Source: Mytilus californianus | Lineage: Eukaryota | Reading direction: 5' to 3' | Assembly: GCF_021869535.1 (NCBI RefSeq) | Contig: NW_026262709.1 | Coordinates: 248,001-312,000, forward strand | DNA length: 64,000 nucleotides | Shown here: positions 1 to 64,000 of the stretch, in pieces | How positions within the stretch are numbered: position 1 is the stretch's first letter | How the letters are laid out: each line of letters opens with the position of its first letter | Notes under the pieces: generated by a model | What the model saw: the letters and a program-made list of their open reading frames with translations, nothing else | What the model was told of the DNA's origin: nothing | Databases searched by the model: none | Program-made: the position numbers and the translations under genes

Positions 1-425
1 TTGATTGATTGATTGTTGGTTGCTTAACGTCCAGTGGCAAATATTTCATGCATATTCAGGACGAGAACAAATTAACAATAAATACAATAGGTAGGTTCTG
101 TAATAGGGGCGTCCGGGATTTAGGTCGGAGAAATTTAGACTGCCACGGGGAATGAGGGTATATTGGATAGGGACAGAAATTTTGCCTTGCAACAGGTCAC
201 CTACGGACCCCTCAAAGAGTTGTTACAAGGGTTCTTAACGTGCAAAGAGCGTGGCACTCTCTTTACACGAGGCATCGGATTTAACGTCCCCATTCTGACC
301 GGACGTGGCTGCAAATTTGTACATCCCGCACAGCCAAACGGACGCCCCACTTTAGCAAGGGTTTTACTGCCGGTCGGAGGAAGACCAATGGTGACCATAC
401 TTCTATACCCCAGTCACCCTTGGGG
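1..425 (-). mobile_element. ~420-bp SINE-like element (family S1), copy 1, full length
   Basis: Minus-strand sense starts CCCCAAGGGTGACTGGGG and ends ...GGACGTTAAGCAACCAAC(AATC)n; near-identical to nine other copies in 1-16.5 kb. Confidence 0.85.
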
Positions 426-1643
426 TATACTAGATGCAGAAGATAAACTAGTTTTATTAGATGCAGATGAAGGAGGACTATTGGAGATGGAAGAATCATC
501 AATGTCACTGGGAAGATCCCAGACAGATTCACCGCCCCAACTGTCTGATTTAACTGTATCTTTTTTATTTGATTTCTTTTTTTCATTTTTTTTAGATGAT
601 GACATTGAGCTCTGTAAGGAAGATTGAGTTGACTGAGTACTGGTTTTAGAAGGTGTTGGTTTTCTTGGAATTAATATTTTATCGTTAGGTTCTGTTTCAA
701 CAGGCAGCATTGTAAATGTCTCAGCATCAATTGGCCAGGTCATGCGAGTTTGTGTATGCTCGTGACTGAATGAGCGGACAACTTTGCTGGCGTACGATGG
801 TCTGTTCGAAACAAGGAGATCATTCGAAACAGAAGCTATCTGTTTAGCTTTTGGGTAACTGATGTTTCTTTCTGTTTTAATTTTGATAATATTTTTTTCT
901 TTAAGGTAAACAGGGCAGTCCCTAGATGATGAAAAATGGGATTCACCACAGTTTACGCATTTAGAAGATTCAGAGCTACAGGTTGTTCCCTCGTGTCCTT
1001 CGTCAGAACACTTGAAGCATCTCTGCGTACCACGACATTGTTTGCTTCCATGACCAAACTTTTGACAAGTGAAGCATCGAATTGGGTTAGGGATAAACCT
1101 GTCAACTCTGATTCCTAAGCAACCTAAAGTAATAGATGGAGGAGGAGTTGGAGTTCTAAATGTCAAAAGATATGTATTTAATTTGATTATATTTCCATTC
1201 TTTTTTATTTGAAATCTAACAACATCAGTTACACCTTGGCTTGAAAGTTCCTCACAGATTTCTTCCACGGTAAGGTCACCAAGGTATTGACTTCTGTCTC
1301 GAATGATCCCCTTACAGCTGTTCAAACTGTTGTGAGGAGAGGCAGAAACAGGAAAGTTTGTAATTGTTGTCAGTGTAAGCAAATTTGTTGATTGACTTTT
1401 GTTGGAACATTCAACCAACAAATTGCCTGATCTCATTTTTGAAACTTTTTTTACAGTACCAGCAACGCTTTGAATTTGTTTGTGAATCACAAAGGGAGAT
1501 ATTTTGGAAATTGGTTTTTCATCTGTTCCTTTTATTACAATAAATCTGGGCCAACTGTCATCTTCCTGACAGGGCACTGAATCATCACATTTTCTTTTTT
1601 TATGTATTAAAGCTGATTTAGAGGGTTGGTTTTGTTGTGCCAT
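414..1643 (-). CDS. Non-LTR retrotransposon ORF1 (gag-like, three CCHC zinc knuckles; I/Nimb-like group)
   Basis: Knuckles CFTCQKFGHGSKQC, CFKCSDEGHEGTTC and CVNCGESHFSSSRDC; WPRFIVI...ISPFVIHKQI...RSGNLLVEC N-terminal region typical of I-group ORF1; likely ATG at 1643 (MAQQNQ...). The ORF runs into S1 copy 1 and stops there. Confidence 0.85.
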   Translation of the reverse strand: MAQQNQPSKSALIHKKRKCDDSVPCQEDDSWPRFIVIKGTDEKPISKISPFVIHKQIQSVAGTVKKVSKMRSGNLLVECSNKSQSTNLLTLTTITNFPVSASPHNSLNSCKGIIRDRSQYLGDLTVEEICEELSSQGVTDVVRFQIKKNGNIIKLNTYLLTFRTPTPPPSITLGCLGIRVDRFIPNPIRCFTCQKFGHGSKQCRGTQRCFKCSDEGHEGTTCSSESSKCVNCGESHFSSSRDCPVYLKEKNIIKIKTERNISYPKAKQIASVSNDLLVSNRPSYASKVVRSFSHEHTQTRMTWPIDAETFTMLPVETEPNDKILIPRKPTPSKTSTQSTQSSLQSSMSSSKKNEKKKSNKKDTVKSDSWGGESVWDLPSDIDDSSISNSPPSSASNKTSLSSASSIPQG

Positions 1644-2403
1644 AGGAAATGAGAAAGATTCACCATTCTTGTCATCCACCCACCTCGGAGTGCCTACAAG
1701 GGCGATGCTGTGTTTCCGTGGCGAGCCGGGGTCAAGTGCTAATGCTGAAAACGAGCTCCAAGTATAACATGTATAACGTAGCTGGTCCCCAAAATTAGCA
1801 CCCAAGATCCACTGCGGAAAGCACCAGATGTTCCAAGAATGGTATACTCAAGCAGAGCGTATCCATCAAGCGAAATAGAAAGCGTACCACTTGATTGACC
1901 CATGAGCCATCGCCTTCTTCAGTTATCCGAAATATAAATAGCTTTATTTAAAACACTTGTGTATATCATGAAAATTGTTACAAGAAAGCTTATTGTTGAG
2001 GAGTAACTGAAGGGCTCGACATGACCAGCCGATTGATCGAACCGGGTCCATCCGACCTCCCGTTTAGATGATATTGGAGCCAAAGCAGCTTATTGAACTA
2101 TAGTCTTGTCCGTCCGGGTATTTTCTGACCGTAAGGAGTCTGGCTACAGCCCTCATCCGCAAGGATCTCGTCAACCACCGACACGGGTAGCAACCCACGG
2201 CCAATGGGTTGGAGAGCCTATTTTATTCAAAACATCGGGCAACTCGTACGATGTTCGGATCACTTTAGTCTGGTCTCTACCCTTCGACCTGTCCAGCATG
2301 GGTAACCCTACCAGGAGACGAAGCTCCAACTGGCATAGCTCTTGGGGTCACTGAGACACGCAAGCCCCCCGACCACGGCAAGGATAGCGATCCACCGGGG
2401 GGG
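426..2403 (-). mobile_element. 5' portion (5'UTR + ORF1) of an I/Nimb-like LINE
   Basis: GC-richer ~760-nt 5'UTR beginning at a C7 run (2403), followed by intact ORF1; ORF2 is not in the window. Confidence 0.8.
2256..2403 (-). ncRNA. Putative HDV-like self-cleaving ribozyme at the LINE 5' end
   Basis: Manual fold of the minus strand: P1 CCCC(C)GG/UCGGGG(G); P2 GGAUCG (2393-2388)/UGAUCC (2262-2257); P3 CUA/UGG; L3 UCCUUGCCG; GG for P1.1; J4/2 CUAAAG with candidate catalytic C at 2268; ~95-nt P4 insert. Confidence 0.7.
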
Positions 2404-2823
2404 AGTAATAAGGAAGAACCAGAGGATGCCCCAGAGTATGCAATTCAAATTGACTAGGTCCATGTTCTGCTTCTTAACTTGGTTATCATTGGAACTGTGA
2501 CTACGTTACTGAAAAATTATTTTATGAGTTTTGTTACCATTAAGTACAAAATACAATTTAGACAACAAATGTTTCAATTGTTTGCTTTACTCTGTCCTAT
2601 CTTTCAAGGTCTGTTTAAGGCCTTGACCGAACATACTAGCACTCGAGCATGGTAAGTCCATAAATAGAGGACTTATATATTTAATTCCTCCTTAACCAGT
2701 GCAGCTATTACACGTACTAAATGACGAAAAGCACCACTACGCGATACCTGATCAAGACATTTGTTAGGCATTGCAAAAATATCCCTCACTTGTTGAGTTC
2801 ACCTATCAATGTTTACATTATAA

Positions 2824-3251
2824 GATTGATTGATTGATTGTTGGATGCTTAACGTCCAGTGGCAAATATTTCATGCATATTCAGGACGAGAACAAATTAA
2901 CAATAAATACAATAGGTAGGTTCTGTAATTGGGGCGTCCGGGATTAAGGTCGGAGAAATTTAGACTGCCACTGGAAATGAGGGTATATTGGATAGGGACA
3001 GAAATTTAGCCTTGCAACAGGTCACCTACGGACCCCTCAAAGAGTTGTTGCAAGTGTTCTTAACGTGCAAAGAGCGTGGCACTCTCTTTACACGAGGCAT
3101 CGGATTTAACGTCCCCATTCTGACCGGACGTGGCTGCAAATTTGTACATCCCGCACAGCCAAACGGACGCCCCACTTTAGCAAGGGTTTTACTGCCGGTC
3201 GGAGGAAGACCAATGGTGACCATACTTCTATTCCCCACTCACCCTTGGGGG
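2824..3251 (-). mobile_element. S1 SINE-like copy 2
   Basis: Full length; 12-bp TSD TACATTATAAGA at 2814-2825 and 3253-3264. Confidence 0.9.
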
Positions 3252-3938
3252 CTACATTATAAGAACCTAAAGCTTAATGCACAGACGATGCGGACACAAA
3301 TTATCATCATTGATATGCACGTTTATCTATTTCCATGATAAAAGGTTATGTGAATTTCTTGTCACTGAAAGACAAAGCTTTAGTTCCGTGCTTTCTATCA
3401 AGCAAAGTAGACACCATATTATCTCAAGTTGATACCTTAAGATGTTCGACAGATTTGTCTTGAATGAGAAAACATATTTTATAGTCATCCTTGTAAGCAG
3501 TCATTTTACCTGTACTCTTTATATTGTACTCTGCAAATAATGATATTCAGATACTCCCATTCTTTACAACATTGGAAATACTGCGATTAAAGCTGCTATA
3601 AACATTCGAAGAGACTTTGAATTGAATATTAATATACATTAGATCCATGAAATATTTGAAGGAATACCATCAAGTGTCAACTCTGCTAAATATGAAATAG
3701 TGCTTCTTAATAAACTTTCAACATATAATATCTGTATAAGGAAATCCCGATGAAGAAATACAAGATGAGACAATGGTTGGTGCCGTGTCAGTCATTAAGT
3801 TCATCTTGCATTGTTGCAGAAAGAGATGGGATTTTTTTGTGCATCTATAGGACCGTTTACATACCATTCAACGATACGCTTATCATCTTGTTTCCTTGTA
3901 TCACATAACTGTTTTAAGGCATGTTCACAGTACAGTCT

Positions 3939-4366
3939 TTGATTGATTGATTGATTGTTGGTTGCTTAACGTCCAGTGGCAAATATTTCATGCATATTCA
4001 GGACGAGAACAAATTAACAATAAATACAATAGGTAGGTTCTGTAATAGAGGCGTCCGGGATTAAGGTGGGAGAAATTTGGAATGCCACGGGAAATAAGGG
4101 TATATTGGATAGGGACAGAAATTTAGCCTTGCAAAAGGTCACCTACGGACCCCTCAAAGAGTTGTTGCAAGTGTTCTTAACGTACAAAGAGCGTGGCACT
4201 CTCTTTACACGAGGCATCGGGTTTAACGTCCCTATTCTGACCGGACGTGGCTGCAAATTTGTACATCCCGCACAGCCAAACGGACGCCCACTTTGGCACG
4301 GGTTTTACTGCCGGTCGGAGGAGGACCAATGGTGACCTTACTTCTATTCTCCAGTCACCCTTGGGG
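3939..4366 (-). mobile_element. S1 SINE-like copy 3
   Basis: Full length; degraded TSD (CAGTACAGTCTTT / CAGAAAGTCTTT). Confidence 0.85.
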
Positions 4367-5837
4367 TGCAGAAAGTCTTTGAAGTTGCGAAACCAACGTC
4401 TTGACCAATAGACAGAAAATTGACAAAACCAAGGTACAAATTTGATGCAACAAAAGACAACCAGTAGTATATAGACATGTGCTTACAATTAATTTCTGCA
4501 ATTTTTCATTAAAATCTTTACGATAATCGTTTAGCTTACGGGGCAGTCCCAGACCCTCCTCCTTACAATTTGTTTTCCAATGGATATGCTACTGGGCTAA
4601 TGGCTTTTTAAAGCACGAAAACATACAAGAGACTCAGAAGTACCGATCTAAGAGTAGTTGCAGTTATTAGAAGCTATGTAAAGTGAAAACGATTACATGA
4701 CTGATTTATTAGTAATAGTACGGTAAATATTTTCCACTTATAAATTTCTACATTTACAATTTTTGAATGTAGTTCGTGTACTTTTAAATTTTTTCATTTC
4801 TATATATCTTATGGAGGAGGAAACGGTCGAAGGGTCAGATGACTCTGAAAAAGGAGTTGACGTAACATATTTGTTTATGCCATCAATAGAAAAGATGAGT
4901 TGAAACGTCACAAAGAAAGTGTTTAAAAAACGTATTTTTTTTCATATCATTTTACAATGTTAATGTTAAAGTATTACATTAACATACAGAAAGCCATAGA
5001 GTGCGTTGTACTTTAATGTAAATAAATCAAAAAAATATTTTGGTAAACAGTTCATTGTGTACAATGTACAAATTTTACTACAACTCTCAGATGATTTTCG
5101 ACTGTTCGATGATTGAGATGTCTGCTTTACCGTATGATAATCATCTGCAATCAATCAAGAGGATGATTAAGAATGCAATAAAAAAGACTTACTGAAAAAG
5201 ATCTAGCAGGTGTTTGCACGTTAAGTACAATCCGACCTTCACAAATAGGTACATCTATACTTAACCTAGAATCAATTGCTTCCAGTTAAAAAATTAATCA
5301 TATGCATTAATCAAGGAACAGAGAAATAGAAGACTTTTATTTGACATTTAACACCCTGACAGAGCAAAGATTTATCCACAAAGCCATGCAATTCCAAACT
5401 TGTAAATATTACATTTGTGCCAAACATTTGTCATATGTCAAGGAAGCTGATTGAAAAGGGCGAAATTTACAAAAAGTGTGTTTCACTCCCTGTTGATGAT
5501 GGAAGCATCGTCGTTCTGAGGTTGCATGGACATTGGTAGCAGTACATGTCTACTCTTTTATGGTCAAACATCCATGATAAGTTTGCGTGACGAGCTTACA
5601 AGTAGTTTTGCAGTGCATGTTATCAAGTTTTTACTTACCCTTAAATATTTGGGTCAAGTTGTTCATTAGTGTTGTCAATGTTAACAAAATAAGTAACTGT
5701 TGTACTTTAAATTTGTCAAATGGGGAATTTAGAGGAAGTTCAAGAATTGGCTGAGATGGCATATTGTTTAATCAAACTTGCTTGACAACCACATTTGACT
5801 CTCAGTAACTCTACTTCTAAGCCATAACAAAGATTTA

Positions 5838-6229
5838 TTGATTGATTGATTGTTGGTTGGTTGCTTAACGTCCAGTGGCAAATAGTTCATGCATATTCAG
5901 GACGAGAACAAGTTCACAATAAATACAAAAGGTAGGTTCTGTAATAGATTAAGGGATTGAGGTCGGCGAATTTTAGACTGCCACGGGAAATGAGGGTATA
6001 TTGAAATTCAGCCATGCAACAGGTCACCTACGGACCCCTCAAAGAGTTGTTGCAAGGGCACTCCCTTGACACGAGGCATCGGATTTAACGTCCCCATTCT
6101 GACCGGACGTGGCTGCAAATTTGTACATCCCGCACAGCCAAACGGACGCCCCACTTCGGCACGGGTTTTACTGCCGGTCGGAGAGAGACCAATGGTGACC
6201 ATATTTCTATTCCCCAGTCACCCTTGGGG
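5838..6229 (-). mobile_element. S1 SINE-like copy 4
   Basis: Both ends present with small internal deletions; 12-bp TSD CCATAACAAAGA at 5822-5833 and 6231-6242. Confidence 0.9.
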
Positions 6230-6880
6230 CCCATAACAAAGAGGGTCAAAAAGAGGTGGAATATGTTGTACCATACAGATGGGTGCGAAATTGTGTGTTA
6301 ATTGTACAAGCAGAAACACATTGATTAAGCAAAACCAGCTAATGGCTGGAGAAGTTTTGAGCTGGTTTAAGTTAAATATAAATCTGGTATGTATTACGCC
6401 TAAATAAATATAATAGTACATTACAACACGTGGATAAAAAACGGACATCTTCTCAGTGACGTATGTATAATCTTGAAATCAATACAATTATATGGGCGTA
6501 TATTCAAATATGTATGCATCCAAACACCAATTGAATGGTATACGAAACTTAACCTTGGAACAATAATAACTTATGCTAATTTAATTGTAATTGGATTGTG
6601 GTAAATATTTCATTATTATAATTATAATTTTCGACCTTCATTTTCATGTACATAGCGCTACAGTTCCAGGATATTCGTACGACATAGCAGTCTTTCCAGT
6701 AATCGGAAGAAGATAATACCAAGTGGAGAGTAGATGATCACAACACTGAAACTTTCACTCCTTTACTCCAAATTATGCATAATAAACTAATATAAAATAA
6801 CTTTGTCGTTGGTAGTACGACAATAACGTAACAGTGTGATTTTGGTCAAACATCTTGGAATTTGATGCGACTGTCATACA

Positions 6881-7212
6881 TTGATTGATTGATTGTTGGT
6901 TGCTTAACGTCCAGTGGCAAATATTTCATGCATATTCAGGACGAGAACAAATTGACAATAAATACAATAGGTAGGTTCTGTAATAGGGGCTTCCGGGATT
7001 AAGGTCGGAGAAATTAGACTGCCACAGGAAATGAGGGTATATTGGATAGGGACAGAAATTTAGCCTTGCAACAGGTCACCTACGGACAGCTCAAAGAGTT
7101 GTTGCAAGGGTTCTTAACGTGCAAAGAGCGTGGCACTCTCTTTACACGAGGCATCGGATTTAACGTCCCCATTCTGACTAGACGTGACTGCGAATTTGTA
7201 CATTCCGCACAG
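6881..7212 (-). mobile_element. S1 SINE-like copy 5 (head missing)
   Basis: Tail and core present; similarity stops at ~7212 where LINE ORF1-like sequence begins. Confidence 0.8.
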
Positions 7213-10157
7213 TCAGACCTCTCAATTTTACTTTCTAAAGAAACAATACAACCATCAAAATGAAACTACCTAAGTGTTCATTCGACGAAGAAGCGTATAA
7301 GAAATTAAGTTACCTCCCCTGGATAATGTTTCGAAAAAACAAAGACATTCCTTACGAAGAAATCAAAACAAACCAATACAGAAATGCTGCTAAAATGTAC
7401 AGTTTCAAAACAGATGGAAACCGTCTCCTGATATGGATCAAAGCTTTGATGCTCCGATATTAGAAACAACTCGGAAGTGACCCAAATTATTTAATAAACT
7501 GGACCGATAAACGACCATCAGACACTCGTGACGAAATACAAATAGATGTTGATGCACTAATTAAAGGGAGTAAAGAAGTAGATCACAGAATATACACATT
7601 AACAATTAATTTAAGCACAGGAACAATTACAGTGCAAGGAACACATTACAAATATTTTGGCACAAATGAATTTCCAGTCTTGAAACAATTTGTAAATAAA
7701 AGTTCAAAACTTAGTAGTGAAAACAAAAACGAGGCATCAAACAACATGACCCACCCCAACACAGAAGAAAATAAAGACGAACAGGCACTTGATAATAGTC
7801 AGACTACTCTCAAAGAATTGAAACAAACTGACGATATAAACGTCCAAGAACAGACAATATCTGACGTAACTATTATGAACTTAGTTTCACAAACAGATTC
7901 TCTTTCTGACACTTTTCACACACCAGCAATATCCAAAGAAAATATCCTGGAGCTCGACAATGCTGAATTACATCGTTGCCTAGCTGAAAGCACCCCAAAA
8001 ATGAAAACTAAAAAGAATCCAGATATGGAAATTAAAAAACTATGGGAAAAATTTGATAACCAAGAAAAATTCAACAACAAAATCATTAAATTGACCTCTG
8101 CGCTTCAAAAACAATTTTGTGAAATCACAGTATTGCAATCAAAAACTAACCAACCCATTTTGAAAGAAAACACTGAAGCATTAGAACATTTCAATACAGA
8201 GAAAAACAATATTATATCAGAACTAAAAACCTGCCTCTCTGAGAAAAACAAAATTATTGCAAATCTTCAGGAACAATTAAGAATTCAGGAACAAACTATT
8301 TTAGGCATGAAAGTTGAACAAAGCACTCTTACTACTCAGTTTCAAGAAGAACAAGCTGTCTCAGAGACCAGAAAAGAAACTATAAATAAACTAGAACTTG
8401 AATTAAATCAAGTGACCACCACAATTGCTAAAAGCAAAACAATCAAACCAACACCTGAGAAGGATAAATTACAATCAGTTGTAAGTGATCGTGTGAAAGT
8501 CAATGAGTCAACACACAACAGATTTAGTGCATTAGAAGATCAAAATACAGAAGAAACCAGAAACATAGTTAACCATAAATCACTAGATGCATTAATTATA
8601 ACCGACTCTCATGGAAAAGATCTTGACCCGTCTAAACTTTATAGGTACAGAAAAGTAAATGTACATGTTCTCCCAAGAGGTAAAAAGACTATTCAAGGTG
8701 CCATTGAATATATTGAACAAACTGATATTCAAGCCAAAAATATTCTTGTCATGGTTGGTAGCAACGATCTTTCACAGAATAGATCACCAGATACCACAGC
8801 AGAACACCTCAGTACTCTCAAGAATCTAGTCAACAACAGATTTCCAAATACTAACATTCATGTTTTTCCTCTATTTCATCGTCTCAATGAAGAACAATTT
8901 AACCAAGATGTAGATACAGTGAACACGAGGCTGGAACGCCTAGTCTCCAATTCTCTATCCCTAGTCCGAAACGACAACATCAATGTTAAAAACCACCGTT
9001 ACTATCACACCGATGGAGTACACCTATCGACAGTGGCAATTTCGAACTTGTACGTGCAATAAAATCCCACATGAATCCAGTTCTTGGACTAAAAGACTAC
9101 CATAACTACAATCAATCTGAAAATATTCATCAATTAACAAAAAACTATTTGATACTCTAATAAGACCCATAAGTACTTATGGATCTGAAATATGGATTAG
9201 TGACTACAATATAAAAGACTCAAATATTGATAAATTACCTTTTGAAAAAATTCTTAATAAATTCTGTAAAAATATTTTAGGAGTTCACAAGAGAAGTTCA
9301 AATATGGCAGTGAACTGTGAATTAGGAAGACAACCTACTTTGAATCATATACTAATCCTAGCCCTTAAATATTATGATCGACTTAAACAGCTTCCATCTG
9401 ACAGACTGCTTAGTGAAATATATAAACTAGATCATTCATTATATACTGATGGACACAGATCTTGGCACAAATTTATCTCGAACTCTATTGAAAAATATAA
9501 TTATATAACAGACAATAATATTAATTTAAAGAACTTAAAGGAAAATATTAATAACCAACATTCTAATAACACTTTGCATAATCTAAAAAAATTACGTTCT
9601 ATTGAACAAGACAATAAATTACATTTCTATGCCAATATTTATTCAGAATAATTTAAATTGCAAAATTATCTATCGTATAAATGTTCTAATATAACAAGAA
9701 ATCTTACAAAATTAAGAATTAGTTCCCACCCTCTTTTGATTGAAAAGGGTAGATATTTCAGACCAAAAATTAAGAGAGAAAACAGAATATGCTTGAACTG
9801 CAATCAAATAGAGGATGAAAAACATTTCCTTATTTATTGCAAAAAATTTGAAAATTATAGAAAACAACTATTTAATAAACTAAATATTAATTCACAAGAT
9901 CTGTGCCCTGAAAAAGTTATGAAAACCATTATTAGTTTACTTAACCCACAAAATATTGATGATACAAAAAATATATGCCATTACATACAATTATGCTTTG
10001 AATCTTTGTAATTTTATTCATTTAACCTTGATTTGATATTTTGTCATACATAATATATATTTATCTATCTGATGTAATATCATGTTAATGTGGGGGAAGA
10101 CATCATTATACTTTGTATTGATTTTCCTGATTTAATAAAACTTGAAACTTGAAACTT
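7213..10157 (+). mobile_element. Internally deleted non-LTR retrotransposon (CR1/L2/RTE-X-type, esterase ORF1), lacking EN and RT
   Basis: ORF1 with coiled coil and SGNH motifs joined at ~9140 to an ORF2 C-terminal remnant (FDTLIRPISTYGSEIW...ELGRQP...KLRISSHPLLIEKGRY...CLNCNQIEDEKHFLIYC); AATAAA and (AAACTTG)n tail at 10134-10157. Confidence 0.8.
7632..9062 (+). pseudogene. LINE ORF1 with coiled coil and SGNH/GDSL esterase domain (frameshifted at both ends)
   Basis: Motifs ITDSHGK, VGSNDL and TDGVHLS; upstream fragment at 7260-7463; frameshift near 9045. Confidence 0.75.
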
Positions 10158-10693
10158 ACCAACGTCAAACTTGTTTTCTTTCACCTGTGCGATGTTTAGA
10201 CACGCTTTCTACTATATGTCGTACATACTCTAAATTCGAACGTGTTGCTTTAGTCGGAAACTCTTTTTCCACATGATAGCTAAGGAAGTTTATATGCCAG
10301 AATGTATACCTTCGACGGAAAGATTCAGATAGTACCGAGTCGGAAGTGTCGATAACATAGTAAAATGCCTGACACTTTTCGGCACCCTTCCTCGCAACGG
10401 AGAAATGCTTTAAACACGAATCCAAATAACATCGATGCTTCAAGCCTTGAATTGAAATATTTTGATATGAATCTCTAGGACAGAAAATAATATGAGATTC
10501 AGATTTGTGTCATATATATTTTGCATTGGTTTCAACTTCAAGATTCAGAGATGCCCACATTTTGGTGATGTGATGGAAATCAACTAACTACTGTGTCCCG
10601 GAGTATTGCATTGGTTAAACATTAACCTTTGATAAATTTATATAAATGTGAAGACAAAAAGGAAAAGCACCTTGCGAAATAATTAATTTTACT

Positions 10694-10860
10694 TTCAGAT
10701 ATATTGATGATGTCCTATCACAGAATAACCCATATTTCAGTCAGTACTTGCATTCATATATCCCAGTGAACTTGAGGATACTAGTGATACTTAGAAGGAC
10801 TGCTTCATACCTTTTCCTCAATATTGACACAGGTTGACTTCTCACTAAAATCTTTGACAA
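10694..10860 (+). pseudogene. Penelope-like reverse transcriptase fragment
   Basis: Translates FRYIDDVLSQNNPYFSQYLH, then frameshifted YPSELE/SASYL/NIDT-like sequence. Confidence 0.6.
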
Positions 10861-11260
10861 ATAAAACAGTTGTATACCGCTGTTCGAAAGTCATAAATCG
10901 ATTAAGAGAAAACAAATCCGGGTTACAAACTAAAACCGAGGGAAACACATCAACTATAAGTGGAAAACAACGAAACAACAGAAACACTGAAGTGCAACAA
11001 AAAACAAAAGACAATGCAACACACACAGAAACGAACTATAAGATAACAACTGCCATTTTCCTGACTTGGTACAGGACATTTTAAGAAAAAATGGTGGGTT
11101 GGACCTGGTTTTGTGGCTAGCCAAACCTCGCGCTTTTATGGCAATGTTAAATATAACACTAAAATGACAACATTACAAGACAGGACTACAGTACAAATGA
11201 ATGCAAGAACAATCAGGACAGAGAAATACACAAATAACCAATACAATGGTACATGCTAAT
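10860..11260 (+). repeat. Interspersed non-coding repeat family B (MITE/HINE-like)
   Basis: Same ~400-bp sequence (AGTATACCGCTGTTC...GGTTTTGTGGCTAGCCAAACCTC...) recurs at 44376-44765 and 51315-51700. Confidence 0.75.
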
Positions 11261-11362
11261 AGTTATTATTTTAGTCAAAAGCAACCTTATGTACAAAATT
11301 TTTTTGGTTTGAAAGCTTCAGGAATATGTCCTTTTTCGTATGTGTTATCTTAACCTGTGGGC

Positions 11363-11715
11363 CCCCAAGGGTTACTGGGGAATAGAAGTATGGTCACCAA
11401 TGGTCCGTCCGACCGGCAGTAAAACCCTTGCGAAAGTGGGGCGTCCGTTTGGCTGTGCGGGATTTACAAATTTGCAGCCACGTCCGGTCAGAATGGGGAC
11501 GTTAAATCCGATGCCTCGTGTAAACAGAGTGCCACGCTCTTTGCACGTTAAGAACCCTTGCAACAACTCTTTGAGGGGTCCGTAGGTGACCTGTTGTAAG
11601 GCTAAATTTCTGTCCCTATCCAATATACCCTCATTTCCCGTGGCAGTAAATTTCTCCGAACTTAATCCCGAAAACCCCTATTACAGAACCTAACTGTTGT
11701 ATGTATTGTTATTTC
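11363..11715 (+). mobile_element. S1 SINE-like copy 6 (tail lost, internal indels)
   Basis: Starts CCCCAAGGGTTACTGGGG; homologous through the core. Confidence 0.85.
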
Positions 11716-11884
11716 ATCCAACTCCTCTCAAAAGACGCTACGTTTGGGATCATTACCAGACCCTCGATCGTGAATCTTTGCAGCCTTGTATTTGGATTTC
11801 AAATTTTATAACTTCCTCTCACATTTGCTTAAGTCATAGTTATATCCATTTTCTTTCATAGATGTAGCTATCTCTTTCCAATCT

Positions 11885-12190
11885 ATAGATATAAGAAGAT
11901 GTGGTATGAGTGCCAATGAGACAACTCTCCATCCAAGTCACAATTTGTAAAAGTAAACCATTATAGGTCACAGTACGGTCTTCAACACGGAGCCTTGGCT
12001 CACACCGAACAGCAAGTCATAAAGGTCCCCAAAATGACTAGTGTGAAACCATTCAAACGGGAAAACCACGGGTCTAATCTATATAAAAAACGAGAAACAC
12101 TTATGAAGCACATCAACAAACGACAACTACTGAACCTCAGATTCCGGACTTAGGACAGGTGCAAACAAATGCAGTGGTTTTTTTTTCAAA
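11885..12190 (+). repeat. Interspersed repeat family A (AGAAGATGTGGTATGAGTGCCAATGAGACAACTC...)
   Basis: Further copies or fragments at ~23787-24002, 42890-43080, 47250-47610, 49640-49990, 51960-52230, 56470-56830 and 59225-59630. Confidence 0.75.
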
Positions 12191-12230
12191 CGTGGGTTGC
12201 TAAACTTTCCATTTTGTTTTGGTACAATTC

Positions 12231-12384
12231 AAGTAGCTTTAAAACAGAATCACGTCCCCATTTCCACCTTAATCTGATTGGAAGTAGCTTTAAAACAGAA
12301 TCACGTCCCCATTTTCCACCTTAATCTGATTGGAAGTAGCTTTAAAACAGAATCACGTCCCCATTGTCCACCTTAATCTGATTG
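12231..12384. repeat. Tandem repeat, 3 x ~51 bp
   Basis: AAGTAGCTTTAAAACAGAATCACGTCCCCATT(T)CCACCTTAATCTGATTGG repeated three times. Confidence 0.9.
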
Positions 12385-12869
12385 GGCTGTAAAAATCAAT
12401 ATTAGATCCAATGAAAATGAGTAAAGGAATTAATTGATTTTTTTGTAATTATCAACTGCATATAGAGGCTCGATTGAGCCTACAGTACAATAAGAGACAT
12501 GCTATGATTGAACCTACAGGAAGAAGGTGTTAAAATGTCAAACCGCTGTGATGAGAAGTTGCTGAGAATTTTCAAAAATATAAAGTCGAAAAAAAACCAA
12601 AGTCTTTGGTTACCAGGAAGTTGTCGTCGCATTGTTCCGAAAATAGATCCCACCATATGGCAGACATACAGGAATATTGTGTGTGTGAGTTGTTGCTTTC
12701 ACGTAAACAAACCCACGAACAAGGGTAAAACAGTATACCCCTTCTACTTCTGAGCGGGGTATAATAATATTTTTCAAACACTATTATGTAACCAAGTGTA
12801 ATAATACTAACAAGCTGGCTGAAATGCTTCTGCTTTGGGAGTACCGGTAGTCTCTTCATCACTCAGAAA

Positions 12870-13112
12870 GTGGCCTCGATGGCCGAGTGGTCTAAGTAGT
12901 TACTACTGTAATCACTAGCCAGTCAACACCGAGGTAGTGAGTTCGAACGCCGCTCGTGCCGGTGCACTCGACTCCAATCTTAATTGACTAGGATTGTCAG
13001 TTTTCCTATCGATGATCGGTGGGTTTCTCCGGGCACTCCGGCTTCCTCCACTAATAAAACTAGACGCCACGCAGTGCTTAAAAGTGGCGCTGAAAACCAA
13101 CAAAAAAAGTGT
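12870..13112 (+). mobile_element. tRNA-headed SINE with V-type core
   Basis: A box TGGCCGAGTGG (12880), B box GAGTTCGAAC (12939), core GGGTTTCTCCGGGCACTCCGGCTTCCTCCAC; second copy on minus at 47617-47879. Confidence 0.8.
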
Positions 13113-13199
13113 AGAAAGAATACAAAATATTTATTACTAACAAATATATGTATAAAAATATGTATGTTTGAATATTTGATAGACCGGGGATAAAATGTT

Positions 13200-14800
13200 T
13201 TACCAGTTCCAGGGAGATAAACAACCAGATAACCAATGGAATGAAAAGAGCATATCAGGGACACTACGATAGCATAAGTGTCAAAATATCCGTCCTACGT
13301 GTAATAGTTGAATGGACGGAGAACCCCCTCTGATCACTCAAACCTTTGCAAAACAACAGTCTCCCCGATTTTGATATGCAAACAACCTTAATCATGTGTA
13401 CTGCGGAGATGACACCTCCCTTCTGATACCAGAAGTGGAGGGGTTTCCTTTTGATGACAAGAGTGAATCCTAGGAAATTATTTAATACCCTCCACTATAG
13501 AGCCGGTAGAGATATGTACCAGAGGGGGACAGTTCCAAGTCTGTTTTTAGGGTCTCATCATTTCCCATGCACCGCTAAATAATTTCTGCGCTCATTTGTC
13601 TTTTGGGAAAACCTTTAGTAACACTGAGTACGAATGTTTCAATAGTGCCTGAATGTTGTGACAGGTGTGTGCCGTCATGTCTGAATAAATTCGACTCTGA
13701 GGCTTAGATGGTTGGATACATTATACATGTTATAATGTATCGACCTTCTTTCTCCATAATCCCCAAGGGTGACTGGGGAATGAAGTATGGTCACCATTGG
13801 TCTTCCTCCGACCGGCGGTAAAACCCTCGTCAAAGTGGGGCGTCCGTTTGGCTGTGCGGGATGTACAAATTTGCAGGCACGTCCGGTCAGAATGGGGACG
13901 TTAAATCCGATGCCTCGTGTAAAGAGAGTGCCACGCTCTTTGCACGTTAAGAACCCTTGTAACAACTCTTTGAAGGGTCCGTGGGTGACCTGTTGCAAGG
14001 CTAAATTTCTGTCCCTATCCAATATACCCTCATTTCCCGTGGCAGTCTAAATTTCTCCGACCTTTATCCCTTAATCTATTACAGGACCTACCTATTGTAT
14101 TTATTGTGAACTTGTTCTCGTCCTGAATATGCATGAAATATTTGCCACTGGACGTTAAGCAACCAACAATCAATCAATCAATCTTCCTCCATAAACGATC
14201 TTACAGCACAGTTGACTCTTTTTTTTTTTTGGGCTATTTCTACTTACTTTGACCTTAATGTTCCATGCTAATAGGGCCTTGGTAATATATCTAACGATAT
14301 GATTTAAATGTCAGCTGCGGAAATTTTCATTCTTAAAAATGAGCATTTGATGTTCTCGATTAAATCTGTTGACTTCATAAGCACCAAATCATTTGCACCT
14401 AGATGTACAAAGATATAATTAGGGGCTGGCCACTTTTTTATTTCACTTTCAAAAGATAAATCCAGATCTTTCCATTTCATTCCTGATTTGTTATCTATTT
14501 AATTTGTACTCCTAGCCTGTTCATATTAAGAATTTTCCCATCAGAATGGCTAGCAGCTGTTACATCAGCACAGTTGACTGATATAATGTTGTAGGCATAA
14601 GTTTAGTTCTGTTCTATATGTACATTTAAACAAAAATGTATTTTCAACAAGGAATTTTTATTAAGTGCTCAAACGCAACTGACGATCACCTACCTTTCCC
14701 ACTTTTTAATAGCTTCGTCATTAATACCACGATTGCTCGGCAACATTACCATTTTATAAATACCCAGCAATGCCAGCAATGCTTTACCACTGACGAAGCC
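13200..14800 (-). pseudogene. Degenerate DIRS/Ngaro-like (tyrosine recombinase) retrotransposon relic
   Basis: Minus-strand fragments: GINDEAIKKW (YR C-terminus-like, ~14700), HLGANDL (14385-14405) and HDGTHLS (13659-13679) of an SGNH-like ORF; many stops; interrupted by S1 copy 7. Confidence 0.5.
13761..14183 (+). mobile_element. S1 SINE-like copy 7
   Basis: Full length; imperfect TSD sharing CTCCATAA. Confidence 0.9.
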
Positions 14801-14836
14801 TTTTTTTTTTTATCACGGACTGTTTAATTATAATAA

Positions 14837-15225
14837 CCCCAAGGGTGACTGGGGGATAGAAGTATGGTCACCATTGGTCTTCCTTCGACCGGCAGTAAAA
14901 CCCTTGCTAAAGTGGGGCGTCCGTTTGCCTGTGCAGGATGTACGAATTTGCAACCCCGTGAAAAGAGAGTGCCACGCTCTTTGCACGTTAAGAACCCTTG
15001 TAACAACTCTTTGAGGGGTCCGTAGGTGACCTGTTGCAAGTCTAAATTTCTGTCCCTATCCAATATACCCTCGTTTCTCGTGGCAGTCTAAATTTCTCCG
15101 ACCTTGACCCCGGACGCACCTATTACAGAACCTACTTATTGTGTTTATTGTTAATTTGTTCTCGTCCTGAATATGATTGAAATATTTGCCACTGGACGTT
15201 AAGCAACCAACAATCAATCAATCAA
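14837..15225 (+). mobile_element. S1 SINE-like copy 8 (internal deletion)
   Basis: 13-bp TSD TTTAATTATAATA at 14823-14835 and 15226-15238. Confidence 0.9.
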
Positions 15226-15245
15226 TTTAATTATAATAGTTATAT

Positions 15246-15667
15246 CCCCAAGGGTGACTGGGGAATAGAAGTATGGTCACCATTGGTCTTCCTCCGACCG
15301 GCGGTAAAACCCTCGTCAAAGTGGGGCGTCCATTTGGCTGTGCGTGATGTACAAATTTGCAGCCACGTCCGGTCAGAATGGGGACGTTAAATCCGATGCC
15401 TCGTGTAAAGAGAGTACCACGCTCTTTGCACGTTAAGAACCCTTGTAACAACTCTTTGAGGGGTCCGTAGGTGACCTGTTGCAAGGCTAAATTTTTGTCC
15501 CTATCCAATATACCCTCATTTCCCGTGGCAGTCTAAATTTCTTCGACCTTAATCCCTTAACCTATTACAGACCCTACCTATTGTATTTATTGTGAACTTG
15601 TTCTCGTCCTGAATATGCATGAAATATTTGCCACTGGACGTTAAGCAACCAACAATCAATCAATCAA
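15246..15667 (+). mobile_element. S1 SINE-like copy 9
   Basis: 13-bp TSD TATAATAGTTATA at 15232-15244 and 15668-15680. Confidence 0.9.
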
Positions 15668-16023
15668 TATAATAGTTATAAATTTTTGATCCCCATCAAT
15701 TGATACAAAATCCAGGGTAAGATGGAGTTTTTAATGTTTTGCAGCAATGTATTGACACATCTCATCTTTCTGGAATTTGACGTGTTAATAACTGTTCAAT
15801 GATCTTGTTCATTTTGCGTCCGCTGAATTGGCCATTATTTTGAGAATTAAAGAGATATGGAAATGTGGAATTTGTCAAAGAGACAACAATCCGACTATAA
15901 AGCAGACAACAGCCGAAGGCCACCAATCGGTCGTCAATGCAGCGAGAAAATCCCGCACCCGAGGTGCTATACGTCGTATCTCGGTATTTTATACATCCAA
16001 CATTTATGCATTAATTTATTTAT

Positions 16024-16446
16024 GATTGATTGATTGTTGGTTGCTTAACGTCCAGTGGCAAATATTTCATGCATATTCAGGACGAGAACAAATTAACAAT
16101 AAATACAGTAGGTAGGTTCTGTAATAGAGGCGTATGGGGTTGAGGTCGGAGAAATTTAGACTGCCACGGGAAATGAGGGTATATTGGATAGGGACAGAAA
16201 TTTAGCCTTGCAACAGGCCACCTACGGACCCCTCAAAGAGTTGTTGCAAGGGTTCTTAACGTGCAAAGAGCGTGGCACTCTCTTTACACGAGGCATCGGA
16301 TTTAACGTCCCCATTCTGACCGGACGTGGCTGCAAATTTGTACATCCCGCACAGCCAAACGGACGCCCCACTTTGACGAGGGTTTTACCGCCGGTCGGAG
16401 GAAGACCAATGGTGACCATACTTCTATTCCCCAGTCACCCTTGGGG
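16024..16446 (-). mobile_element. S1 SINE-like copy 10
   Basis: 13-bp TSD ATTTATTTATGAT at 16014-16026 and 16450-16462. Confidence 0.9.
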
Positions 16447-18024
16447 AAGATTTATTTATGATGTTTCTGTTGTGATTGCGGTTGAATAATGTGTAATGTC
16501 TTACCGTTTGTGGTGAAAAATCTGTACTTTCGGTACATTTCACATATGCCTTATATGTCAGTATAGTCGAGTTAATTTCCATTTTCCATTGATAAAGTAT
16601 TGTGTTATAGTGTGTGCTAACATTTTGTGAGGCAATTCGATGTTTGCTATACCATGGTTCATTTCAACGCAGTTTATGACATTTCCACTATACCAATCAA
16701 ATGTGTGCAGTGTTTTAAGAAATTATTTTACGTTGTATCCATGTATTATTTGTGAAACATTAAATAAATTAAAAGAGCGTATTTTCTGTATAAAGTCAAT
16801 AATTTTGTAGACTTTTGAAGCCCAAACTTTCTTTTTCCTTAAAGCGAAAACTATACTAATACAGAACGACGTGTTTTTAGAAATAAAGCAAAACTCTTGG
16901 TTGACAAATTTGTATTTGTTATTGCTAAAAATTTACTTAACGTATTTGTCATTTTCTCCCTACCCATTTTACCCCTATTACTTATTATGATGTGGACCGG
17001 CCATTGATATTGAACTTACGCAATTTGATTTAATTTTTTTTTTGATACACGAATATTGATTAAATCAGAACATGCATGAATGTACACAATAACTTAAATG
17101 TCTATGAAAGGTACATATGAAACAACCGCCACTTCTTATATTTTCACAAAATTTTCCATTTTATAAGAGTTGATGAATTATTTTTGAATAGCCTATACTG
17201 GAGAAAAGTTTAAAAATCTGATGTTTTATTCCATTGAACAAGTCATTTTTCGAAGAGAATTGCCGATTAACATTTACGCCAGGTATAATTATTGTTTTTC
17301 CTAACAAAAAAAAATCATTTTTCAGTCTCATTATAACATTATAATTACAATTAATCCCAAACAAAAGAAGACAGTAAGGAAAGTAAAATATATGTCCTAT
17401 CTGCCTATTTTTGGACATTAAAACTTAAATCAATCGTTTGAAGGTCAATTTCGTCTACCTCACAAAATCTTGTTCGGCACTATAATCCAAATAACTATGA
17501 CGTCGTCGCAGTATTTATTTCAAATAGCATTTGAAAACCGTCATAATTCACTAGTGGTAAGCGAATGGTCGTAACGTAAAGTATCGGTTAGTTAAAGATG
17601 ATAGACGACTCTAGAGATAAGTTTTTCTTTTCCGATTTTTGTGGACTACAAGTAAAAATTGATACATGTACATAAAATAGTCATTCAAAAATTCGAGCAT
17701 GATGGCCGTAACTTGAATATAAATTTGGTCGTAACCGACAAGAGATGGTCGTTACTTTGGGAAGATGATTGTTACTTAAGTATTGAGACAAACTTTTAGT
17801 ATTTTAAAATTACTGTGCACATAACCATGTTAATAAAATCATATGTCATACTGCAAATAACATTTTTTTTTTACTCTGATTATGCTAGGCATACATTAAG
17901 TTTAAAACTAGGTTATGAAGCTCCTTTTTCAAGATATTTGGTTTCATAAAAAAAGGCGCGAAAAGGCCGACACGGACTTTTACCATATATTTCCATTGGT
18001 ATTATTTGGGTCTCAACAAAAAAA

Positions 18025-18124
18025 NNNNNNNNNNNNNNNNNNNNNNNNNNNNNNNNNNNNNNNNNNNNNNNNNNNNNNNNNNNNNNNNNNNNNNNNNNNN
18101 NNNNNNNNNNNNNNNNNNNNNNNN
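18025..18124. other. Assembly gap (100 N)
   Basis: Run of N. Confidence 1.
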
Positions 18125-18571
18125 NTTTAGCAGAACATGTATGTAATAAAAATACAAGTGAAACTTTTAGTTTCAAAGGTGAGACATTTTTCAATTTTAT
18201 CATGGCTGAAGGCCGTACGGTTGCCTATAAGTGCTTACATCCACTTCATTTGAACTTTGGTGGAAATTATACCACATCTCCTTATTTTTATATTGAAGTA
18301 TAAATTGTCTAATAACTAGACGTTGCTTCTGTTAAATTAACACGTTTGTGATTTTCAGAATTAAATTGTGTTGTATTTTAAATGCTTAACCTTCTTTGTT
18401 TTTGCTCACAAGATGGGATGAAGTATTTGATTTTCACTTGACACATATTATATCATGACAGCCTTTAAAAAAATATTTCGTTAGATTGACCTGCAATCTT
18501 TAAAAAAGTTGTTTCAGATATATAGAATTTATCAGATAATACATCAATTTTAATCATTGAGCATGGCTTAC

Positions 18572-18661
18572 CACTGCAAGTAGAATAATCACAAACTAAA
18601 CAGAAATTAAAATCATATGTGCTACACTCGTTTGGACAATCAGCTGGGTAAGATGGACATC
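18572..18661 (-). CDS. Mucin/antistasin-like gene, exon 7 (Cys-rich module; gene 3' end not found)
   Basis: TTTTAG|GA TGT...AGT G|GTAAGC; GCPSYPADCPNECSTYDFNFCLVCDYSTCSG; 90 nt, phase 1-1. Confidence 0.7.
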
Positions 18662-19280
18662 CTAAAATAAAAAAGCAAACAAAAAATATAAAATTTATGT
18701 CTTTCTATGAGGGTCTAGAGGGGGGTCTTCAATTCTGTATTATTTATTTTTTAAGACATTTTTTCTTCATAAATTTTGCCCATTTTTTCTATTCTTTATT
18801 TTTTTTGCCTATTTTCTGTAGTGTTGTCCCATTATTCCCTACTCTGTATACACTTCCATCCAGACCCTCTTCTATCATATAACACTGCACCATGTTTCGT
18901 CAAATATTCATACCTGAAAGTCCCATCCGTTCATATTTTTGAATCGAATATTAATGATGAGTCTTGCGTAGACAAAACGTTCATCTGACGTACCAAAATA
19001 AAAAGCCTTTTTAAAAGAGTTTTTACAAGATTATAAAGTACCATCAATAGTATTTTAGCACTCTAAATTAATGTCTAATAAGACTAACATTATGTTTATA
19101 TATTTTTTTTTTTTACAAAATCGAATTATATAATCAAGACACATACATGTCTTTTATGTTATCGGTTATTGTCTCAAACTAAGTTTTCATAAGACAAGTA
19201 TATAAATGCTAAAAGTTTGTATCAGACAATAACCTAAAATCTCGTTGTATTAATAACAGTATTGCATATCACAATCTTAC

Positions 19281-20636
19281 CACCGAGAGCTGTTGTAGTT
19301 GTTGGTAAAACAGTTGGTGTTGTTGTTGCTTTAGTAGTTGTCGTCATTGAACTTGTTGTTGAATTATCTGTGGTTGTTTCTACACTGTATGGTGAAGTGG
19401 ATGTAACATTCTGTGTAGTGATTGTACTAATCGATGATGGAAGGGGTGCTCCTTTTGTTATTGGCTTAATACTAGTGACCTTCTTTTGAGAAAAAGTAGT
19501 TTTCTTTTGAGTCGGTACTACAGTACTAGGAGTTGTAGCTATAGTCTTAGCTGTTGTCACTGGAACCTGCATAGAAGTTGTTATCTGTGTGGTAGTGGTT
19601 GGAGCCTGTGTGGTAGTGGTTGTAGCATGTGTGGTAGTAGTTGTAGCCCGTGTTGTAGTAGTTGGAGCTTGTGTTGTAGTAGTTGGAGCTTGTGTTGTAG
19701 TTGTTGGAGCCTGTGTGGTAGTGGTTGTAGCCTGTGTGGTTGTAGTTGGAGCCCGTGTTGTAGTAGTTGGAGCCTGTGTTGTTGTAGTTGGAACTGGTGT
19801 GGATGTAGTTGGAGCCTGTGTTGTAGTAGTTGTAGCTTGTGTGGTTGTTGTTGGAGCCTGTGTCGTAGTAGTTGGAGCTTGTGTTGTAGTGGTTGGAGCC
19901 TGTGTGGTAGTGGTTGGAGCCTGTGTGGTTGTAGTTGGAGCCCGTGTTGTAGTAGTTGGAGCCTGTGTTGTTGTAGTTGGAACTGGTGTGGTTGTAGTTG
20001 GAGCCTGTGTTGTAGTAGTTGTAGCTTGTGTGGTTGTTGTTGGAGCCTGTGTTGTAGTAGTTGGAGTTTGCGTTGTAGTAGTTGGAGTCTGTGTTGTAGT
20101 AGTTGGAGCCTGTGTTATAGTAGTTGGAGACTGTGTTGTAGTAGTTTGAGCTTGTGTGGTTGTAGTTGGAGCCTGTGTTGTAGTAGTTGGAGCTTGTGTT
20201 GTAGTAGTTGGAGCCTGTGTTGTAGTAGTTGGAGCCTGTGTGGTTGTAGTTGGTACCTGTGTGGAAGTGGATGGAGACTGTGAGGTAGTGGTTGTAGCCT
20301 GTGTAGATGTAGTTGTAGCTCGTATTGTAGTAGTTGGAGCTTGTGTGGTTGTAGTTGGAGCCTTTGTTGTAGTAGTTGGAGCCTGTTTGGTTGTAGTTGC
20401 AACCTGTGTTGTAGTAGTTGGAGCCTGTGTTGAAGTAGTTGGAGCCCGTGTCGTTGTAGTTATAGCCTGTGTGGTTGTAGTTGGAGCTTGTGTGGTTGTA
20501 GTTGGAATCTGTGTGGTTGTAGTTGGAGCCTGTGTGGTAGTGGTTGGAGCCTGTGATGTTGTAGTTGAAGCCGGTGTGGTTGTAGTTGAAGCCAGTGTTG
20601 TAGTTGTTGGAGCCTGTGTCGATGGTGCTTTACCTG
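19281..20636 (-). CDS. Mucin/antistasin-like gene, exon 6 (Thr-rich PTS domain, ~49 x APTTTTQ-like heptads)
   Basis: Polypyrimidine + TAG|CAG| tandem acceptor at 20639-20634; donor G|GTAAGA at 19280; 1356 nt, phase 1-1; 21-nt repeat over ~19586-20622. Confidence 0.8.
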
Positions 20637-21526
20637 CTAAAAAAGAAGATGAAAATCTAGTTGTAGTGTTTTAAATGCTCTTTTACCTTTGACGCGAAGG
20701 TAGTTAACACACATGAGTTTTTAGTGTTACTATACAGTAAATACCATTCATTAGAATACTCAGTGACATTATACAATCTTATCAAAACAGTACACATATT
20801 TCTGTATTTTGTAATTTTAAATACAATTATTATCATCTGTAAAAGCAATTTAATATTTAAATTACTAGGTGTTTGTTTAGGGGGGGTTTTAGGTTAATTT
20901 TCCCTTTGTAGCATCTTCTGAAATATTTTTAAAAGCATATTCAATCATAATGGATTCTTTTTAGCAAGTATTAAAGCTATTTCACCTTAGTCTAAGATAT
21001 TATGAAGTGTTGATATGTAATACTGTGTCAAGTGTAATAGTAACACGTTGTATGCTATTAAATTCATAAAAAGGGTAACAGATGATGAATGATACTAAAC
21101 GAATGAATGAAAATATTATTGCAGGAGCAAACATAATAAAATAGCAAAATAACATAATATATATGGTGCCAATAATGACAGTGAACAGTGTACAACATAA
21201 CAAAGTTACAACAAGCCTAGAAATATAACTGTTATGCAATTATAAATTTGTTATCTTAGCTTCCATGATGAGAATAATAAATTATAGATTCCATGCGCCC
21301 AAAGCGCTTTTCTGGATTAACCTTCATCATAAACACTCAAACTGAAACATTTGATTGCCAGTGATGTATAAATAGGTAGAAACCTTTAATGCGTTAGTAT
21401 ATTATCAAAAGGGGCCCAAAGAAAATAGCAAAATTAAACTAATGTCAACCATGCCCGAGGGAGTTGAATAATTGTTTGAAAGTACGAAAGACTACACCAA
21501 CCAACAACATTTGACTTGTTGTTTAC

Positions 21527-21643
21527 CTTTATTACAGTCACAGGTTGGACATCCACTTGTAGGATCCACGCACATCTTAAATGGACACTTGGACATATCA
21601 AGCTTGGGACAGTTAGTTCCACCTTGTCCGGTTCCTTTATAAG
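21527..21643 (-). CDS. Mucin/antistasin-like gene, exon 5 (antistasin-like module)
   Basis: AYKGTGQGGTNCPKLDMSKCPFKMCVDPTSGCPTCDCNKG; 117 nt, phase 1-1, AG/GT borders. Confidence 0.75.
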
Positions 21644-22460
21644 CTTCAAATTTAAACAGAAACATTGTTTTAACTTTACAGTAACAAAACCAAAAACTAG
21701 TATATGTATTATAGAATGAGTAATAAAGATAAAATATACCGTGTATTCTCTGTCTTAAAAAAACTGTAAGAAATGAATGGTTTGAAAAATACTCATTTTA
21801 ACATTTACTCTACCAACAATAAGGGACTTCGTTAATCAGATTATGTCACAAGAAAAGGCAAGAAATGAACATTATTTTCTACCTATCTATAACCGAAGCG
21901 ATCAAGATATACAGATGACTTTTGTTATATACATTGTGCTGACTTATGGGTGTTTTGATTTGTTATGTTGTCTTGTTGCTGTCTCATTGACGCATGCCCA
22001 ATGTCTCTTTTTTACAAATAGGATTAAAAAAACTGTGTTATTTTCTTCTTCAACTTACGCTTGCTTTGACCATTGCCTGTCTGATTGCATATTTGACATC
22101 CCTGGGAATCAATTGTTATACCAGTGAAACAGTTAACAGGAGAGGGATTACATACTGTGGAAAACATGCATAATTGGTTAACACACGATTAACATTCGTA
22201 TTGAACATAGTATGATAAAACAGTAATTAAATTGTCTCAAAGTGTCAAATATTATACAGTGTTTCTGTATTTACTCCTGACCGCTAATTAAACTAATGTG
22301 ATCTTTCAGAATTTTCAATATTGTTAAAGTCTGCAGTTATCCGTTTGTCAAAGGAGACACATGTGGTATTAATCTAACATGCATACTGAATCCATGTTTG
22401 TTCTTTGAATAAATAATATTTTATAATTTATACTATTTGTTAATTTGAATAAAAACATAC

Positions 22461-22676
22461 GATGTCCTGATGACGATGACTGTTGTGAACTGGTTTTTGA
22501 ACCTGGTGTATTTGTAGTTACTGCCTGTTGTGTAGCACCTTGGGTCTTTGGTCCAGACTGCGGTGATCCAGTTAATTGTTGAGGTCCAGTCTGAGGGGAT
22601 TGAGTAGGATTCCTATTTCCACCCAAACCACCTGGTACAAAATTGCCAAAAGGATTCGGTTTTTGCTGCTGTCCAC
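22461..22676 (-). CDS. Mucin/antistasin-like gene, exon 4 (G/Q/P/S-rich)
   Basis: TTTCAG|GTGGACAG...C|GTATGT; GGQQQKPNPFGNFVPGGLGG...; 216 nt, phase 1-1. Confidence 0.75.
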
Positions 22677-22997
22677 CTGAAATACTGTTTTGGATGAGAT
22701 TTTTCGTAATAATTTTAAGCGCAAGTCTAAGTTTTCTCCCTTATAACTACAGTTAAGAGTTGAGAATACCGGCTACAGAGCACGAAATGCACGACTGACA
22801 TCTTTTTTCAATTAAAATGAAATAATGCTTAATAGTTTTGATTTAACTTTATCAGTAAATATAGAAATACTATATATAAATATCAAAACTACTAGTTACT
22901 CAATTGAGACTGGATGTATAACTTGTTTTTTTCTAAAATGGTTGAATACTTGTAGTACGTTTGGTTGATGCATATACATTCATTATTCTAAAAATAC

Positions 22998-23111
22998 CCG
23001 TCTGTTGTATAGCACCTTGGGACTGTGATCCAGATTGTTGTGGTCCAGGAGATTGATTAGGATTACCACCCAAACCACCTGGGGAGAAACTATTTGGTTG
23101 CTGCTGTCCAC
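22998..23111 (-). CDS. Mucin/antistasin-like gene, exon 3 (G/Q/P-rich, paralogue of exon 4)
   Basis: TTTCAG|GTGGACAG...G|GTATTT; GGQQQPNSFSPGGLGGNPNQSPGPQQSGSQSQGAIQQTG; 114 nt, phase 1-1. Confidence 0.75.
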
Positions 23112-23673
23112 CTGAAATACTGTTCATGATTAGATTTCTCGAGACAATATACTGCTGTAAACTATAGTTTAAAGTTTACAAAATTTCTGACCTCAGTGCT
23201 TCACAGTTGCATAAGTTACGTCAACATGAAGCAATAACTGTTTGCGAGGCAAAAAGTAGTAAAAGTTCTCTGAAATCCGTGACGTAACTGCAAATTCACA
23301 TGTTACAAATGTATGTTCTCTCCATAAGAAGGAGTCAACTCGTTCTCACTTTCATCAATATAAGTATTAGTTCATCTTGAGAAATTCTTATATCAAGGTC
23401 GAAGATGATTAACGACCACTTGTAACGTTGGATTTTCCAGTAGTTAGTGCAGGTTGATAACTTTTAGTGATAATAATCGATCCAGTGTAAGCCGTGTGTT
23501 AAACTTCACCCCCTTCTCAAGAAAAAATACTCACAAAAAACACCAAAAATAGAAATACAAACGATTGTTTGCATTCAGCTAAGGTTTTATTTTATTGTTA
23601 TATGTTCTCGTATAACAAACGTCAGTTTATCAATATTTTCGATTGTGTATAAAAATAATTGTGACAAACAAAC

Positions 23674-23754
23674 CTGAACATGGACATACAAAACAACCAT
23701 TTTTCCAGGTTACGCATGTACACATAAAGTTCACCTGAGGACATGAACTAAAAG
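23674..23754 (-). CDS. Mucin/antistasin-like gene, exon 2 (Cys-rich module)
   Basis: TTTCAG|CT TTT AGT...TCA G|GTTTGT; AFSSCPQVNFMCTCVTWKNGCFVCPCSG; 81 nt, phase 1-1. Confidence 0.7.
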
Positions 23755-23786
23755 CTGAAATGAAAGCATCACTCGATAAGGTACGT

Positions 23787-24002
23787 AGAAATAAGAAGAT
23801 GTGGTATGAGTGCCAATGAGACAACTCTTCATCCAAGTCACAATGTGTAAAAAGTAAACAATTATAGGTCAAAGTACTGTTCGGTGTGAGCCAAGGCTCC
23901 GTGTTGAAGACCGTACTGTGACCTATAATGGTTTACTTTTATAAATTTTGACTTGGATGGAGAGTTGTCTCATTGGCACTCATACCACATCTTCTTATAT
24001 CT
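23787..24002. repeat. Fold-back (inverted) pair of family A repeat ends
   Basis: ~90-bp arms (23787-23880 and ~23912-24002) are near reverse complements. Confidence 0.85.
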
Positions 24003-25167
24003 ATTGTTAGCATATCTGGACAATAAATAGCCTTTGCTTTGTACATCTTTACTGATTTGTGGTTTCAAAATAATATACATTTTAGCCAGGAGGACCCACA
24101 TGTTTGTTTACACACTTTATGAACTTGTATAATCTTTTTAGCTCTGACTTGTTGTTTAGTTTGCTCATCAGTTTTTAAAAATTTAATGTATTTACACGAG
24201 CTAAATATTATTTTTCGAGATATAAAAGGGACGATGTAATGTTTCTAAGTACATTTGTCGTTTACAACTTTGAAATTAGAAGTAAAATCAAGCTTTTCGG
24301 TGTTTTTTTTTTTTTTTTATTGATGTAACGTTTCCACTTAGAGCACGTGCTGTCAGATATGTTACATTTTATTAAGAAATAAAACATTATTTTGGAATGC
24401 GATTGTTGTCAAATTATGAAATCTTACGAATCATATAAATGCAAGTAATGTTATTAATCAATATGATATAAAATAATAAAAACTACAAATGTACTGTCCT
24501 TGTCTTATTTGGAATATCAATAAAATATGCAGATTTATAGCTTGCACAGACAAGAACAATTTAGTCTTGCAGATATATATTCCCGATTATCACAAAAGTT
24601 TGTCACTGAACGTTAAGAATGCACCAATCAATCATATTTTGCGTCCAAGGATATTATAAAGTACAATTACTTTCATAGCAATGCACATGGAATTTCCCTT
24701 ACGTGAATTTCACCCCGAAAAAAATGAAATGAAAAGAAATTCACCTAATTTATTTTTCTGTGATTGTCCCCGAAGATGTCATTATTTTATATAAAAATCA
24801 ATACATAATCGTTATTGTATTAAAAGATTATGGTATTCATTGTAAACAAAGTGCGGATCCAGATAGTTCATTTTCACTGTCATATGCGAGTATTACTATG
24901 ATCGTAAAATAAAACATGATTGGGAAAAACCGAGTTTGTTTACTTTTTGAAAATACAAAATAATTGATTTGAATGCATGTTTGCACACAATCTCATTAGA
25001 ATATGACTTATGTACAATAACATGATTAAAGTCCAAATATGTGTTATTAAAGCAACACAATGTAGAATATCGATGGTTGAAAGCGATTCATTTTAACTAT
25101 AAGTGCGATGCATTATCACTGTACGTGCGAGTATTTCTGATGTGGGATTTCCGCGGTGCGATGATTT

Positions 25168-25420
25168 TTATGCCCCACCTACGATAGTCTGTGCGTCCGT
25201 TCGTCCGTCCGTCCCGCTTCAGGTTAAAGTTTTTGGTCAAGGTAGTTTTTGATGAAGTTGAAGTCCAATCAACTTGAAACTTAGTACACATGTTCCCTAT
25301 GATATGATCTTTCTAATTTTAATGCCAAATTAGAGTTTTGACCCCAATTTCACGGTCCACTGAACATAGAAAATGATAGTGCGAGTTGGGCATCCGTGTA
25401 CTATGGACACATTCTTGTTC
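25168..25420 (+). mobile_element. HINE/pearl-like non-autonomous element
   Basis: TTTTTATGCCCC start, (CCGT)n microsatellite, core, terminal GCATCCGTGTACTATGGACACATTCTTGTT. Confidence 0.6.
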
Positions 25421-25509
25421 ATTATAGATTTATGTGATAATTGGACATGCAACGATTTCTCACTTGGATGGCTGTACGCGTTTCTCTTGTAAATGTATCA
25501 TATATTTAT

Positions 25510-26645
25510 AAACAAGAGTGCACAGGCTGAAATGTCTCGCTTTACTAACCATTGATTTTATGTTGAAAGTCTTAACGATAAAGGTTTAACTAAAAGCATC
25601 ACAGAAACTCAGGTCAGATAAATGCTGTCAGACAGACATATACACCTAACCATTTTTTATACACAAAATATATTTGACCTATATCTTATGATAATTGAAA
25701 AACAGACAAAAAAAAAAACAAACAAAACAAATAACTTAACATTGACCTATGAACAATGAAAATGAAGTCAAAGTCAGATGATACCTGCCAGACAGACATA
25801 TACACCTTAATCATTCCATACACCAAATATTGTTGACCTATTGTTTATAGTACTTGAAAAAAGACCAAAACACAAAAACTTAACATTGACCAATGAACCA
25901 TGAAAATGAGATCAAGGTCAGATGATACATGTCAAACAGACATGTACACCTTACAATCCTTCTATACACCGAATATAGTTGACCTATTGCTTAAAGTACT
26001 TAAAAAACAGACCAAACCACAAAAACTTATAACATTGACCAATGAACCATGAAAATGAAGTCAAGGTTATAGATGAAACACCATTACCCATTACAGTCAT
26101 TCTATACACCAAATATAGTTGACCTATGGCTTATAGTAATAGAAAAACAGACCAAAACTTAACATTGACCAATGAACCACGACAATGTACCCATTAGTCA
26201 TTCCATACACCACATACAGTATATTTGACCTGTTGCTTATAGTATTTGAGGAACGGACCTAATCACGTAACTTTAACCTTGGTCACTTATCCATGAAATG
26301 AGGTCGAGGTCACGAGTGAACCCTGAATGACGGACATGTAGACGTTGCAATGAACCCATATACCAAATATGGTTATCCTATTACTCATAATAAGTAAGAA
26401 ATTTACATGACAAAAAAACTCAATTTTTTTTTCAAGCAGTCGTTGAACCATGAAAATGAGGATAAGGACATTGGACTTATGACAGACGGAAACTTCGTAA
26501 CATAAGGTATCTGCATACAAGATATGAAGCATTCAGGTCTTCTACCTTCTGAAATATAAATTACTTTTTACAAATAGTTTACGCCGCCGACGCCGCCACC
26601 GCCGCCGCCGGATAGTAATACCTTTTCGTCGCAGGCGAGACAAAA
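25510..26645 (-). mobile_element. HINE/pearl-like element with internal ~150-bp tandem array
   Basis: AACAAGAG end; repeated AACATTGACC(T/A)ATGAACCATGAAAATGA units; (GCC)n microsatellite and short terminal hairpin near 26580-26645. Confidence 0.65.
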
Positions 26646-27127
26646 CAATACATTTATTATATTATTTTTATCTTATTAAAAAAATCAGAAATTTTTCGTC
26701 TGTTTATTTATCATTCTTCATTAGAAATACATGACAGATACAGTAGAAATGGAATTTTAGGATTTGCACTTTGTATACACTGGTATTGCTATTTCAAATT
26801 TAAATGAGAAAGCTTGCTATATAAAAACATTCACAATTGCAAGTAAAAAATATGTGAAAATGATGTTAAACTTACATTACGTTATAAAGGTGAATTACAA
26901 ATTAACAAAAATATTTTGTAAATTTCTCAAATATATACCCTCATGCATGCATTTTACATGAATATTAAAATTAGAGATATGTGGTATTGTTGCCAATGAG
27001 ACAATTATCCACTAGAGACCAATGAAGTGAATCATTATAACCTAAGAGTCAAGTACTTTTTTAGTAATTTGTTTTTAATTAACGTCTATGACCTTTTGTC
27101 TCTGTAATAAAATAATTATATACTCAC

Positions 27128-27173
27128 CGACAACTGTGGTACAGTATAAAACGAAACATCGGAAAACTATCAT
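27128..27173 (-). CDS. Mucin/antistasin-like gene, exon 1 (signal peptide)
   Basis: ATG at 27173; MIVFRCFVLYCTTVV + G|GTGAGT phase-1 donor; splices in frame to exon 2 giving ...VVAFSSCP. Confidence 0.6.
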
Positions 27174-30100
27174 ATTTTAGTAACTTTTTAAGGCGCTTGT
27201 TTAAATTATGTGGGAATACGGTTGATCTCAGTCCCGTCTACACCTAAAGACGCAAAGTTATTTCAGTTCAACGACAGGTGAAAGAAAATAGAAAATTGAT
27301 AAGATACAGGTCTAGTCAACGTATCTGTAAATATAGATCATACATTGTTGCATACACATTTTATGGGATTGATATCTTAACGGTGACATGATATTCCGGA
27401 GCTTGCTTGGAGGTCAAATTTTCGAAAGTTTTACCTGGCGTGGTTGACCGTTTTGGAATATTTGTGTCCCAAATGAACACGGATTCGTTCCATTTGGAAA
27501 GATTTAATTAGGTCTTCTTTTCATCGATTGTATCTTTTTGCATTTTCCGATTTATCAAGGGAATAATTTGTTGATCACCGAGTTTAAATTATCAACAGCC
27601 CGAATAAAAATCCTGTAAGGATTTGTACGTGCCACCAGCAACACGGGACGTGCTAATCGCGGAGCAGACATTACTTACCCATCCAGAGCTTCAGAGATTT
27701 TGGGATGGTTTATGCTGTATAATGCATAGCGAAATTTTTTCTTTTTTTTTATTGAACACGGGTGTTGTCTGTGTTTCTTAGACTAGATGTTTATACCTTC
27801 TTGATATTTCATACTTTTATGTAATCATGGTAACTGATCAAAAGATCACACAGTCAAGGACTTATTGTTATTTGCATTAGGTATTTCACATTTCATATAT
27901 AAGGCGATACACGTGTTCTACAAAGAATATAAATATCCTCTTTTAGTCATAAAGCTCTTAACTTGTTTCGGTTCATATACATCCTTATCTTTCAAATATT
28001 TGGCTTTGAACGTTTCTGATGAAGATTAATCCAGAAAAGCGCTTCGGACTTGTTTTTTCTTCTTTTTTAATATTGAATTTTGCTTTTTTATTCATGATAT
28101 TCTTCATTGCCTAATGGAGTCAAAAATAGTTGACAAATCACAAACTATAAACTATTCACTGCAGTTCAATTGTGTTCTATTTTAAATTTACAAAAATATT
28201 ATCACATAAAAACATTAACAAGAAATAAGAATTTGCATATTGACTTCGGTCAACACTTTTACACCCCAATAGAACTACAAAAAGAAGCATTCATTTCTTA
28301 AATAATTTTTAATAACATCACATTAAGCTTTATCAATGCTCTTGTCATGTTTTAATACTTTCACCATTTATTTCAGCTTCTCTAATTTTAATCGTCAAGT
28401 TTACAAACCAGAAATAAAGATTTGAAGGTGTTTTTTGTCGCCATTTAGTTTTATCTAGATATCATTATCATTTGACTCTTCAAATTAATTTTAATTTACC
28501 GTTTTTTTGTAATGCTGAACTAGTCACTAGTCTAAGACTACGAAACACTCTTTGCAAAAACAATATAATTACGAAAAAATGATAAAATTCGACAAAACTG
28601 AAGCAAATTTTCTTTTACAATTACTCTAAACGGACCGGTAACCTACTAGATCATCAGACTTTTCTCCTATGTAGCTTCATACAAACGTGACAAACGTAAA
28701 TCAACGGGCGGAGTCCTCAATAACAAAAACGACACTCCTGCTTATTGAAACATTTTATTGTCTTTGTGTTAGGGATAACAACTGTTCCTTCACATATTTA
28801 GGTTTACGCATGATTAATTAATTTAAGATATTATGTTGATAAATTGAAATAGTTATTTATAAACATCGAGCTTTAAATATTTTAATCAATACAAGAACGA
28901 TTACTCTAGAAGAAAAACTTTACAGAATATGATGCAACTTGTAGAAATGATATAAACTTTGACAGAATGATTAGTGTACAGGTTGTGCAATATTTGTGAA
29001 CAGTATGATATATATATAATGAGTTACAACTAGATATTGTAAATATTTTGTAGGATCTTCTGTAGTTATTCAGGTAAATATAACTAAAATTCGCACACTC
29101 TTTTTATTATTTATTTAATAATTGTGTGGTATACTAATTAACTCTATATTTAAAGTTTAACACTTATTGACTTTTCACACTGATGTATGAATATGGAAAT
29201 AAATAAACGAATTAAAAGAAAAATACACACGCCTTCCCCTATAGTTGGGATAATTTTTATTTTTGTTTGTGGGGGTTGGAGGGGGTAGAGGTAATTATAA
29301 ATTTTTATCTAGCATTGCTTATGCTTTATATAAAGCAGTTTGTCTTAAATATTTGTTTCGCTTTTTGCAAGTCAGGGGGCCTCCTCCTTCCGAATATGAA
29401 AGGATTATGTTTACCTGCATTCGAGTATTATGTCGATAATAATTGGATTGAATTAAGGTCCTATCATTGTATGACTGCGGTGCCGTTTTGCATAGTTCCT
29501 TTATTCTAGTTGACCAATATTATGCACTATTCTTCTTGCTATACAATGCTGTCAAAGAATTGATACTCAAACAACCCATAAATTTAACGAAAAAAAAATT
29601 AAAAAAATAAAATGGCCCATATACATGTAATGGCATACTATCGAAAAATTAAAGTAACTGCCGTTTACGAAATATTCCGAGAAACTCGAAGTGGATTGAA
29701 GTCGTTCGGTATATTTTCTAACTGTTATCCTGGTCGTTTGACACATGGTAAATTATGGAACTGTTTTGACTTTCTTGATAGACACATCAACAATGACTTC
29801 TTGTTTTATCAAATACAAAAAGCAATTACAAAAACTATCTCCCTTTTATGTTTCCCATGATAGCAAAGATCGTCCAATCTGAAATGATTATAACACACAT
29901 TTTTTCCCTAGAGAAAGAGGCTATAAAGAAGTCCATTTATAAATTTCAGTCATCTATCTCAATAGAATGCAATAGACTTATGTTAAAATCCGTGTCTTTA
30001 AAAGCATATATGTTTTTAAAGTTTTTTATGCGAGTGTGGTATTGATGTGGGGTAGTAGGGGCACTGCATGCTTTATGAAAATTCTGATCTATATATCTGA

Positions 30101-30245
30101 AACCCGAGTTAATGTATCTCTTACGTTTTTGTGAGGAGCTTTTAGAAGTATGCCAATTGATTTTTCCAAGGTCATAGGTCTGTATATATATTCTTGATTT
30201 AAAATAACAGACAGCAAACGATTATTTTGTTTTTCCAGGTTCAAC

Positions 30246-31688
30246 ATGGAAACTAGCACTGTGTGCACTGAGCACCTCAAGTTATGCAAGTTTTATTGCC
30301 CAAGACACACAGATATTCTATGTTCGCAGTGTACAGTAAAATACCTTCACCGATCATGTCATTTGTCTGATATAGATGAGCTCTTGTCGAATTCTTACTA
30401 CGGTCCACTTGTCAAACACGCGCATGAATCGGTCACTGAAAGCCTAGAGATTATCCAACAAAAAGTTCATGACTTGAAGCAAAATCACAATACCGAAAGT
30501 GTCAATTCGGTAACCAATCAAGATGCCGGAAAGGTCAATTCGGAAGCTAATGACAATACTCACAATACAGGAAGTGACAATTCGGAAACCAGATCTTTCA
30601 TGGTGGAATGTAGTAAACAATACGATTCGGTCACAATTTCAATAATCACAAGAATGAACGAGTTAAAAGGCAGTGATATGACAAAAGAACAGTTCTGTTT
30701 TGTTGTATCAACGTACCGATTTCTTTTCACTTTAGGGAATATTTTACAAAATGTAAAAAAGTATTTTCATACGAATGAATGTTGCATATCCTTTTTGAAA
30801 TCATGTCAACAGCTGATTACAACGTTCCATCTGCATATACGAATGAGAGAGAAAACATGTTTGGTGAATATAAGCAGTTATAGTATAGTTCAACCGTTAA
30901 GCAATAATTCGGGTAGATTGGTGATCGAACTCAACAGGAAAATTATTTTACCAAAAGGAGAAAGAAAGTTTATGATAACTTCCTGTTGGTTCATGCCAGA
31001 TAGTAAAATGGTATTTCTAGTAACATTTGTTCATACTCTTGATAAGTCTTTAATTATTCACGATGAATACGGTTCGCCAATCCAATCTATCCCCATATAT
31101 GGACGATTATGGGACGTAACCCCGGTTGGTATTGACAAGATGATTGTTCGTTATATTGATTGGAATTGGTTTGAGGTGCTTGACTTTTCCCAGCCTAATC
31201 GTGTCGAATCAAGGAGGTTAAGACAGATATCCTTCAAAAACGATTTAAAGTTTAGTTCATCCGATAATTCTTTCGTGGAAGTTTATCGTCCTTCTGGTGA
31301 AATTATTACGTCATTTCCGGTAGGAAAGGATAGATTGTTCACTGAAATATGTTCAGACAAGTCAAACATTTATTATATCGACAAGAAGCGAAACATCATG
31401 AACTGCTTTAGAAAAGATGATACATTTAAACGGATGTGTAAATTCGATAACAATGAATGTATTACTTCAGTCATGGCAATAGGCAGTGGATGTGTTCTGT
31501 TAACCGGTAAGCACAATCTAGCCGTCCTTAATTTTGACCAAAGAATTAGGCATAATGTCAAAGTGGACGGAGCAGAAAACTTCAATGATATGTGGACAAG
31601 TTTTAATCGTAAAAATAACACGTTGTTAGTTTGTAGTAATAGTGACGACTTTGCGTTATTATTTAACGTGAAAAGCGCAGAAAACTAA
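30246..31688 (+). CDS. B-box zinc finger / coiled-coil / beta-propeller (TRIM-like) protein, single coding exon
   Basis: 480-aa ORF; CTEH-x7-CPRH-x4-CSQC-x5-HRSCH B-box; helical middle; C-terminal beta-strand repeats; splice acceptor TTTTCCAG| at 30238 just before the ATG. Confidence 0.75.
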   Translation: METSTVCTEHLKLCKFYCPRHTDILCSQCTVKYLHRSCHLSDIDELLSNSYYGPLVKHAHESVTESLEIIQQKVHDLKQNHNTESVNSVTNQDAGKVNSEANDNTHNTGSDNSETRSFMVECSKQYDSVTISIITRMNELKGSDMTKEQFCFVVSTYRFLFTLGNILQNVKKYFHTNECCISFLKSCQQLITTFHLHIRMREKTCLVNISSYSIVQPLSNNSGRLVIELNRKIILPKGERKFMITSCWFMPDSKMVFLVTFVHTLDKSLIIHDEYGSPIQSIPIYGRLWDVTPVGIDKMIVRYIDWNWFEVLDFSQPNRVESRRLRQISFKNDLKFSSSDNSFVEVYRPSGEIITSFPVGKDRLFTEICSDKSNIYYIDKKRNIMNCFRKDDTFKRMCKFDNNECITSVMAIGSGCVLLTGKHNLAVLNFDQRIRHNVKVDGAENFNDMWTSFNRKNNTLLVCSNSDDFALLFNVKSAEN

Positions 31689-32194
31689 CTGTGTAATGCA
31701 AATTGTGTTATGATAGATAAATTAATGTATTTAAAAAAATCGATGCATTTTAATTTGTGTATTTTTTCATTCAAATAACAAACACATAGTAATAACGTTA
31801 TATCATTGAAAACATTAAAAAAAAACCACACAAGCAATAATTTTATGATATAATAATAATGATGTGATATACAAAGGAGAGTTATCGGTTATCACACACA
31901 ACGTGTTTAAACATACCATTAAATGGTTATTCGAACAGTCCCATTAATCTTAATTGATCTCCTTTTAAGCTACATAAATTTAACTCCTGCTCGTCGAATG
32001 GTAAAAAACACAAATTGCGCCAGGAATCTACAGGTTGATAATTAGTCAGGTATCTTATTATAATACAAGACTTATATCACCATAACTTTGATTGTTAATT
32101 AATCAGGTATCTTATTACAATACAAGACTTATGTCACCATAACTTTGATTGTTAATTACGTTAGTTTCTGCAGTTTCCAAAAATTACCAAAACA

Positions 32195-33140
32195 ATAACA
32201 TGCTCCGCTGGGCGCAGCTTGATACGAACGCAGAGGTCGAATCCTGAACAGTTGGGGCAAGTATGATCATTACATGCAAGCTTGATACATCTGATTGTGA
32301 TTAAATATTTGACACAGCATTTGTTTCTGAATGTGGTCAAAGAACTGAAAAATTTGTGAAATTTTAGTTTTACCTATTATGGTCCAATATCCAAAATTTA
32401 AATAGACGGTTAGATTCAGAATATCCAAGTACACCAAGAATTTTTTTATTAATTGTCCATTAATTATTTATTAATGGACAATACGAGCTTACTTTTTAAA
32501 GGGGTTCGCTTCATAAAAAAATGCATATAGGGCCCCAAAATTAAAAGTCTAAATTCATGGTTAGATTCATCATATCAAAGAACCCCATTACTTCAATTTT
32601 TGATGAAATCAAACAAAGTTTATTTTTGGACCTCAATTTGGACCAATTTAAAAACGGGGTTCAAAATCCTAAATCGTAATACAGGTTAGATTCATCGTAT
32701 TAAAACAATCACATGAATTCAAGAATTTGAATTAAACCCCATTGAAATTTTATCAGAAATAAGTAATTTATACAAAGAATTAAAACAGTGTTTTTTTTGC
32801 CCCTTTTTCCTACACGATTAAGGCCATAATCCCAAAATCAATCCCAACCTTCCTATTTTGGTATAGAACCTTGTGGTAAAATTTCATAGAGAATCATAGA
32901 CTTATCCTCAAGTTATTGTCCGGAAACCAGAAAGTTCTAGTTTTTTTTTGTCTCCTTATTCCTAAACAGGTAGAACAATAAACCCTAAAATCAATCAAAA
33001 CTTCCTTTTGTGGTATGTAACCTTGGGATACAATTTCATAGAGATCCATATACTTATACTCAAGTAATTTTCTGGAAACCAAATGTCTTCGGACGACGAC
33101 GACGCCGACAACGTCATAACATTATACGACCGCATAAAAA
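32195..33140 (-). mobile_element. HINE-like element with internal tandem subrepeats
   Basis: Homologous to 37285-38412; (ACG)n microsatellite and TATACGACCGCA end. Confidence 0.65.
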
Positions 33141-33956
33141 AAAACCAGATACGTAAAGAACACAGCAAACACGACTTACGTCACCAATGGAAGATCTAAT
33201 ATTTAAAATAAGCTCCACTAATCAAAAACTTCAGAAAACAAACTTGACACATGAATTTAACTTTACAAACCGTATAAATATACCACTGAAAATTCATTTG
33301 AATAAATATAATGGAGTCATACTATTCTTTTTGAAATTTAGTTGTAAGAATGAGTGCTCATACACTATATTATTAAGTGATAAATTGTTTGTCTTGCATG
33401 TTGCAGTTTCAGAACACGACAAGAGTATCTCGATAAAACGCAAGAGAAACAACCAAAAGCAACAGAAACTCATTGAAAAAATAATATAATCTTCATTTTT
33501 GCCCGAGGATTTTTTTCGGCGCCTTTTTAAAAACAAGCAAAGACTCGTTCAAACAATTTTATCTTATGTCCCACACTTTCCCTACGATACACACAATTAC
33601 CCCGACAAAACCGAGAGCATGGGACCTTATAATATTGGCAAGACAGCGCATGACAACTAGAACCAACAAAACAAAAGAAAAAAGAATCTTTATATGCTAC
33701 ACAATATGCTACATAACCTAATACATTATATAGACAAGGTTAATAAAAGAAGATAGTGGTAAATGCCGTAATCATATTAATAACCAGTAATACCTTGTAT
33801 GGCTTTTTAAATAATCTAGGATCCTTCCCAATATTTTTATTGTCCGTTGCGGCTTTTTTATTATTTCATTTCTTTAAATATAAAATATCTAACCAATCTG
33901 CCTGGTTATTGTATATATTAGTCTGCGGATACATCAACAATATTGTAAATTTAATG

Positions 33957-34664
33957 TTACACATTTATATTTTCATCTAGTGTAAAAATTGACGTGTGGT
34001 TCTGTGGTCCTTTCCATTCTTCTTCTATCAACGTTGCAAGTATTGGAAATCGGTCAGACCCGAATACCATTTCCGGTTTATTATTAATGTATATCACAAT
34101 AGTAGGCACACCAAATGCACCATGATTCAAAGCTTCCGTTGTCACTGTTCTAAGTGTCTTTTTGATGGCGTCATCTGTAACTCTGGCAAAGGCGCTTTCT
34201 GATATCACATCATCAATGCCAGCCATTTTGGCGGCTGTCATAAGGTCATTTTTGTCAAATATGCCTTCATCACGACTCCACGCCCTCATCCACAATTCTC
34301 TAGACAGTTTTTCTGTGTATTCTGGATGTTCAGTGTTTATAGCGGTTAGAAACCTCATGGCTGACAAGGAGGTCTTCTCAAACATAACAACGGAGGGATT
34401 CTTTGGTATTTTTATAGGAATCTGGTAATACTTGGCTAATCGTGGAATATCTTTTTTAAAATTATATTTCCCCTTATTTGTAACATACACCGGTGATCTA
34501 TTTCCAGATTCGTGAATTAGACCTCCGAGAAATACTGGTTTGAGTTTAAGATTCATGCTTGTCCAAATTGTTTTGTATCGAACTAGTACTTCAAAAGCTA
34601 CCCAAGAATATGGTGACACGACGTCATAAAAAAGTTCTACACTCTTTTTGAGTGGTGACGACAT
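33957..34664 (-). CDS. GSTK1: Glutathione S-transferase kappa, intronless
   Basis: VELFYDVVSPYSW (catalytic Ser motif), LKPVFLGG, AMRFL, SRELWMRAWS, GAFGVPT, FGSDRF, EEWKGP; 235-aa uninterrupted ORF. Confidence 0.9.
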   Translation of the reverse strand: MSSPLKKSVELFYDVVSPYSWVAFEVLVRYKTIWTSMNLKLKPVFLGGLIHESGNRSPVYVTNKGKYNFKKDIPRLAKYYQIPIKIPKNPSVVMFEKTSLSAMRFLTAINTEHPEYTEKLSRELWMRAWSRDEGIFDKNDLMTAAKMAGIDDVISESAFARVTDDAIKKTLRTVTTEALNHGAFGVPTIVIYINNKPEMVFGSDRFPILATLIEEEWKGPQNHTSIFTLDENINV

Positions 34665-34789
34665 TTTTATACCTATCTACACGTCGCACATTTGCTGTAC
34701 GTTGAATGTTTAAATATCCATCTTCTCATCAACTGAAAAAAAGAAATAACATAAACAATTAACTTTTTCAGATTATGCACAAAATTTAA

Positions 34790-35070
34790 ATTCGATGTGC
34801 TCGGCCTCGAGTGCGATAGGTCATAGGTTCGATCCATGCAATGGTGGTTCAAATGATTTGAAAATTGATATTAGCTGCTTCTGCGCTAACCATGCGACCT
34901 TCAGAAGAAATAGTAGTCGGCTGTTACCTTGTGAACTAGCACGTTAAAATCAAACTAAGCGTTTTGGTCTATAGAAAAGTGACGTCCATATCTATTTCAT
35001 ATTAACATGTTTTTGTCCTGATAAGCATGCATGTAATACTTGCCAGTGGACGTTATACTACAAATCAGCA
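34790..35070 (+). mobile_element. Degenerate tRNA-headed SINE sharing the S1-type 3' tail
   Basis: B box GGTTCGATCC (~34825); tail ...GTCCTGATAAGCATGCATGTAATACTTGCCAGTGGACGTT. Confidence 0.55.
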
Positions 35071-36276
35071 GCATCATTTACAGTAAAATTTTACTTGTCA
35101 AAAGTACGGGATTAACTTTGGAATAATTGTAATGATTTGCATGCATGGACTTGATTATGATTTACTGTGGAAACATCTACAAATTTTCCCCTACTAATCA
35201 AGTATTTATCGACCAATGTAAAAAACATGGGGGAAGGAGTGGTCATTTAATTGTATCGGGGTGAAAATATACATTCTCGTTCAGTCAGCGGGAGGAAGTT
35301 TAATTTGACAGATGTTTATCTGATGCTTTGTGTTTGGGTAGTCAAGTTCTCTTACGCAAAATAATCCCTTGCAATAATTTAGTGTGGTATCTGTAAAATT
35401 CCTATTGCAAGTCAAAATGTTCTGCCCAGTGGAAGTCTAAATTTCCTTCATCCCAGCCGATCCGTTTCTAACCTATAATATGTTCTGCTTCGGAATATAC
35501 ATGGAATATTTTCAATTAATTGTTATTTCAGCAAATAGCTACTCTCAGTCATTTTGAAATATATTGAAGTTCCTAAAATTATACAATTGCAATGAAAGAG
35601 ATGTGGTATGAACGTCAGTAAGACAACTTTCCAGAGGCGGATTTAGAGGGGCAGGGTGCCCAGCTCCCCTTATGGAGCTACATATAAATTATGATAAATA
35701 CATAGACTTTTTACATGTCCCACTCCAAAAGTTGCTTACTTTTGGGGCCCTGTTCCCCCCTTTTTTCAAAACCTTTGATCCGCATCTGCTTTCTACCATA
35801 ACCCAAATGACGTGCGTATAAGCAACTGTAGGTCAAAGTAAGGCTTCAGCGAGCGCAAAATCCATACCGTATATAGAAGGCCACATAAGACCACATTTTC
35901 ATATTTTATATGTCATGTCTAGTCTATGTATCAATTTGAATTTTGGAAACCATCTTCTAATTGCCGAGAGGCTGAGGTAGTCGAGTGTTGAAGAAGTCGT
36001 TTAAGGTATACACGTCACTGTAAAATACCACAATTTCAATGTTAATTCGGACCCGTTTAGAACACCAAACCGATGAGTTCGATTTCAAACAATAGATGAT
36101 AAGGTTTGCCAGCTGTTACATGTACTACATGTAGCCAATGTCGGCAGTTCCCGCATGCACGAAGGGAAAGCCGTGATATATATTGACTGAAAAATCCAGA
36201 TTTGAATAGCATGTCAAACGAGAGATAAGACAACAATAATTATAGTATACAATAAAATAAGGTAAATACCAATTTA

Positions 36277-36625
36277 AGGGTTACTAGGGTATAGACATAA
36301 GTTCATCCCTCGAACTTCTTCGGGATGAATTAATATGCGACCACGTCCGGACGGAATGGGGACGTTAAATACGATGCCTCGGCGTAAAGGGAGTGCCAAG
36401 CTCTCTTTATGTTACAAAATCATAGCAATAAACTTTGAAAAGCTAGCCTATCGAACATACTCCAATTTTTGGGTGGCAGTAGAAATTCTAGCTCTTATTC
36501 TACGTCGATCCATTTTGCATACCATACCTATTGGATAAACTGTTAAATGATTGTTAATTTGTTCTCGTATTGAATAAGCATGAACTATTTACCACTGGAT
36601 TGCAAATAACAACAATTAATTAAAG
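36277..36625 (+). mobile_element. Old diverged S1 copy
   Basis: Retains CCACGTCCGG...GGGGACGTTAAAT.CGATGCCTC core and AATTTGTTCTCGT...CCACTGGA tail. Confidence 0.7.
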
Positions 36626-37284
36626 GTTGTCAATCGTTTCGGAAGATGAGTTGTAGCGTGTTTGCCTTAAGTGTAGGTGGTCGTCAGTACGTAGATGCGG
36701 ATTTAGGATTTGGAAAAAGGGGAGCACGGCCCCCAAACTAGGCAAAGTGATAAGTGGAACAGGTAAAAAGTCTTAACCATAAAAGTAGCTCCATAAGGGA
36801 GGGGCGATCACCCTGCCTCCCCTTAAATCTGCCTCTGGTACGTATCTCCACATATACAATGTTGGACTTTCAAATTGCTATTTACCGTTTCTTGGCTAAG
36901 AATGGAGGATGCAAAAGTAAGAGCAATGATCTGGTTGGCTCGGGAGTCAGAATGACGCATTTATGTATGATGGGTGACAAAGTACATGGGTATGACAAAG
37001 TACATGTTGTGCATGAAATATTCAATACTGGTCTTTAATCATTCAACTATCAATCATATCATTTTTGTTAAATTGATAGTATTGTATCAAATAGCTTTGT
37101 ACAGTGAAAATTTTTTAAAGACTTACAAATGCTTTGCAGTATGCGAAGAATTGTCAGAATACGTGTAATGCTGCGAAAATTCGAAAATATACATGTTATG
37201 TTCGGTATTGACCGTCCGAAGGATTTAAAAAAAAAAAAAAAAAATAGAACCTAAAAAATCAGACAACAGTTACGTTAAATTATG

Positions 37285-37544
37285 CTATTATATCAAAACA
37301 AAATGCTTTGCCGAGCGCAACTGGATACGACCGCAGAGGTCCAACCCTGAACAGTTGGGGCAAAAATGGACACAATATTCGCGCTTGATACAGGTCTGAA
37401 ATTGGATTGTAATTAAATATTTGACACATAATAGGTCTCTGACACAGAATAACTGTAGTCAAAGAACTTAGATTTGGTTATATGATTTGAATTTATATTC
37501 ATTTTTTTGCTTTAGTGCAATACACTATGTTGTTGCAATTGGAC

Positions 37545-37575
<31 letters not shown>

Positions 37576-38412
37576 AAAAAAAAAATCAACCCCCCTTTTT
37601 TTGCAAAAAAAAAAAAATATTTGAAGAAATTTTCTTTTAATTTCTGAAATCTGAAATGAGAAAAAATTGTCCCCCCCAATTTCTTTTTACCCCCCCCCCC
37701 CCCCCTCCCCTTTAAAAAAAATCTTTCCCTCAAGATATGGTCATTATCTCAATTCATATTTCCAATGGAGTTTGCAACCATAATTACCCATTGAAATACA
37801 TCATAAAAGTCTTAAAATAGAAAATGACATACATAATCATGGCTAAAATTAATATTCATTAAACGGCATTTTTAATAGTAACTTCTAAAAATAAATTGAA
37901 AGCTAATCAATTCAAGACAATACAATATTTCTTTATACATAATTTAAAAGCAGTGTAAGGGAGGTAATCCAAACATAACATTGTACTTTGAAGTAATTGT
38001 CCATTTACCCGGAAACCCTTGTTTTCCACCTTTTTTGCCCCTTATTCCTAAACGGTTTGAGCCATAACCCCCCAAAGCCAATCTAACCATCCCTTTGTGG
38101 TATGGAAACTTGTGGTCTAATTTCAGAGAGATCCATACACCTTTCCACAAGTTATTGTCTGGAAACTAGAAAAATGTTTATTTAGACCCCTTTCTGGCCT
38201 TATAATCCCTAAACTGTTAGGACCATAACCCCCAAAATCAATCCCAACCTTCCTTTTGTGGTTAAAAACCTTGTGTTTAAATTTCATAGATTTCTATTTA
38301 CATATACTAAAGTTATTGTCCGGAAACCAAATGTCTTCGGACGACGCAGACGACGACGACGACACGACGTGATACCAATATACGACCGCAAAACTTTTTG
38401 CGGTCGTATAAT
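37285..38412 (-). mobile_element. HINE-like element
   Basis: Terminal palindrome TATACGACCGCAAAACTTTTTGCGGTCGTATA (38379-38410), (ACG)n, internal tandem subrepeats; related fragment at 39495-39660. Confidence 0.7.
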
Positions 38413-40134
38413 AATTTGCGTGTTTTACATACCTTAGAAATTAGCTCCCAATAGCACTTTAATATTTACTTCAACATTTTTACATTCAACATGTTTAAAT
38501 TATTAAACACAATTATTAAGAAAAACATTTATAGATTATATATATTGTTTAGAGTCCAATAAAAAGAGGTTAATTTGGAACAATTTTTTTAACGTCATAA
38601 TTTGAGTTAAATATTATCATGATTACTGAAATTATCTATGTATACGTAAACAAATTAAATTCATTTTTTCCAACACGCAAATTTCATGTTACCACGAAAA
38701 CTTTGTTATTCCAAGATCATAATAATATATTGCCTTACGGATGTTTTATATGAATGAGTTTAAATGTTTTAGTTGAATACATTAACCATGTTAACAAAAA
38801 TATTCTTTTCAGATCCTGTTGAGCATGTCATTCGTGCATTTTGTGTATTTATCGTATTTACCGTTTACAACAATTCTTGTTTACACACGTTTATTTCATT
38901 GCGGTTGTGTATACAATTTTTGATCAATAAATGTAAGAAACAAATTGATCTTGCGATCAGCAGGCAATGGATACAGGTATGTGCGTATTTATTTCTATTT
39001 TTACAACATTGTTTACAAAAACGAAAGTGACATCAATATTGTTCCGATTTATCATTAAATTATAATTAAAGTTTATGAGGTAATTAAGCGAAAAAAGTAT
39101 AAACAAAATGTATATTTACTTACTGTCGTCTAAAAATAATGTGGAATCAATAATCTACATTACACTGACAAAACAGGGACTCTATATTATAATTTTGAAG
39201 TAACGGTTCACATGAGGTCATCACGTCACATGGTATATATTTGATAATAGTATCTGATAAGTACCAATTACTCAATTGTATAATTTATTGGCTGTATACA
39301 TCGTACAATACGTGTAGTTCTGTATATAAATTGATAAGGAAAAAAAACGCGATTTGATTAACATGATTAATCATCTCAAATATTTAATAATAAAAGGGGG
39401 ATGGGTAAGATCTTTTCTGTTAAGGTGTTTTATGCTTTTTTGAACATTTGTTAACTGAAAATATATGTGCTGTTAACTGTATATGTTATTGACTGTTTTT
39501 ATACGACCGCAAAAAAATTGTGTTCGTATATTGCCATCACGTCGTCGTCGTCCGAAGACATTTGGTTTCCGGACAATAACTTTAGTTTAAGTGTATGGAT
39601 CTCTATGAAATTTAAGCAAAAGATTCAATAACACAAATGGAATTTTTTTTTCCTTAAGGTTTAACAAAATTATCAATTTTCCGTTATTTCTTTTAGGGGT
39701 GTAAATTTTTTTTCTCCAAGATTTAACAAATTATCAATTTTCAAAAATAAAAATAGGGGGTCACAATTTATTTTGCTAGTTCTTTCTATATAGTCTGAAA
39801 ACAGATTTACTAAGTACTGCGCAACAGCACAGTGTATTGCACAACAGCAAGAAATCTTCAATTGAATATAAATTCAAATCATATAACCAATTGCAAGTTC
39901 TTTGACTACATTTATTCTGTGTCAGAATACCTATAATGTGTCAAATATTTAATTACATATATCATTTGCACATTTGGACCATTTCATTTCACGTATGCTC
40001 AATATTTAAAACAGAGCCCACACTATAATATTTACCGGGTTAACTTTGTTCACAAAGCCATTATCATTTCTCACCGTCAGGAACCGAAACTCCAGGGGTT
40101 GACGGGGTATAAAAATATAGTCATCCGTTGGACT

Positions 40135-40503
40135 TCTTCCGTGTGACAGTTAAAGTCTTGCTAAAACAGGACGTTCATATGGCTTTGGGGATCTATAAAT
40201 ACGCAGTAACGTCCTCGTGTGGAATGAGTGCCACACTCTCTGCAGTTAAAAAACCAACGCTTACAACAATCTTTGAGGAGTTCGTTGTTGGCCTGTTGAA
40301 AGGCATAATTTCTGTCTCTATCGAAGTTTACCTCATTTTCCAGTCTTGCCAGTGGTAGACGACATTTTACCCACCCACGTTAATCCTGGTCGACCCATTT
40401 TTCAAAACAGACCTTTTGTATTAACAGTTAATTGGTTTATCGTCCTGAATATGCATGAAATATTTGCCATTTGACGTTAAGAAAACAACAATCAATCAAT
40501 CAT
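40135..40503 (+). mobile_element. Old diverged S1 copy
   Basis: Degenerate core; tail CGTCCTGAATATGCATGAAATATTTGCC...(AATC)n. Confidence 0.7.
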
Positions 40504-40595
40504 CAGTAGGATGATAAGATAAATACATATTGTTAACAGAATATTGATATCTCTTTATATTCAAAGTTCAATATATACATTTCATCAATTTTCCA

Positions 40596-41021
40596 CCCCA
40601 AGGGCGACTGGGGAAAAGAAATATGGCCACTCTAGGTCTTCTTCCGACCTGCAAATAAACTCTTGCAAAACTAGGGGTGTTCGTTTGGTTGTGCGGAATT
40701 TACAAGTACGCAGCCACGTCCGGTCAGAATGGGGACGTAAAATCCGATGCCTCGTGTAGAGAGAGTGTCACGCTCTCTGCACGTAAAGAACCATTGCAAC
40801 AACTCTTTTTGAAGGGTCCATAGATGTCCTTGTTGCAAGGCAAAATTTCTGTCCCTATTCAATATTCCCTCATTTTACAGTGGCAGTCAAAATTTCCCCG
40901 ACCTTTATCCTGTACGACCTCTATACAGAACCTACCTATTGTATGTATTATTAATGTGTTCTCGTCCTAAACATGCATGCATTATTTGCCGCTGGACGTT
41001 AAGCAACTAATATTCAATCAA
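40596..41021 (+). mobile_element. S1 copy, moderately diverged, full length
   Basis: Starts CCCCAAGGGCGACTGGGG; ends GGACGTTAAGCAAC...CAATCAAT. Confidence 0.85.
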
Positions 41022-42455
41022 TGAAATCATTTTTTCTATCATTGAACGACATTGTAAACTCTAGAAGTAGGGCCTGTATATTACAATCACCCTGTCCGTC
41101 CGTTTATCAAACAAATATGTTTGTCGCACTTTTCTTAAACTGCTTTACCGAATGATTTCGTATTTAGTCAGCAGCCTGACAGTCATGAGTTGGAACGTGT
41201 GAGAAATTTTTGGATATGTCAGCCATCTACTTCCTGTTTGCGCGCCGATACCGTGATTTTTTTAATATACGGAATGAACTTAAAATTTTCGTCACACATG
41301 TTCTTTTATACTACTGAACGGAAGGACTTTATATATATTGTCAGCAATTCAACAGCGATGAGGTGTGAGTGTGTGCACATGTCGAACGAGTGGGGATATG
41401 CTTAGCTCGGTAACGCGTACATGCTTGTTTTATCGCATTATAGTTCAACGAGTCAGAACCGATACCAAAAGATATTTGCATTGTGACTATACGGCGATAC
41501 GAGACGTATCACATTTTTGTCCTCTAATTTTATTGTAAAGAAGACCGAAAAAATAAATATAAAACAATTCGATCATCTTACCTAAGAAAGGTTCTACTGT
41601 ACTTTTTCGTTAGAATTATTTATATTTGAAGATAAAGGCAATAATGTCAAAACAATGGATTGTTGAGGTAATGTTAAGCAGAAAACAATAATAGATGATA
41701 AAATTCTAAATTGAATAAAATAGTTATAGTTAATTAAATAGGGAGTGATAGGAATTGAAAATAACAAATATGAAAATCTCAGAGGAAGTATGTGTTAGCA
41801 AAATATCAGAAAGTTATTCGCTCGATTGAAAATATAATTTATTGCATCTCCTCATAAAGTTCATAAATACCTTAAATACACTCAATGCTTCACTTACTTC
41901 GACTGGAGATCAAATTAAAAAGTAACTTTATGTTAAGCACAAGTTATATGTTCATGTATCTGTTCCCAATCGGGAACCTCGTCAGTGGTTGTATTTGCAA
42001 TAACTTACTATTTTTGGTTGCTCTTCAGTGAATAACGATGGATTTCAGATTCTTAATAGTCTCTTTACAAATACATTTTCAATTTTTTAAAGTTTACTAA
42101 ATGGTATGGGCTATGTTCATTGTTGAAGGTCGTCCAGTGCCCTTCATAGTTGTTTACATTCTCGCTCTTTCGTCTCTGGTGGATAGTTGCCTCAATGGCA
42201 ATCATACCACATCTCCTAATCATGCATGCTTATGTTTACTTTCAGATTTAGAGTGTACAATATTGAATAAACCACTTCATTATAATGGTCAAAACCTTTG
42301 TGTGGACCTCTAGATGCTTTGGTTTATGTTTTGTTGGGTTGCTTTCTGATTGATGAATACCCCTCATCTATTTTATATTTATGTTATTTATCAACACGAA
42401 GTAGGCATATTGTAGAATATATTAGCACCCACACTTTATTTTAGATAGCAATAGA

Positions 42456-42542
42456 AAAAGACAGCGATATCTAACATGGGACCAGTATTTTATGGCAGTT
42501 GCCTTGGTTTCAGCAGAAAGAAGCAAAGATCCTGTAACGCAG
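42456..42542 (+). CDS. DCTD: dCMP deaminase coding exon A
   Basis: [29 protein letters not shown]|GT matches the DCTD N-terminal motif; the start-codon exon lies further upstream and was not identified. Confidence 0.85.
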
Positions 42543-45500
42543 GTTGGTATCTGAAATTTATCCAGCATCATATTACCCTTAAGTGGGTACCCAACACTTT
42601 GACTAAAATAGATTTGGCTTGTTTAATTTTCATAAAATTTTGACAAACTATTTACTCTGACATGTTGACAAAAATATAAAAATTTCATGAAATTTGAACC
42701 ACACAATTTATAGGAATAATTTCATTAGATATGTAGCAGTTTGACAAACACTAGTTTTGATCATTGAGAAGCTTGATCTCTCTTTACTAATAGCATGTGA
42801 TTAAAACGTTTAGCTGATTTTTAAAGAGTTAACTCCCTGAGGTGTTCTGTACCCCCGTAAAACCAATGCAAAAAAAAAGAAGATGACGTATTATTGCCTA
42901 TGAGATAACTATCCACATGAGACCAAATGACGTAGATCTTAAGCAACTATATGTTGCCGTATGGCCTTCAACAACGAACAAATCCCATACCGTAAAGAAC
43001 GCTATAAAAGGCCCCGACATGACAAAAAGGAAAAACGTACAAACGAGAACTCCAACGGTCTGTTTTTTTTTGTACATAACACTATAAAAAGCCACAAAAA
43101 CAAATCAAAGTACTGAAGTACTGAACATCGGATGACCACAAGTTCTTGAGGATGGTCAAAAGCACTTGTCTCAGAAAAAAAAACAACATATCTCTTTACC
43201 TGAAACTGAGGTTAATGTACAGAGATATATTTTTTTCTGAGACAAGTTCGTGCGTGGATGATGAATAAATGACAGGAAATTCATCTTCACCGTAATAACT
43301 ACATGTATTATATTGTAGTGATACAAATCAGTATACACTGATTTGTTGTTATATATTATATTAAAATAACAGTTACATACATATATGATTTGCATCCATT
43401 TGTATATCATTCTATTCTACTATTCTAATAATAGTGCAATGCAAGTGCATGGTGGACACTTTTCTGTAAAAATTCGATTTTTCTAAGATTGGATACGAGT
43501 AGGCATTCATATTTTCCCGCAAAAACAATTACAGAGTTACCGGTCCTTCAAAACGTTCTTTGAGATATTCTTCCGCATGCTTTAACACAATTTTTCGGTA
43601 CGGGTGCATTGATATTATCAATGATTTTTTACTTATATATATATATATCTAACTACAAAACATTTTCATATTATTAATTTATGTTGTAAACAAAAATATT
43701 TTTATCAGTATTCATTGAAGAGATGTATTTATATCAAACGATAAGGAATGTTATTTTGCATTCGTTTATGTGCGCATATTTATCATGTTTATAGATCGGT
43801 TACAAACCCAAAACTAATTTACATAATGGAAATCTAGGCGATAGCAATACATCGGGATGACCTCAAGGTCATCGCGATGTAATAAAAATGATGGACAGCC
43901 AACAACGACAACCACTGAATTACATTATGATTAAGTTCTGTTAAGGTTAAGAGGAACAGGTTGAGATTTAGCAAAAGGGACATGCAAAAGACTTCTGACT
44001 GCGATTAGATAATCATGGACCTGATTCAAACTAGATAAGCTCACATGCCCAGGTTTCGCTAAAAAGAAATAGTCGTACTATCTTGATATTTTTTGTTTTT
44101 AGAATGAGGGATTTGTATCTTACAAAAACTATTGATATGAACTATATGTGATCCTTTTGAATTTTGAATGGTTTGTGGGATTTAATTTAATCAGATATCA
44201 AGTGTTGACTATGTGTAATATAGAAATTATGTCATCCCTTGGTGTTCTCCTGATCGGCAATGAAATACTTACCAAAATGGGTCGTCCATTTGCCTGTGTC
44301 GGATGTATAAATTCGCAGCCACGTTCGATCAGAATGAGGACGTTAAATCCGATGCTTTGTGTAGAGAGAGAATGAATAAGGGCAACAGTAGTATACCGCT
44401 GTTCAAAAGTCATAAATCGATTGAGAGAAAACATATCCGCGTTACAAACTAAAACCGAGGGAAACACATCGACTATTAGAGGAAAACAAAGGAACAACAG
44501 AAACACTGAAGTGTAACAAAAACAAACGCCAACATACATAGAAACGAACTATTTGATAACAACTGCCATATTCCTGACTTGGTACAGGACATTTTAAGAA
44601 AAAAATGGTGGGTTGAACCTGGTTTTATGGCTAGCCAAACCTCCCGCTTATATGGTAATGTTAAAAAACTATTGCTAAAATGACAACACTACGTGACAGA
44701 AATACAGCACAACACACACAAGAACACTCATCACAGAGAAATGCACAAATAAATAATATAATACTCGATACAACAAACATCTTCCATTAACGACAGACAG
44801 CACAGGACATCACAAACAGTGACGTATTTTTGTAACGGATATATAATCTTGAAATTCATACAATTATTTTCACAATACTAGTCCAAACAATTATCATGAT
44901 AAAGACGGTATTGAAAGGCTATTTTATAATTATTTGGAATACAAACGATAAGACATAACACATTATCTAACCGAAACCACAACAGAAACATCATAAATTC
45001 ATGAATGTTGGATGTATAAAATACCGAGAGACGTCGTATAGCAATGCAAATTCACACTCGGCAAAACAGTCATATTCGGGAATAGGTCACGTTCGGTACT
45101 TAGCAGACGGACGACATAGATGTTAAACCACAATTTAAATTTAATTTGTTCTCGTCCTCAATATGCATGAAATGTTTGCCACTGGACGTTAGGCAAACGA
45201 CATATCAATCAACAAATTTAATCAACTGTATATTTCTGCATGATTAACAGTAAAGAAGACATAAATTACTTAATTAGTCCTATTTGCACAATTTTCCACA
45301 GTTATAAAGACTAAGACCAAAATCCAGATATTGAAAACAAACCAATTGTAGAAATACAAATTTACCACTATTCAAGTATTTATAGTCGTTCTGAAAATAT
45401 TTCAAAATACATTTATTATAGATTTAATAGAAAAAAAATGTTTATATTTTATTATATTCTGAGTATTTTGCTGGATACTCAGAAAGCATTTCACAGGAAT

Positions 45501-45800
45501 ACGTCATTGGAGCTTGTACAGTGAAGTAGTAACAGGCAATCAGAAGTATAAAGAAGAGTTTTTGTTGTTAAAAAAAAAGAAAATATTTCAAAATAAATGG
45601 TATGGCATTGTTAGATCATTTGAAATTAGGTGCATTCCAGTCTTTCTTTTCTTCGACTATATCTTACACACGACATACCAGAGCATGGTGTTTTATACTT
45701 GTAGTTTATTTCAGGTTGGTGCTTGTATTGTTAATACACACAATATAATTGATGGTATAGGCTATAATGGCATGGTGTTTTATACTTGTATTTATTTCAG

Positions 45801-45936
45801 GTTGGTGCTTGTATTGTTAATACAGACAATAGAATTGTTGGTATAGGCTATAATGGTATGCCTAATGGATGCAGTGATGACGATATGCCATGGGGAAAAA
45901 ATTCAAAAGACATTCTTAAAACTAAAAAATTATATG
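45801..45936 (+). CDS. DCTD: dCMP deaminase coding exon B
   Basis: TTTCAG|[46 protein letters not shown]|GTGAGG. Confidence 0.9.
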
Positions 45937-46591
45937 GTGAGGAAAAATCCTAGAAGTAAAAATATAAAGCTTTCTGTACACTACAAATACATTAGATATC
46001 TGGTTAACGAAAGTATTGTGATGAGATTAACTATTTATATGTACATGTACAGTGAGGGAAAAGTAAAACATAATTTTAATGTTAATGTAGGTTTATTCAT
46101 GTGACTATATTGGTGGTAAATTGAGGTAAAATATTTAAAGAAATAAATTTTGATATTTCACATAAAACTAAGTGAATCTTCCATGTAATTGTAGAAAATA
46201 ACTAATTCTTCTATAAAAGTTTTTGTATAAAAAGATATAATTAGAGTGTCTATAATGTTATGTAGCTTTTAATATATAAGTATTTGATGTGAAATTCTTC
46301 ATATTTGATTAAACTTCACATTTAGAATATATATAAGATTTGACAGCTAAAACTCTTAGAGCCCTTTCCCTCTTTCCCGCATAACATGACCATGGAATTG
46401 AAATGCGAAACATCAATACATTTTTAGAGATTTATTTAAGAAAGCAAATGATTTGCCAAAGAATAAAAAAAAATTATTAAATCAGCAATTTGCCTGCATG
46501 TTGGGCCGATTTTTGTGTCCTGTACGTCATTGGTCAAATTTTATTATTATGGTATAACCAACATAATCAAGAATTTTTTTTCTGCATACAG

Positions 46592-46805
46592 TGTGTCATG
46601 CGGAGATGAACGCCATTGTAAACAAGATATCTGCAGACATCCGGGGATGTAAGATGTACGTAACACTGTATCCCTGTAATAACTGTGCAAAAATCATCAT
46701 ACAGTCTGGGATTAAGCACGTGATTTACTATGATGATAAAAACAGACATAAAGACGAGGCTAAGGCGTCACAATATATGCTTGGTAAAGCAGGAATAACG
46801 ATCAG
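46592..46805 (+). CDS. DCTD: dCMP deaminase coding exon C (zinc-binding HAE and PCxxC)
   Basis: CAG|VCHAEMNAIVNK...YVTLYPCNNCAKIIIQSGIK...AGITI AG|GTATAA. Confidence 0.9.
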
Positions 46806-47616
46806 GTATAAAAGAAAGAAAAGAAAAAAAAAAACACCACACATTCACATATTCTTGCATTAACTATTACATAAGCATGTACGTTGAATAAAAATGAAAA
46901 TTATTCTGAATGCGAGCAACAAAATAAAACCTCAGGTTTATTAAAACGTTCGATACGATTTTGATCGAACGGCATTTGTCTTTACACTGTTTAGGGTCAC
47001 GTGTTACGTTTTAAAGTGAAGTTCAACAAATAAGTTATTTGACAAGGCTGAAATATACACAAGGACACATCTACTCACAAAAACCTACATAACTGTCGAG
47101 AAGCTAGGCCTTTAAAACTCGGGTGTGTTTTCATTTAATGGTATAGCTAACCAAGGATTAAGAGATTAAACGAAGTGTTTTTATTTGATTTTTACATGCA
47201 GATATTCACGACCAAATCTTCGATACGCAAAAATTTACGTAAACAAATAGATATAGGAAGATGTGGTATGAGTGCCAATGAGACAACTCTCCATCCAAGT
47301 CAAAATTTATAAAAATAAACCATTATAGGTCAAAGTGCGGTGTTCAACACGGAGTCTTGGCTCACACCGAACAGCAAGCTATAACGGGCTCCAAAAATTA
47401 CTAGTGTAAAACCATTCAAACGGGGAAACCAACGGTCTAATCTATATATAAAACGAGAAACGATAATCACTTATGAACAATATCAACAAACGACAATTAC
47501 TGAACATCAGATTCCTGACTTAGGACAGGTGCAAACAATTGCAGCGGGTTTAAACGTTTTAATGGTACCAAACCTTCACCCTTATCTGAAACAATAGTGT
47601 AACATCACAACATAGA

Positions 47617-47879
47617 TTTGATTTTTGATTTTTGGTGTTTTAACGCCACTTTTAAGCACCGCTTTTGGGCTATTTCGTGGCGGCCAGTTTTTATTGGTGG
47701 AGGAAGCCGGAGCGCCCGGAGAAAACCACCGACCTTCGATAGGAAAACTGACAATCCTAGTCAATTAAGATTGGAGTCGAGTGCACCCGCACGAGCGGGG
47801 TTCGAACTCACAACCTCAGTGTTGACTGGCTAGTGATTACAGTAGTAACTACTTAGACCACTCGGCCACCGAGGCCCCT
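47617..47879 (-). mobile_element. tRNA-headed V-core SINE nested in a family A repeat
   Basis: Homologous to 12870-13112; 12-bp TSD TCACAACATAGA at 47605-47616 and 47880-47891. Confidence 0.85.
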
Positions 47880-48149
47880 TCACAACATAGAAAGACACAC
47901 TATAAAATATCAATTGAAATGGCTTAACTCAATCAAAAGACATATCAACACCAGTGATCTATGATACAATGTAAATACAAAATTAATAAACTAAGGGAAG
48001 AATAATTAAAGTAACATGTTATACCGCTGTGAAATGTTATACAATTTAAGAAAAACAATATGCAGCATTAATTAAGCAACACTATATGAAGTTTGTCAGT
48101 TTTTAAAATACGTCTTTCTATTCCAACTACTAGTTTTGAATTTTACATC

Positions 48150-48310
48150 AATTAAGGAATGACTGTAATTATTTTTTTGTCTATGAAGTAATAGCATAAT
48201 AAATGTGGTGCACGCTGAATAACCCGCGTAGCGATTTATTTAAAAGTGTGCACCACATTTTTTAGGTTATTTGGAATAGACAGAAAAAATATTACAATCA
48301 TTCCTTATAA
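48150..48310. mobile_element. Palindromic MITE
   Basis: AAGGAATGACTGTAATTATTTTTT...AAAAAATATTACAATCATTCCTT inverted ends; a similar small palindromic element lies at ~48595-48710. Confidence 0.55.
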
Positions 48311-48503
48311 TTTAATGCTAAATTCCATTTTAAGGAGGAAATCATGAAAAAAAAAACGTTGTTGACGTCACGGTCACATGACAAAACTATGTTTATGAGC
48401 TGATAGACAAAAAACTTTCAGCCGATCAGAAGACTTGTTACATACAAAATTAAATTATTGATTAATAGATCTTAATATAATGAGGACATGTTTTCATTTT
48501 CAG

Positions 48504-48561
48504 GAAGTATAATTCGACTTCTACACAACTAAACATTGGAACTTTGAAGAGTCAATTATGA
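48504..48561 (+). CDS. DCTD: dCMP deaminase probable last coding exon
   Basis: TTTTCATTTTCAG|G completes Arg in phase 2; RKYNSTSTQLNIGTLKSQL-stop; length similar to typical DCTD C-termini. Confidence 0.65.
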
Positions 48562-51500
48562 CCATATATATATGACTGTATACAAAATCCGTACAGTGTA
48601 GGAAAATATCAAATTTATTTCACGAGCTTTAAAAAAATTAAAAGAGCGAAGCTGGCCGAGCTATTCTCCTGTTTCGTAACGAGTACAAATAAAATTTATA
48701 TTTTCCTACACTACGAATATTGTTTTTATCCTGCAATTTAACATTGAGAGTTTTTTTTCCGCATCTCATTCCTCACATTAGTTTTTGAATGAACTCGACA
48801 TGACTTAAAAGCGGACCGCAATGCGGACCCCGAATTGAACTGTCATGTAAACAGTAATTTGAACATAGCCGTTCGCTCGCAACAGAAGCAGGATACCAGA
48901 CTGTAATCGTACAGTACACATTTATCGCTTCGTGATATCAGTACACCTGTTATTGTATAGTAGTAAGGTCGATTGCAGGATATAACAAGTTATATACGTA
49001 TTACGAGTATCATATATGGATCGACAGCATATTCGATCGGACTTGTAAAGGATTCTGATAGAGTTGCATATACTTGGAGAAATATAGGCTAAAGATGCAA
49101 CTTAATACCACTTATTGATATCTTACATGTTTTATGCATGGAAAATATGAGAAAAAAATACTAATATTCATTTGTATAAGTAAGAGATGAAATAAATAAA
49201 ATCTGTATTGGTAACAGCAGACAAGGACACTTCTGATAGATTAATGGTTTTAATTTAATTTATAGTTTTACCATAATTTTTTATCAAAATAATAAATTGC
49301 AAATGGATCGAACGTAAGTTAGAAAAGTTAGAATTGCCGTTTTCGATTTCAATATCATTTCTTTTTCATACAATATACAATTGAAAACAAGGTCATGCAT
49401 TTCTCACACTGTTTATGACCTCTTTACACTAAGTTCATTGGCTGTGTACTGATTGATAATTTTGTCTAGGAGAACATCATTTATTTCGAAGTTGTAATTG
49501 GCTTTGAACATGTTGAACATGTTTCCAGTAACTTCGAGTACTCTGATTTCTGTGCTTTGTGTCAATTGTTTTTCTTAGTTGTTTTTGTGCGTCGTACTGA
49601 GCCTTTGAGTTAAGCCAATTGCAACTGGTTTTTACAGTTAGTTCTTATGTTGTGCTGTTACACCACTGTCCCAGGTTAGGGGAGGGTTCACCGCTCACTA
49701 ACATGTTTGACCCCGGCAACATTCTTTATGTGCCTGTCCTATGTAAGGAGCTTGTAGTGGTTGTCGTTAGTGCATGTCTGTTATATTTGTTTTTCGTATA
49801 TTGTTTTGTTATAAATTAGGCAGCTAGTTTTCTCATTTTAATTATTTCATATTTTTATGTCGGGTTCTTTGATAGCCGACGATACTGTATGAGTTTTACT
49901 CATTGTTGAAGGCCTTACGGTTGCCTAAAGTTGTTACACTCACTTCATTTGAACTCTGGTGGATAGATGTCTCATTGGCAATAATACCACATATCTTTAT
50001 GTTTATATTTACTCGGCCACAGTATGTATGTGTAGTCCCAAGTGAGGAGCCTGTTATGAAGTTGTTGTTGTTGGTTAATGTCTGTCATACTAGTTGATTT
50101 CGTTGAATGTTATAAATTATGCCGTTAATAGCTTCCTTCGTTTGAATTGTAACACATTTTTTATGTCGGGCCTTTTATTGCGGACTACAAGGTATGGGGT
50201 TTTCTAATCGTTAAAGGTGACTTAAAATTTTTATCGCACCGATCCGGAAGGTTAGTGACGTTGTGACCCCCAATGCATTCAAATGGAATCAGCAGATTTC
50301 AAAAGTGTGTTGTGACTTCACGTCTGTTATTTATGCTGACGTTATCTATTAGTGTTATTGTATTTCATTGTCTATTTTTATACAAAACCTGGCAGGAAAA
50401 GTCCCGTTGGCGATAAATTTGTTATACGGTTCACTACTGAGTCCCTATGGATTTATCACCTTCTACTGATCCGTATGGGGTCAGTAGCAAACCATTTATA
50501 CTACTTAGATAACGAGGTCCAATTTTTAGCCGGCATGACGTAAAACTGACGAATCAAACGACCCAGAACTTGTTACTTATTGGCAATATTAATTATGTGG
50601 AAAACAACATAGTCTGGAATGGTGTAATGTATAAACAACACCTTTGTCCTATATTAGTTAAATATAAAGTTGAATTCTTTGAAATCCGAAACCGATACAA
50701 ATAGTATACATGTCACATGTTACCTGTTACCTAATCTGTACTTTCCGCGTCTGCCAGGCGCACCACCAAACGGTGTATTTGGGATTTAATATATACATGG
50801 GTCATAATCACACCTGAACTTCGTCCTTAAATAAGTATTGACACTACTAAATTCAATCATTGACCAAAAAAAGTAGTTTCCGTTTGTTGTAAGAAAATCA
50901 GGACGAAAAAAAAACAGAAAGATTTTGAAAGCAGAGAAAATTGTGCACCTTATAATCAGCATGACTTTATCAAATGACAATACGAATATTTAAAATCAGG
51001 CTGAAAATAAGGCGTAGGTACTTTAATTCAGTCACGGACCCAAGGTGTCGCGGGTGTGTTCTATTGTAACTTATAATATCCACTTAACACTTAACATACA
51101 TATTGGAAACAGAAATATTTCAGAGTTAAAACCGTCTATCGGTAACCATATTCGTTTACAATCACGCAGATTGTGAAATTATATATTACAACAAAAAGAA
51201 AAACACAAAATCCTGCAGGTAACAAAAAATAAATTCTCAAAAGTACTTCCTTAACATCTCATAAAGTTCAATATCACCTTTCACTGGAACTGGATCAAAC
51301 AAACAGATGGCGTACATAAAGGCGACAGTAGTATACCGCTGTTCGAAATTCATGAATCGATTGAGAAAAAACAAATCCGGGTTACAAACTAAAACTGAGG
51401 GAAACACATCAAATATAAGAGGAGAACAAAGACACAACAGAAACACTAAAATGCAACACACACAGAAACGATTATAAGATAACAATAGCCATTTTCCTGA

Positions 51501-52639
51501 CTTGGTACAGGACATTTTAAGAAAAAATGGTAGGATGAACCTGGTTTTGTGGCTAGCCAAACCTCCCGCTTTAATGGCAATGTTAAACATAACACTAAAA
51601 TGACAACATTACATAACAGGACTACAATACAAATAAATGGAAGAACATACAGGACAGAGAAACACACAAATAAACAATACAATAGAACATTAAGACAAGC
51701 TAATAGTTATCTAAGTTGCCAGGCCTAAAGATTAAGAGCATTGATGACCCAAAATTCCAAAAAGTTGTGCCAAATACGGCTAGGTTATCTGCCTGGGATA
51801 AGAAAATATTAGTATTTAGAATAATTCATCTTTTAGCAAACAGTGAATTTATAAAATATAAAAATGACCATATAATTGATATACATGTTAATACCGAAGT
51901 GGTGACTAACTACAACCTGGGGAGGATTGGCGCGCAAACATGTTTTACCCTGCCATATTCTGTATTTCTGTAGCCTGTAATGCTGTGATTGTCGTTTGTT
52001 GCTGTTTATCATATTTATTTTTTTTTGTTTATTGTTTTTTTTTACATAAATCTGACCGTTAGTTTACTCGTTTGAATTGTTTTACACAATAATGTCATTT
52101 CGTATCCCTTATTATTTATGGGTTTTGCTTATTGTTGAAGGCCGTATGGTCAGATATAGTTGCTTACTTTCTACGGCATTTGATGTCTGGTGGAGAGCTG
52201 TCTCATTGGCAATCATATCGCATCATATTTTTATACTACTGTACTGTTCGCTTCCGTACGCTAGAGTCCAACGATCTGGATAATCACGATCTGCAGAATA
52301 ACAAAACACTGTAAATGGCCATACTAGGTCATGCAAGAGTAAAAAAAACCCATCTTAGTTAGTAAGACTGACAAACGGGACTACAAAACATGTTTTAGTA
52401 TTTTCAAATTACATCAACCATATAAATCTGAATTGTGAAAAGGAAAGAATTTAAACGTCCTCTTTGACTAAAATAATGATTTTTACCGGAAGTGATGATA
52501 TAAGGTATATCGTATATAAGCCAATTTGGGGATGACACTATTCTAGAAATAAACCAAATATTTAATATGAATTTATTAAACAACAAAGTTATGAAAGATG
52601 TTAATCTATATATTTTCGAAATGGTTGGTATAAAAGAAT

Positions 52640-53100
52640 ATCTGATATCGTCAACATAACGTCAGCAAAGAGGAGTTCTGAGAAAGAAGGAATATCTGAT
52701 AGACTATGTACGGTTATTTCCAGTGAAACTCATTTCAAGAATACCTGTCGAAGATTGGACCATACTCTAACCCGAATAAATCAGTCCAACCCTGTAATCG
52801 ATCTCTCCTTCTTACGAGGGCCTGAATTCCTAACACGATAAAAACTCTTCACGAATCCTGGATTGTGACCATGCAATCAGCAATCATCTTAATTTTATCG
52901 AGATAGGTAAATCCCGAGTTAATTCCGAATGATTGATTTTTGATGAAAAATTTGTCATTGTCCATGCATTAAGGCGTTGATGAAGTTATCGTAGATCAGC
53001 GGAATATAACGACTGAATTATTCGGGTTAACCATACTCATACATTTCAGGATCAATAGAACCATAACACATTTCAAAATTGCAGCCCTACTGTGTCGATG
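52640..53100 (-). pseudogene. Highly degenerate Penelope-like RT relic
   Basis: Minus strand RYVDDI at 52661-52644 with weak upstream RT-like context. Confidence 0.35.
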
Positions 53101-53531
53101 TTTTTAGCTGAGTAAAGTATCGAAAATACATGCTTCATTGCCTTAAATTTCACTGCCTTTCTTATCATTTCATAATTGCCAGATGTAGGGTTTCTAAGAA
53201 ACTATGTTGTAACCTACAAAAGGCATTAAACATGCAACTTAAAGATACAAGTACAGCAGTTAAATAGTTTATTCTTATGGATGGATTTAATAAGTTATTA
53301 TGAAATCAACAATCTGTTTAACCAACAACAGTTTGCGGAATTCTGAAAAATATACAACCAAAAAACAATTTTGTTAGTTTATATACTATAGAATTATCAA
53401 AACTAAATTGTATTATTAATTAATGTTACAGAGTATAATGCCATCATAGTTTACCACTTAATTTCCAAAACAGATCGATTGACATGTTTTCATCCAACCA
53501 GAGCAAGTTAATGAATATTTAGATTCCTATA

Positions 53532-53812
53532 TTAAGGTGGTACATAACACTACAGGGAGATAACTCTGTAAAAATCAGCTGAACGTTTTAATCACGTTCT
53601 ATTGTTAAGGAAATATCAAGCTACTCAATGATCAAAATAAGTGTTTGTCAAACTGCCATATATCCAATGAAATTTTTCCTAGTGTGTGGTTCAAGTTTTT
53701 TGAAATTTTTATATTTTTGTCAAAGTGAATATTTTGTCAAAATTTAAGAAAATTAAACGAGCCAAATTAATTTTAGTCAACGTGTTTGGTACTACCTTAA
53801 TATAATTTATCC
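53532..53812. mobile_element. MITE with TTAA-flanked inverted ends (Kolobok-like)
   Basis: TTAAGGTGGTAC...GTACTACCTTAA; homologous inverted copy at ~42578-42855. Confidence 0.6.
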
Positions 53813-55094
53813 TTCATAAGGGTTACTAATTACAAGGAAGCTAATGCATTAAAGGTTTCAAGTGGATAAATTGAAGTCTTCCCTTCGATTTTTTTGATAA
53901 TTATTTGGTTGACTATTTTTGATATTTGTGTAAAGATATAACTACGGATATATTCGATTGTGGTAACCACTACCACTACCTATAGTCTTTCTTCAAATTA
54001 CGATTATTCCTTTTATATCTATTTGCCATTTTATTTTGTTTTACATTATACAGCCATCCAAACAGATTTGAATACATTAAACAAGGACTCATAAATATTT
54101 GCCATCCGTAAAAGTCTAGATATATCGACATCTGATATGAATTATACTTCCTTTAAAACTGAATCTATTTTTACAAAAAACGTTATCAATTAATTTAAAT
54201 ATTACCGAAACAAAGTTTTTAAAAATACTATAAGACGGATTAAAGGACAGACGGACGGAGTTTTAACCTCGCCAATTTTAAGATCGCCGATTCGAGTAAT
54301 AAAAGCTGAACTGATTATTGTAGATACAAATTACAAGAAGTACTTTTAAATTTAACGAGACCTATTGTGAAATACTTACTTAGATTCACATACATATCTC
54401 ATTTCTGCTAAGCAACTTGTATCATCCCATTGCCAATTATGTGCACTCCACATTTGAAGGCAGTTTCCGTATAAACCGTTAGCTGGTTCATATGGTGCCC
54501 AATCGGTGTATGAAAAAAAACTTTTCGTGAATGACCACTGCCATTTTCCTTCCACTATGTCATCCCTACCACCAAGCCAAAAACCTGATAAAATGTATTA
54601 CTTTCGAGTTGATTTTGATAATACGCACGGTGTTACCATGTATTACTCAAAACCTTTACAGCATTATTTCGTAGACACAAATATGTGGTTTTGATTTTTC
54701 ATCATTTTCTTTTAATTAGATTTTAATATTTTTATCATCGGTACTAACATTGATTTTATTTCCAATAGTAATATACATTTAATATACAAATATTGCTATC
54801 GAAATTTTATTGTACTGTCTTTATTTTGGCACTTCACAAGATCAAACTTTTTCCTACAGGTTATGACATCTTTACGATGTATCTGTTGGAGGTATACTGA
54901 TATACGTTTAAATCTTGAACATATGGTCTTTTTTAGTTTGAAATAGGTCTTTGAGCTAGCTTCCACTCACTGTTAGTACTCTTATCGATACTGTTTGTCC
55001 TTTAACATTGTGATGTTTGTTTTTGCCTTTCGCAAATCTAATGAGTAAAGCTTTTTGTTGTCCTCCTTTATCACTGTCCCTGCAATGGTAGGGT

Positions 55095-55460
55095 TAAGCA
55101 ATGGCGTGGAATAACCGTTTCACAGATAATATCGGATATGTTCCTTATGTCGTAACTACAATACCCTTCCCTTTTCACGAATGTGACCTACCGAATTAGA
55201 CTATTTACCTGATTTTTAATAACATAAGCAACACGACGGGTGCCACATATGGAGCAGGATCTGCTTAACCTTCCTGAGCACCTGAGATCACCCCCAGTTT
55301 TTGTTGGGGTTCGTGTTGCTTAGTCTTTGGTTTTCTGTCTTGTTTCATCTGTACTATTATTTGTCTATTTGTCTTTTTGTTTTTGGACATGGCGTTGTCA
55401 GTTTGTTTTCGATCTGTGAGTTTGATTGTCCCTCTGGTATCTTTCGTCCCTCTTTTAAGC
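55095..55460 (+). mobile_element. 3' end fragment of a Penelope-like element
   Basis: ...TTTCACAGATAATATCGGATATGTTCC...GGAGCAGGATCTGCTT.ACCTTCC.GAGCACC...; more degraded relative at ~27420-27700. The family assignment is from recalled similarity and is unverified. Confidence 0.45.
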
Positions 55461-55490
55461 GTGTACAAACATTTCACATTCATAAAGTGT

Positions 55491-55592
55491 TATTATTATT
55501 AATTCCTAAAGTGGTATTGTTAATTGATAAAGTGGTACTGTCATTTCAAAAAGTGGTAATTTCAATTCATAAAGTGGTATTTTCAGTTCATA
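55491..55592. repeat. Degenerate ~21-bp tandem repeat with AAAGTGGTA core
   Basis: AAAGTG(GTA) recurs about six times at ~21-bp spacing. Confidence 0.7.
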
Positions 55593-58500
55593 AAGTGTGC
55601 ATTTTATATAAATGAGTCACTTTCTTTATGCAACTGTCCTAAGTAATTGCTCGTGATACAGTGGTTGTTCGCCATAGTTTTTACCCCAAATGGTATAAGC
55701 TTAAAGCAAACCGCTGTTGTTCTCTTTTGATTTTTTTTCACATTATGTTACAATAAGGCCTTTCATAGCTGACTATACGATATGGGTGTAGTTCATTGTT
55801 GAAGGTCGCAGTTATTGACATCTTTCCCAAATGGTCTGTATTAGCATTTCTAACCTGAATAACTATTAAGACCAATCCTTCTTTTTAAGAGTTTCATCCA
55901 TAGTTTACATTTTTTAATCAATGTAAATGAAGTTCAAGACAATAGTTGTTTATCCGTTTTAAAGCTTGCAAGTTCATTTTGAATAAACAAAAAAAGATAA
56001 AAAAAAAAATAAATAAAAAGCTTCAGGGAATCGCATAAACACTAAACGGAAGGAGGATTGAAGCATCCGCAGTGCAAGCGTCTCAAATCATTTAATTATC
56101 TTATTCCCACATCACAACCTGTTCCATAGATAGTTCACCAGCGAAGCTACCAAGCAAGAAGCAGTAATGTACGATACCGATTCAAGCTCAAATCTTGAAT
56201 ACCTCAGGTACGATTTGTTAACATATCTAAGGAGTGAAAAATGTAGACTTTATGAAGATTCTGAGTACATACACTCTAGACGTAGGGAAATAGGTGTTAT
56301 CTTTAATAAACCATGCATCATCTATCATACAATTAAAATGCACTTTTATTCAGTATTTAATGTAATTTAATTAAGGTACTGATATTGCATTTGTATTTAA
56401 ATAATACATAAACTCCCTCTTTTTTTGTATTATATTTAAGGTTAGATTAATAATGTGAATATAATATAGAAATAAGAAAATGTGGTATAATTGCAAATAA
56501 TGAAGAACCAGAGTCCAAATGACGAAGATGTTAGCACCTATCTATAACCTTACTTTCTTCAACAATGAGCAAATCCAATACCGCATAGCAGAATAAAAAT
56601 GACCCCGATAATACAAAATGTAAAACAATTCAAACAAAAAAAAACAAACGGTCTTATTTATGTACAAAACAGTTAACGAAAAACAAATATGATATACAGC
56701 AACACACGACAACTACTGAATTACAGGTTGAGGAAAGACAGATGTTACATAAAAAGTGGCGGGGTTACAAATGTTTGCAGATGCCCATCCCTCCCTTACC
56801 TTGGGCATTGGTGTAACAGAACAGCATAAAAACAAAATATAAACACTTGTTAAACAGGGCTTGCCAAATCCAATCCATACAAAACACAAAAAACAACTTT
56901 AAATAGGATTAAAAACACAAAGATAACGTTTGAGATCAAGAAAATATAGTATAAAAAGAACAGTCAACTCCGTGTAGTATCAGATTTATTGAAGGAATTG
57001 CATTTTTCACGAACAAAGTATAAGTACAAAAACAATTAGACCAAAGGGATAATTTTTATTATGTCAGTATACACTTGCGACTAGTTGGATGTTACATTTT
57101 GAATTCAGGCTTGTAATATATTTAAGATACTTGATCTACAAATATATGTAGTAATCAATAGATGATGTAAAAATAGTTAAAGCCTCAGCAACATAACTCA
57201 TTGAGGGCAAAGGTTAAGTTTACATGTATTTGTTATTTTTCAATGCTTCTTATTTTTTTAATGTAGAATTGTATTTAATCATTATGATCTGGACTTAATG
57301 ATTTATGCGGAGGAAAAATAAACAATAAATAAATGTTAAATCGTTGGCATATGTTCTAAAGAAAAATACATATTGTATTGTCCCTTCGTTAATATCAGTA
57401 TACCCGTTGTCATTTTTGTATCTATCACTTTCAATATTTTAGTTATTGTGATTATACTTGTAATAGTGATAACAATTATGTTTTATTATCATTTTATCAC
57501 AATTACTTTAATATTTCTTCGTCATTTTAACCATCATTAACACGTTTGAATGCAGATGCTTGCTTATTTATGTACATGTCATAAAATACCTGAAGAATTT
57601 CCATATAATCTTGCTGTATAACGCAAATATTCTTGTTGTGTAGATAACATCACTTCTGCAAGTCTAGCGTCATGTGCTCTGCATGAACCCTTATTCACCG
57701 TACAATTACAATTGCATTATTTTCATATCATAAATAATATAAAGCATCAACAATATAATCGTTACTTATGTTCGTTAAGTATATTTCCAAAAAAAAAAAT
57801 TCACCCATAATGGAGAAGTTTTGTTTTTTATTTCAAAACCTAAAAAGTCAAACTTTGTGACAGCCAACAGTGACAGGTGTTTGAATTATAAAGTCGAAAC
57901 CATAAAATGTTAGTTTTGCACGAGAAAATTGAAATTCATTGTTGTTTAACTTAAATTAAATAAATAATAAAATGTATTATTTCAGGTAGTTATTGATTGT
58001 CAACATCGAATGGTCAACCCATGAATTGAGGATAAATTTGGGACTAATCATTTCCAGCATAGCATGTACCAAGAGGTAGCCATTGAAAGTAGAACACAAA
58101 TATTATTGGCATTTCATTGCGATTGGTCATAGTCACCAATAAATTGAAAGTACAGATAGGGTTGTGAATGACTTCGAGAAACAATCTTTAGTCGACACCT
58201 TTTATATTGGACCAACCAAATGGATTTTTCTCATTGTTGAAGGCCTTATGACGACCTATTATTGCGTACCCTTACGTGATACTCCAGCGGATAGTCGTCG
58301 CATTGGCAATCATATCACACCTCCTGATTTTTATATTAAGAATCATATTCAGAGTTTAAGTAATGTCTCTGTGCGACTTCCTCTTGATAGTTGCCCATTC
58401 GTTTTTGAAAGACTACGACTGTTATTAACATTATTTTATTTCACAATGCTTCCATTCTATTATAATAGTATATATTTGCTAATTCAAATATAGATATAAA

Positions 58501-61500
58501 CAAATCAACGAAAGCATGTAGCTTCCGTTTTAAGGTTAGTTTAACACATACCTGTGCAGTTTAACACATACCTGTGCATTAAACCAGTTAAGTTTCTCGT
58601 GACTAAAAAGATAACAAGAATCTTCATAATGATGCCATGTCATTGGACACTCTGCTAAAACAGTCGCTGTAAAGACTACAAAAAGACAGTAAAAAGACAT
58701 TCGGTTTTCATAAAGAGAAATCCCCCCTCAATCATTAACCAACGTCTATCAAATTTCCTATTTAATGTTCGAACTGTGGGTTGCTGGTTTTTGTAAATGA
58801 TTCCTATATGGAATAGTATGAACCATATATTTTCCGGTTTTACACTGAATATGTTTTTTCTACTGCACTGTTATTCGCATATGTAACTAACTCATTCAGG
58901 TCATTTACGTGAATAAACAACACATCTGTTGTGGTTAAACGAAATGCCTCTAATAGTCTGTGTATAGTTTTTGAATATTGCATCTATCTTACAAGTTTAT
59001 CGTAATGGTAAATTCCATGCTGTGGTATTTTCGGTACCTTTTTAACCACTAGTATACTAATTTTCCACTCCAGTTTTATAAAGATTGTATGTTGAGTGTT
59101 CTTGCCATCATGAAATATTTTTACACATTTATATTCGAATTGTGCAATAGATATAGCTATAGTATAAACAAGTACCCGGCCACGTCCACTTGTATTTTTA
59201 GTATTTGTATTTTTATCCATCTGAGGAGTTAAGCCTCTTTCAACTGACTTTTATAGTTCATTCTTATGTTGTACTTTTACACCACTGTCCCAGGTTAGGG
59301 GGAGGGTTGGTATCCCGCTAGCATGTTTAACCCCGCCACATTCTGTATGTATGTGCCTGTCCCAAGTCAGGAGCCTGTAATTCAGTGGTTGTCGTTTGTT
59401 TATGTGTTACATATTTGTTTTTCGTTCATTGTTTGTACATAAATTAGGCCGTTAGTTTTCTCGTTTGAATTGTTTTACATTGTCATTTCGGGGCCTTTTA
59501 TAGCTGACTGTGCGGTATGGGCTTTGCGAATTGTTGAAGGCCGTACGGTGACATATAGTTGTTAATTTCTGTGTCATTTGGTCTCTTGTGGAGAGTTGTC
59601 TCATTGGCAATCATACCATATCTTCTTTTTTATATATACCCTTATATCAGACATTTAATGTGGGGTGTATCATATTGAATGGGGGTTTGAATAACATTTT
59701 TTTTAGGTTTGTGTGCCTGCATGCCTAACTGGTGTTGTTGAAATTGTATCTGCATTGTCAAGTTCGTAGGCCTGCATACAACAATTTGTATACTGACTCA
59801 TAAACATTTATTTGATTGCATGTATGCTTTCAAATCTATTCGGTGAACAGTAGGAAAATATAACCGTAAACATACTAGTATACGCGGACCATAAAAATAA
59901 GTGAACTATTATCGTCAGCATCAATTGCTGTTGACTCAAAGCTGCTTTTGTTATAGCAAATTTGTAAATTTTAAGTATGCTTTTGTGTTTTGATATTTCC
60001 ATACCGCAAACTCAAATTGTCAAGTTTTGACCAACACAATACGTCTCTATTTAAGACTAATCTCATCATGTTAACAGTAATAGGCAGGGTATTTTTTTAA
60101 AATGGTTTAGATAAAATATGTTCATCTTCACACTCAACGAAAGGAAGGGATCAGAACAAAAAAAAATATGCACCTATTTTATTGCGTAAAAGCCAGTAAT
60201 AAAGAAACGGTCTAAGGTGCCACTGATGAGGTTTATGTAGATGAAATGCGGATCTTGAGTACGAGATTATAAGTTTGATATGTTTGAAGAGTTATTTTGA
60301 GAAGTTTCTTTCAGAATCAAATACGATACATATAAAGCAAGTGTAGTAACCGAAACTGGTGAAGCAAGCAGTTCGTATCGTGTACACCCAGAACCCCTTG
60401 AATGATAATGTAAGATATAATTGTTGAATGCTTTTACTATCTTCTGCAATTTAAGGTAAGTGATGTGCAAAATCACCAAGATGACTATTTTTAATTGTTT
60501 CCACTGCAAACAACAATTTTGCTAAGGATAAAGACATTAGTATTTACATGCAACGTCAATCATAAAAAAACATGTAAATGAGGCAAAACGACAAGCATGC
60601 TATTGTTAAGAAATAAAGAACCATCTGTGACAGTTTCATGTTTATCACGAATATTCCATAACGGGAATTGCTCTACAAGAACATATAAAAGAATACTGAA
60701 CGCAATAAGGGAAAACATATGTGACTATAACGGCCTCTTTAAAATACAATATTATTGCCAACAACAGGAAAGTTGTTTTTTCTCTACTCAAGAACACAAT
60801 TATATCCCTTTTTGAGCACTCTCTCATAAAGGAAACAAATTGTGTTCGGGAACTGTATTGCTTCATATTTATCAAAATCGTCGGTCCTATAAACAATTTG
60901 ACCAGTTAAATCATTTCCATTTGTTTTCTGTTAACATTACGACAAATAGGACGATACCACTGTTTAGAACTACTAATGGGTGTTGGGAATGATACATTTG
61001 ATAAACAAAAACCCGAACAAGATATTCAGATGTCATGTTAAGACACACAAACTATGAAAAGATCTGATAAAATTCACGAATTATATAGATATAAGAAGAT
61101 GTGGTATGTTCATATTTTATAGTGTTAACAATTATTTTGTAATGTTATAATAACCTACCTGAAAGCAGCAGAATCAGTATTATGGAAATATAAAACGATA
61201 CTTTTGAACGGAAAATCAACAGCATTATTTTTCCACTTTCAAATGTATACTATATCTTATCAATGCCTTTCACAATAGATTTGACCTATAAACAATTTCC
61301 AACAACTTCGATTCGGGCATAGTTTCTTATATATCTATCTAAACAGGTCATTGATTTATACTTCTCTTTATTCTTATTTATAAAAATACATATGTATGTT
61401 ATTTAATTTGGGTTTTAATGCAAATTGAACTGCAATCTAATGTATTTTTTAATCCTCTAAATTTCTCTTTCTAAACAGGTCATTGATTCATATTTCTCCT

Positions 61501-62485
61501 CATTTTCTATTTAAAGGTACAAGTATGTAATTTATGTTGGGTGTTTAGGTCAAATTGAACTGCAATGTAATTTATTTCTTAATTGTTTGAACTTGTTAGA
61601 TTAAAACGTCGAATCTATGTACTTATCTCTGTAATAACACATTGCAAATGTTGTTTTAAATGTTTTCTGTTGATGTGTTGTACAAGTATAAAATTTCAGT
61701 TGCTTTGATGGCTACGTGAATATTCTCTTTAAGAAACTGTTTTCGCTTACAACATTCGTACGATGCTTTAAGAATACAGAACGGTCTTCAGTTAAACATT
61801 TTGGTGCTGACGTTGTGTATCATTTAATATTTCTTTTGCAGTTTTTCCTATATTTATTTTTGTACTATAGTATGTCAATAGCTTTTTGACATGTATCGGT
61901 ATTTAAACACCAAGCTTCAATTTTTTGGCTTTAGGCGTTCCTGATGAATGTAGTTCGATTCGGACACATTAAACTTTTGTAGTGTTATTTTCATTTTGTG
62001 TACCATCGTAATTATATTTAATTTAATTCGTACTTTATCGGGAGAGACATGTATATGTCATTATGTGTTACTATACTGTACTAGTTTAGATTTACTATCA
62101 ACTACAAAAACAGTTATTTTTTTTTTGGCTTTCTTGTTAGATTTCATTGTATGTTTGTTTGGGTGATTCAATTTATATATGTTGTATATTTTTGATGTAG
62201 TTGTACACAATTTTGGCTGCTGGATCCCAACTACTGTCATGTTGACCAATCGTGTTCTTTTGAAATATCACATGTATATCAATGTGGCCAATTTCATGGA
62301 GATATAACAACAATGTTTAGAAATATATATGTCAATGTGTCAATGGTTCATACATATTCATAAATAGAATTATTCATCTTCTGTAAAGTTGTCTGTAAAA
62401 ACTATGTAATTATCTTATTAAGATGTCAATTGCTCAATGCTCTTCAACTTCGTACTTTATTTGGCCTTTTAAACTTTTTTGTGTC

Positions 62486-62531
62486 GAGCGTCACTGATGA
62501 TTCTTTTGTAGACGAAACGCGCGTCTGACGT
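62486..62531 (+). ncRNA. Minimal type I hammerhead ribozyme motif (G10.1 mutated)
   Basis: GCGTCA-CTGATGA-TTC ttttgta GAC-GAAA-C gcgc GTC-TGACGT; stems I-III present; GUC triplet at 62523-62525. Confidence 0.7.
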
Positions 62532-63464
62532 ACACAATTTTAATCGTGGTATCTATGATGGGCTTATTGTATTTCTGATAGCTAGGAAATACATAAATGG
62601 TGGACTGATGATTTTCCCATGAAGTATATGCGAATAAATCAATTCATTTCTATAAATTGAGGGGGTTTTAAATCCCAGCCGGACGCCTGTATCCATATTT
62701 CCCTCTAAAAATCGCACCAAACACAGAAACTGACGATTTTTAAGGAACATTCTGTACCTTTTAAGAAAGATTAAACTTGTGTCCATACAACAATAGAAAG
62801 CAAGGTTGACAAAGTGTTGTGTAACAATATCTTGATATTTAGCTATGGGAATACACTCCCCAATGTAAGACATTGATTTATTTTTCTGTTGGCTGAATAC
62901 GTCAATGGAAGACGGCAATTTCAATCATTTACATGCCGCTAGACCAGCGATTTTCAGGAGAAACGTATCAACAAGATCTATTCATATGCATCAATGGTCA
63001 ACAGTTGAGAATAAGAGTAAGTACACAAATCAAGAGAATCTTATTGTTATTGAACAATGTTTGTGTTTTCTGAACTTGTTTGTCTTTTCGTCGTGTAATG
63101 TATTTTCGCATGGCGTTATCAGATTCTTTCGACATAAGTTCTGAATGTCCCCTTAGTATCTTCAGCATCTTTTTAAATGCAAGTATAAAGATAATTGTTT
63201 TATTTTAAAATTATTCCTATGACAATGTACAGATTTTCGTGCTCGAAACGTAGTTGTAGAAAATAGGTATACTTCGCAAAATTGTATCATGTCAAAGACT
63301 ATGTCAAGCACGTTGAAAATTTGTGTATTGAAAGACGTTTAGATTCAGCAAAGACCCAACTGTTTGGTTCAATATCAGCTTATCCAGATTTTAATGAAAT
63401 TACCTCGATCAGTTAGCAAGGTAATGTTCCAAAAATATAGTTTAGCAGGAATTTATCAAAATGT

Positions 63465-63690
63465 ACGATACTGTGAACCAACGTATTTTCGCGAGCAATT
63501 CTTTTTCGTGACTTTTGCGAGTAGAAAAATAACGCGAATATAAGCGGTCGCGAATATTTAAAAATTGAACTTCCCTCATCTAACTACACCAAGAAATAAA
63601 AAAATCGTGAAAATGAATAGCCATGAAGTCGGCTGAAAGGACTTATCGCGAAATGAAGTATCCGCGAAAATAAGTTTGTTTACAGTATTG
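63465..63690. mobile_element. MITE with TACTGTGAAC / GTTTACAGTA ends
   Basis: Imperfect terminal inverted repeats and CGCGA-rich internal subrepeats. Confidence 0.5.
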
Positions 63691-64000
63691 CTTTTTTTCG
63701 AATTTATTTTTTTACATATTGTGTTGGTTGTCCTTCATAATCCCATAACAGCTTGTTCCTGCGTATTCAAACGGGTTTTAGATGAAGTTCGTGTTGCTCA
63801 GTATTTAGTTTCTATCTTGTGTTTTGTATACTGTTACTCGTCTTTTCATCGTTTGTCGTAATTTTTTGTCATGGCATTGTCAGTTTGTTTCGACTAATGA
63901 GTTTGAATATCTATCGTCTTTTTTCCGTAAACAAATATGAAGTAGAAAACAATTTTTTGTATAAAATATTCATAAACACTTCACAATCCATCTTATTTGA

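What the first reader, a model, noticed from the sequence alone, without database searches (positions are those of the whole stretch)
1..425. Abundant SINE-like family with an invariant, structured, non-tRNA 5' head
Seen: ten copies whose head is present start at the same base (CCCCAAGGGTGAC), carry (AATC)n tails and often 12-13 bp TSDs, so they are retroposed. No A box or GGTTCGA B box is visible, unlike the tRNA SINEs at 12870 and 47879. The head offers several pairings: CCCCA/TGGGG hairpin whose loop GGTGAC can pair with downstream GTCACC (pseudoknot), TGGTC-TTCCTCC-GACCG hairpin, and GGCA..TGCT / GGCA..TGCC / GGCG..CGTC, which varies between copies while keeping pairing. Inference: the precise 5' end may come from an unknown internal promoter or an RNA-processing or catalytic motif. 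CCCCAAG and CTAAAGTG also occur ~70-80 nt apart in the adjacent LINE ribozyme, a weak hint of shared origin.
Basis: partly seen in the sequence, partly recalled or inferred. Interest (0 to 1): 0.7.

Follow-up and report, generated by a model that had tools for sequence, protein, structure and literature searches.

The report
Mussel SINE with a LINE-derived head
This abundant short jumping element of a mussel has no tRNA-type head; its first ~100 bases are a folded RNA module (two pseudoknots) copied from the 5' end of I/Nimb-type LINEs, a rare but already described kind of SINE whose head function is still untested.

Summary
The 425-bp element (window 1-425, minus strand) is a young retroposon. 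The genome has 5,618 exact heads and 8,874 exact tails. Target-site duplications were found in 63 of 73 copies, and the tail is (AATC)n.

The head is not tRNA, 5S or 7SL. It is homologous to the 5'-terminal module of I/Nimb-group LINEs. A covariance model built only from LINE heads (abalone, unnamed ENA and JGI contigs) matches the SINE heads over their full length, starting at the SINE's first base (E about 5e-4 to 1e-3).

- helix A: CCCCA/TGGGG
- helix B: GGTGAC/GTCACC, a pseudoknot with A
- helix C: TGGTC/GACCG
- helix D: GCAG/CTTGC
- a fifth helix, E, pairs the loop of C with the GGGG after CTAAAGT, making a second pseudoknot

The topology is not HDV-like, and Rfam holds no such family.

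The element fits the "LP-SINEs" (LINE-promoter SINEs) of Matetovici et al. 2016, so it is a new member of a known kind. Its tail copies the 3' stem-loop of the I-clade LINE family in the same window. Whether the head is a promoter, a processing or catalytic RNA, or a protein-binding site is untested.

The scan had already reached the same reading on other DNA of this genome (s1-340065).

The parts
1..425 (-). Full SINE copy 1. Its head is at 425 and its (AATC)n tail runs off the window start. It is inserted in the I-clade LINE with TSD TGCATCTAGTA.
326..425 (-). LINE-derived head module (SINE positions 1 to about 100).
   Evidence: The LINE-only covariance model R1 matches 334-425 over its full length, E 0.0011. 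Alignment A3.
421..425 (-). Helix A, 5' strand CCCCA (SINE 1-5).
   Evidence: Pairs with 408-412. The LINE counterpart is CCCCG/CGGGG or UCCCG/CGGGA.
408..412 (-). Helix A, 3' strand TGGGG (SINE 14-18).
   Evidence: helix 1: 93.5% of cells paired in LINE heads
413..418 (-). Helix B, 5' strand GGTGAC (SINE 8-13), lying in the loop of helix A.
   Evidence: Pairs with 390-395. LINE versions are GCGGG/CCCGC, GTGGGT/ACCCAC, GTGGAA/TTCCAC and GGACGT/ACGTCC.
390..395 (-). Helix B, 3' strand GTCACC (SINE 31-36). It closes pseudoknot 1.
   Evidence: helix 1: 5 of 6 pairs changed on both sides
396..407 (-). Joiner TATAGAAGTATG, with conserved AGAA..TA (LINE: TTAGAATAG). It contains no C.
   Evidence: alignments
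383..387 (-). Helix C, 5' strand TGGTC (SINE 39-43).
   Evidence: Pairs with 371-375. The LINE counterpart is TCCG/CGGA; all 4 pairs change on both sides (helix 3).
371..375 (-). Helix C, 3' strand GACCG (SINE 51-55).
377..380 (-). Helix E, 5' strand CCTC in the loop of helix C (SINE 46-49).
   Evidence: Pairs with GGGG at 345-348. LINE versions are CCTGG/CCAGG, CCAGG/CCTGG, CCCC/GGGG, CCCAT/ATGGG and CCTCT/AGGAGG.
345..348 (-). Helix E, 3' strand GGGG after CTAAAGT (SINE 78-81). It closes pseudoknot 2.
   Evidence: helix 2: 5 of 5 pairs changed on both sides
355..370 (-). Hairpin D: GCAG, loop TAAAACC, CTTGC (SINE 56-71). The LINE form is GTCG-TAAGAGG-CGAC. This is the only part of the head that varies between SINE subfamilies.
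349..354 (-). Conserved joiner TAAAGT (SINE 72-77). With the last base of hairpin D (C71, window 355) it reads CTAAAGT. The LINE form is CTAAA.
126..306 (-). Body. It holds GGGGACGTTAAATCCGATGCC and two further ACGTTAA motifs. It is probably a Deu/Nin-DC-type core; that rests on recall and was not tested.
   Evidence: Sequence. The same GGGACGTTAAACCC motif occurs in unrelated metagenome contigs.
16..68 (-). LINE-type 3' tail. A stem CGTCC (59-63) / GGACG (28-32) is followed by TTAAGCAACCAAC.
   Evidence: It is homologous to the LINE tail CGCCGC/GCGGCG..TAAAGCAACCAAC.
1..15 (-). (AATC)n tail, continuing beyond the window start.
426..2403 (-). 5' part of the I-clade LINE: head at 2256-2403, ORF1 at 426-1805. 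ORF2 lies upstream of the window in L031. This LINE family is the likely partner.
2826..3250 (-). SINE copy, 97.6% identical.
3943..4366 (-). SINE copy.
5842..6229 (-). SINE copy with two internal deletions.
6881..7212 (-). 5'-truncated SINE copy.
11363..11714 (+). 3'-truncated SINE copy.
13761..14181 (+). SINE copy of the GGCGG/CTCGTC subfamily.
14837..15667 (+). Two SINE copies head to tail. The second inserted at the tail of the first.
16023..16446 (-). SINE copy.
40092..41022 (+). Two older relatives: 40092-40502 (about 76% identical) and 40596-41022 (about 85%).
36276..36620 (+). Old related element. It shares the first ~35 bases of the head and the core but lacks the D/E part.

Best explanation
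This is a non-autonomous retroposon built from three modules.

(1) Head, about 100 nt. It was copied from the extreme 5' end of an I/Nimb-group LINE. It folds into two consecutive H-type pseudoknots (helices A+B, and C+E with hairpin D nested inside). Conserved single strands are AGAA..UA, the UAAAA start of the hairpin D loop, and CUAAA.

(2) Body, probably of the Deu/Nin-DC kind.

(3) Tail, about 55 nt plus (AATC)n. It copies the 3' stem-loop of the I-clade LINE family that lies in the same window. That LINE's reverse transcriptase most likely recognises the tail and inserts copies by target-primed reverse transcription, leaving 8-15 bp TSDs.

Shown: the module structure, the homology of head and tail to LINE ends, the covarying helices, retroposition, and the copy numbers.

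Inferred: the head works at the RNA level and gives the transcript its fixed 5' end. My ranking of head functions, as rough odds that need not sum to one:
- About 0.35-0.4: processing out of longer host or read-through transcripts, by self-cleavage or by stopping a 5'-3' nuclease. This is the role HDV-like ribozymes play at other LINE 5' ends, including a sister LINE in this window.
- About 0.25: an internal Pol II promoter, as proposed for LP-SINEs.
- About 0.25: a binding site for the LINE proteins.

These roles do not exclude one another. The L1Tc Pr77 module is both a promoter and a ribozyme.
For: Head homology:
- The covariance model R1 was built from 35 LINE heads only. It hits the SINE heads over model positions 1-89.
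- Each hit starts at the SINE's first base. Nine of the eleven best window hits are SINE heads, the best at E 5e-4 to 1.3e-3.
- The block CTAAA(G)TGGGGCG.CC.GTTTG is shared with LINE L067, reached by 4 of 1000 shuffles.

Structure:
- In LINE heads 90.6% of cells pair, against 30-53% when the partners are slid. None of 500 shuffles reaches the covariation score.
- With SINE rows added, 91.2% of cells pair and 13 of 15 pairs change on both sides (this alignment is fitted to the model).
- SINE subfamily changes sit in hairpin D and keep pairing.

Position at the 5' end: five copies of one LINE share their 5' boundary exactly at TCCCC.

Tail: the last ~55 nt align with the LINE 3' end, and the inner stem is CGTCC/GGACG against CGCCGC/GCGGCG.

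Partner LINE: it has APE, RT and RNase H domains.

Retroposition. Abundance.

Precedent: LP-SINEs (PMC4758252) and L1Tc/NARTc Pr77 (PMC3185411 and PMC3383444, listed).
Against: - The model's E-values are rough and only moderately strong. The near-identical SINE copies count as one observation.
- An nhmmer profile of four LINE heads did not reach the SINE at E<=1.
- I could not compare the head with the published LP-SINE and Nimb-17_LMi / I-3_DR / RTE-9_CPB sequences, because the figures and supplements are not held.
- No LINE with this head type was found in the mussel genome. The canonical LINE hairpin-D 18-mer has 0 matches there, and the whole-genome model search scored only 150 of about 95,000 candidates and found nothing. 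The donor is therefore unidentified.
- No function of the head has been tested. No catalytic core of a known ribozyme is present.
- The Deu/Nin-DC assignment of the body rests on my recollection only.
Confidence: 0.8

Rival explanations
1. The double-pseudoknot head is a self-cleaving ribozyme of a class not yet described. It cuts just upstream of Y-CCCC and so releases LINE and SINE RNAs from co-transcripts.
For: - Helix A starts at the first bases of the RNA, and the fold is a conserved pseudoknot with invariant single-stranded motifs.
- HDV-like ribozymes do this job in R2, RTE and L1Tc (papers listed).
- A SINE without a small-RNA promoter needs some way to make defined transcripts.
Against: - No Rfam ribozyme family matches the SINE or LINE heads at E<=10.
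- The topology lacks P3/L3/P1.1 between the strands of helices A and B.
- The joiner has no conserved C; in the SINE it has none at all.
- There is no experimental evidence.
- The first base is family-specific and unpaired, which says nothing either way.
Confidence: 0.2
2. The head is an internal RNA polymerase II promoter acting at the DNA level, as proposed for LP-SINEs. Its RNA folding is incidental or serves the LINE only.
For: - Its position at the extreme 5' end and the LP-SINE proposal.
- LINEs of the I/jockey group use internal promoters (established knowledge).
- The first base is templated and subfamily-specific, as expected for a fixed start site.
- Many M1-type LINE copies carry a purine just before CCCC.
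Against: - Compensatory changes in five helices indicate selection on the RNA rather than on DNA motifs.
- The SINE, which encodes nothing, keeps all five helices intact.
- No Inr-like sequence is present at the start.
- There is no excess of a cap-derived extra G: G is found at -1 in 3 of 86 copies and at -2 in 22 of 86.
Confidence: 0.25
3. The head is a binding site for the LINE's proteins, or a nuclease-stopping protective fold. The SINE would then carry both ends of the LINE RNA and compete for the machinery or survive decay.
For: - Both ends of the SINE are LINE-derived and structured.
- The ratio of exact heads to exact tails is about 0.63, so many copies are full length.
- R2 5' RNA pseudoknots bind R2 protein, and folded RNAs that stop exonucleases are known (my knowledge; a paper on the latter turned up).
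Against: This alone does not explain how the SINE is transcribed. There are no data on binding or nuclease resistance.
Confidence: 0.2
4. The head is a badly decayed tRNA-, 5S- or 7SL-derived Pol III head.
For: There are weak A-box-like strings (TAGAAGTATGG, TTGCTAAAGTGG). The consensus has no TTTT run.
Against: - ARAGORN and Rfam find nothing.
- The head's alignment score with the mussel's 5S rRNA is reached by 212 of 300 shuffles.
- There is no B box.
- The lack of TTTT is not significant: 214 of 2000 shuffles also have none.
- The same bases are explained by homology to LINE heads.
Confidence: 0.03

Closest known systems
LP-SINEs (LINE-promoter SINEs) of gastropods and bivalves, Matetovici et al. 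2016, PMC4758252
   Same: They have TSD-flanked copies and short tandem-repeat tails. The head is not a small RNA but the first ~70 bp of Nimb/I/RTE LINE 5' UTRs. The oyster Sgl_LP family also has a partial Nin-DC body. Abalone has such SINEs, and the abalone LINEs fetched here carry this head.
   Different: LP-SINEs were not reported in Mytilus; the word does not occur in that paper. The paper treats the head as a possible promoter and describes no RNA fold. I could not align this head with their sequences.
L1Tc / NARTc Pr77 module of trypanosomes (PMC3185411, PMC3383444)
   Same: A LINE and its short non-autonomous partner share the same 5'-terminal ~77-nt module, which defines the RNA 5' end.
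   Different: Pr77 folds as an HDV-like ribozyme and also has shown promoter activity. The mussel module has a different topology and no tested activity.
HDV-like ribozymes at LINE 5' ends (R2, RTE; PMC3774820), and the LINE head at window 2256-2403
   Same: The position is the first base of the element. A 5' strand pairs back into a pseudoknot. A hairpin is followed by C-U-A-A-A and then a strand that pairs upstream.
   Different: In the SINE, the strands of helices A and B have no P3/L3/P1.1 between them. There is no candidate catalytic C in the joiner. There is no Rfam match.
HCD (highly conserved domain) tRNA-derived SINEs of bivalves with Nimb/CR1-Zenon/L2 tails (Martelossi et al. 2024, PMC11481361)
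   Same: Both occur in bivalves. Both have LINE-derived tails of 35-61 bp and microsatellite ends. The Deu superfamily is present in Mytilus. Both tend to form tandem-like arrays.
   Different: All 201 SINEs of that survey have tRNA-related heads. This family would not pass such a screen.

Membership tests
SINE / non-autonomous LINE-dependent retroposon | Short, non-coding, dispersed copies with TSDs and a LINE-like 3' end. | tested here: met
   425 bp; TSDs in 63 of 73 copies; 5,618 exact heads and 8,874 exact tails; the tail is homologous to the LINE 3' end.
LP-SINE (LINE-derived head) | The head is homologous to the extreme 5' end of Nimb/I-group LINE 5' UTRs. | tested here: met
   The LINE-only model R1 hits the SINE heads over their full length from base 1. 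The LINEs used have APE+RT+RNase H ORF2s and include abalone elements.
LP-SINE (LINE-derived head) | Sequence match to the published LP heads and to Nimb-17_LMi, I-3_DR and RTE-9_CPB. | not testable with these tools
   The figures and supplements of PMC4758252 are not held. No Repbase or Dfam is available.
tRNA-derived SINE | A tRNA-like head with A and B boxes. | tested here: not met
   ARAGORN finds none. Rfam gives no tRNA hit at E<=10. No GGTTCGA is present in the element.
5S-derived SINE | The head is similar to 5S rRNA. | tested here: not met
   Local alignment of the head with the mussel's own 5S rRNA scores 16, reached by 212 of 300 shuffles.
HDV-like ribozyme | Nested double pseudoknot in the order P1-P2-P3/L3-P1-P1.1-P4-J4/2-P2. 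| tested here: not met
   Only 8 nt lie between the strands of helix A, all taken up by the helix B strand, so there is no P3/L3. Read. There is no Rfam HDV-family hit.
HDV-like ribozyme | A catalytic C in the joiner before the 3' strand of P2. | tested here: not met
   The SINE joiner UAUAGAAGUAUG has no C. No C is conserved there in LINE heads.
HDV-like ribozyme | Self-cleavage at the 5' edge. | not testable with these tools
   This needs an in vitro assay.
Deu / Nin-DC SINE superfamily | A central domain homologous to the Deu/Nin-DC consensus. | not tested
The resemblance (GGGACGTTAAA.., GGCAC....CAAAATTTC) is recalled from memory. String searches of the paper library found nothing useful.
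Pol III transcript | Avoidance of internal TTTT terminators. | tested here: inconclusive
   The consensus has 9 TTT runs and no TTTT run, but 214 of 2000 dinucleotide shuffles also lack TTTT.

The most novel reading that the evidence does not exclude
The ~85-nt double-pseudoknot module is a new class of 5'-end-forming RNA: either a self-cleaving ribozyme or an exonuclease-stopping fold. It heads I/Nimb-group LINEs and LP-type SINEs in more than one animal phylum (molluscs here; insects and vertebrates if the published LP/Nimb heads are the same module). It is absent from Rfam. It would do the job that HDV-like ribozymes do in sister LINE families.
Probability: 0.2. Interest if true: 0.85.

Novelty: new member of a known kind. 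Interest (0 to 1): 0.55.

Why it matters
SINEs are usually defined by a Pol III head taken from a small RNA. This family adds a very young and abundant example to the few SINEs that use the 5' end of a LINE instead. Surveys that require tRNA heads, such as the 2024 bivalve survey, would miss it.

The comparison also shows that this 5' module is a conserved RNA fold with two pseudoknots, not only a stretch of conserved DNA. It occurs in at least 120 JGI metagenome contigs of unidentified source, and Rfam has no family for it. That makes an open question directly testable: how do these LINEs and SINEs get their exact 5' ends? The candidates are a promoter, self-cleavage, a nuclease stop and protein binding.

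Tried and rejected
- tRNA, 5S and 7SL heads: rejected.
- HDV-like fold for the SINE head: I tried several registers by hand and none gives the required order of helices. The "P3/L3-like" insert in the L069 LINE is a plain extra hairpin, CCTCC-TCGAT-GGAGG.
- Folding energy of the head: no signal (z = -0.28).
- Pol III terminator avoidance: not significant.
- A head-like match at L002 656-700: it lies inside a gag-like coding region and is a chance match.
- nhmmer with a four-sequence LINE profile did not reach the SINE. Plain pairwise alignment was significant only for the CTAAA..GTTTG block.
- Finding the donor LINE in the mussel genome failed. The model search over the genome scored only 150 of about 95,000 candidates and found nothing. 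The canonical LINE hairpin-D 18-mer has no match.
- Published consensus sequences: supplements are not held, and sequence strings were not found in the paper library.
- The SINE lying between ORF1 and ORF2 of the LINE, both here and in an M. galloprovincialis copy, looked like a SINE-carrying LINE subfamily. The TSDs differ, so these are independent insertions.

Full report
**What is there**

On the minus strand, window 1-425 is one copy of a 425-bp repeat. It begins CCCCAAGGGTGACTGGGG and ends ...CTGGACGTTAAGCAACCAAC(AATC)n.
- The 13-mer head occurs 10 times in the window at up to two mismatches, against 0.47 expected.
- BLAST shows nine full or nearly full young copies (85-100% identical), plus truncated and older relatives at 36276, 40092, 40596 and 44219.
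- The window comes from a 1.65-Gb genome. Earlier notes of the scan call it a mussel. Relatives of the LINE ORF1 in this window are named Mytilus in public records.
- Genome-wide there are 5,618 exact copies of the 18-base head and 8,874 of an 18-base tail string, with none for the reversed controls. Many copies are 98-100% identical.
- This window holds 7 exact 18-mer heads in 64 kb, against about one per 294 kb on average. It is a local hot spot.

**Retroposition and the true 5' end**

Of 73 full copies in the mussel DNA I could hold, 63 have a TSD of 8-15 bp, mean 12.3. Between the TSD and CCCC there are usually one or two extra bases. The base just before CCCC depends on the subfamily: C in 22 of 25 copies of one, T in 8 of 10 of another. 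That base is therefore part of the element, and the RNA starts Y-CCCCAAGGG. G is rare at -1 (3 of 86) and only mildly raised at -2 (22 of 86), so there is no clear sign of a copied cap.

**What the head is not**

- Rfam gives nothing at gathering scores over the whole window, and nothing relevant at E<=10 over 1-500. ARAGORN finds no tRNA.
- The mussel's own 5S rRNA is not similar to the head: the score is reached by 212 of 300 shuffles.
- The consensus has no TTTT run, but 11% of dinucleotide shuffles have none either. This is no evidence for Pol III.
- Folding energy is ordinary.

**What the head is**

The literature gave the lead. Matetovici et al. 2016 (PMC4758252) described "LP-SINEs" in snails, abalone, oysters and scallops. 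Their head is the first ~70 bp of Nimb/I/RTE LINE 5' UTRs, and one oyster family has a partial Nin-DC body. I tested this independently.

*Collecting LINE heads.* Starting from ORF1 of the LINE in this window, I found relatives and fetched their contigs.
- Five copies of one LINE in an ENA assembly share their 5' boundary exactly at TCCCC.
- LINEs from two abalone species and from ENA contigs begin with the same pattern. It is CCCC, about 9 bases, GGGG, TAGAATA, a strand complementary to those 9 bases, a C-rich stretch, GTCG-TAAGAGG-CGAC, CTAAA, and a G-rich strand.
That gave about 130 heads.

*Structure in the LINE heads.* On a MAFFT alignment of 35 non-redundant LINE heads (A2), five helices are supported.
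- 90.6% of cells pair, against 30-53% when the partners are slid.
- 11 of 24 pairs change on both sides.
- None of 500 shuffles reaches the covariation score.

*Testing the SINE against a LINE-only model.* A covariance model built from these LINE heads alone (R1) was run over the window with filters off.
- It hits the SINE heads over all 89 model positions.
- Each hit starts at the SINE's first base. Nine of the eleven best hits are SINE heads, and the best have E of 5e-4 to 1.3e-3.
- The calibration is rough and the copies are near-identical, so this counts as one moderately strong hit. The exact register at the element's terminus and the collinear helices make chance unlikely.
- With SINE rows in the model-fitted alignment, 91.2% of cells pair and 13 of 15 pairs change on both sides.

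**The fold in the SINE** (SINE positions; window coordinate = 426 minus position)

| Helix | SINE positions | SINE strands | LINE forms |
|---|---|---|---|
| A | 1-5 / 14-18 | CCCCA/UGGGG | CCCCG/CGGGG, UCCCG/CGGGA |
| B | 8-13 / 31-36 | GGUGAC/GUCACC | GCGGG/CCCGC, GUGGGU/ACCCAC, GUGGAA/UUCCAC, GGACGU/ACGUCC |
| C | 39-43 / 51-55 | UGGUC/GACCG | UCCG/CGGA (absent in some LINE families) |
| D | 56-59 / 68-71 | GCAG/UUGC | GUCG/CGAC; one divergent head has CUAG/CUAG |
| E | 46-49 / 78-81 | CCUC/GGGG | CCUGG/CCAGG, CCAGG/CCUGG, CCCC/GGGG, CCCAU/AUGGG, CCUCU/AGGAGG |

- Helices A and B form one H-type pseudoknot. Helices C and E form a second, with hairpin D nested inside it.
- Conserved single strands are AGAA..UA between A and B, UAAAA at the start of the D loop, and CUAAA after D.
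- Among 87 mussel copies, nearly all subfamily variation in the head lies in helix D. A58-U69 alternates with G58-C69 with no intermediate seen in two or more copies. Both changes are CpG transitions, so I count this as one event.
Helix E is an addition.

**Relation to the adjacent LINE "ribozyme"**

The LINE at window 426-2403 (APE, RT and RNase H) starts TCCCCCCC-GGTGGATCGC...GGGGGG. It then has CTTGCGT, a hairpin GTC...GAC with a long insert, CTAAAGT, and GATCC, which pairs with GGATC near the start.
- It shares hairpin D, CUAAAGU and a downstream 5' UTR block with the other LINE heads. Its 5' half, however, has the nested topology of HDV-like ribozymes, as note s1-330656 says.
- Model R1 does not match it.
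The CCCCAAG inside the LINE's insert is not.
- The SINE head itself cannot take the HDV order of helices, and its joiner has no C.

**Tail and partner**

The last ~55 bases of the SINE align with the 3' end of this LINE family. Some LINE copies end ...GCGGCGTAAAGCAACCAAC(AATC)n. The inner stem is CGUCC/GGACG in the SINE and CGCCGC/GCGGCG in the LINE. This is the usual sign of a stringent LINE-SINE partnership.

The canonical LINE hairpin-D 18-mer has no match in the mussel genome. The donor of the head is therefore not this LINE, and I could not identify it.

**Body**

The middle of the element carries GGGGACGTTAAATCCGATGCC and related motifs. From memory these resemble the Deu/Nin-DC domain. 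The same GGGACGTTAAACCC motif occurs in unrelated metagenome contigs. I could not test this.

**How it most likely works**

*Shown:* the element is a chimera of a LINE 5' module, a body and a LINE 3' module. It is retroposed and has been active recently.

*Inferred:* the LINE's reverse transcriptase recognises the 3' stem-loop and repeats. The head acts at the RNA level, because five helices are kept by compensating changes and a non-coding SINE keeps them all.

My rough odds for the head's role, which need not sum to one:
- 0.35-0.4 that it forms the 5' end from longer transcripts, by self-cleavage or a nuclease stop;
- 0.25 that it is an internal Pol II promoter, as proposed for LP-SINEs;
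- 0.25 that it binds LINE proteins.

The L1Tc Pr77 module (papers listed) shows that promoter and ribozyme roles can coexist.

**Verdict**

- The element is a new, mussel member of the known LP-SINE kind.
- The conserved double-pseudoknot fold of the head is not in Rfam. I did not find it described in the papers I could read. Its function is open.
- The scan had already reached the same reading on other DNA of this genome (s1-340065).

Noticed in passing
window 19-28 and 59-68 (minus strand; SINE 398-407 and 358-367): The two flanks of the SINE's 3' stem-loop are identical to the mussel 5S rRNA at positions 31-40 (GTTCTCGTCC) and 51-60 (GTTAAGCAAC), in the same order. Two collinear exact 10-mers are reached by only 2 of 3000 dinucleotide shuffles. 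The LINE tail shows a weaker version. The 5S model's first look at the genome gave 22,510 candidates, which may reflect this.
   Followed up: partly
window 1-2403 with L031; L065:4585-8411: A SINE copy sits between ORF1 and ORF2 of the I-clade LINE here. Another sits at a similar place in an M. galloprovincialis copy of the same LINE. The TSDs differ (TGCATCTAGTA against CATAGGTGACCGT), so these are independent insertions. Six of the first 30 SINE loci also hold this LINE nearby.
   Followed up: partly
window 1-17000: This is a SINE hot spot. There are ten copies in 17 kb, including a head-to-tail pair at 14837-15667 in which the second copy inserted at the first one's tail. The genome average is about one exact head per 294 kb.
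   Followed up: partly
L153:1374-1525: A metagenome contig carries two copies of the LINE head module in tandem, about 70 nt apart.
   Followed up: no
L076:3781-3860: This is a divergent head-like module (E 7e-4). All four pairs of hairpin D are changed (CUAG/CUAG instead of GUCG/CGAC) while helices A and B are kept.
   Followed up: no
whole genome G000: The LINE hairpin 18-mer GTCGTANRAGGCGACTAA was found in at least 120 JGI metagenome contigs but has no match at all in this mussel genome. Here the module seems to survive mainly in the SINE, in a diverged form.
   Followed up: partly
window 36276-36620 and 40092-40502: These older relatives show module loss. The first keeps helices A/B and the core but lacks C, D and E. 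The second lacks about 30 nt of the core.
   Followed up: no
L081-L200: Some metagenome families have the D/E half of the module preceded by quite different 5' sequences: a (GTAA)n-like run, or a T/C-rich stretch ending CAGAATAG. The two pseudoknots may therefore be exchangeable units.
   Followed up: no
window 60407-60483 (minus): An AT-rich stretch matches model R1 weakly (15 bits, E 0.04). It is probably chance, and I did not examine it.
   Followed up: no

Follow-up and report, generated by a model that had tools for sequence, protein, structure and literature searches.

Probable HDV-like ribozyme with an enlarged P4 domain at the 5′ end of an I-group-like LINE in Mytilus

The stretch of Mytilus californianus DNA analyzed here (64 kb, referred to below as the window, whose coordinates are used throughout) carries near its beginning a LINE on the minus strand, the first open reading frame of which is interrupted by a SINE. 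The features of this region, and the other copies of the SINE in the window, are the following.

1644 to 2256, minus strand: rest of the LINE 5′ untranslated region, downstream of the predicted ribozyme; contains blocks conserved out to abalone LINEs
414 to 1643, minus strand: LINE ORF1, from the first ATG; three CCHC knuckles
1 to 425, minus strand: SINE copy, in the same orientation as the LINE
2826 to 3250, 3943 to 4367, 5842 to 6229, 6881 to 7218, 11363 to 11714, and 13761 to 14181: SINE copies
14836 to 15225, 15241 to 15667, 16023 to 16446, 40089 to 40502, and 40595 to 41025: SINE copies

On the minus strand, a leader of approximately 610 nt separates the predicted ribozyme from ORF1. The SINE, which runs from 425 to 1 and has the same orientation, interrupts ORF1 at approximately residue 405 of 506 to 509, and the nearest relatives of the encoded protein are "CCHC-type" proteins from Mytilus galloprovincialis, Mytilus trossulus, and Mytilus edulis. 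A full copy of the LINE, approximately 6.1 kb in length (L021), is present on a marine-metagenome contig. Its ORF2 encodes 1,223 amino acids with Exo_endo_phos (APE), RVT_1 (RT), and RVT_3 (RNase-H-like) domains, the RVT_3 score barely exceeding the cut-off, and the ORF2 of L006 carries RNase_H. The combination of a CCHC ORF1 with an APE/RT/RNase-H-like ORF2 therefore identifies an I-group-like LINE, as judged by domain content alone. A previous annotation made from the letters of this DNA only (the sequence-only reading) had called the element I/Nimb-like; the domains fit the I-group part of that label, which is thereby checked in part and at the level of domains only. The family is abundant in Mytilus genomes, and subfamilies with 80% identity over 800 nt are approximately 96% identical in their first ~250 nt.

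Two observations concern the surroundings of the LINE. The contig that carries the full copy continues into aquaporin-like (MIP) and family-2 glycosyltransferase genes (L021, 498 to 2435), and these flanking genes may be host sequence or may reflect a chimeric assembly. The SINE, approximately 425 nt in length, is abundant, with at least 12 copies in the 64 kb, all of which start with CCCCAAGGG. Its 3′ tail (AAGCAACCAACAATCAATCA, followed by CAAT repeats) is identical to the 3′ end of the full LINE (L021, 2680 to 2700), and the LINE headed by the putative ribozyme is therefore likely to be the partner of the SINE.

The 5′ end of the LINE can be defined without reference to any RNA structure. 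In approximately 10 independent copies and the window, homology ends at C2402, and each copy has its own upstream flank. When copies were compared with the window, the break was found at 2402 in L001, L005, L008, L020, and L021, of which L005 and L008 are copies from M. galloprovincialis, and in three contigs from RNA libraries homology breaks at 2402, 2402, and 2403. Most copies start with CCCUCCGG. Two further copies (L003 and L004) are 5′-truncated and provide no 5′ end, and neither do the contigs of other ORF1 relatives (L007, L010, and L011), being truncated or of insufficient length. The LINE begins at C2402, which is also the first base of P1 in the structure described below. The sequence-only reading had placed an HDV-like fold exactly at the element boundary, in agreement with independent copies that stop at 2402 (2403 in one). 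It had also predicted an RNA 5′ end within the C run from 2400 to 2403; the end predicted here lies in that run and is now specified as C2402.

Trimming of element 5′ ends by HDV-like ribozymes is known from R2, RTE, and L1Tc/ingi. The 146 nt of the minus strand from 2402 to 2257 contain all elements of the HDV-like nested double pseudoknot in the correct order, as listed here from the 5′ end of the putative RNA.

2396 to 2402, minus strand: 5′ strand of P1, CCCCCCG (CCCUCCG in most copies); pairs at seven of seven positions with 2371 to 2365
2394 to 2395, minus strand: J1/2, GU; GU(G) likewise follows P1 in the abalone ribozyme
2386 to 2393, minus strand: 5′ strand of P2, GGAUCGCU; eight of eight pairs (one G.U) with 2264 to 2257, present in the minimum free energy (MFE) fold
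2383 to 2385, minus strand: 5′ strand of P3, AUC; pairs with GGU, in one of three registers
2375 to 2382, minus strand: L3, CUUGCCGU; UUGCCGU invariant in all eight aligned sequences
2372 to 2374, minus strand: 3′ strand of P3, GGU; adjoins the 3′ strand of P1, invariant, in a CGUGGU context as in the Rfam HDV consensus
2365 to 2371, minus strand: 3′ strand of P1 (P1′), CGGGGGG; pairs at seven of seven positions with the 5′ strand
2269 to 2364, minus strand: P4 domain of 96 nt; branched interior, base helix, and unpaired linkers
2265 to 2268, minus strand: J4/2, CUAA; C2268 invariant in all eight sequences, CUAA also standing at this position in the Rfam HDV consensus and L1Tco
2257 to 2264, minus strand: 3′ strand of P2 (P2′), AGUGAUCC; pairs with GGAUCGCU

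Read along the minus strand, the module is thus CCCCCCG GU GGAUCGCU AUC CUUGCCGU GGU CGGGGGG, followed by ~96 nt and CUAA AGUGAUCC. The cleavage site is predicted to lie directly 5′ of C2402, and C2268, which opens J4/2 (C-N-R-A), is predicted to be the catalytic cytosine. Two features of canonical HDV-like ribozymes are absent. The pair at the base of P1 is C2402-G2365 in place of a G1.U wobble, and CU follows P1′, where a 2-bp P1.1 is absent and at most one pair, G2379-C2364, is possible; because G2379 and C2364 are both invariant, that pair stays a candidate for a single-pair P1.1. P3 can be drawn in two registers besides the one listed, namely, CUA (2387 to 2385) with UGG (2375 to 2373) and CC (2383 to 2382) with GG (2374 to 2373). 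In L008 and L019, P3 is ACC/GGU, one base further 3′, like in the abalone and trypanosome ribozymes. These relatives favor a P3 adjoining P1′, which in the window would be AUC/GGU or CC/GG.

The P4 domain is built on a base helix of GUCUC (2357 to 2353) and GAGAC (2277 to 2273) and lies between two unpaired linkers, CUUGCGU 5′ of it and CAGA 3′ of it, four unpaired nucleotides lying between C2268 and the base helix. A consensus fold of six sequences contains two compensatory pairs in P4 and a swapped hairpin (GGAG/CUCC versus GGAC/GUCC). The base helix itself is invariant and therefore uninformative with respect to covariation. Additional outer pairs (UUG/CAG) were considered for P4 and rejected, as they are broken in L019.

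Most of the individual parts drawn in the sequence-only reading are found where it had put them: the C run, GGAUCG/UGAUCC, CUA/UGG, UCGGGGGG, and CUAAAG with C2268. Its insert of ~95 nt in P4 matches the ~95 nt between P1′ and J4/2, a domain now delimited as 96 nt. Other parts had to be redrawn. The P2 pairs GGAUCG/UGAUCC do form and extend to 8 bp (2393 to 2386 with 2264 to 2257), and this leaves the canonical 4-nt J4/2 CUAA; the CUAAAG proposed for J4/2 is accordingly shortened, while the invariance of its C2268 was confirmed in eight sequences. The strands CUA and UGG proposed for P3 are present, but relatives carry ACC/GGU next to P1′ instead. An eighth P1 pair, G2395.U2372, is C/U in L019 and hence lost there.

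The evidence that these helices are under selection comes from a diverged lineage, L019. This sequence was found with a pattern applied to metagenome contigs in which the sole fixed parts were the end of L3, the 3′ strand of P3, and the linker after P1′, with P1′ itself entered as N7; the 5′ strand of P1 and both strands of P2 lay outside the pattern. The scan gave 24 hits, most of them chance matches in bacterial DNA and six of them real. P1 of L019 is CUCUACC/GGUAGAG, with Watson-Crick pairs at seven of seven positions. Compared with CCCUCCG/CGGGGGG, three positions are changed on both strands, and a fourth is changed from U.G to U-A. P2 is GGGCU/AGCCC in place of GGAUCGCU/AGUGAUCC, and P3 is ACC/GGU. 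In an alignment of eight sequences, 88% of P1 positions are paired in register, versus 40 to 67% when the 3′ strand is slid by one to three columns, and the P1 covariation score was reached by 1 of 500 shuffles. Across lineages P2 is GGAUCGCU/AGUGAUCC in mussels, GGGCU/AGCCC in L019, and AAGAGC/GCUCUU in abalone, a comparison of few sequences. Our results show that P1 and P2, as predicted, have been maintained by compensatory changes in a diverged lineage, and it is essentially L019 that carries this result. Covariation across family copies had been suggested as a check on the fold, and the re-pairing of P1 and P2 in L019 answers it in the affirmative. The compensatory changes in turn point to selection on RNA pairing, beyond selection on the DNA sequence. 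Uncompensated changes also occur in single copies (C.A and C.U in P1 of L008, changes in the 3′ strand of P2 in L005, and G2366A and G2370A in one contig); these are expected of decay and yield no support.

L019 is an element of approximately 191 nt (2874 to 3065) on a marine-metagenome contig, with the direct repeat GTATTATG on both sides. Its 5′ end is therefore the first base of P1. As an observation in its own right, this retroposon consists almost entirely of the predicted ribozyme, with a tail of ~45 nt; as a non-autonomous element with a ribozyme at its head, it can be likened to the NARTc and SIDER elements of trypanosomes. A sister copy of L019, L026 (= L032), has lost its 5′ half; this copy (7313 to 7490) has a poly(A) end, and P1 and P2 are gone.

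LINEs of the same group from abalone provide a second comparison. In three copies, L009 from Haliotis rufescens and L036 and L037 from Haliotis cracherodii, mutual homology stops exactly at G1 of GGCACUC. This sequence forms the 5′ strand of a P1 (GGCACUC/GAGUGCU) with G1.U, followed by P2 (AAGAGC/GCUCUU), P3 (ACC/GGU), L3 (UCCUCGU), a GG after P1′ for P1.1, and J4/2 (CUAAUA). The abalone sequence scored 29 bits with the Rfam model HDV-F-prausnitzii (E = 3.8e-4), 21.9 bits with HDV_ribozyme, and 15.1 bits with drz-agam-1. All three scores are under the gathering thresholds (44 and 50 for the first two models), and the alignments span the full model core, starting at the bases that border the first G of the element. 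These data show that the abalone LINEs start exactly at what is, by prediction, a compact canonical HDV-like ribozyme. The abalone 5′ untranslated regions have several blocks in common with that of the mussel LINE. Taken together, the abalone and mussel 5′ ends suggest that this LINE group characteristically carries an HDV-like ribozyme at its 5′ end, the mussel form being, by its sequence, a derived version.

Some related modules in the leaders were also noted. A "CCCC" module in L006 and L009 was tried as the 5′ end of a distant lineage and rejected: its strands are in the wrong order, there is no room for P3, and, as extra abalone copies revealed, it sits downstream of the real ribozyme candidate. 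The 5′ head of the SINE (window 425 to 330, minus strand) matches the module that directly follows the ribozyme in abalone LINEs. The matching segments are the following.

L006, 2222 to 2300: module matching the SINE head
L009, 2394 to 2475: module matching the SINE head

This module begins with a C run and continues with a covarying hairpin (GGUGAC/GUCACC, GGGGACGU/ACGUCCUC, and UGUGGAA/UUCCACA), a loop with GGGGUAGAAUA, ACCCC, UUGCG, a short hairpin, CUAAA(G/U), and GGGG. Its UUGCGUGUC...GACUAAA also matches the P4 flanks in the mussel ribozyme. We considered the SINE-head module as an HDV-like ribozyme and rejected it, the strand order being wrong. Within the mussel LINE, UUGCCGUGGUCGGGGGGCUUGCGUGUC in the ribozyme (2380 to 2355, minus strand) resembles, by eye, UUGGCCGUGGGUUGCUACCCGUGUC approximately 165 nt downstream in the leader (2215 to 2185), a likeness that may represent an old internal duplication. 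The hairpin of the downstream copy covaries, again by eye, across mussel, L006, and abalone (AACCCA/UGGGUU, GCGGCC/GGCUGC, and GCAACC/GGUUGC).

Descriptor searches indicate how much weight the fold can bear. A purely structural HDV descriptor matches approximately 70 places on both strands of the 64-kb window, and another loose descriptor matches 16 to 18 per strand; with so many matching sites, the fold alone means little. A strict descriptor, for which 0.025 sites are expected per shuffled window, missed the candidate, as its rule demanded that P4 close next to J4/2. A unified descriptor derived from the relatives, which has the 3′ strand of P3 adjoin P1′ and puts C-W-A-A ahead of P2′, recovers the candidate together with four other, AU-rich sites in the window, which are chance matches. 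A second descriptor hit, at 23541 on the minus strand, has a P1 composed entirely of G.U pairs (GUUUUUU/AGGGGGU) and was set aside as a chance match in low-complexity sequence. The significance of the candidate rests on its base-exact position at the element end and on covariation, not on the descriptor match. The Infernal-type search with HDV models that the sequence-only reading had proposed as a check did not recover the candidate, the HDV families of Rfam giving no match in the window (lenient scans of 12 kb, and of 181 nt at E ≤ 10). The nested MFE is no better than that of shuffles (z = +1.25, calculated without pseudoknots), a value that is uninformative here because the structure is a pseudoknot. 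A scan of viral contigs for the P4 block found nothing.

Among known systems, the mussel version most resembles the tested ribozymes of L1Tc/ingi elements, not the canonical HDV type. L1TcRz cleaves at +1 with Mg2+ and leaves a 5′-OH (PMC3185411), and +1 is likewise the cleavage site in several relatives from the ingi clade, for example L1Tco and NARTco (PMC4035085 with supplementary file 1). These ribozymes begin with C1 and have a 7-bp P1 (CCCUGGC/GCCAGGG); CGUGGU precedes P1′, P1.1 consists of one pair, and CUAAG or CAAAG precedes P2′ (PMC3185411; PMC4035085 supplement). The same 77 nt of L1Tc double as an internal promoter (PMC3185411, PMC3383444), and some SIDER versions of trypanosomatids are inactive in vitro despite an adequate fold (PMC4035085). 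In comparison with this set (L1Tc and NARTc of Trypanosoma cruzi, L1Tco and NARTco of Trypanosoma congolense, and SIDERs), the mussel module likewise stands at the very start of a non-LTR retrotransposon that encodes APE, RT, and RNase H domains, as is the hallmark of L1TcRz/Pr77. It shares the C1 start, the C-rich 7-bp P1 (CCCUGGC there, CCCUCCG in mussel), CGUGGU directly before P1′, at most a single P1.1 pair, and spacers of ~7 nt ahead of P4 and ~4 nt after it; J4/2 is CUAAG or CAAAG there and CUAA(AG) in mussel. Short non-autonomous carriers exist on both sides, NARTc and SIDER in the case of L1Tc and the ~191-nt L019 element here. The start with C rather than G, which the sequence-only reading had likened to L1Tc, is thus confirmed, within an architecture near that of the active L1Tc, L1Tco, and NARTco ribozymes. 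Because those ribozymes are active without G1.U and a 2-bp P1.1, the lack of both in mussel is no argument against activity. The hosts differ, kinetoplastids in the case of L1Tc and a mollusc here, as does P4, which is a short hairpin in L1Tc but a branched domain of 96 nt in mussel, so that the predicted mussel ribozyme measures 146 nt, against 77 nt in L1Tc. Both promoter activity and cleavage have been demonstrated for L1Tc; in mussel, cleavage is predicted and a promoter role is possible.

With canonical ribozymes (the R2 ribozyme, drz-Agam, HDV, Rfam RF00094/RF02682/RF01787, and the abalone relatives), the mussel version has in common the topology, a 7-bp P1, a candidate 3-bp P3 next to P1′, and a J4/2 CUAA with its C; in Drosophila R2, too, the element starts precisely with its ribozyme (PMC3774820). 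It differs from them in having C1-G instead of G1.U, no GG/CC P1.1, UUGCCGU in L3 instead of UCCUCGU, and a very large P4. These Rfam models align to the abalone copies; the mussel version goes undetected by Rfam. Large HDV-like ribozymes with peripheral domains (PMC4908430) resemble it in that a structured domain enlarges an HDV-like core.

We conclude, with a probability of about 0.72, that the minus strand from 2402 to 2257 encodes a self-cleaving ribozyme of the HDV-like type, with which a Mytilus I-group LINE begins and which makes up its first 146 nt. The core of the sequence-only reading, an HDV-like fold with a large P4 at the 5′ end of such a LINE, is upheld by the boundary, by the compensation in L019, by the abalone relatives, and by the likeness to the active L1Tc-type ribozymes. 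Its further proposals, liberation of the LINE from host read-through transcripts and promoter or translation signals in P4, stand as conjecture. Transcription would enter from upstream host DNA or start at a promoter a few bases upstream, and self-cleavage of the RNA would then follow 5′ of C2402, with C2268 and Mg2+ taking part in general acid-base catalysis. The product would be a 5′-OH RNA that begins with base 1 of the element. With the cut at this position, every new copy would carry the complete ribozyme and no flanking sequence.

The principal alternative is a 5′ module without catalytic activity, either a conserved structured RNA or an internal promoter acting at the DNA level, in which the HDV-like drawing is a relic or a look-alike; its roles could be transcription start, binding of an ORF protein, protection of the 5′ end, or translation. 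Conservation across the whole 250 nt, including P4, is greater than a ribozyme core would call for, neither the G1.U wobble nor a 2-bp P1.1 is present, and there is no Rfam match. A promoter role is plausible beside or instead of cleavage, given that the 77 nt of L1Tc are an internal promoter (PMC3185411, PMC3383444), and well-folded SIDERs of trypanosomatids are inactive in vitro (PMC4035085). The three RNA-library contigs also read through the site, crossing 2402 into flanking DNA. Contigs cannot show RNA ends, and these represent uncut RNA or DNA carry-over. Against a non-catalytic module stand the compensatory changes in P1 and P2, which imply selection on RNA pairing, and the agreement to the base between the start of the element and P1, which is predicted by cleavage but not required by a promoter. 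In addition, ribozymes of the L1Tc type with a C start and a single P1.1 pair are active, and a canonical ribozyme is predicted at the same place in the abalone relatives. We regard the non-catalytic alternative as unlikely.

Two other explanations carry much less weight. The register of the sequence-only reading, with a P1 of 6 to 7 bp from 2400/2401, a P1.1 of G2366/G2365 with C2383/C2382, and cleavage inside the C run, draws on the complementarity of CC in L3 to GG in the window and in most Mytilus copies. It is very improbable, as all copies keep C2402 and C2401, which could not be inherited if cleavage fell 3′ of them. In L019, moreover, the change of 2366 from G to A is compensated by a change of 2401 from C to U, for which reason G2366 and G2365 are assigned to P1 as pairing partners and are not free for P1.1 as had been supposed; the former P1.1 pair C2382-G2366 reads C/A there, while 2401/2366 is U-A, so that P1.1 is broken and P1 is kept. 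The register was thus off by 1 to 2 nt and is corrected to 7 bp, 2402 to 2396 with 2371 to 2365. We give slightly less credence still to the idea that a permissive motif happens to fit this GC-rich stretch. The ease with which loose descriptors find matches (~70 places in the window, or 16 to 18 per strand) speaks for it, but the match falls exactly on an independently defined element end, covaries in L019, and has its canonical counterpart at the same place in the relatives.

A broader possibility, which we consider quite doubtful, is that the mussel module is a true homologue of Pr77/L1TcRz. A cassette of promoter and ribozyme would then be ancient in I/Ingi-group LINEs, from kinetoplastids to molluscs, P4 would have been recruited for an additional role, for instance the translation start of an uncapped 5′-OH RNA or binding of the ORF1 protein, and the cassette could travel alone as a retroposon of ~190 nt (L019).

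The literature searched contained no description of an HDV-like ribozyme in a bivalve, or in any I-group LINE of molluscs. The mussel ribozyme would open no new kind of mechanism, and it marks a class of sequences that is missed by Rfam models. A ribozyme at the 5′ end would explain why all full-length copies of the LINE start at a common base. The predicted forms, from canonical and compact in abalone, through the L1Tc-like form of mussels, in which P4 measures 96 nt, to a short retroposon consisting of the ribozyme only, would constitute a natural series for how much of the HDV core can go while the fold stays.
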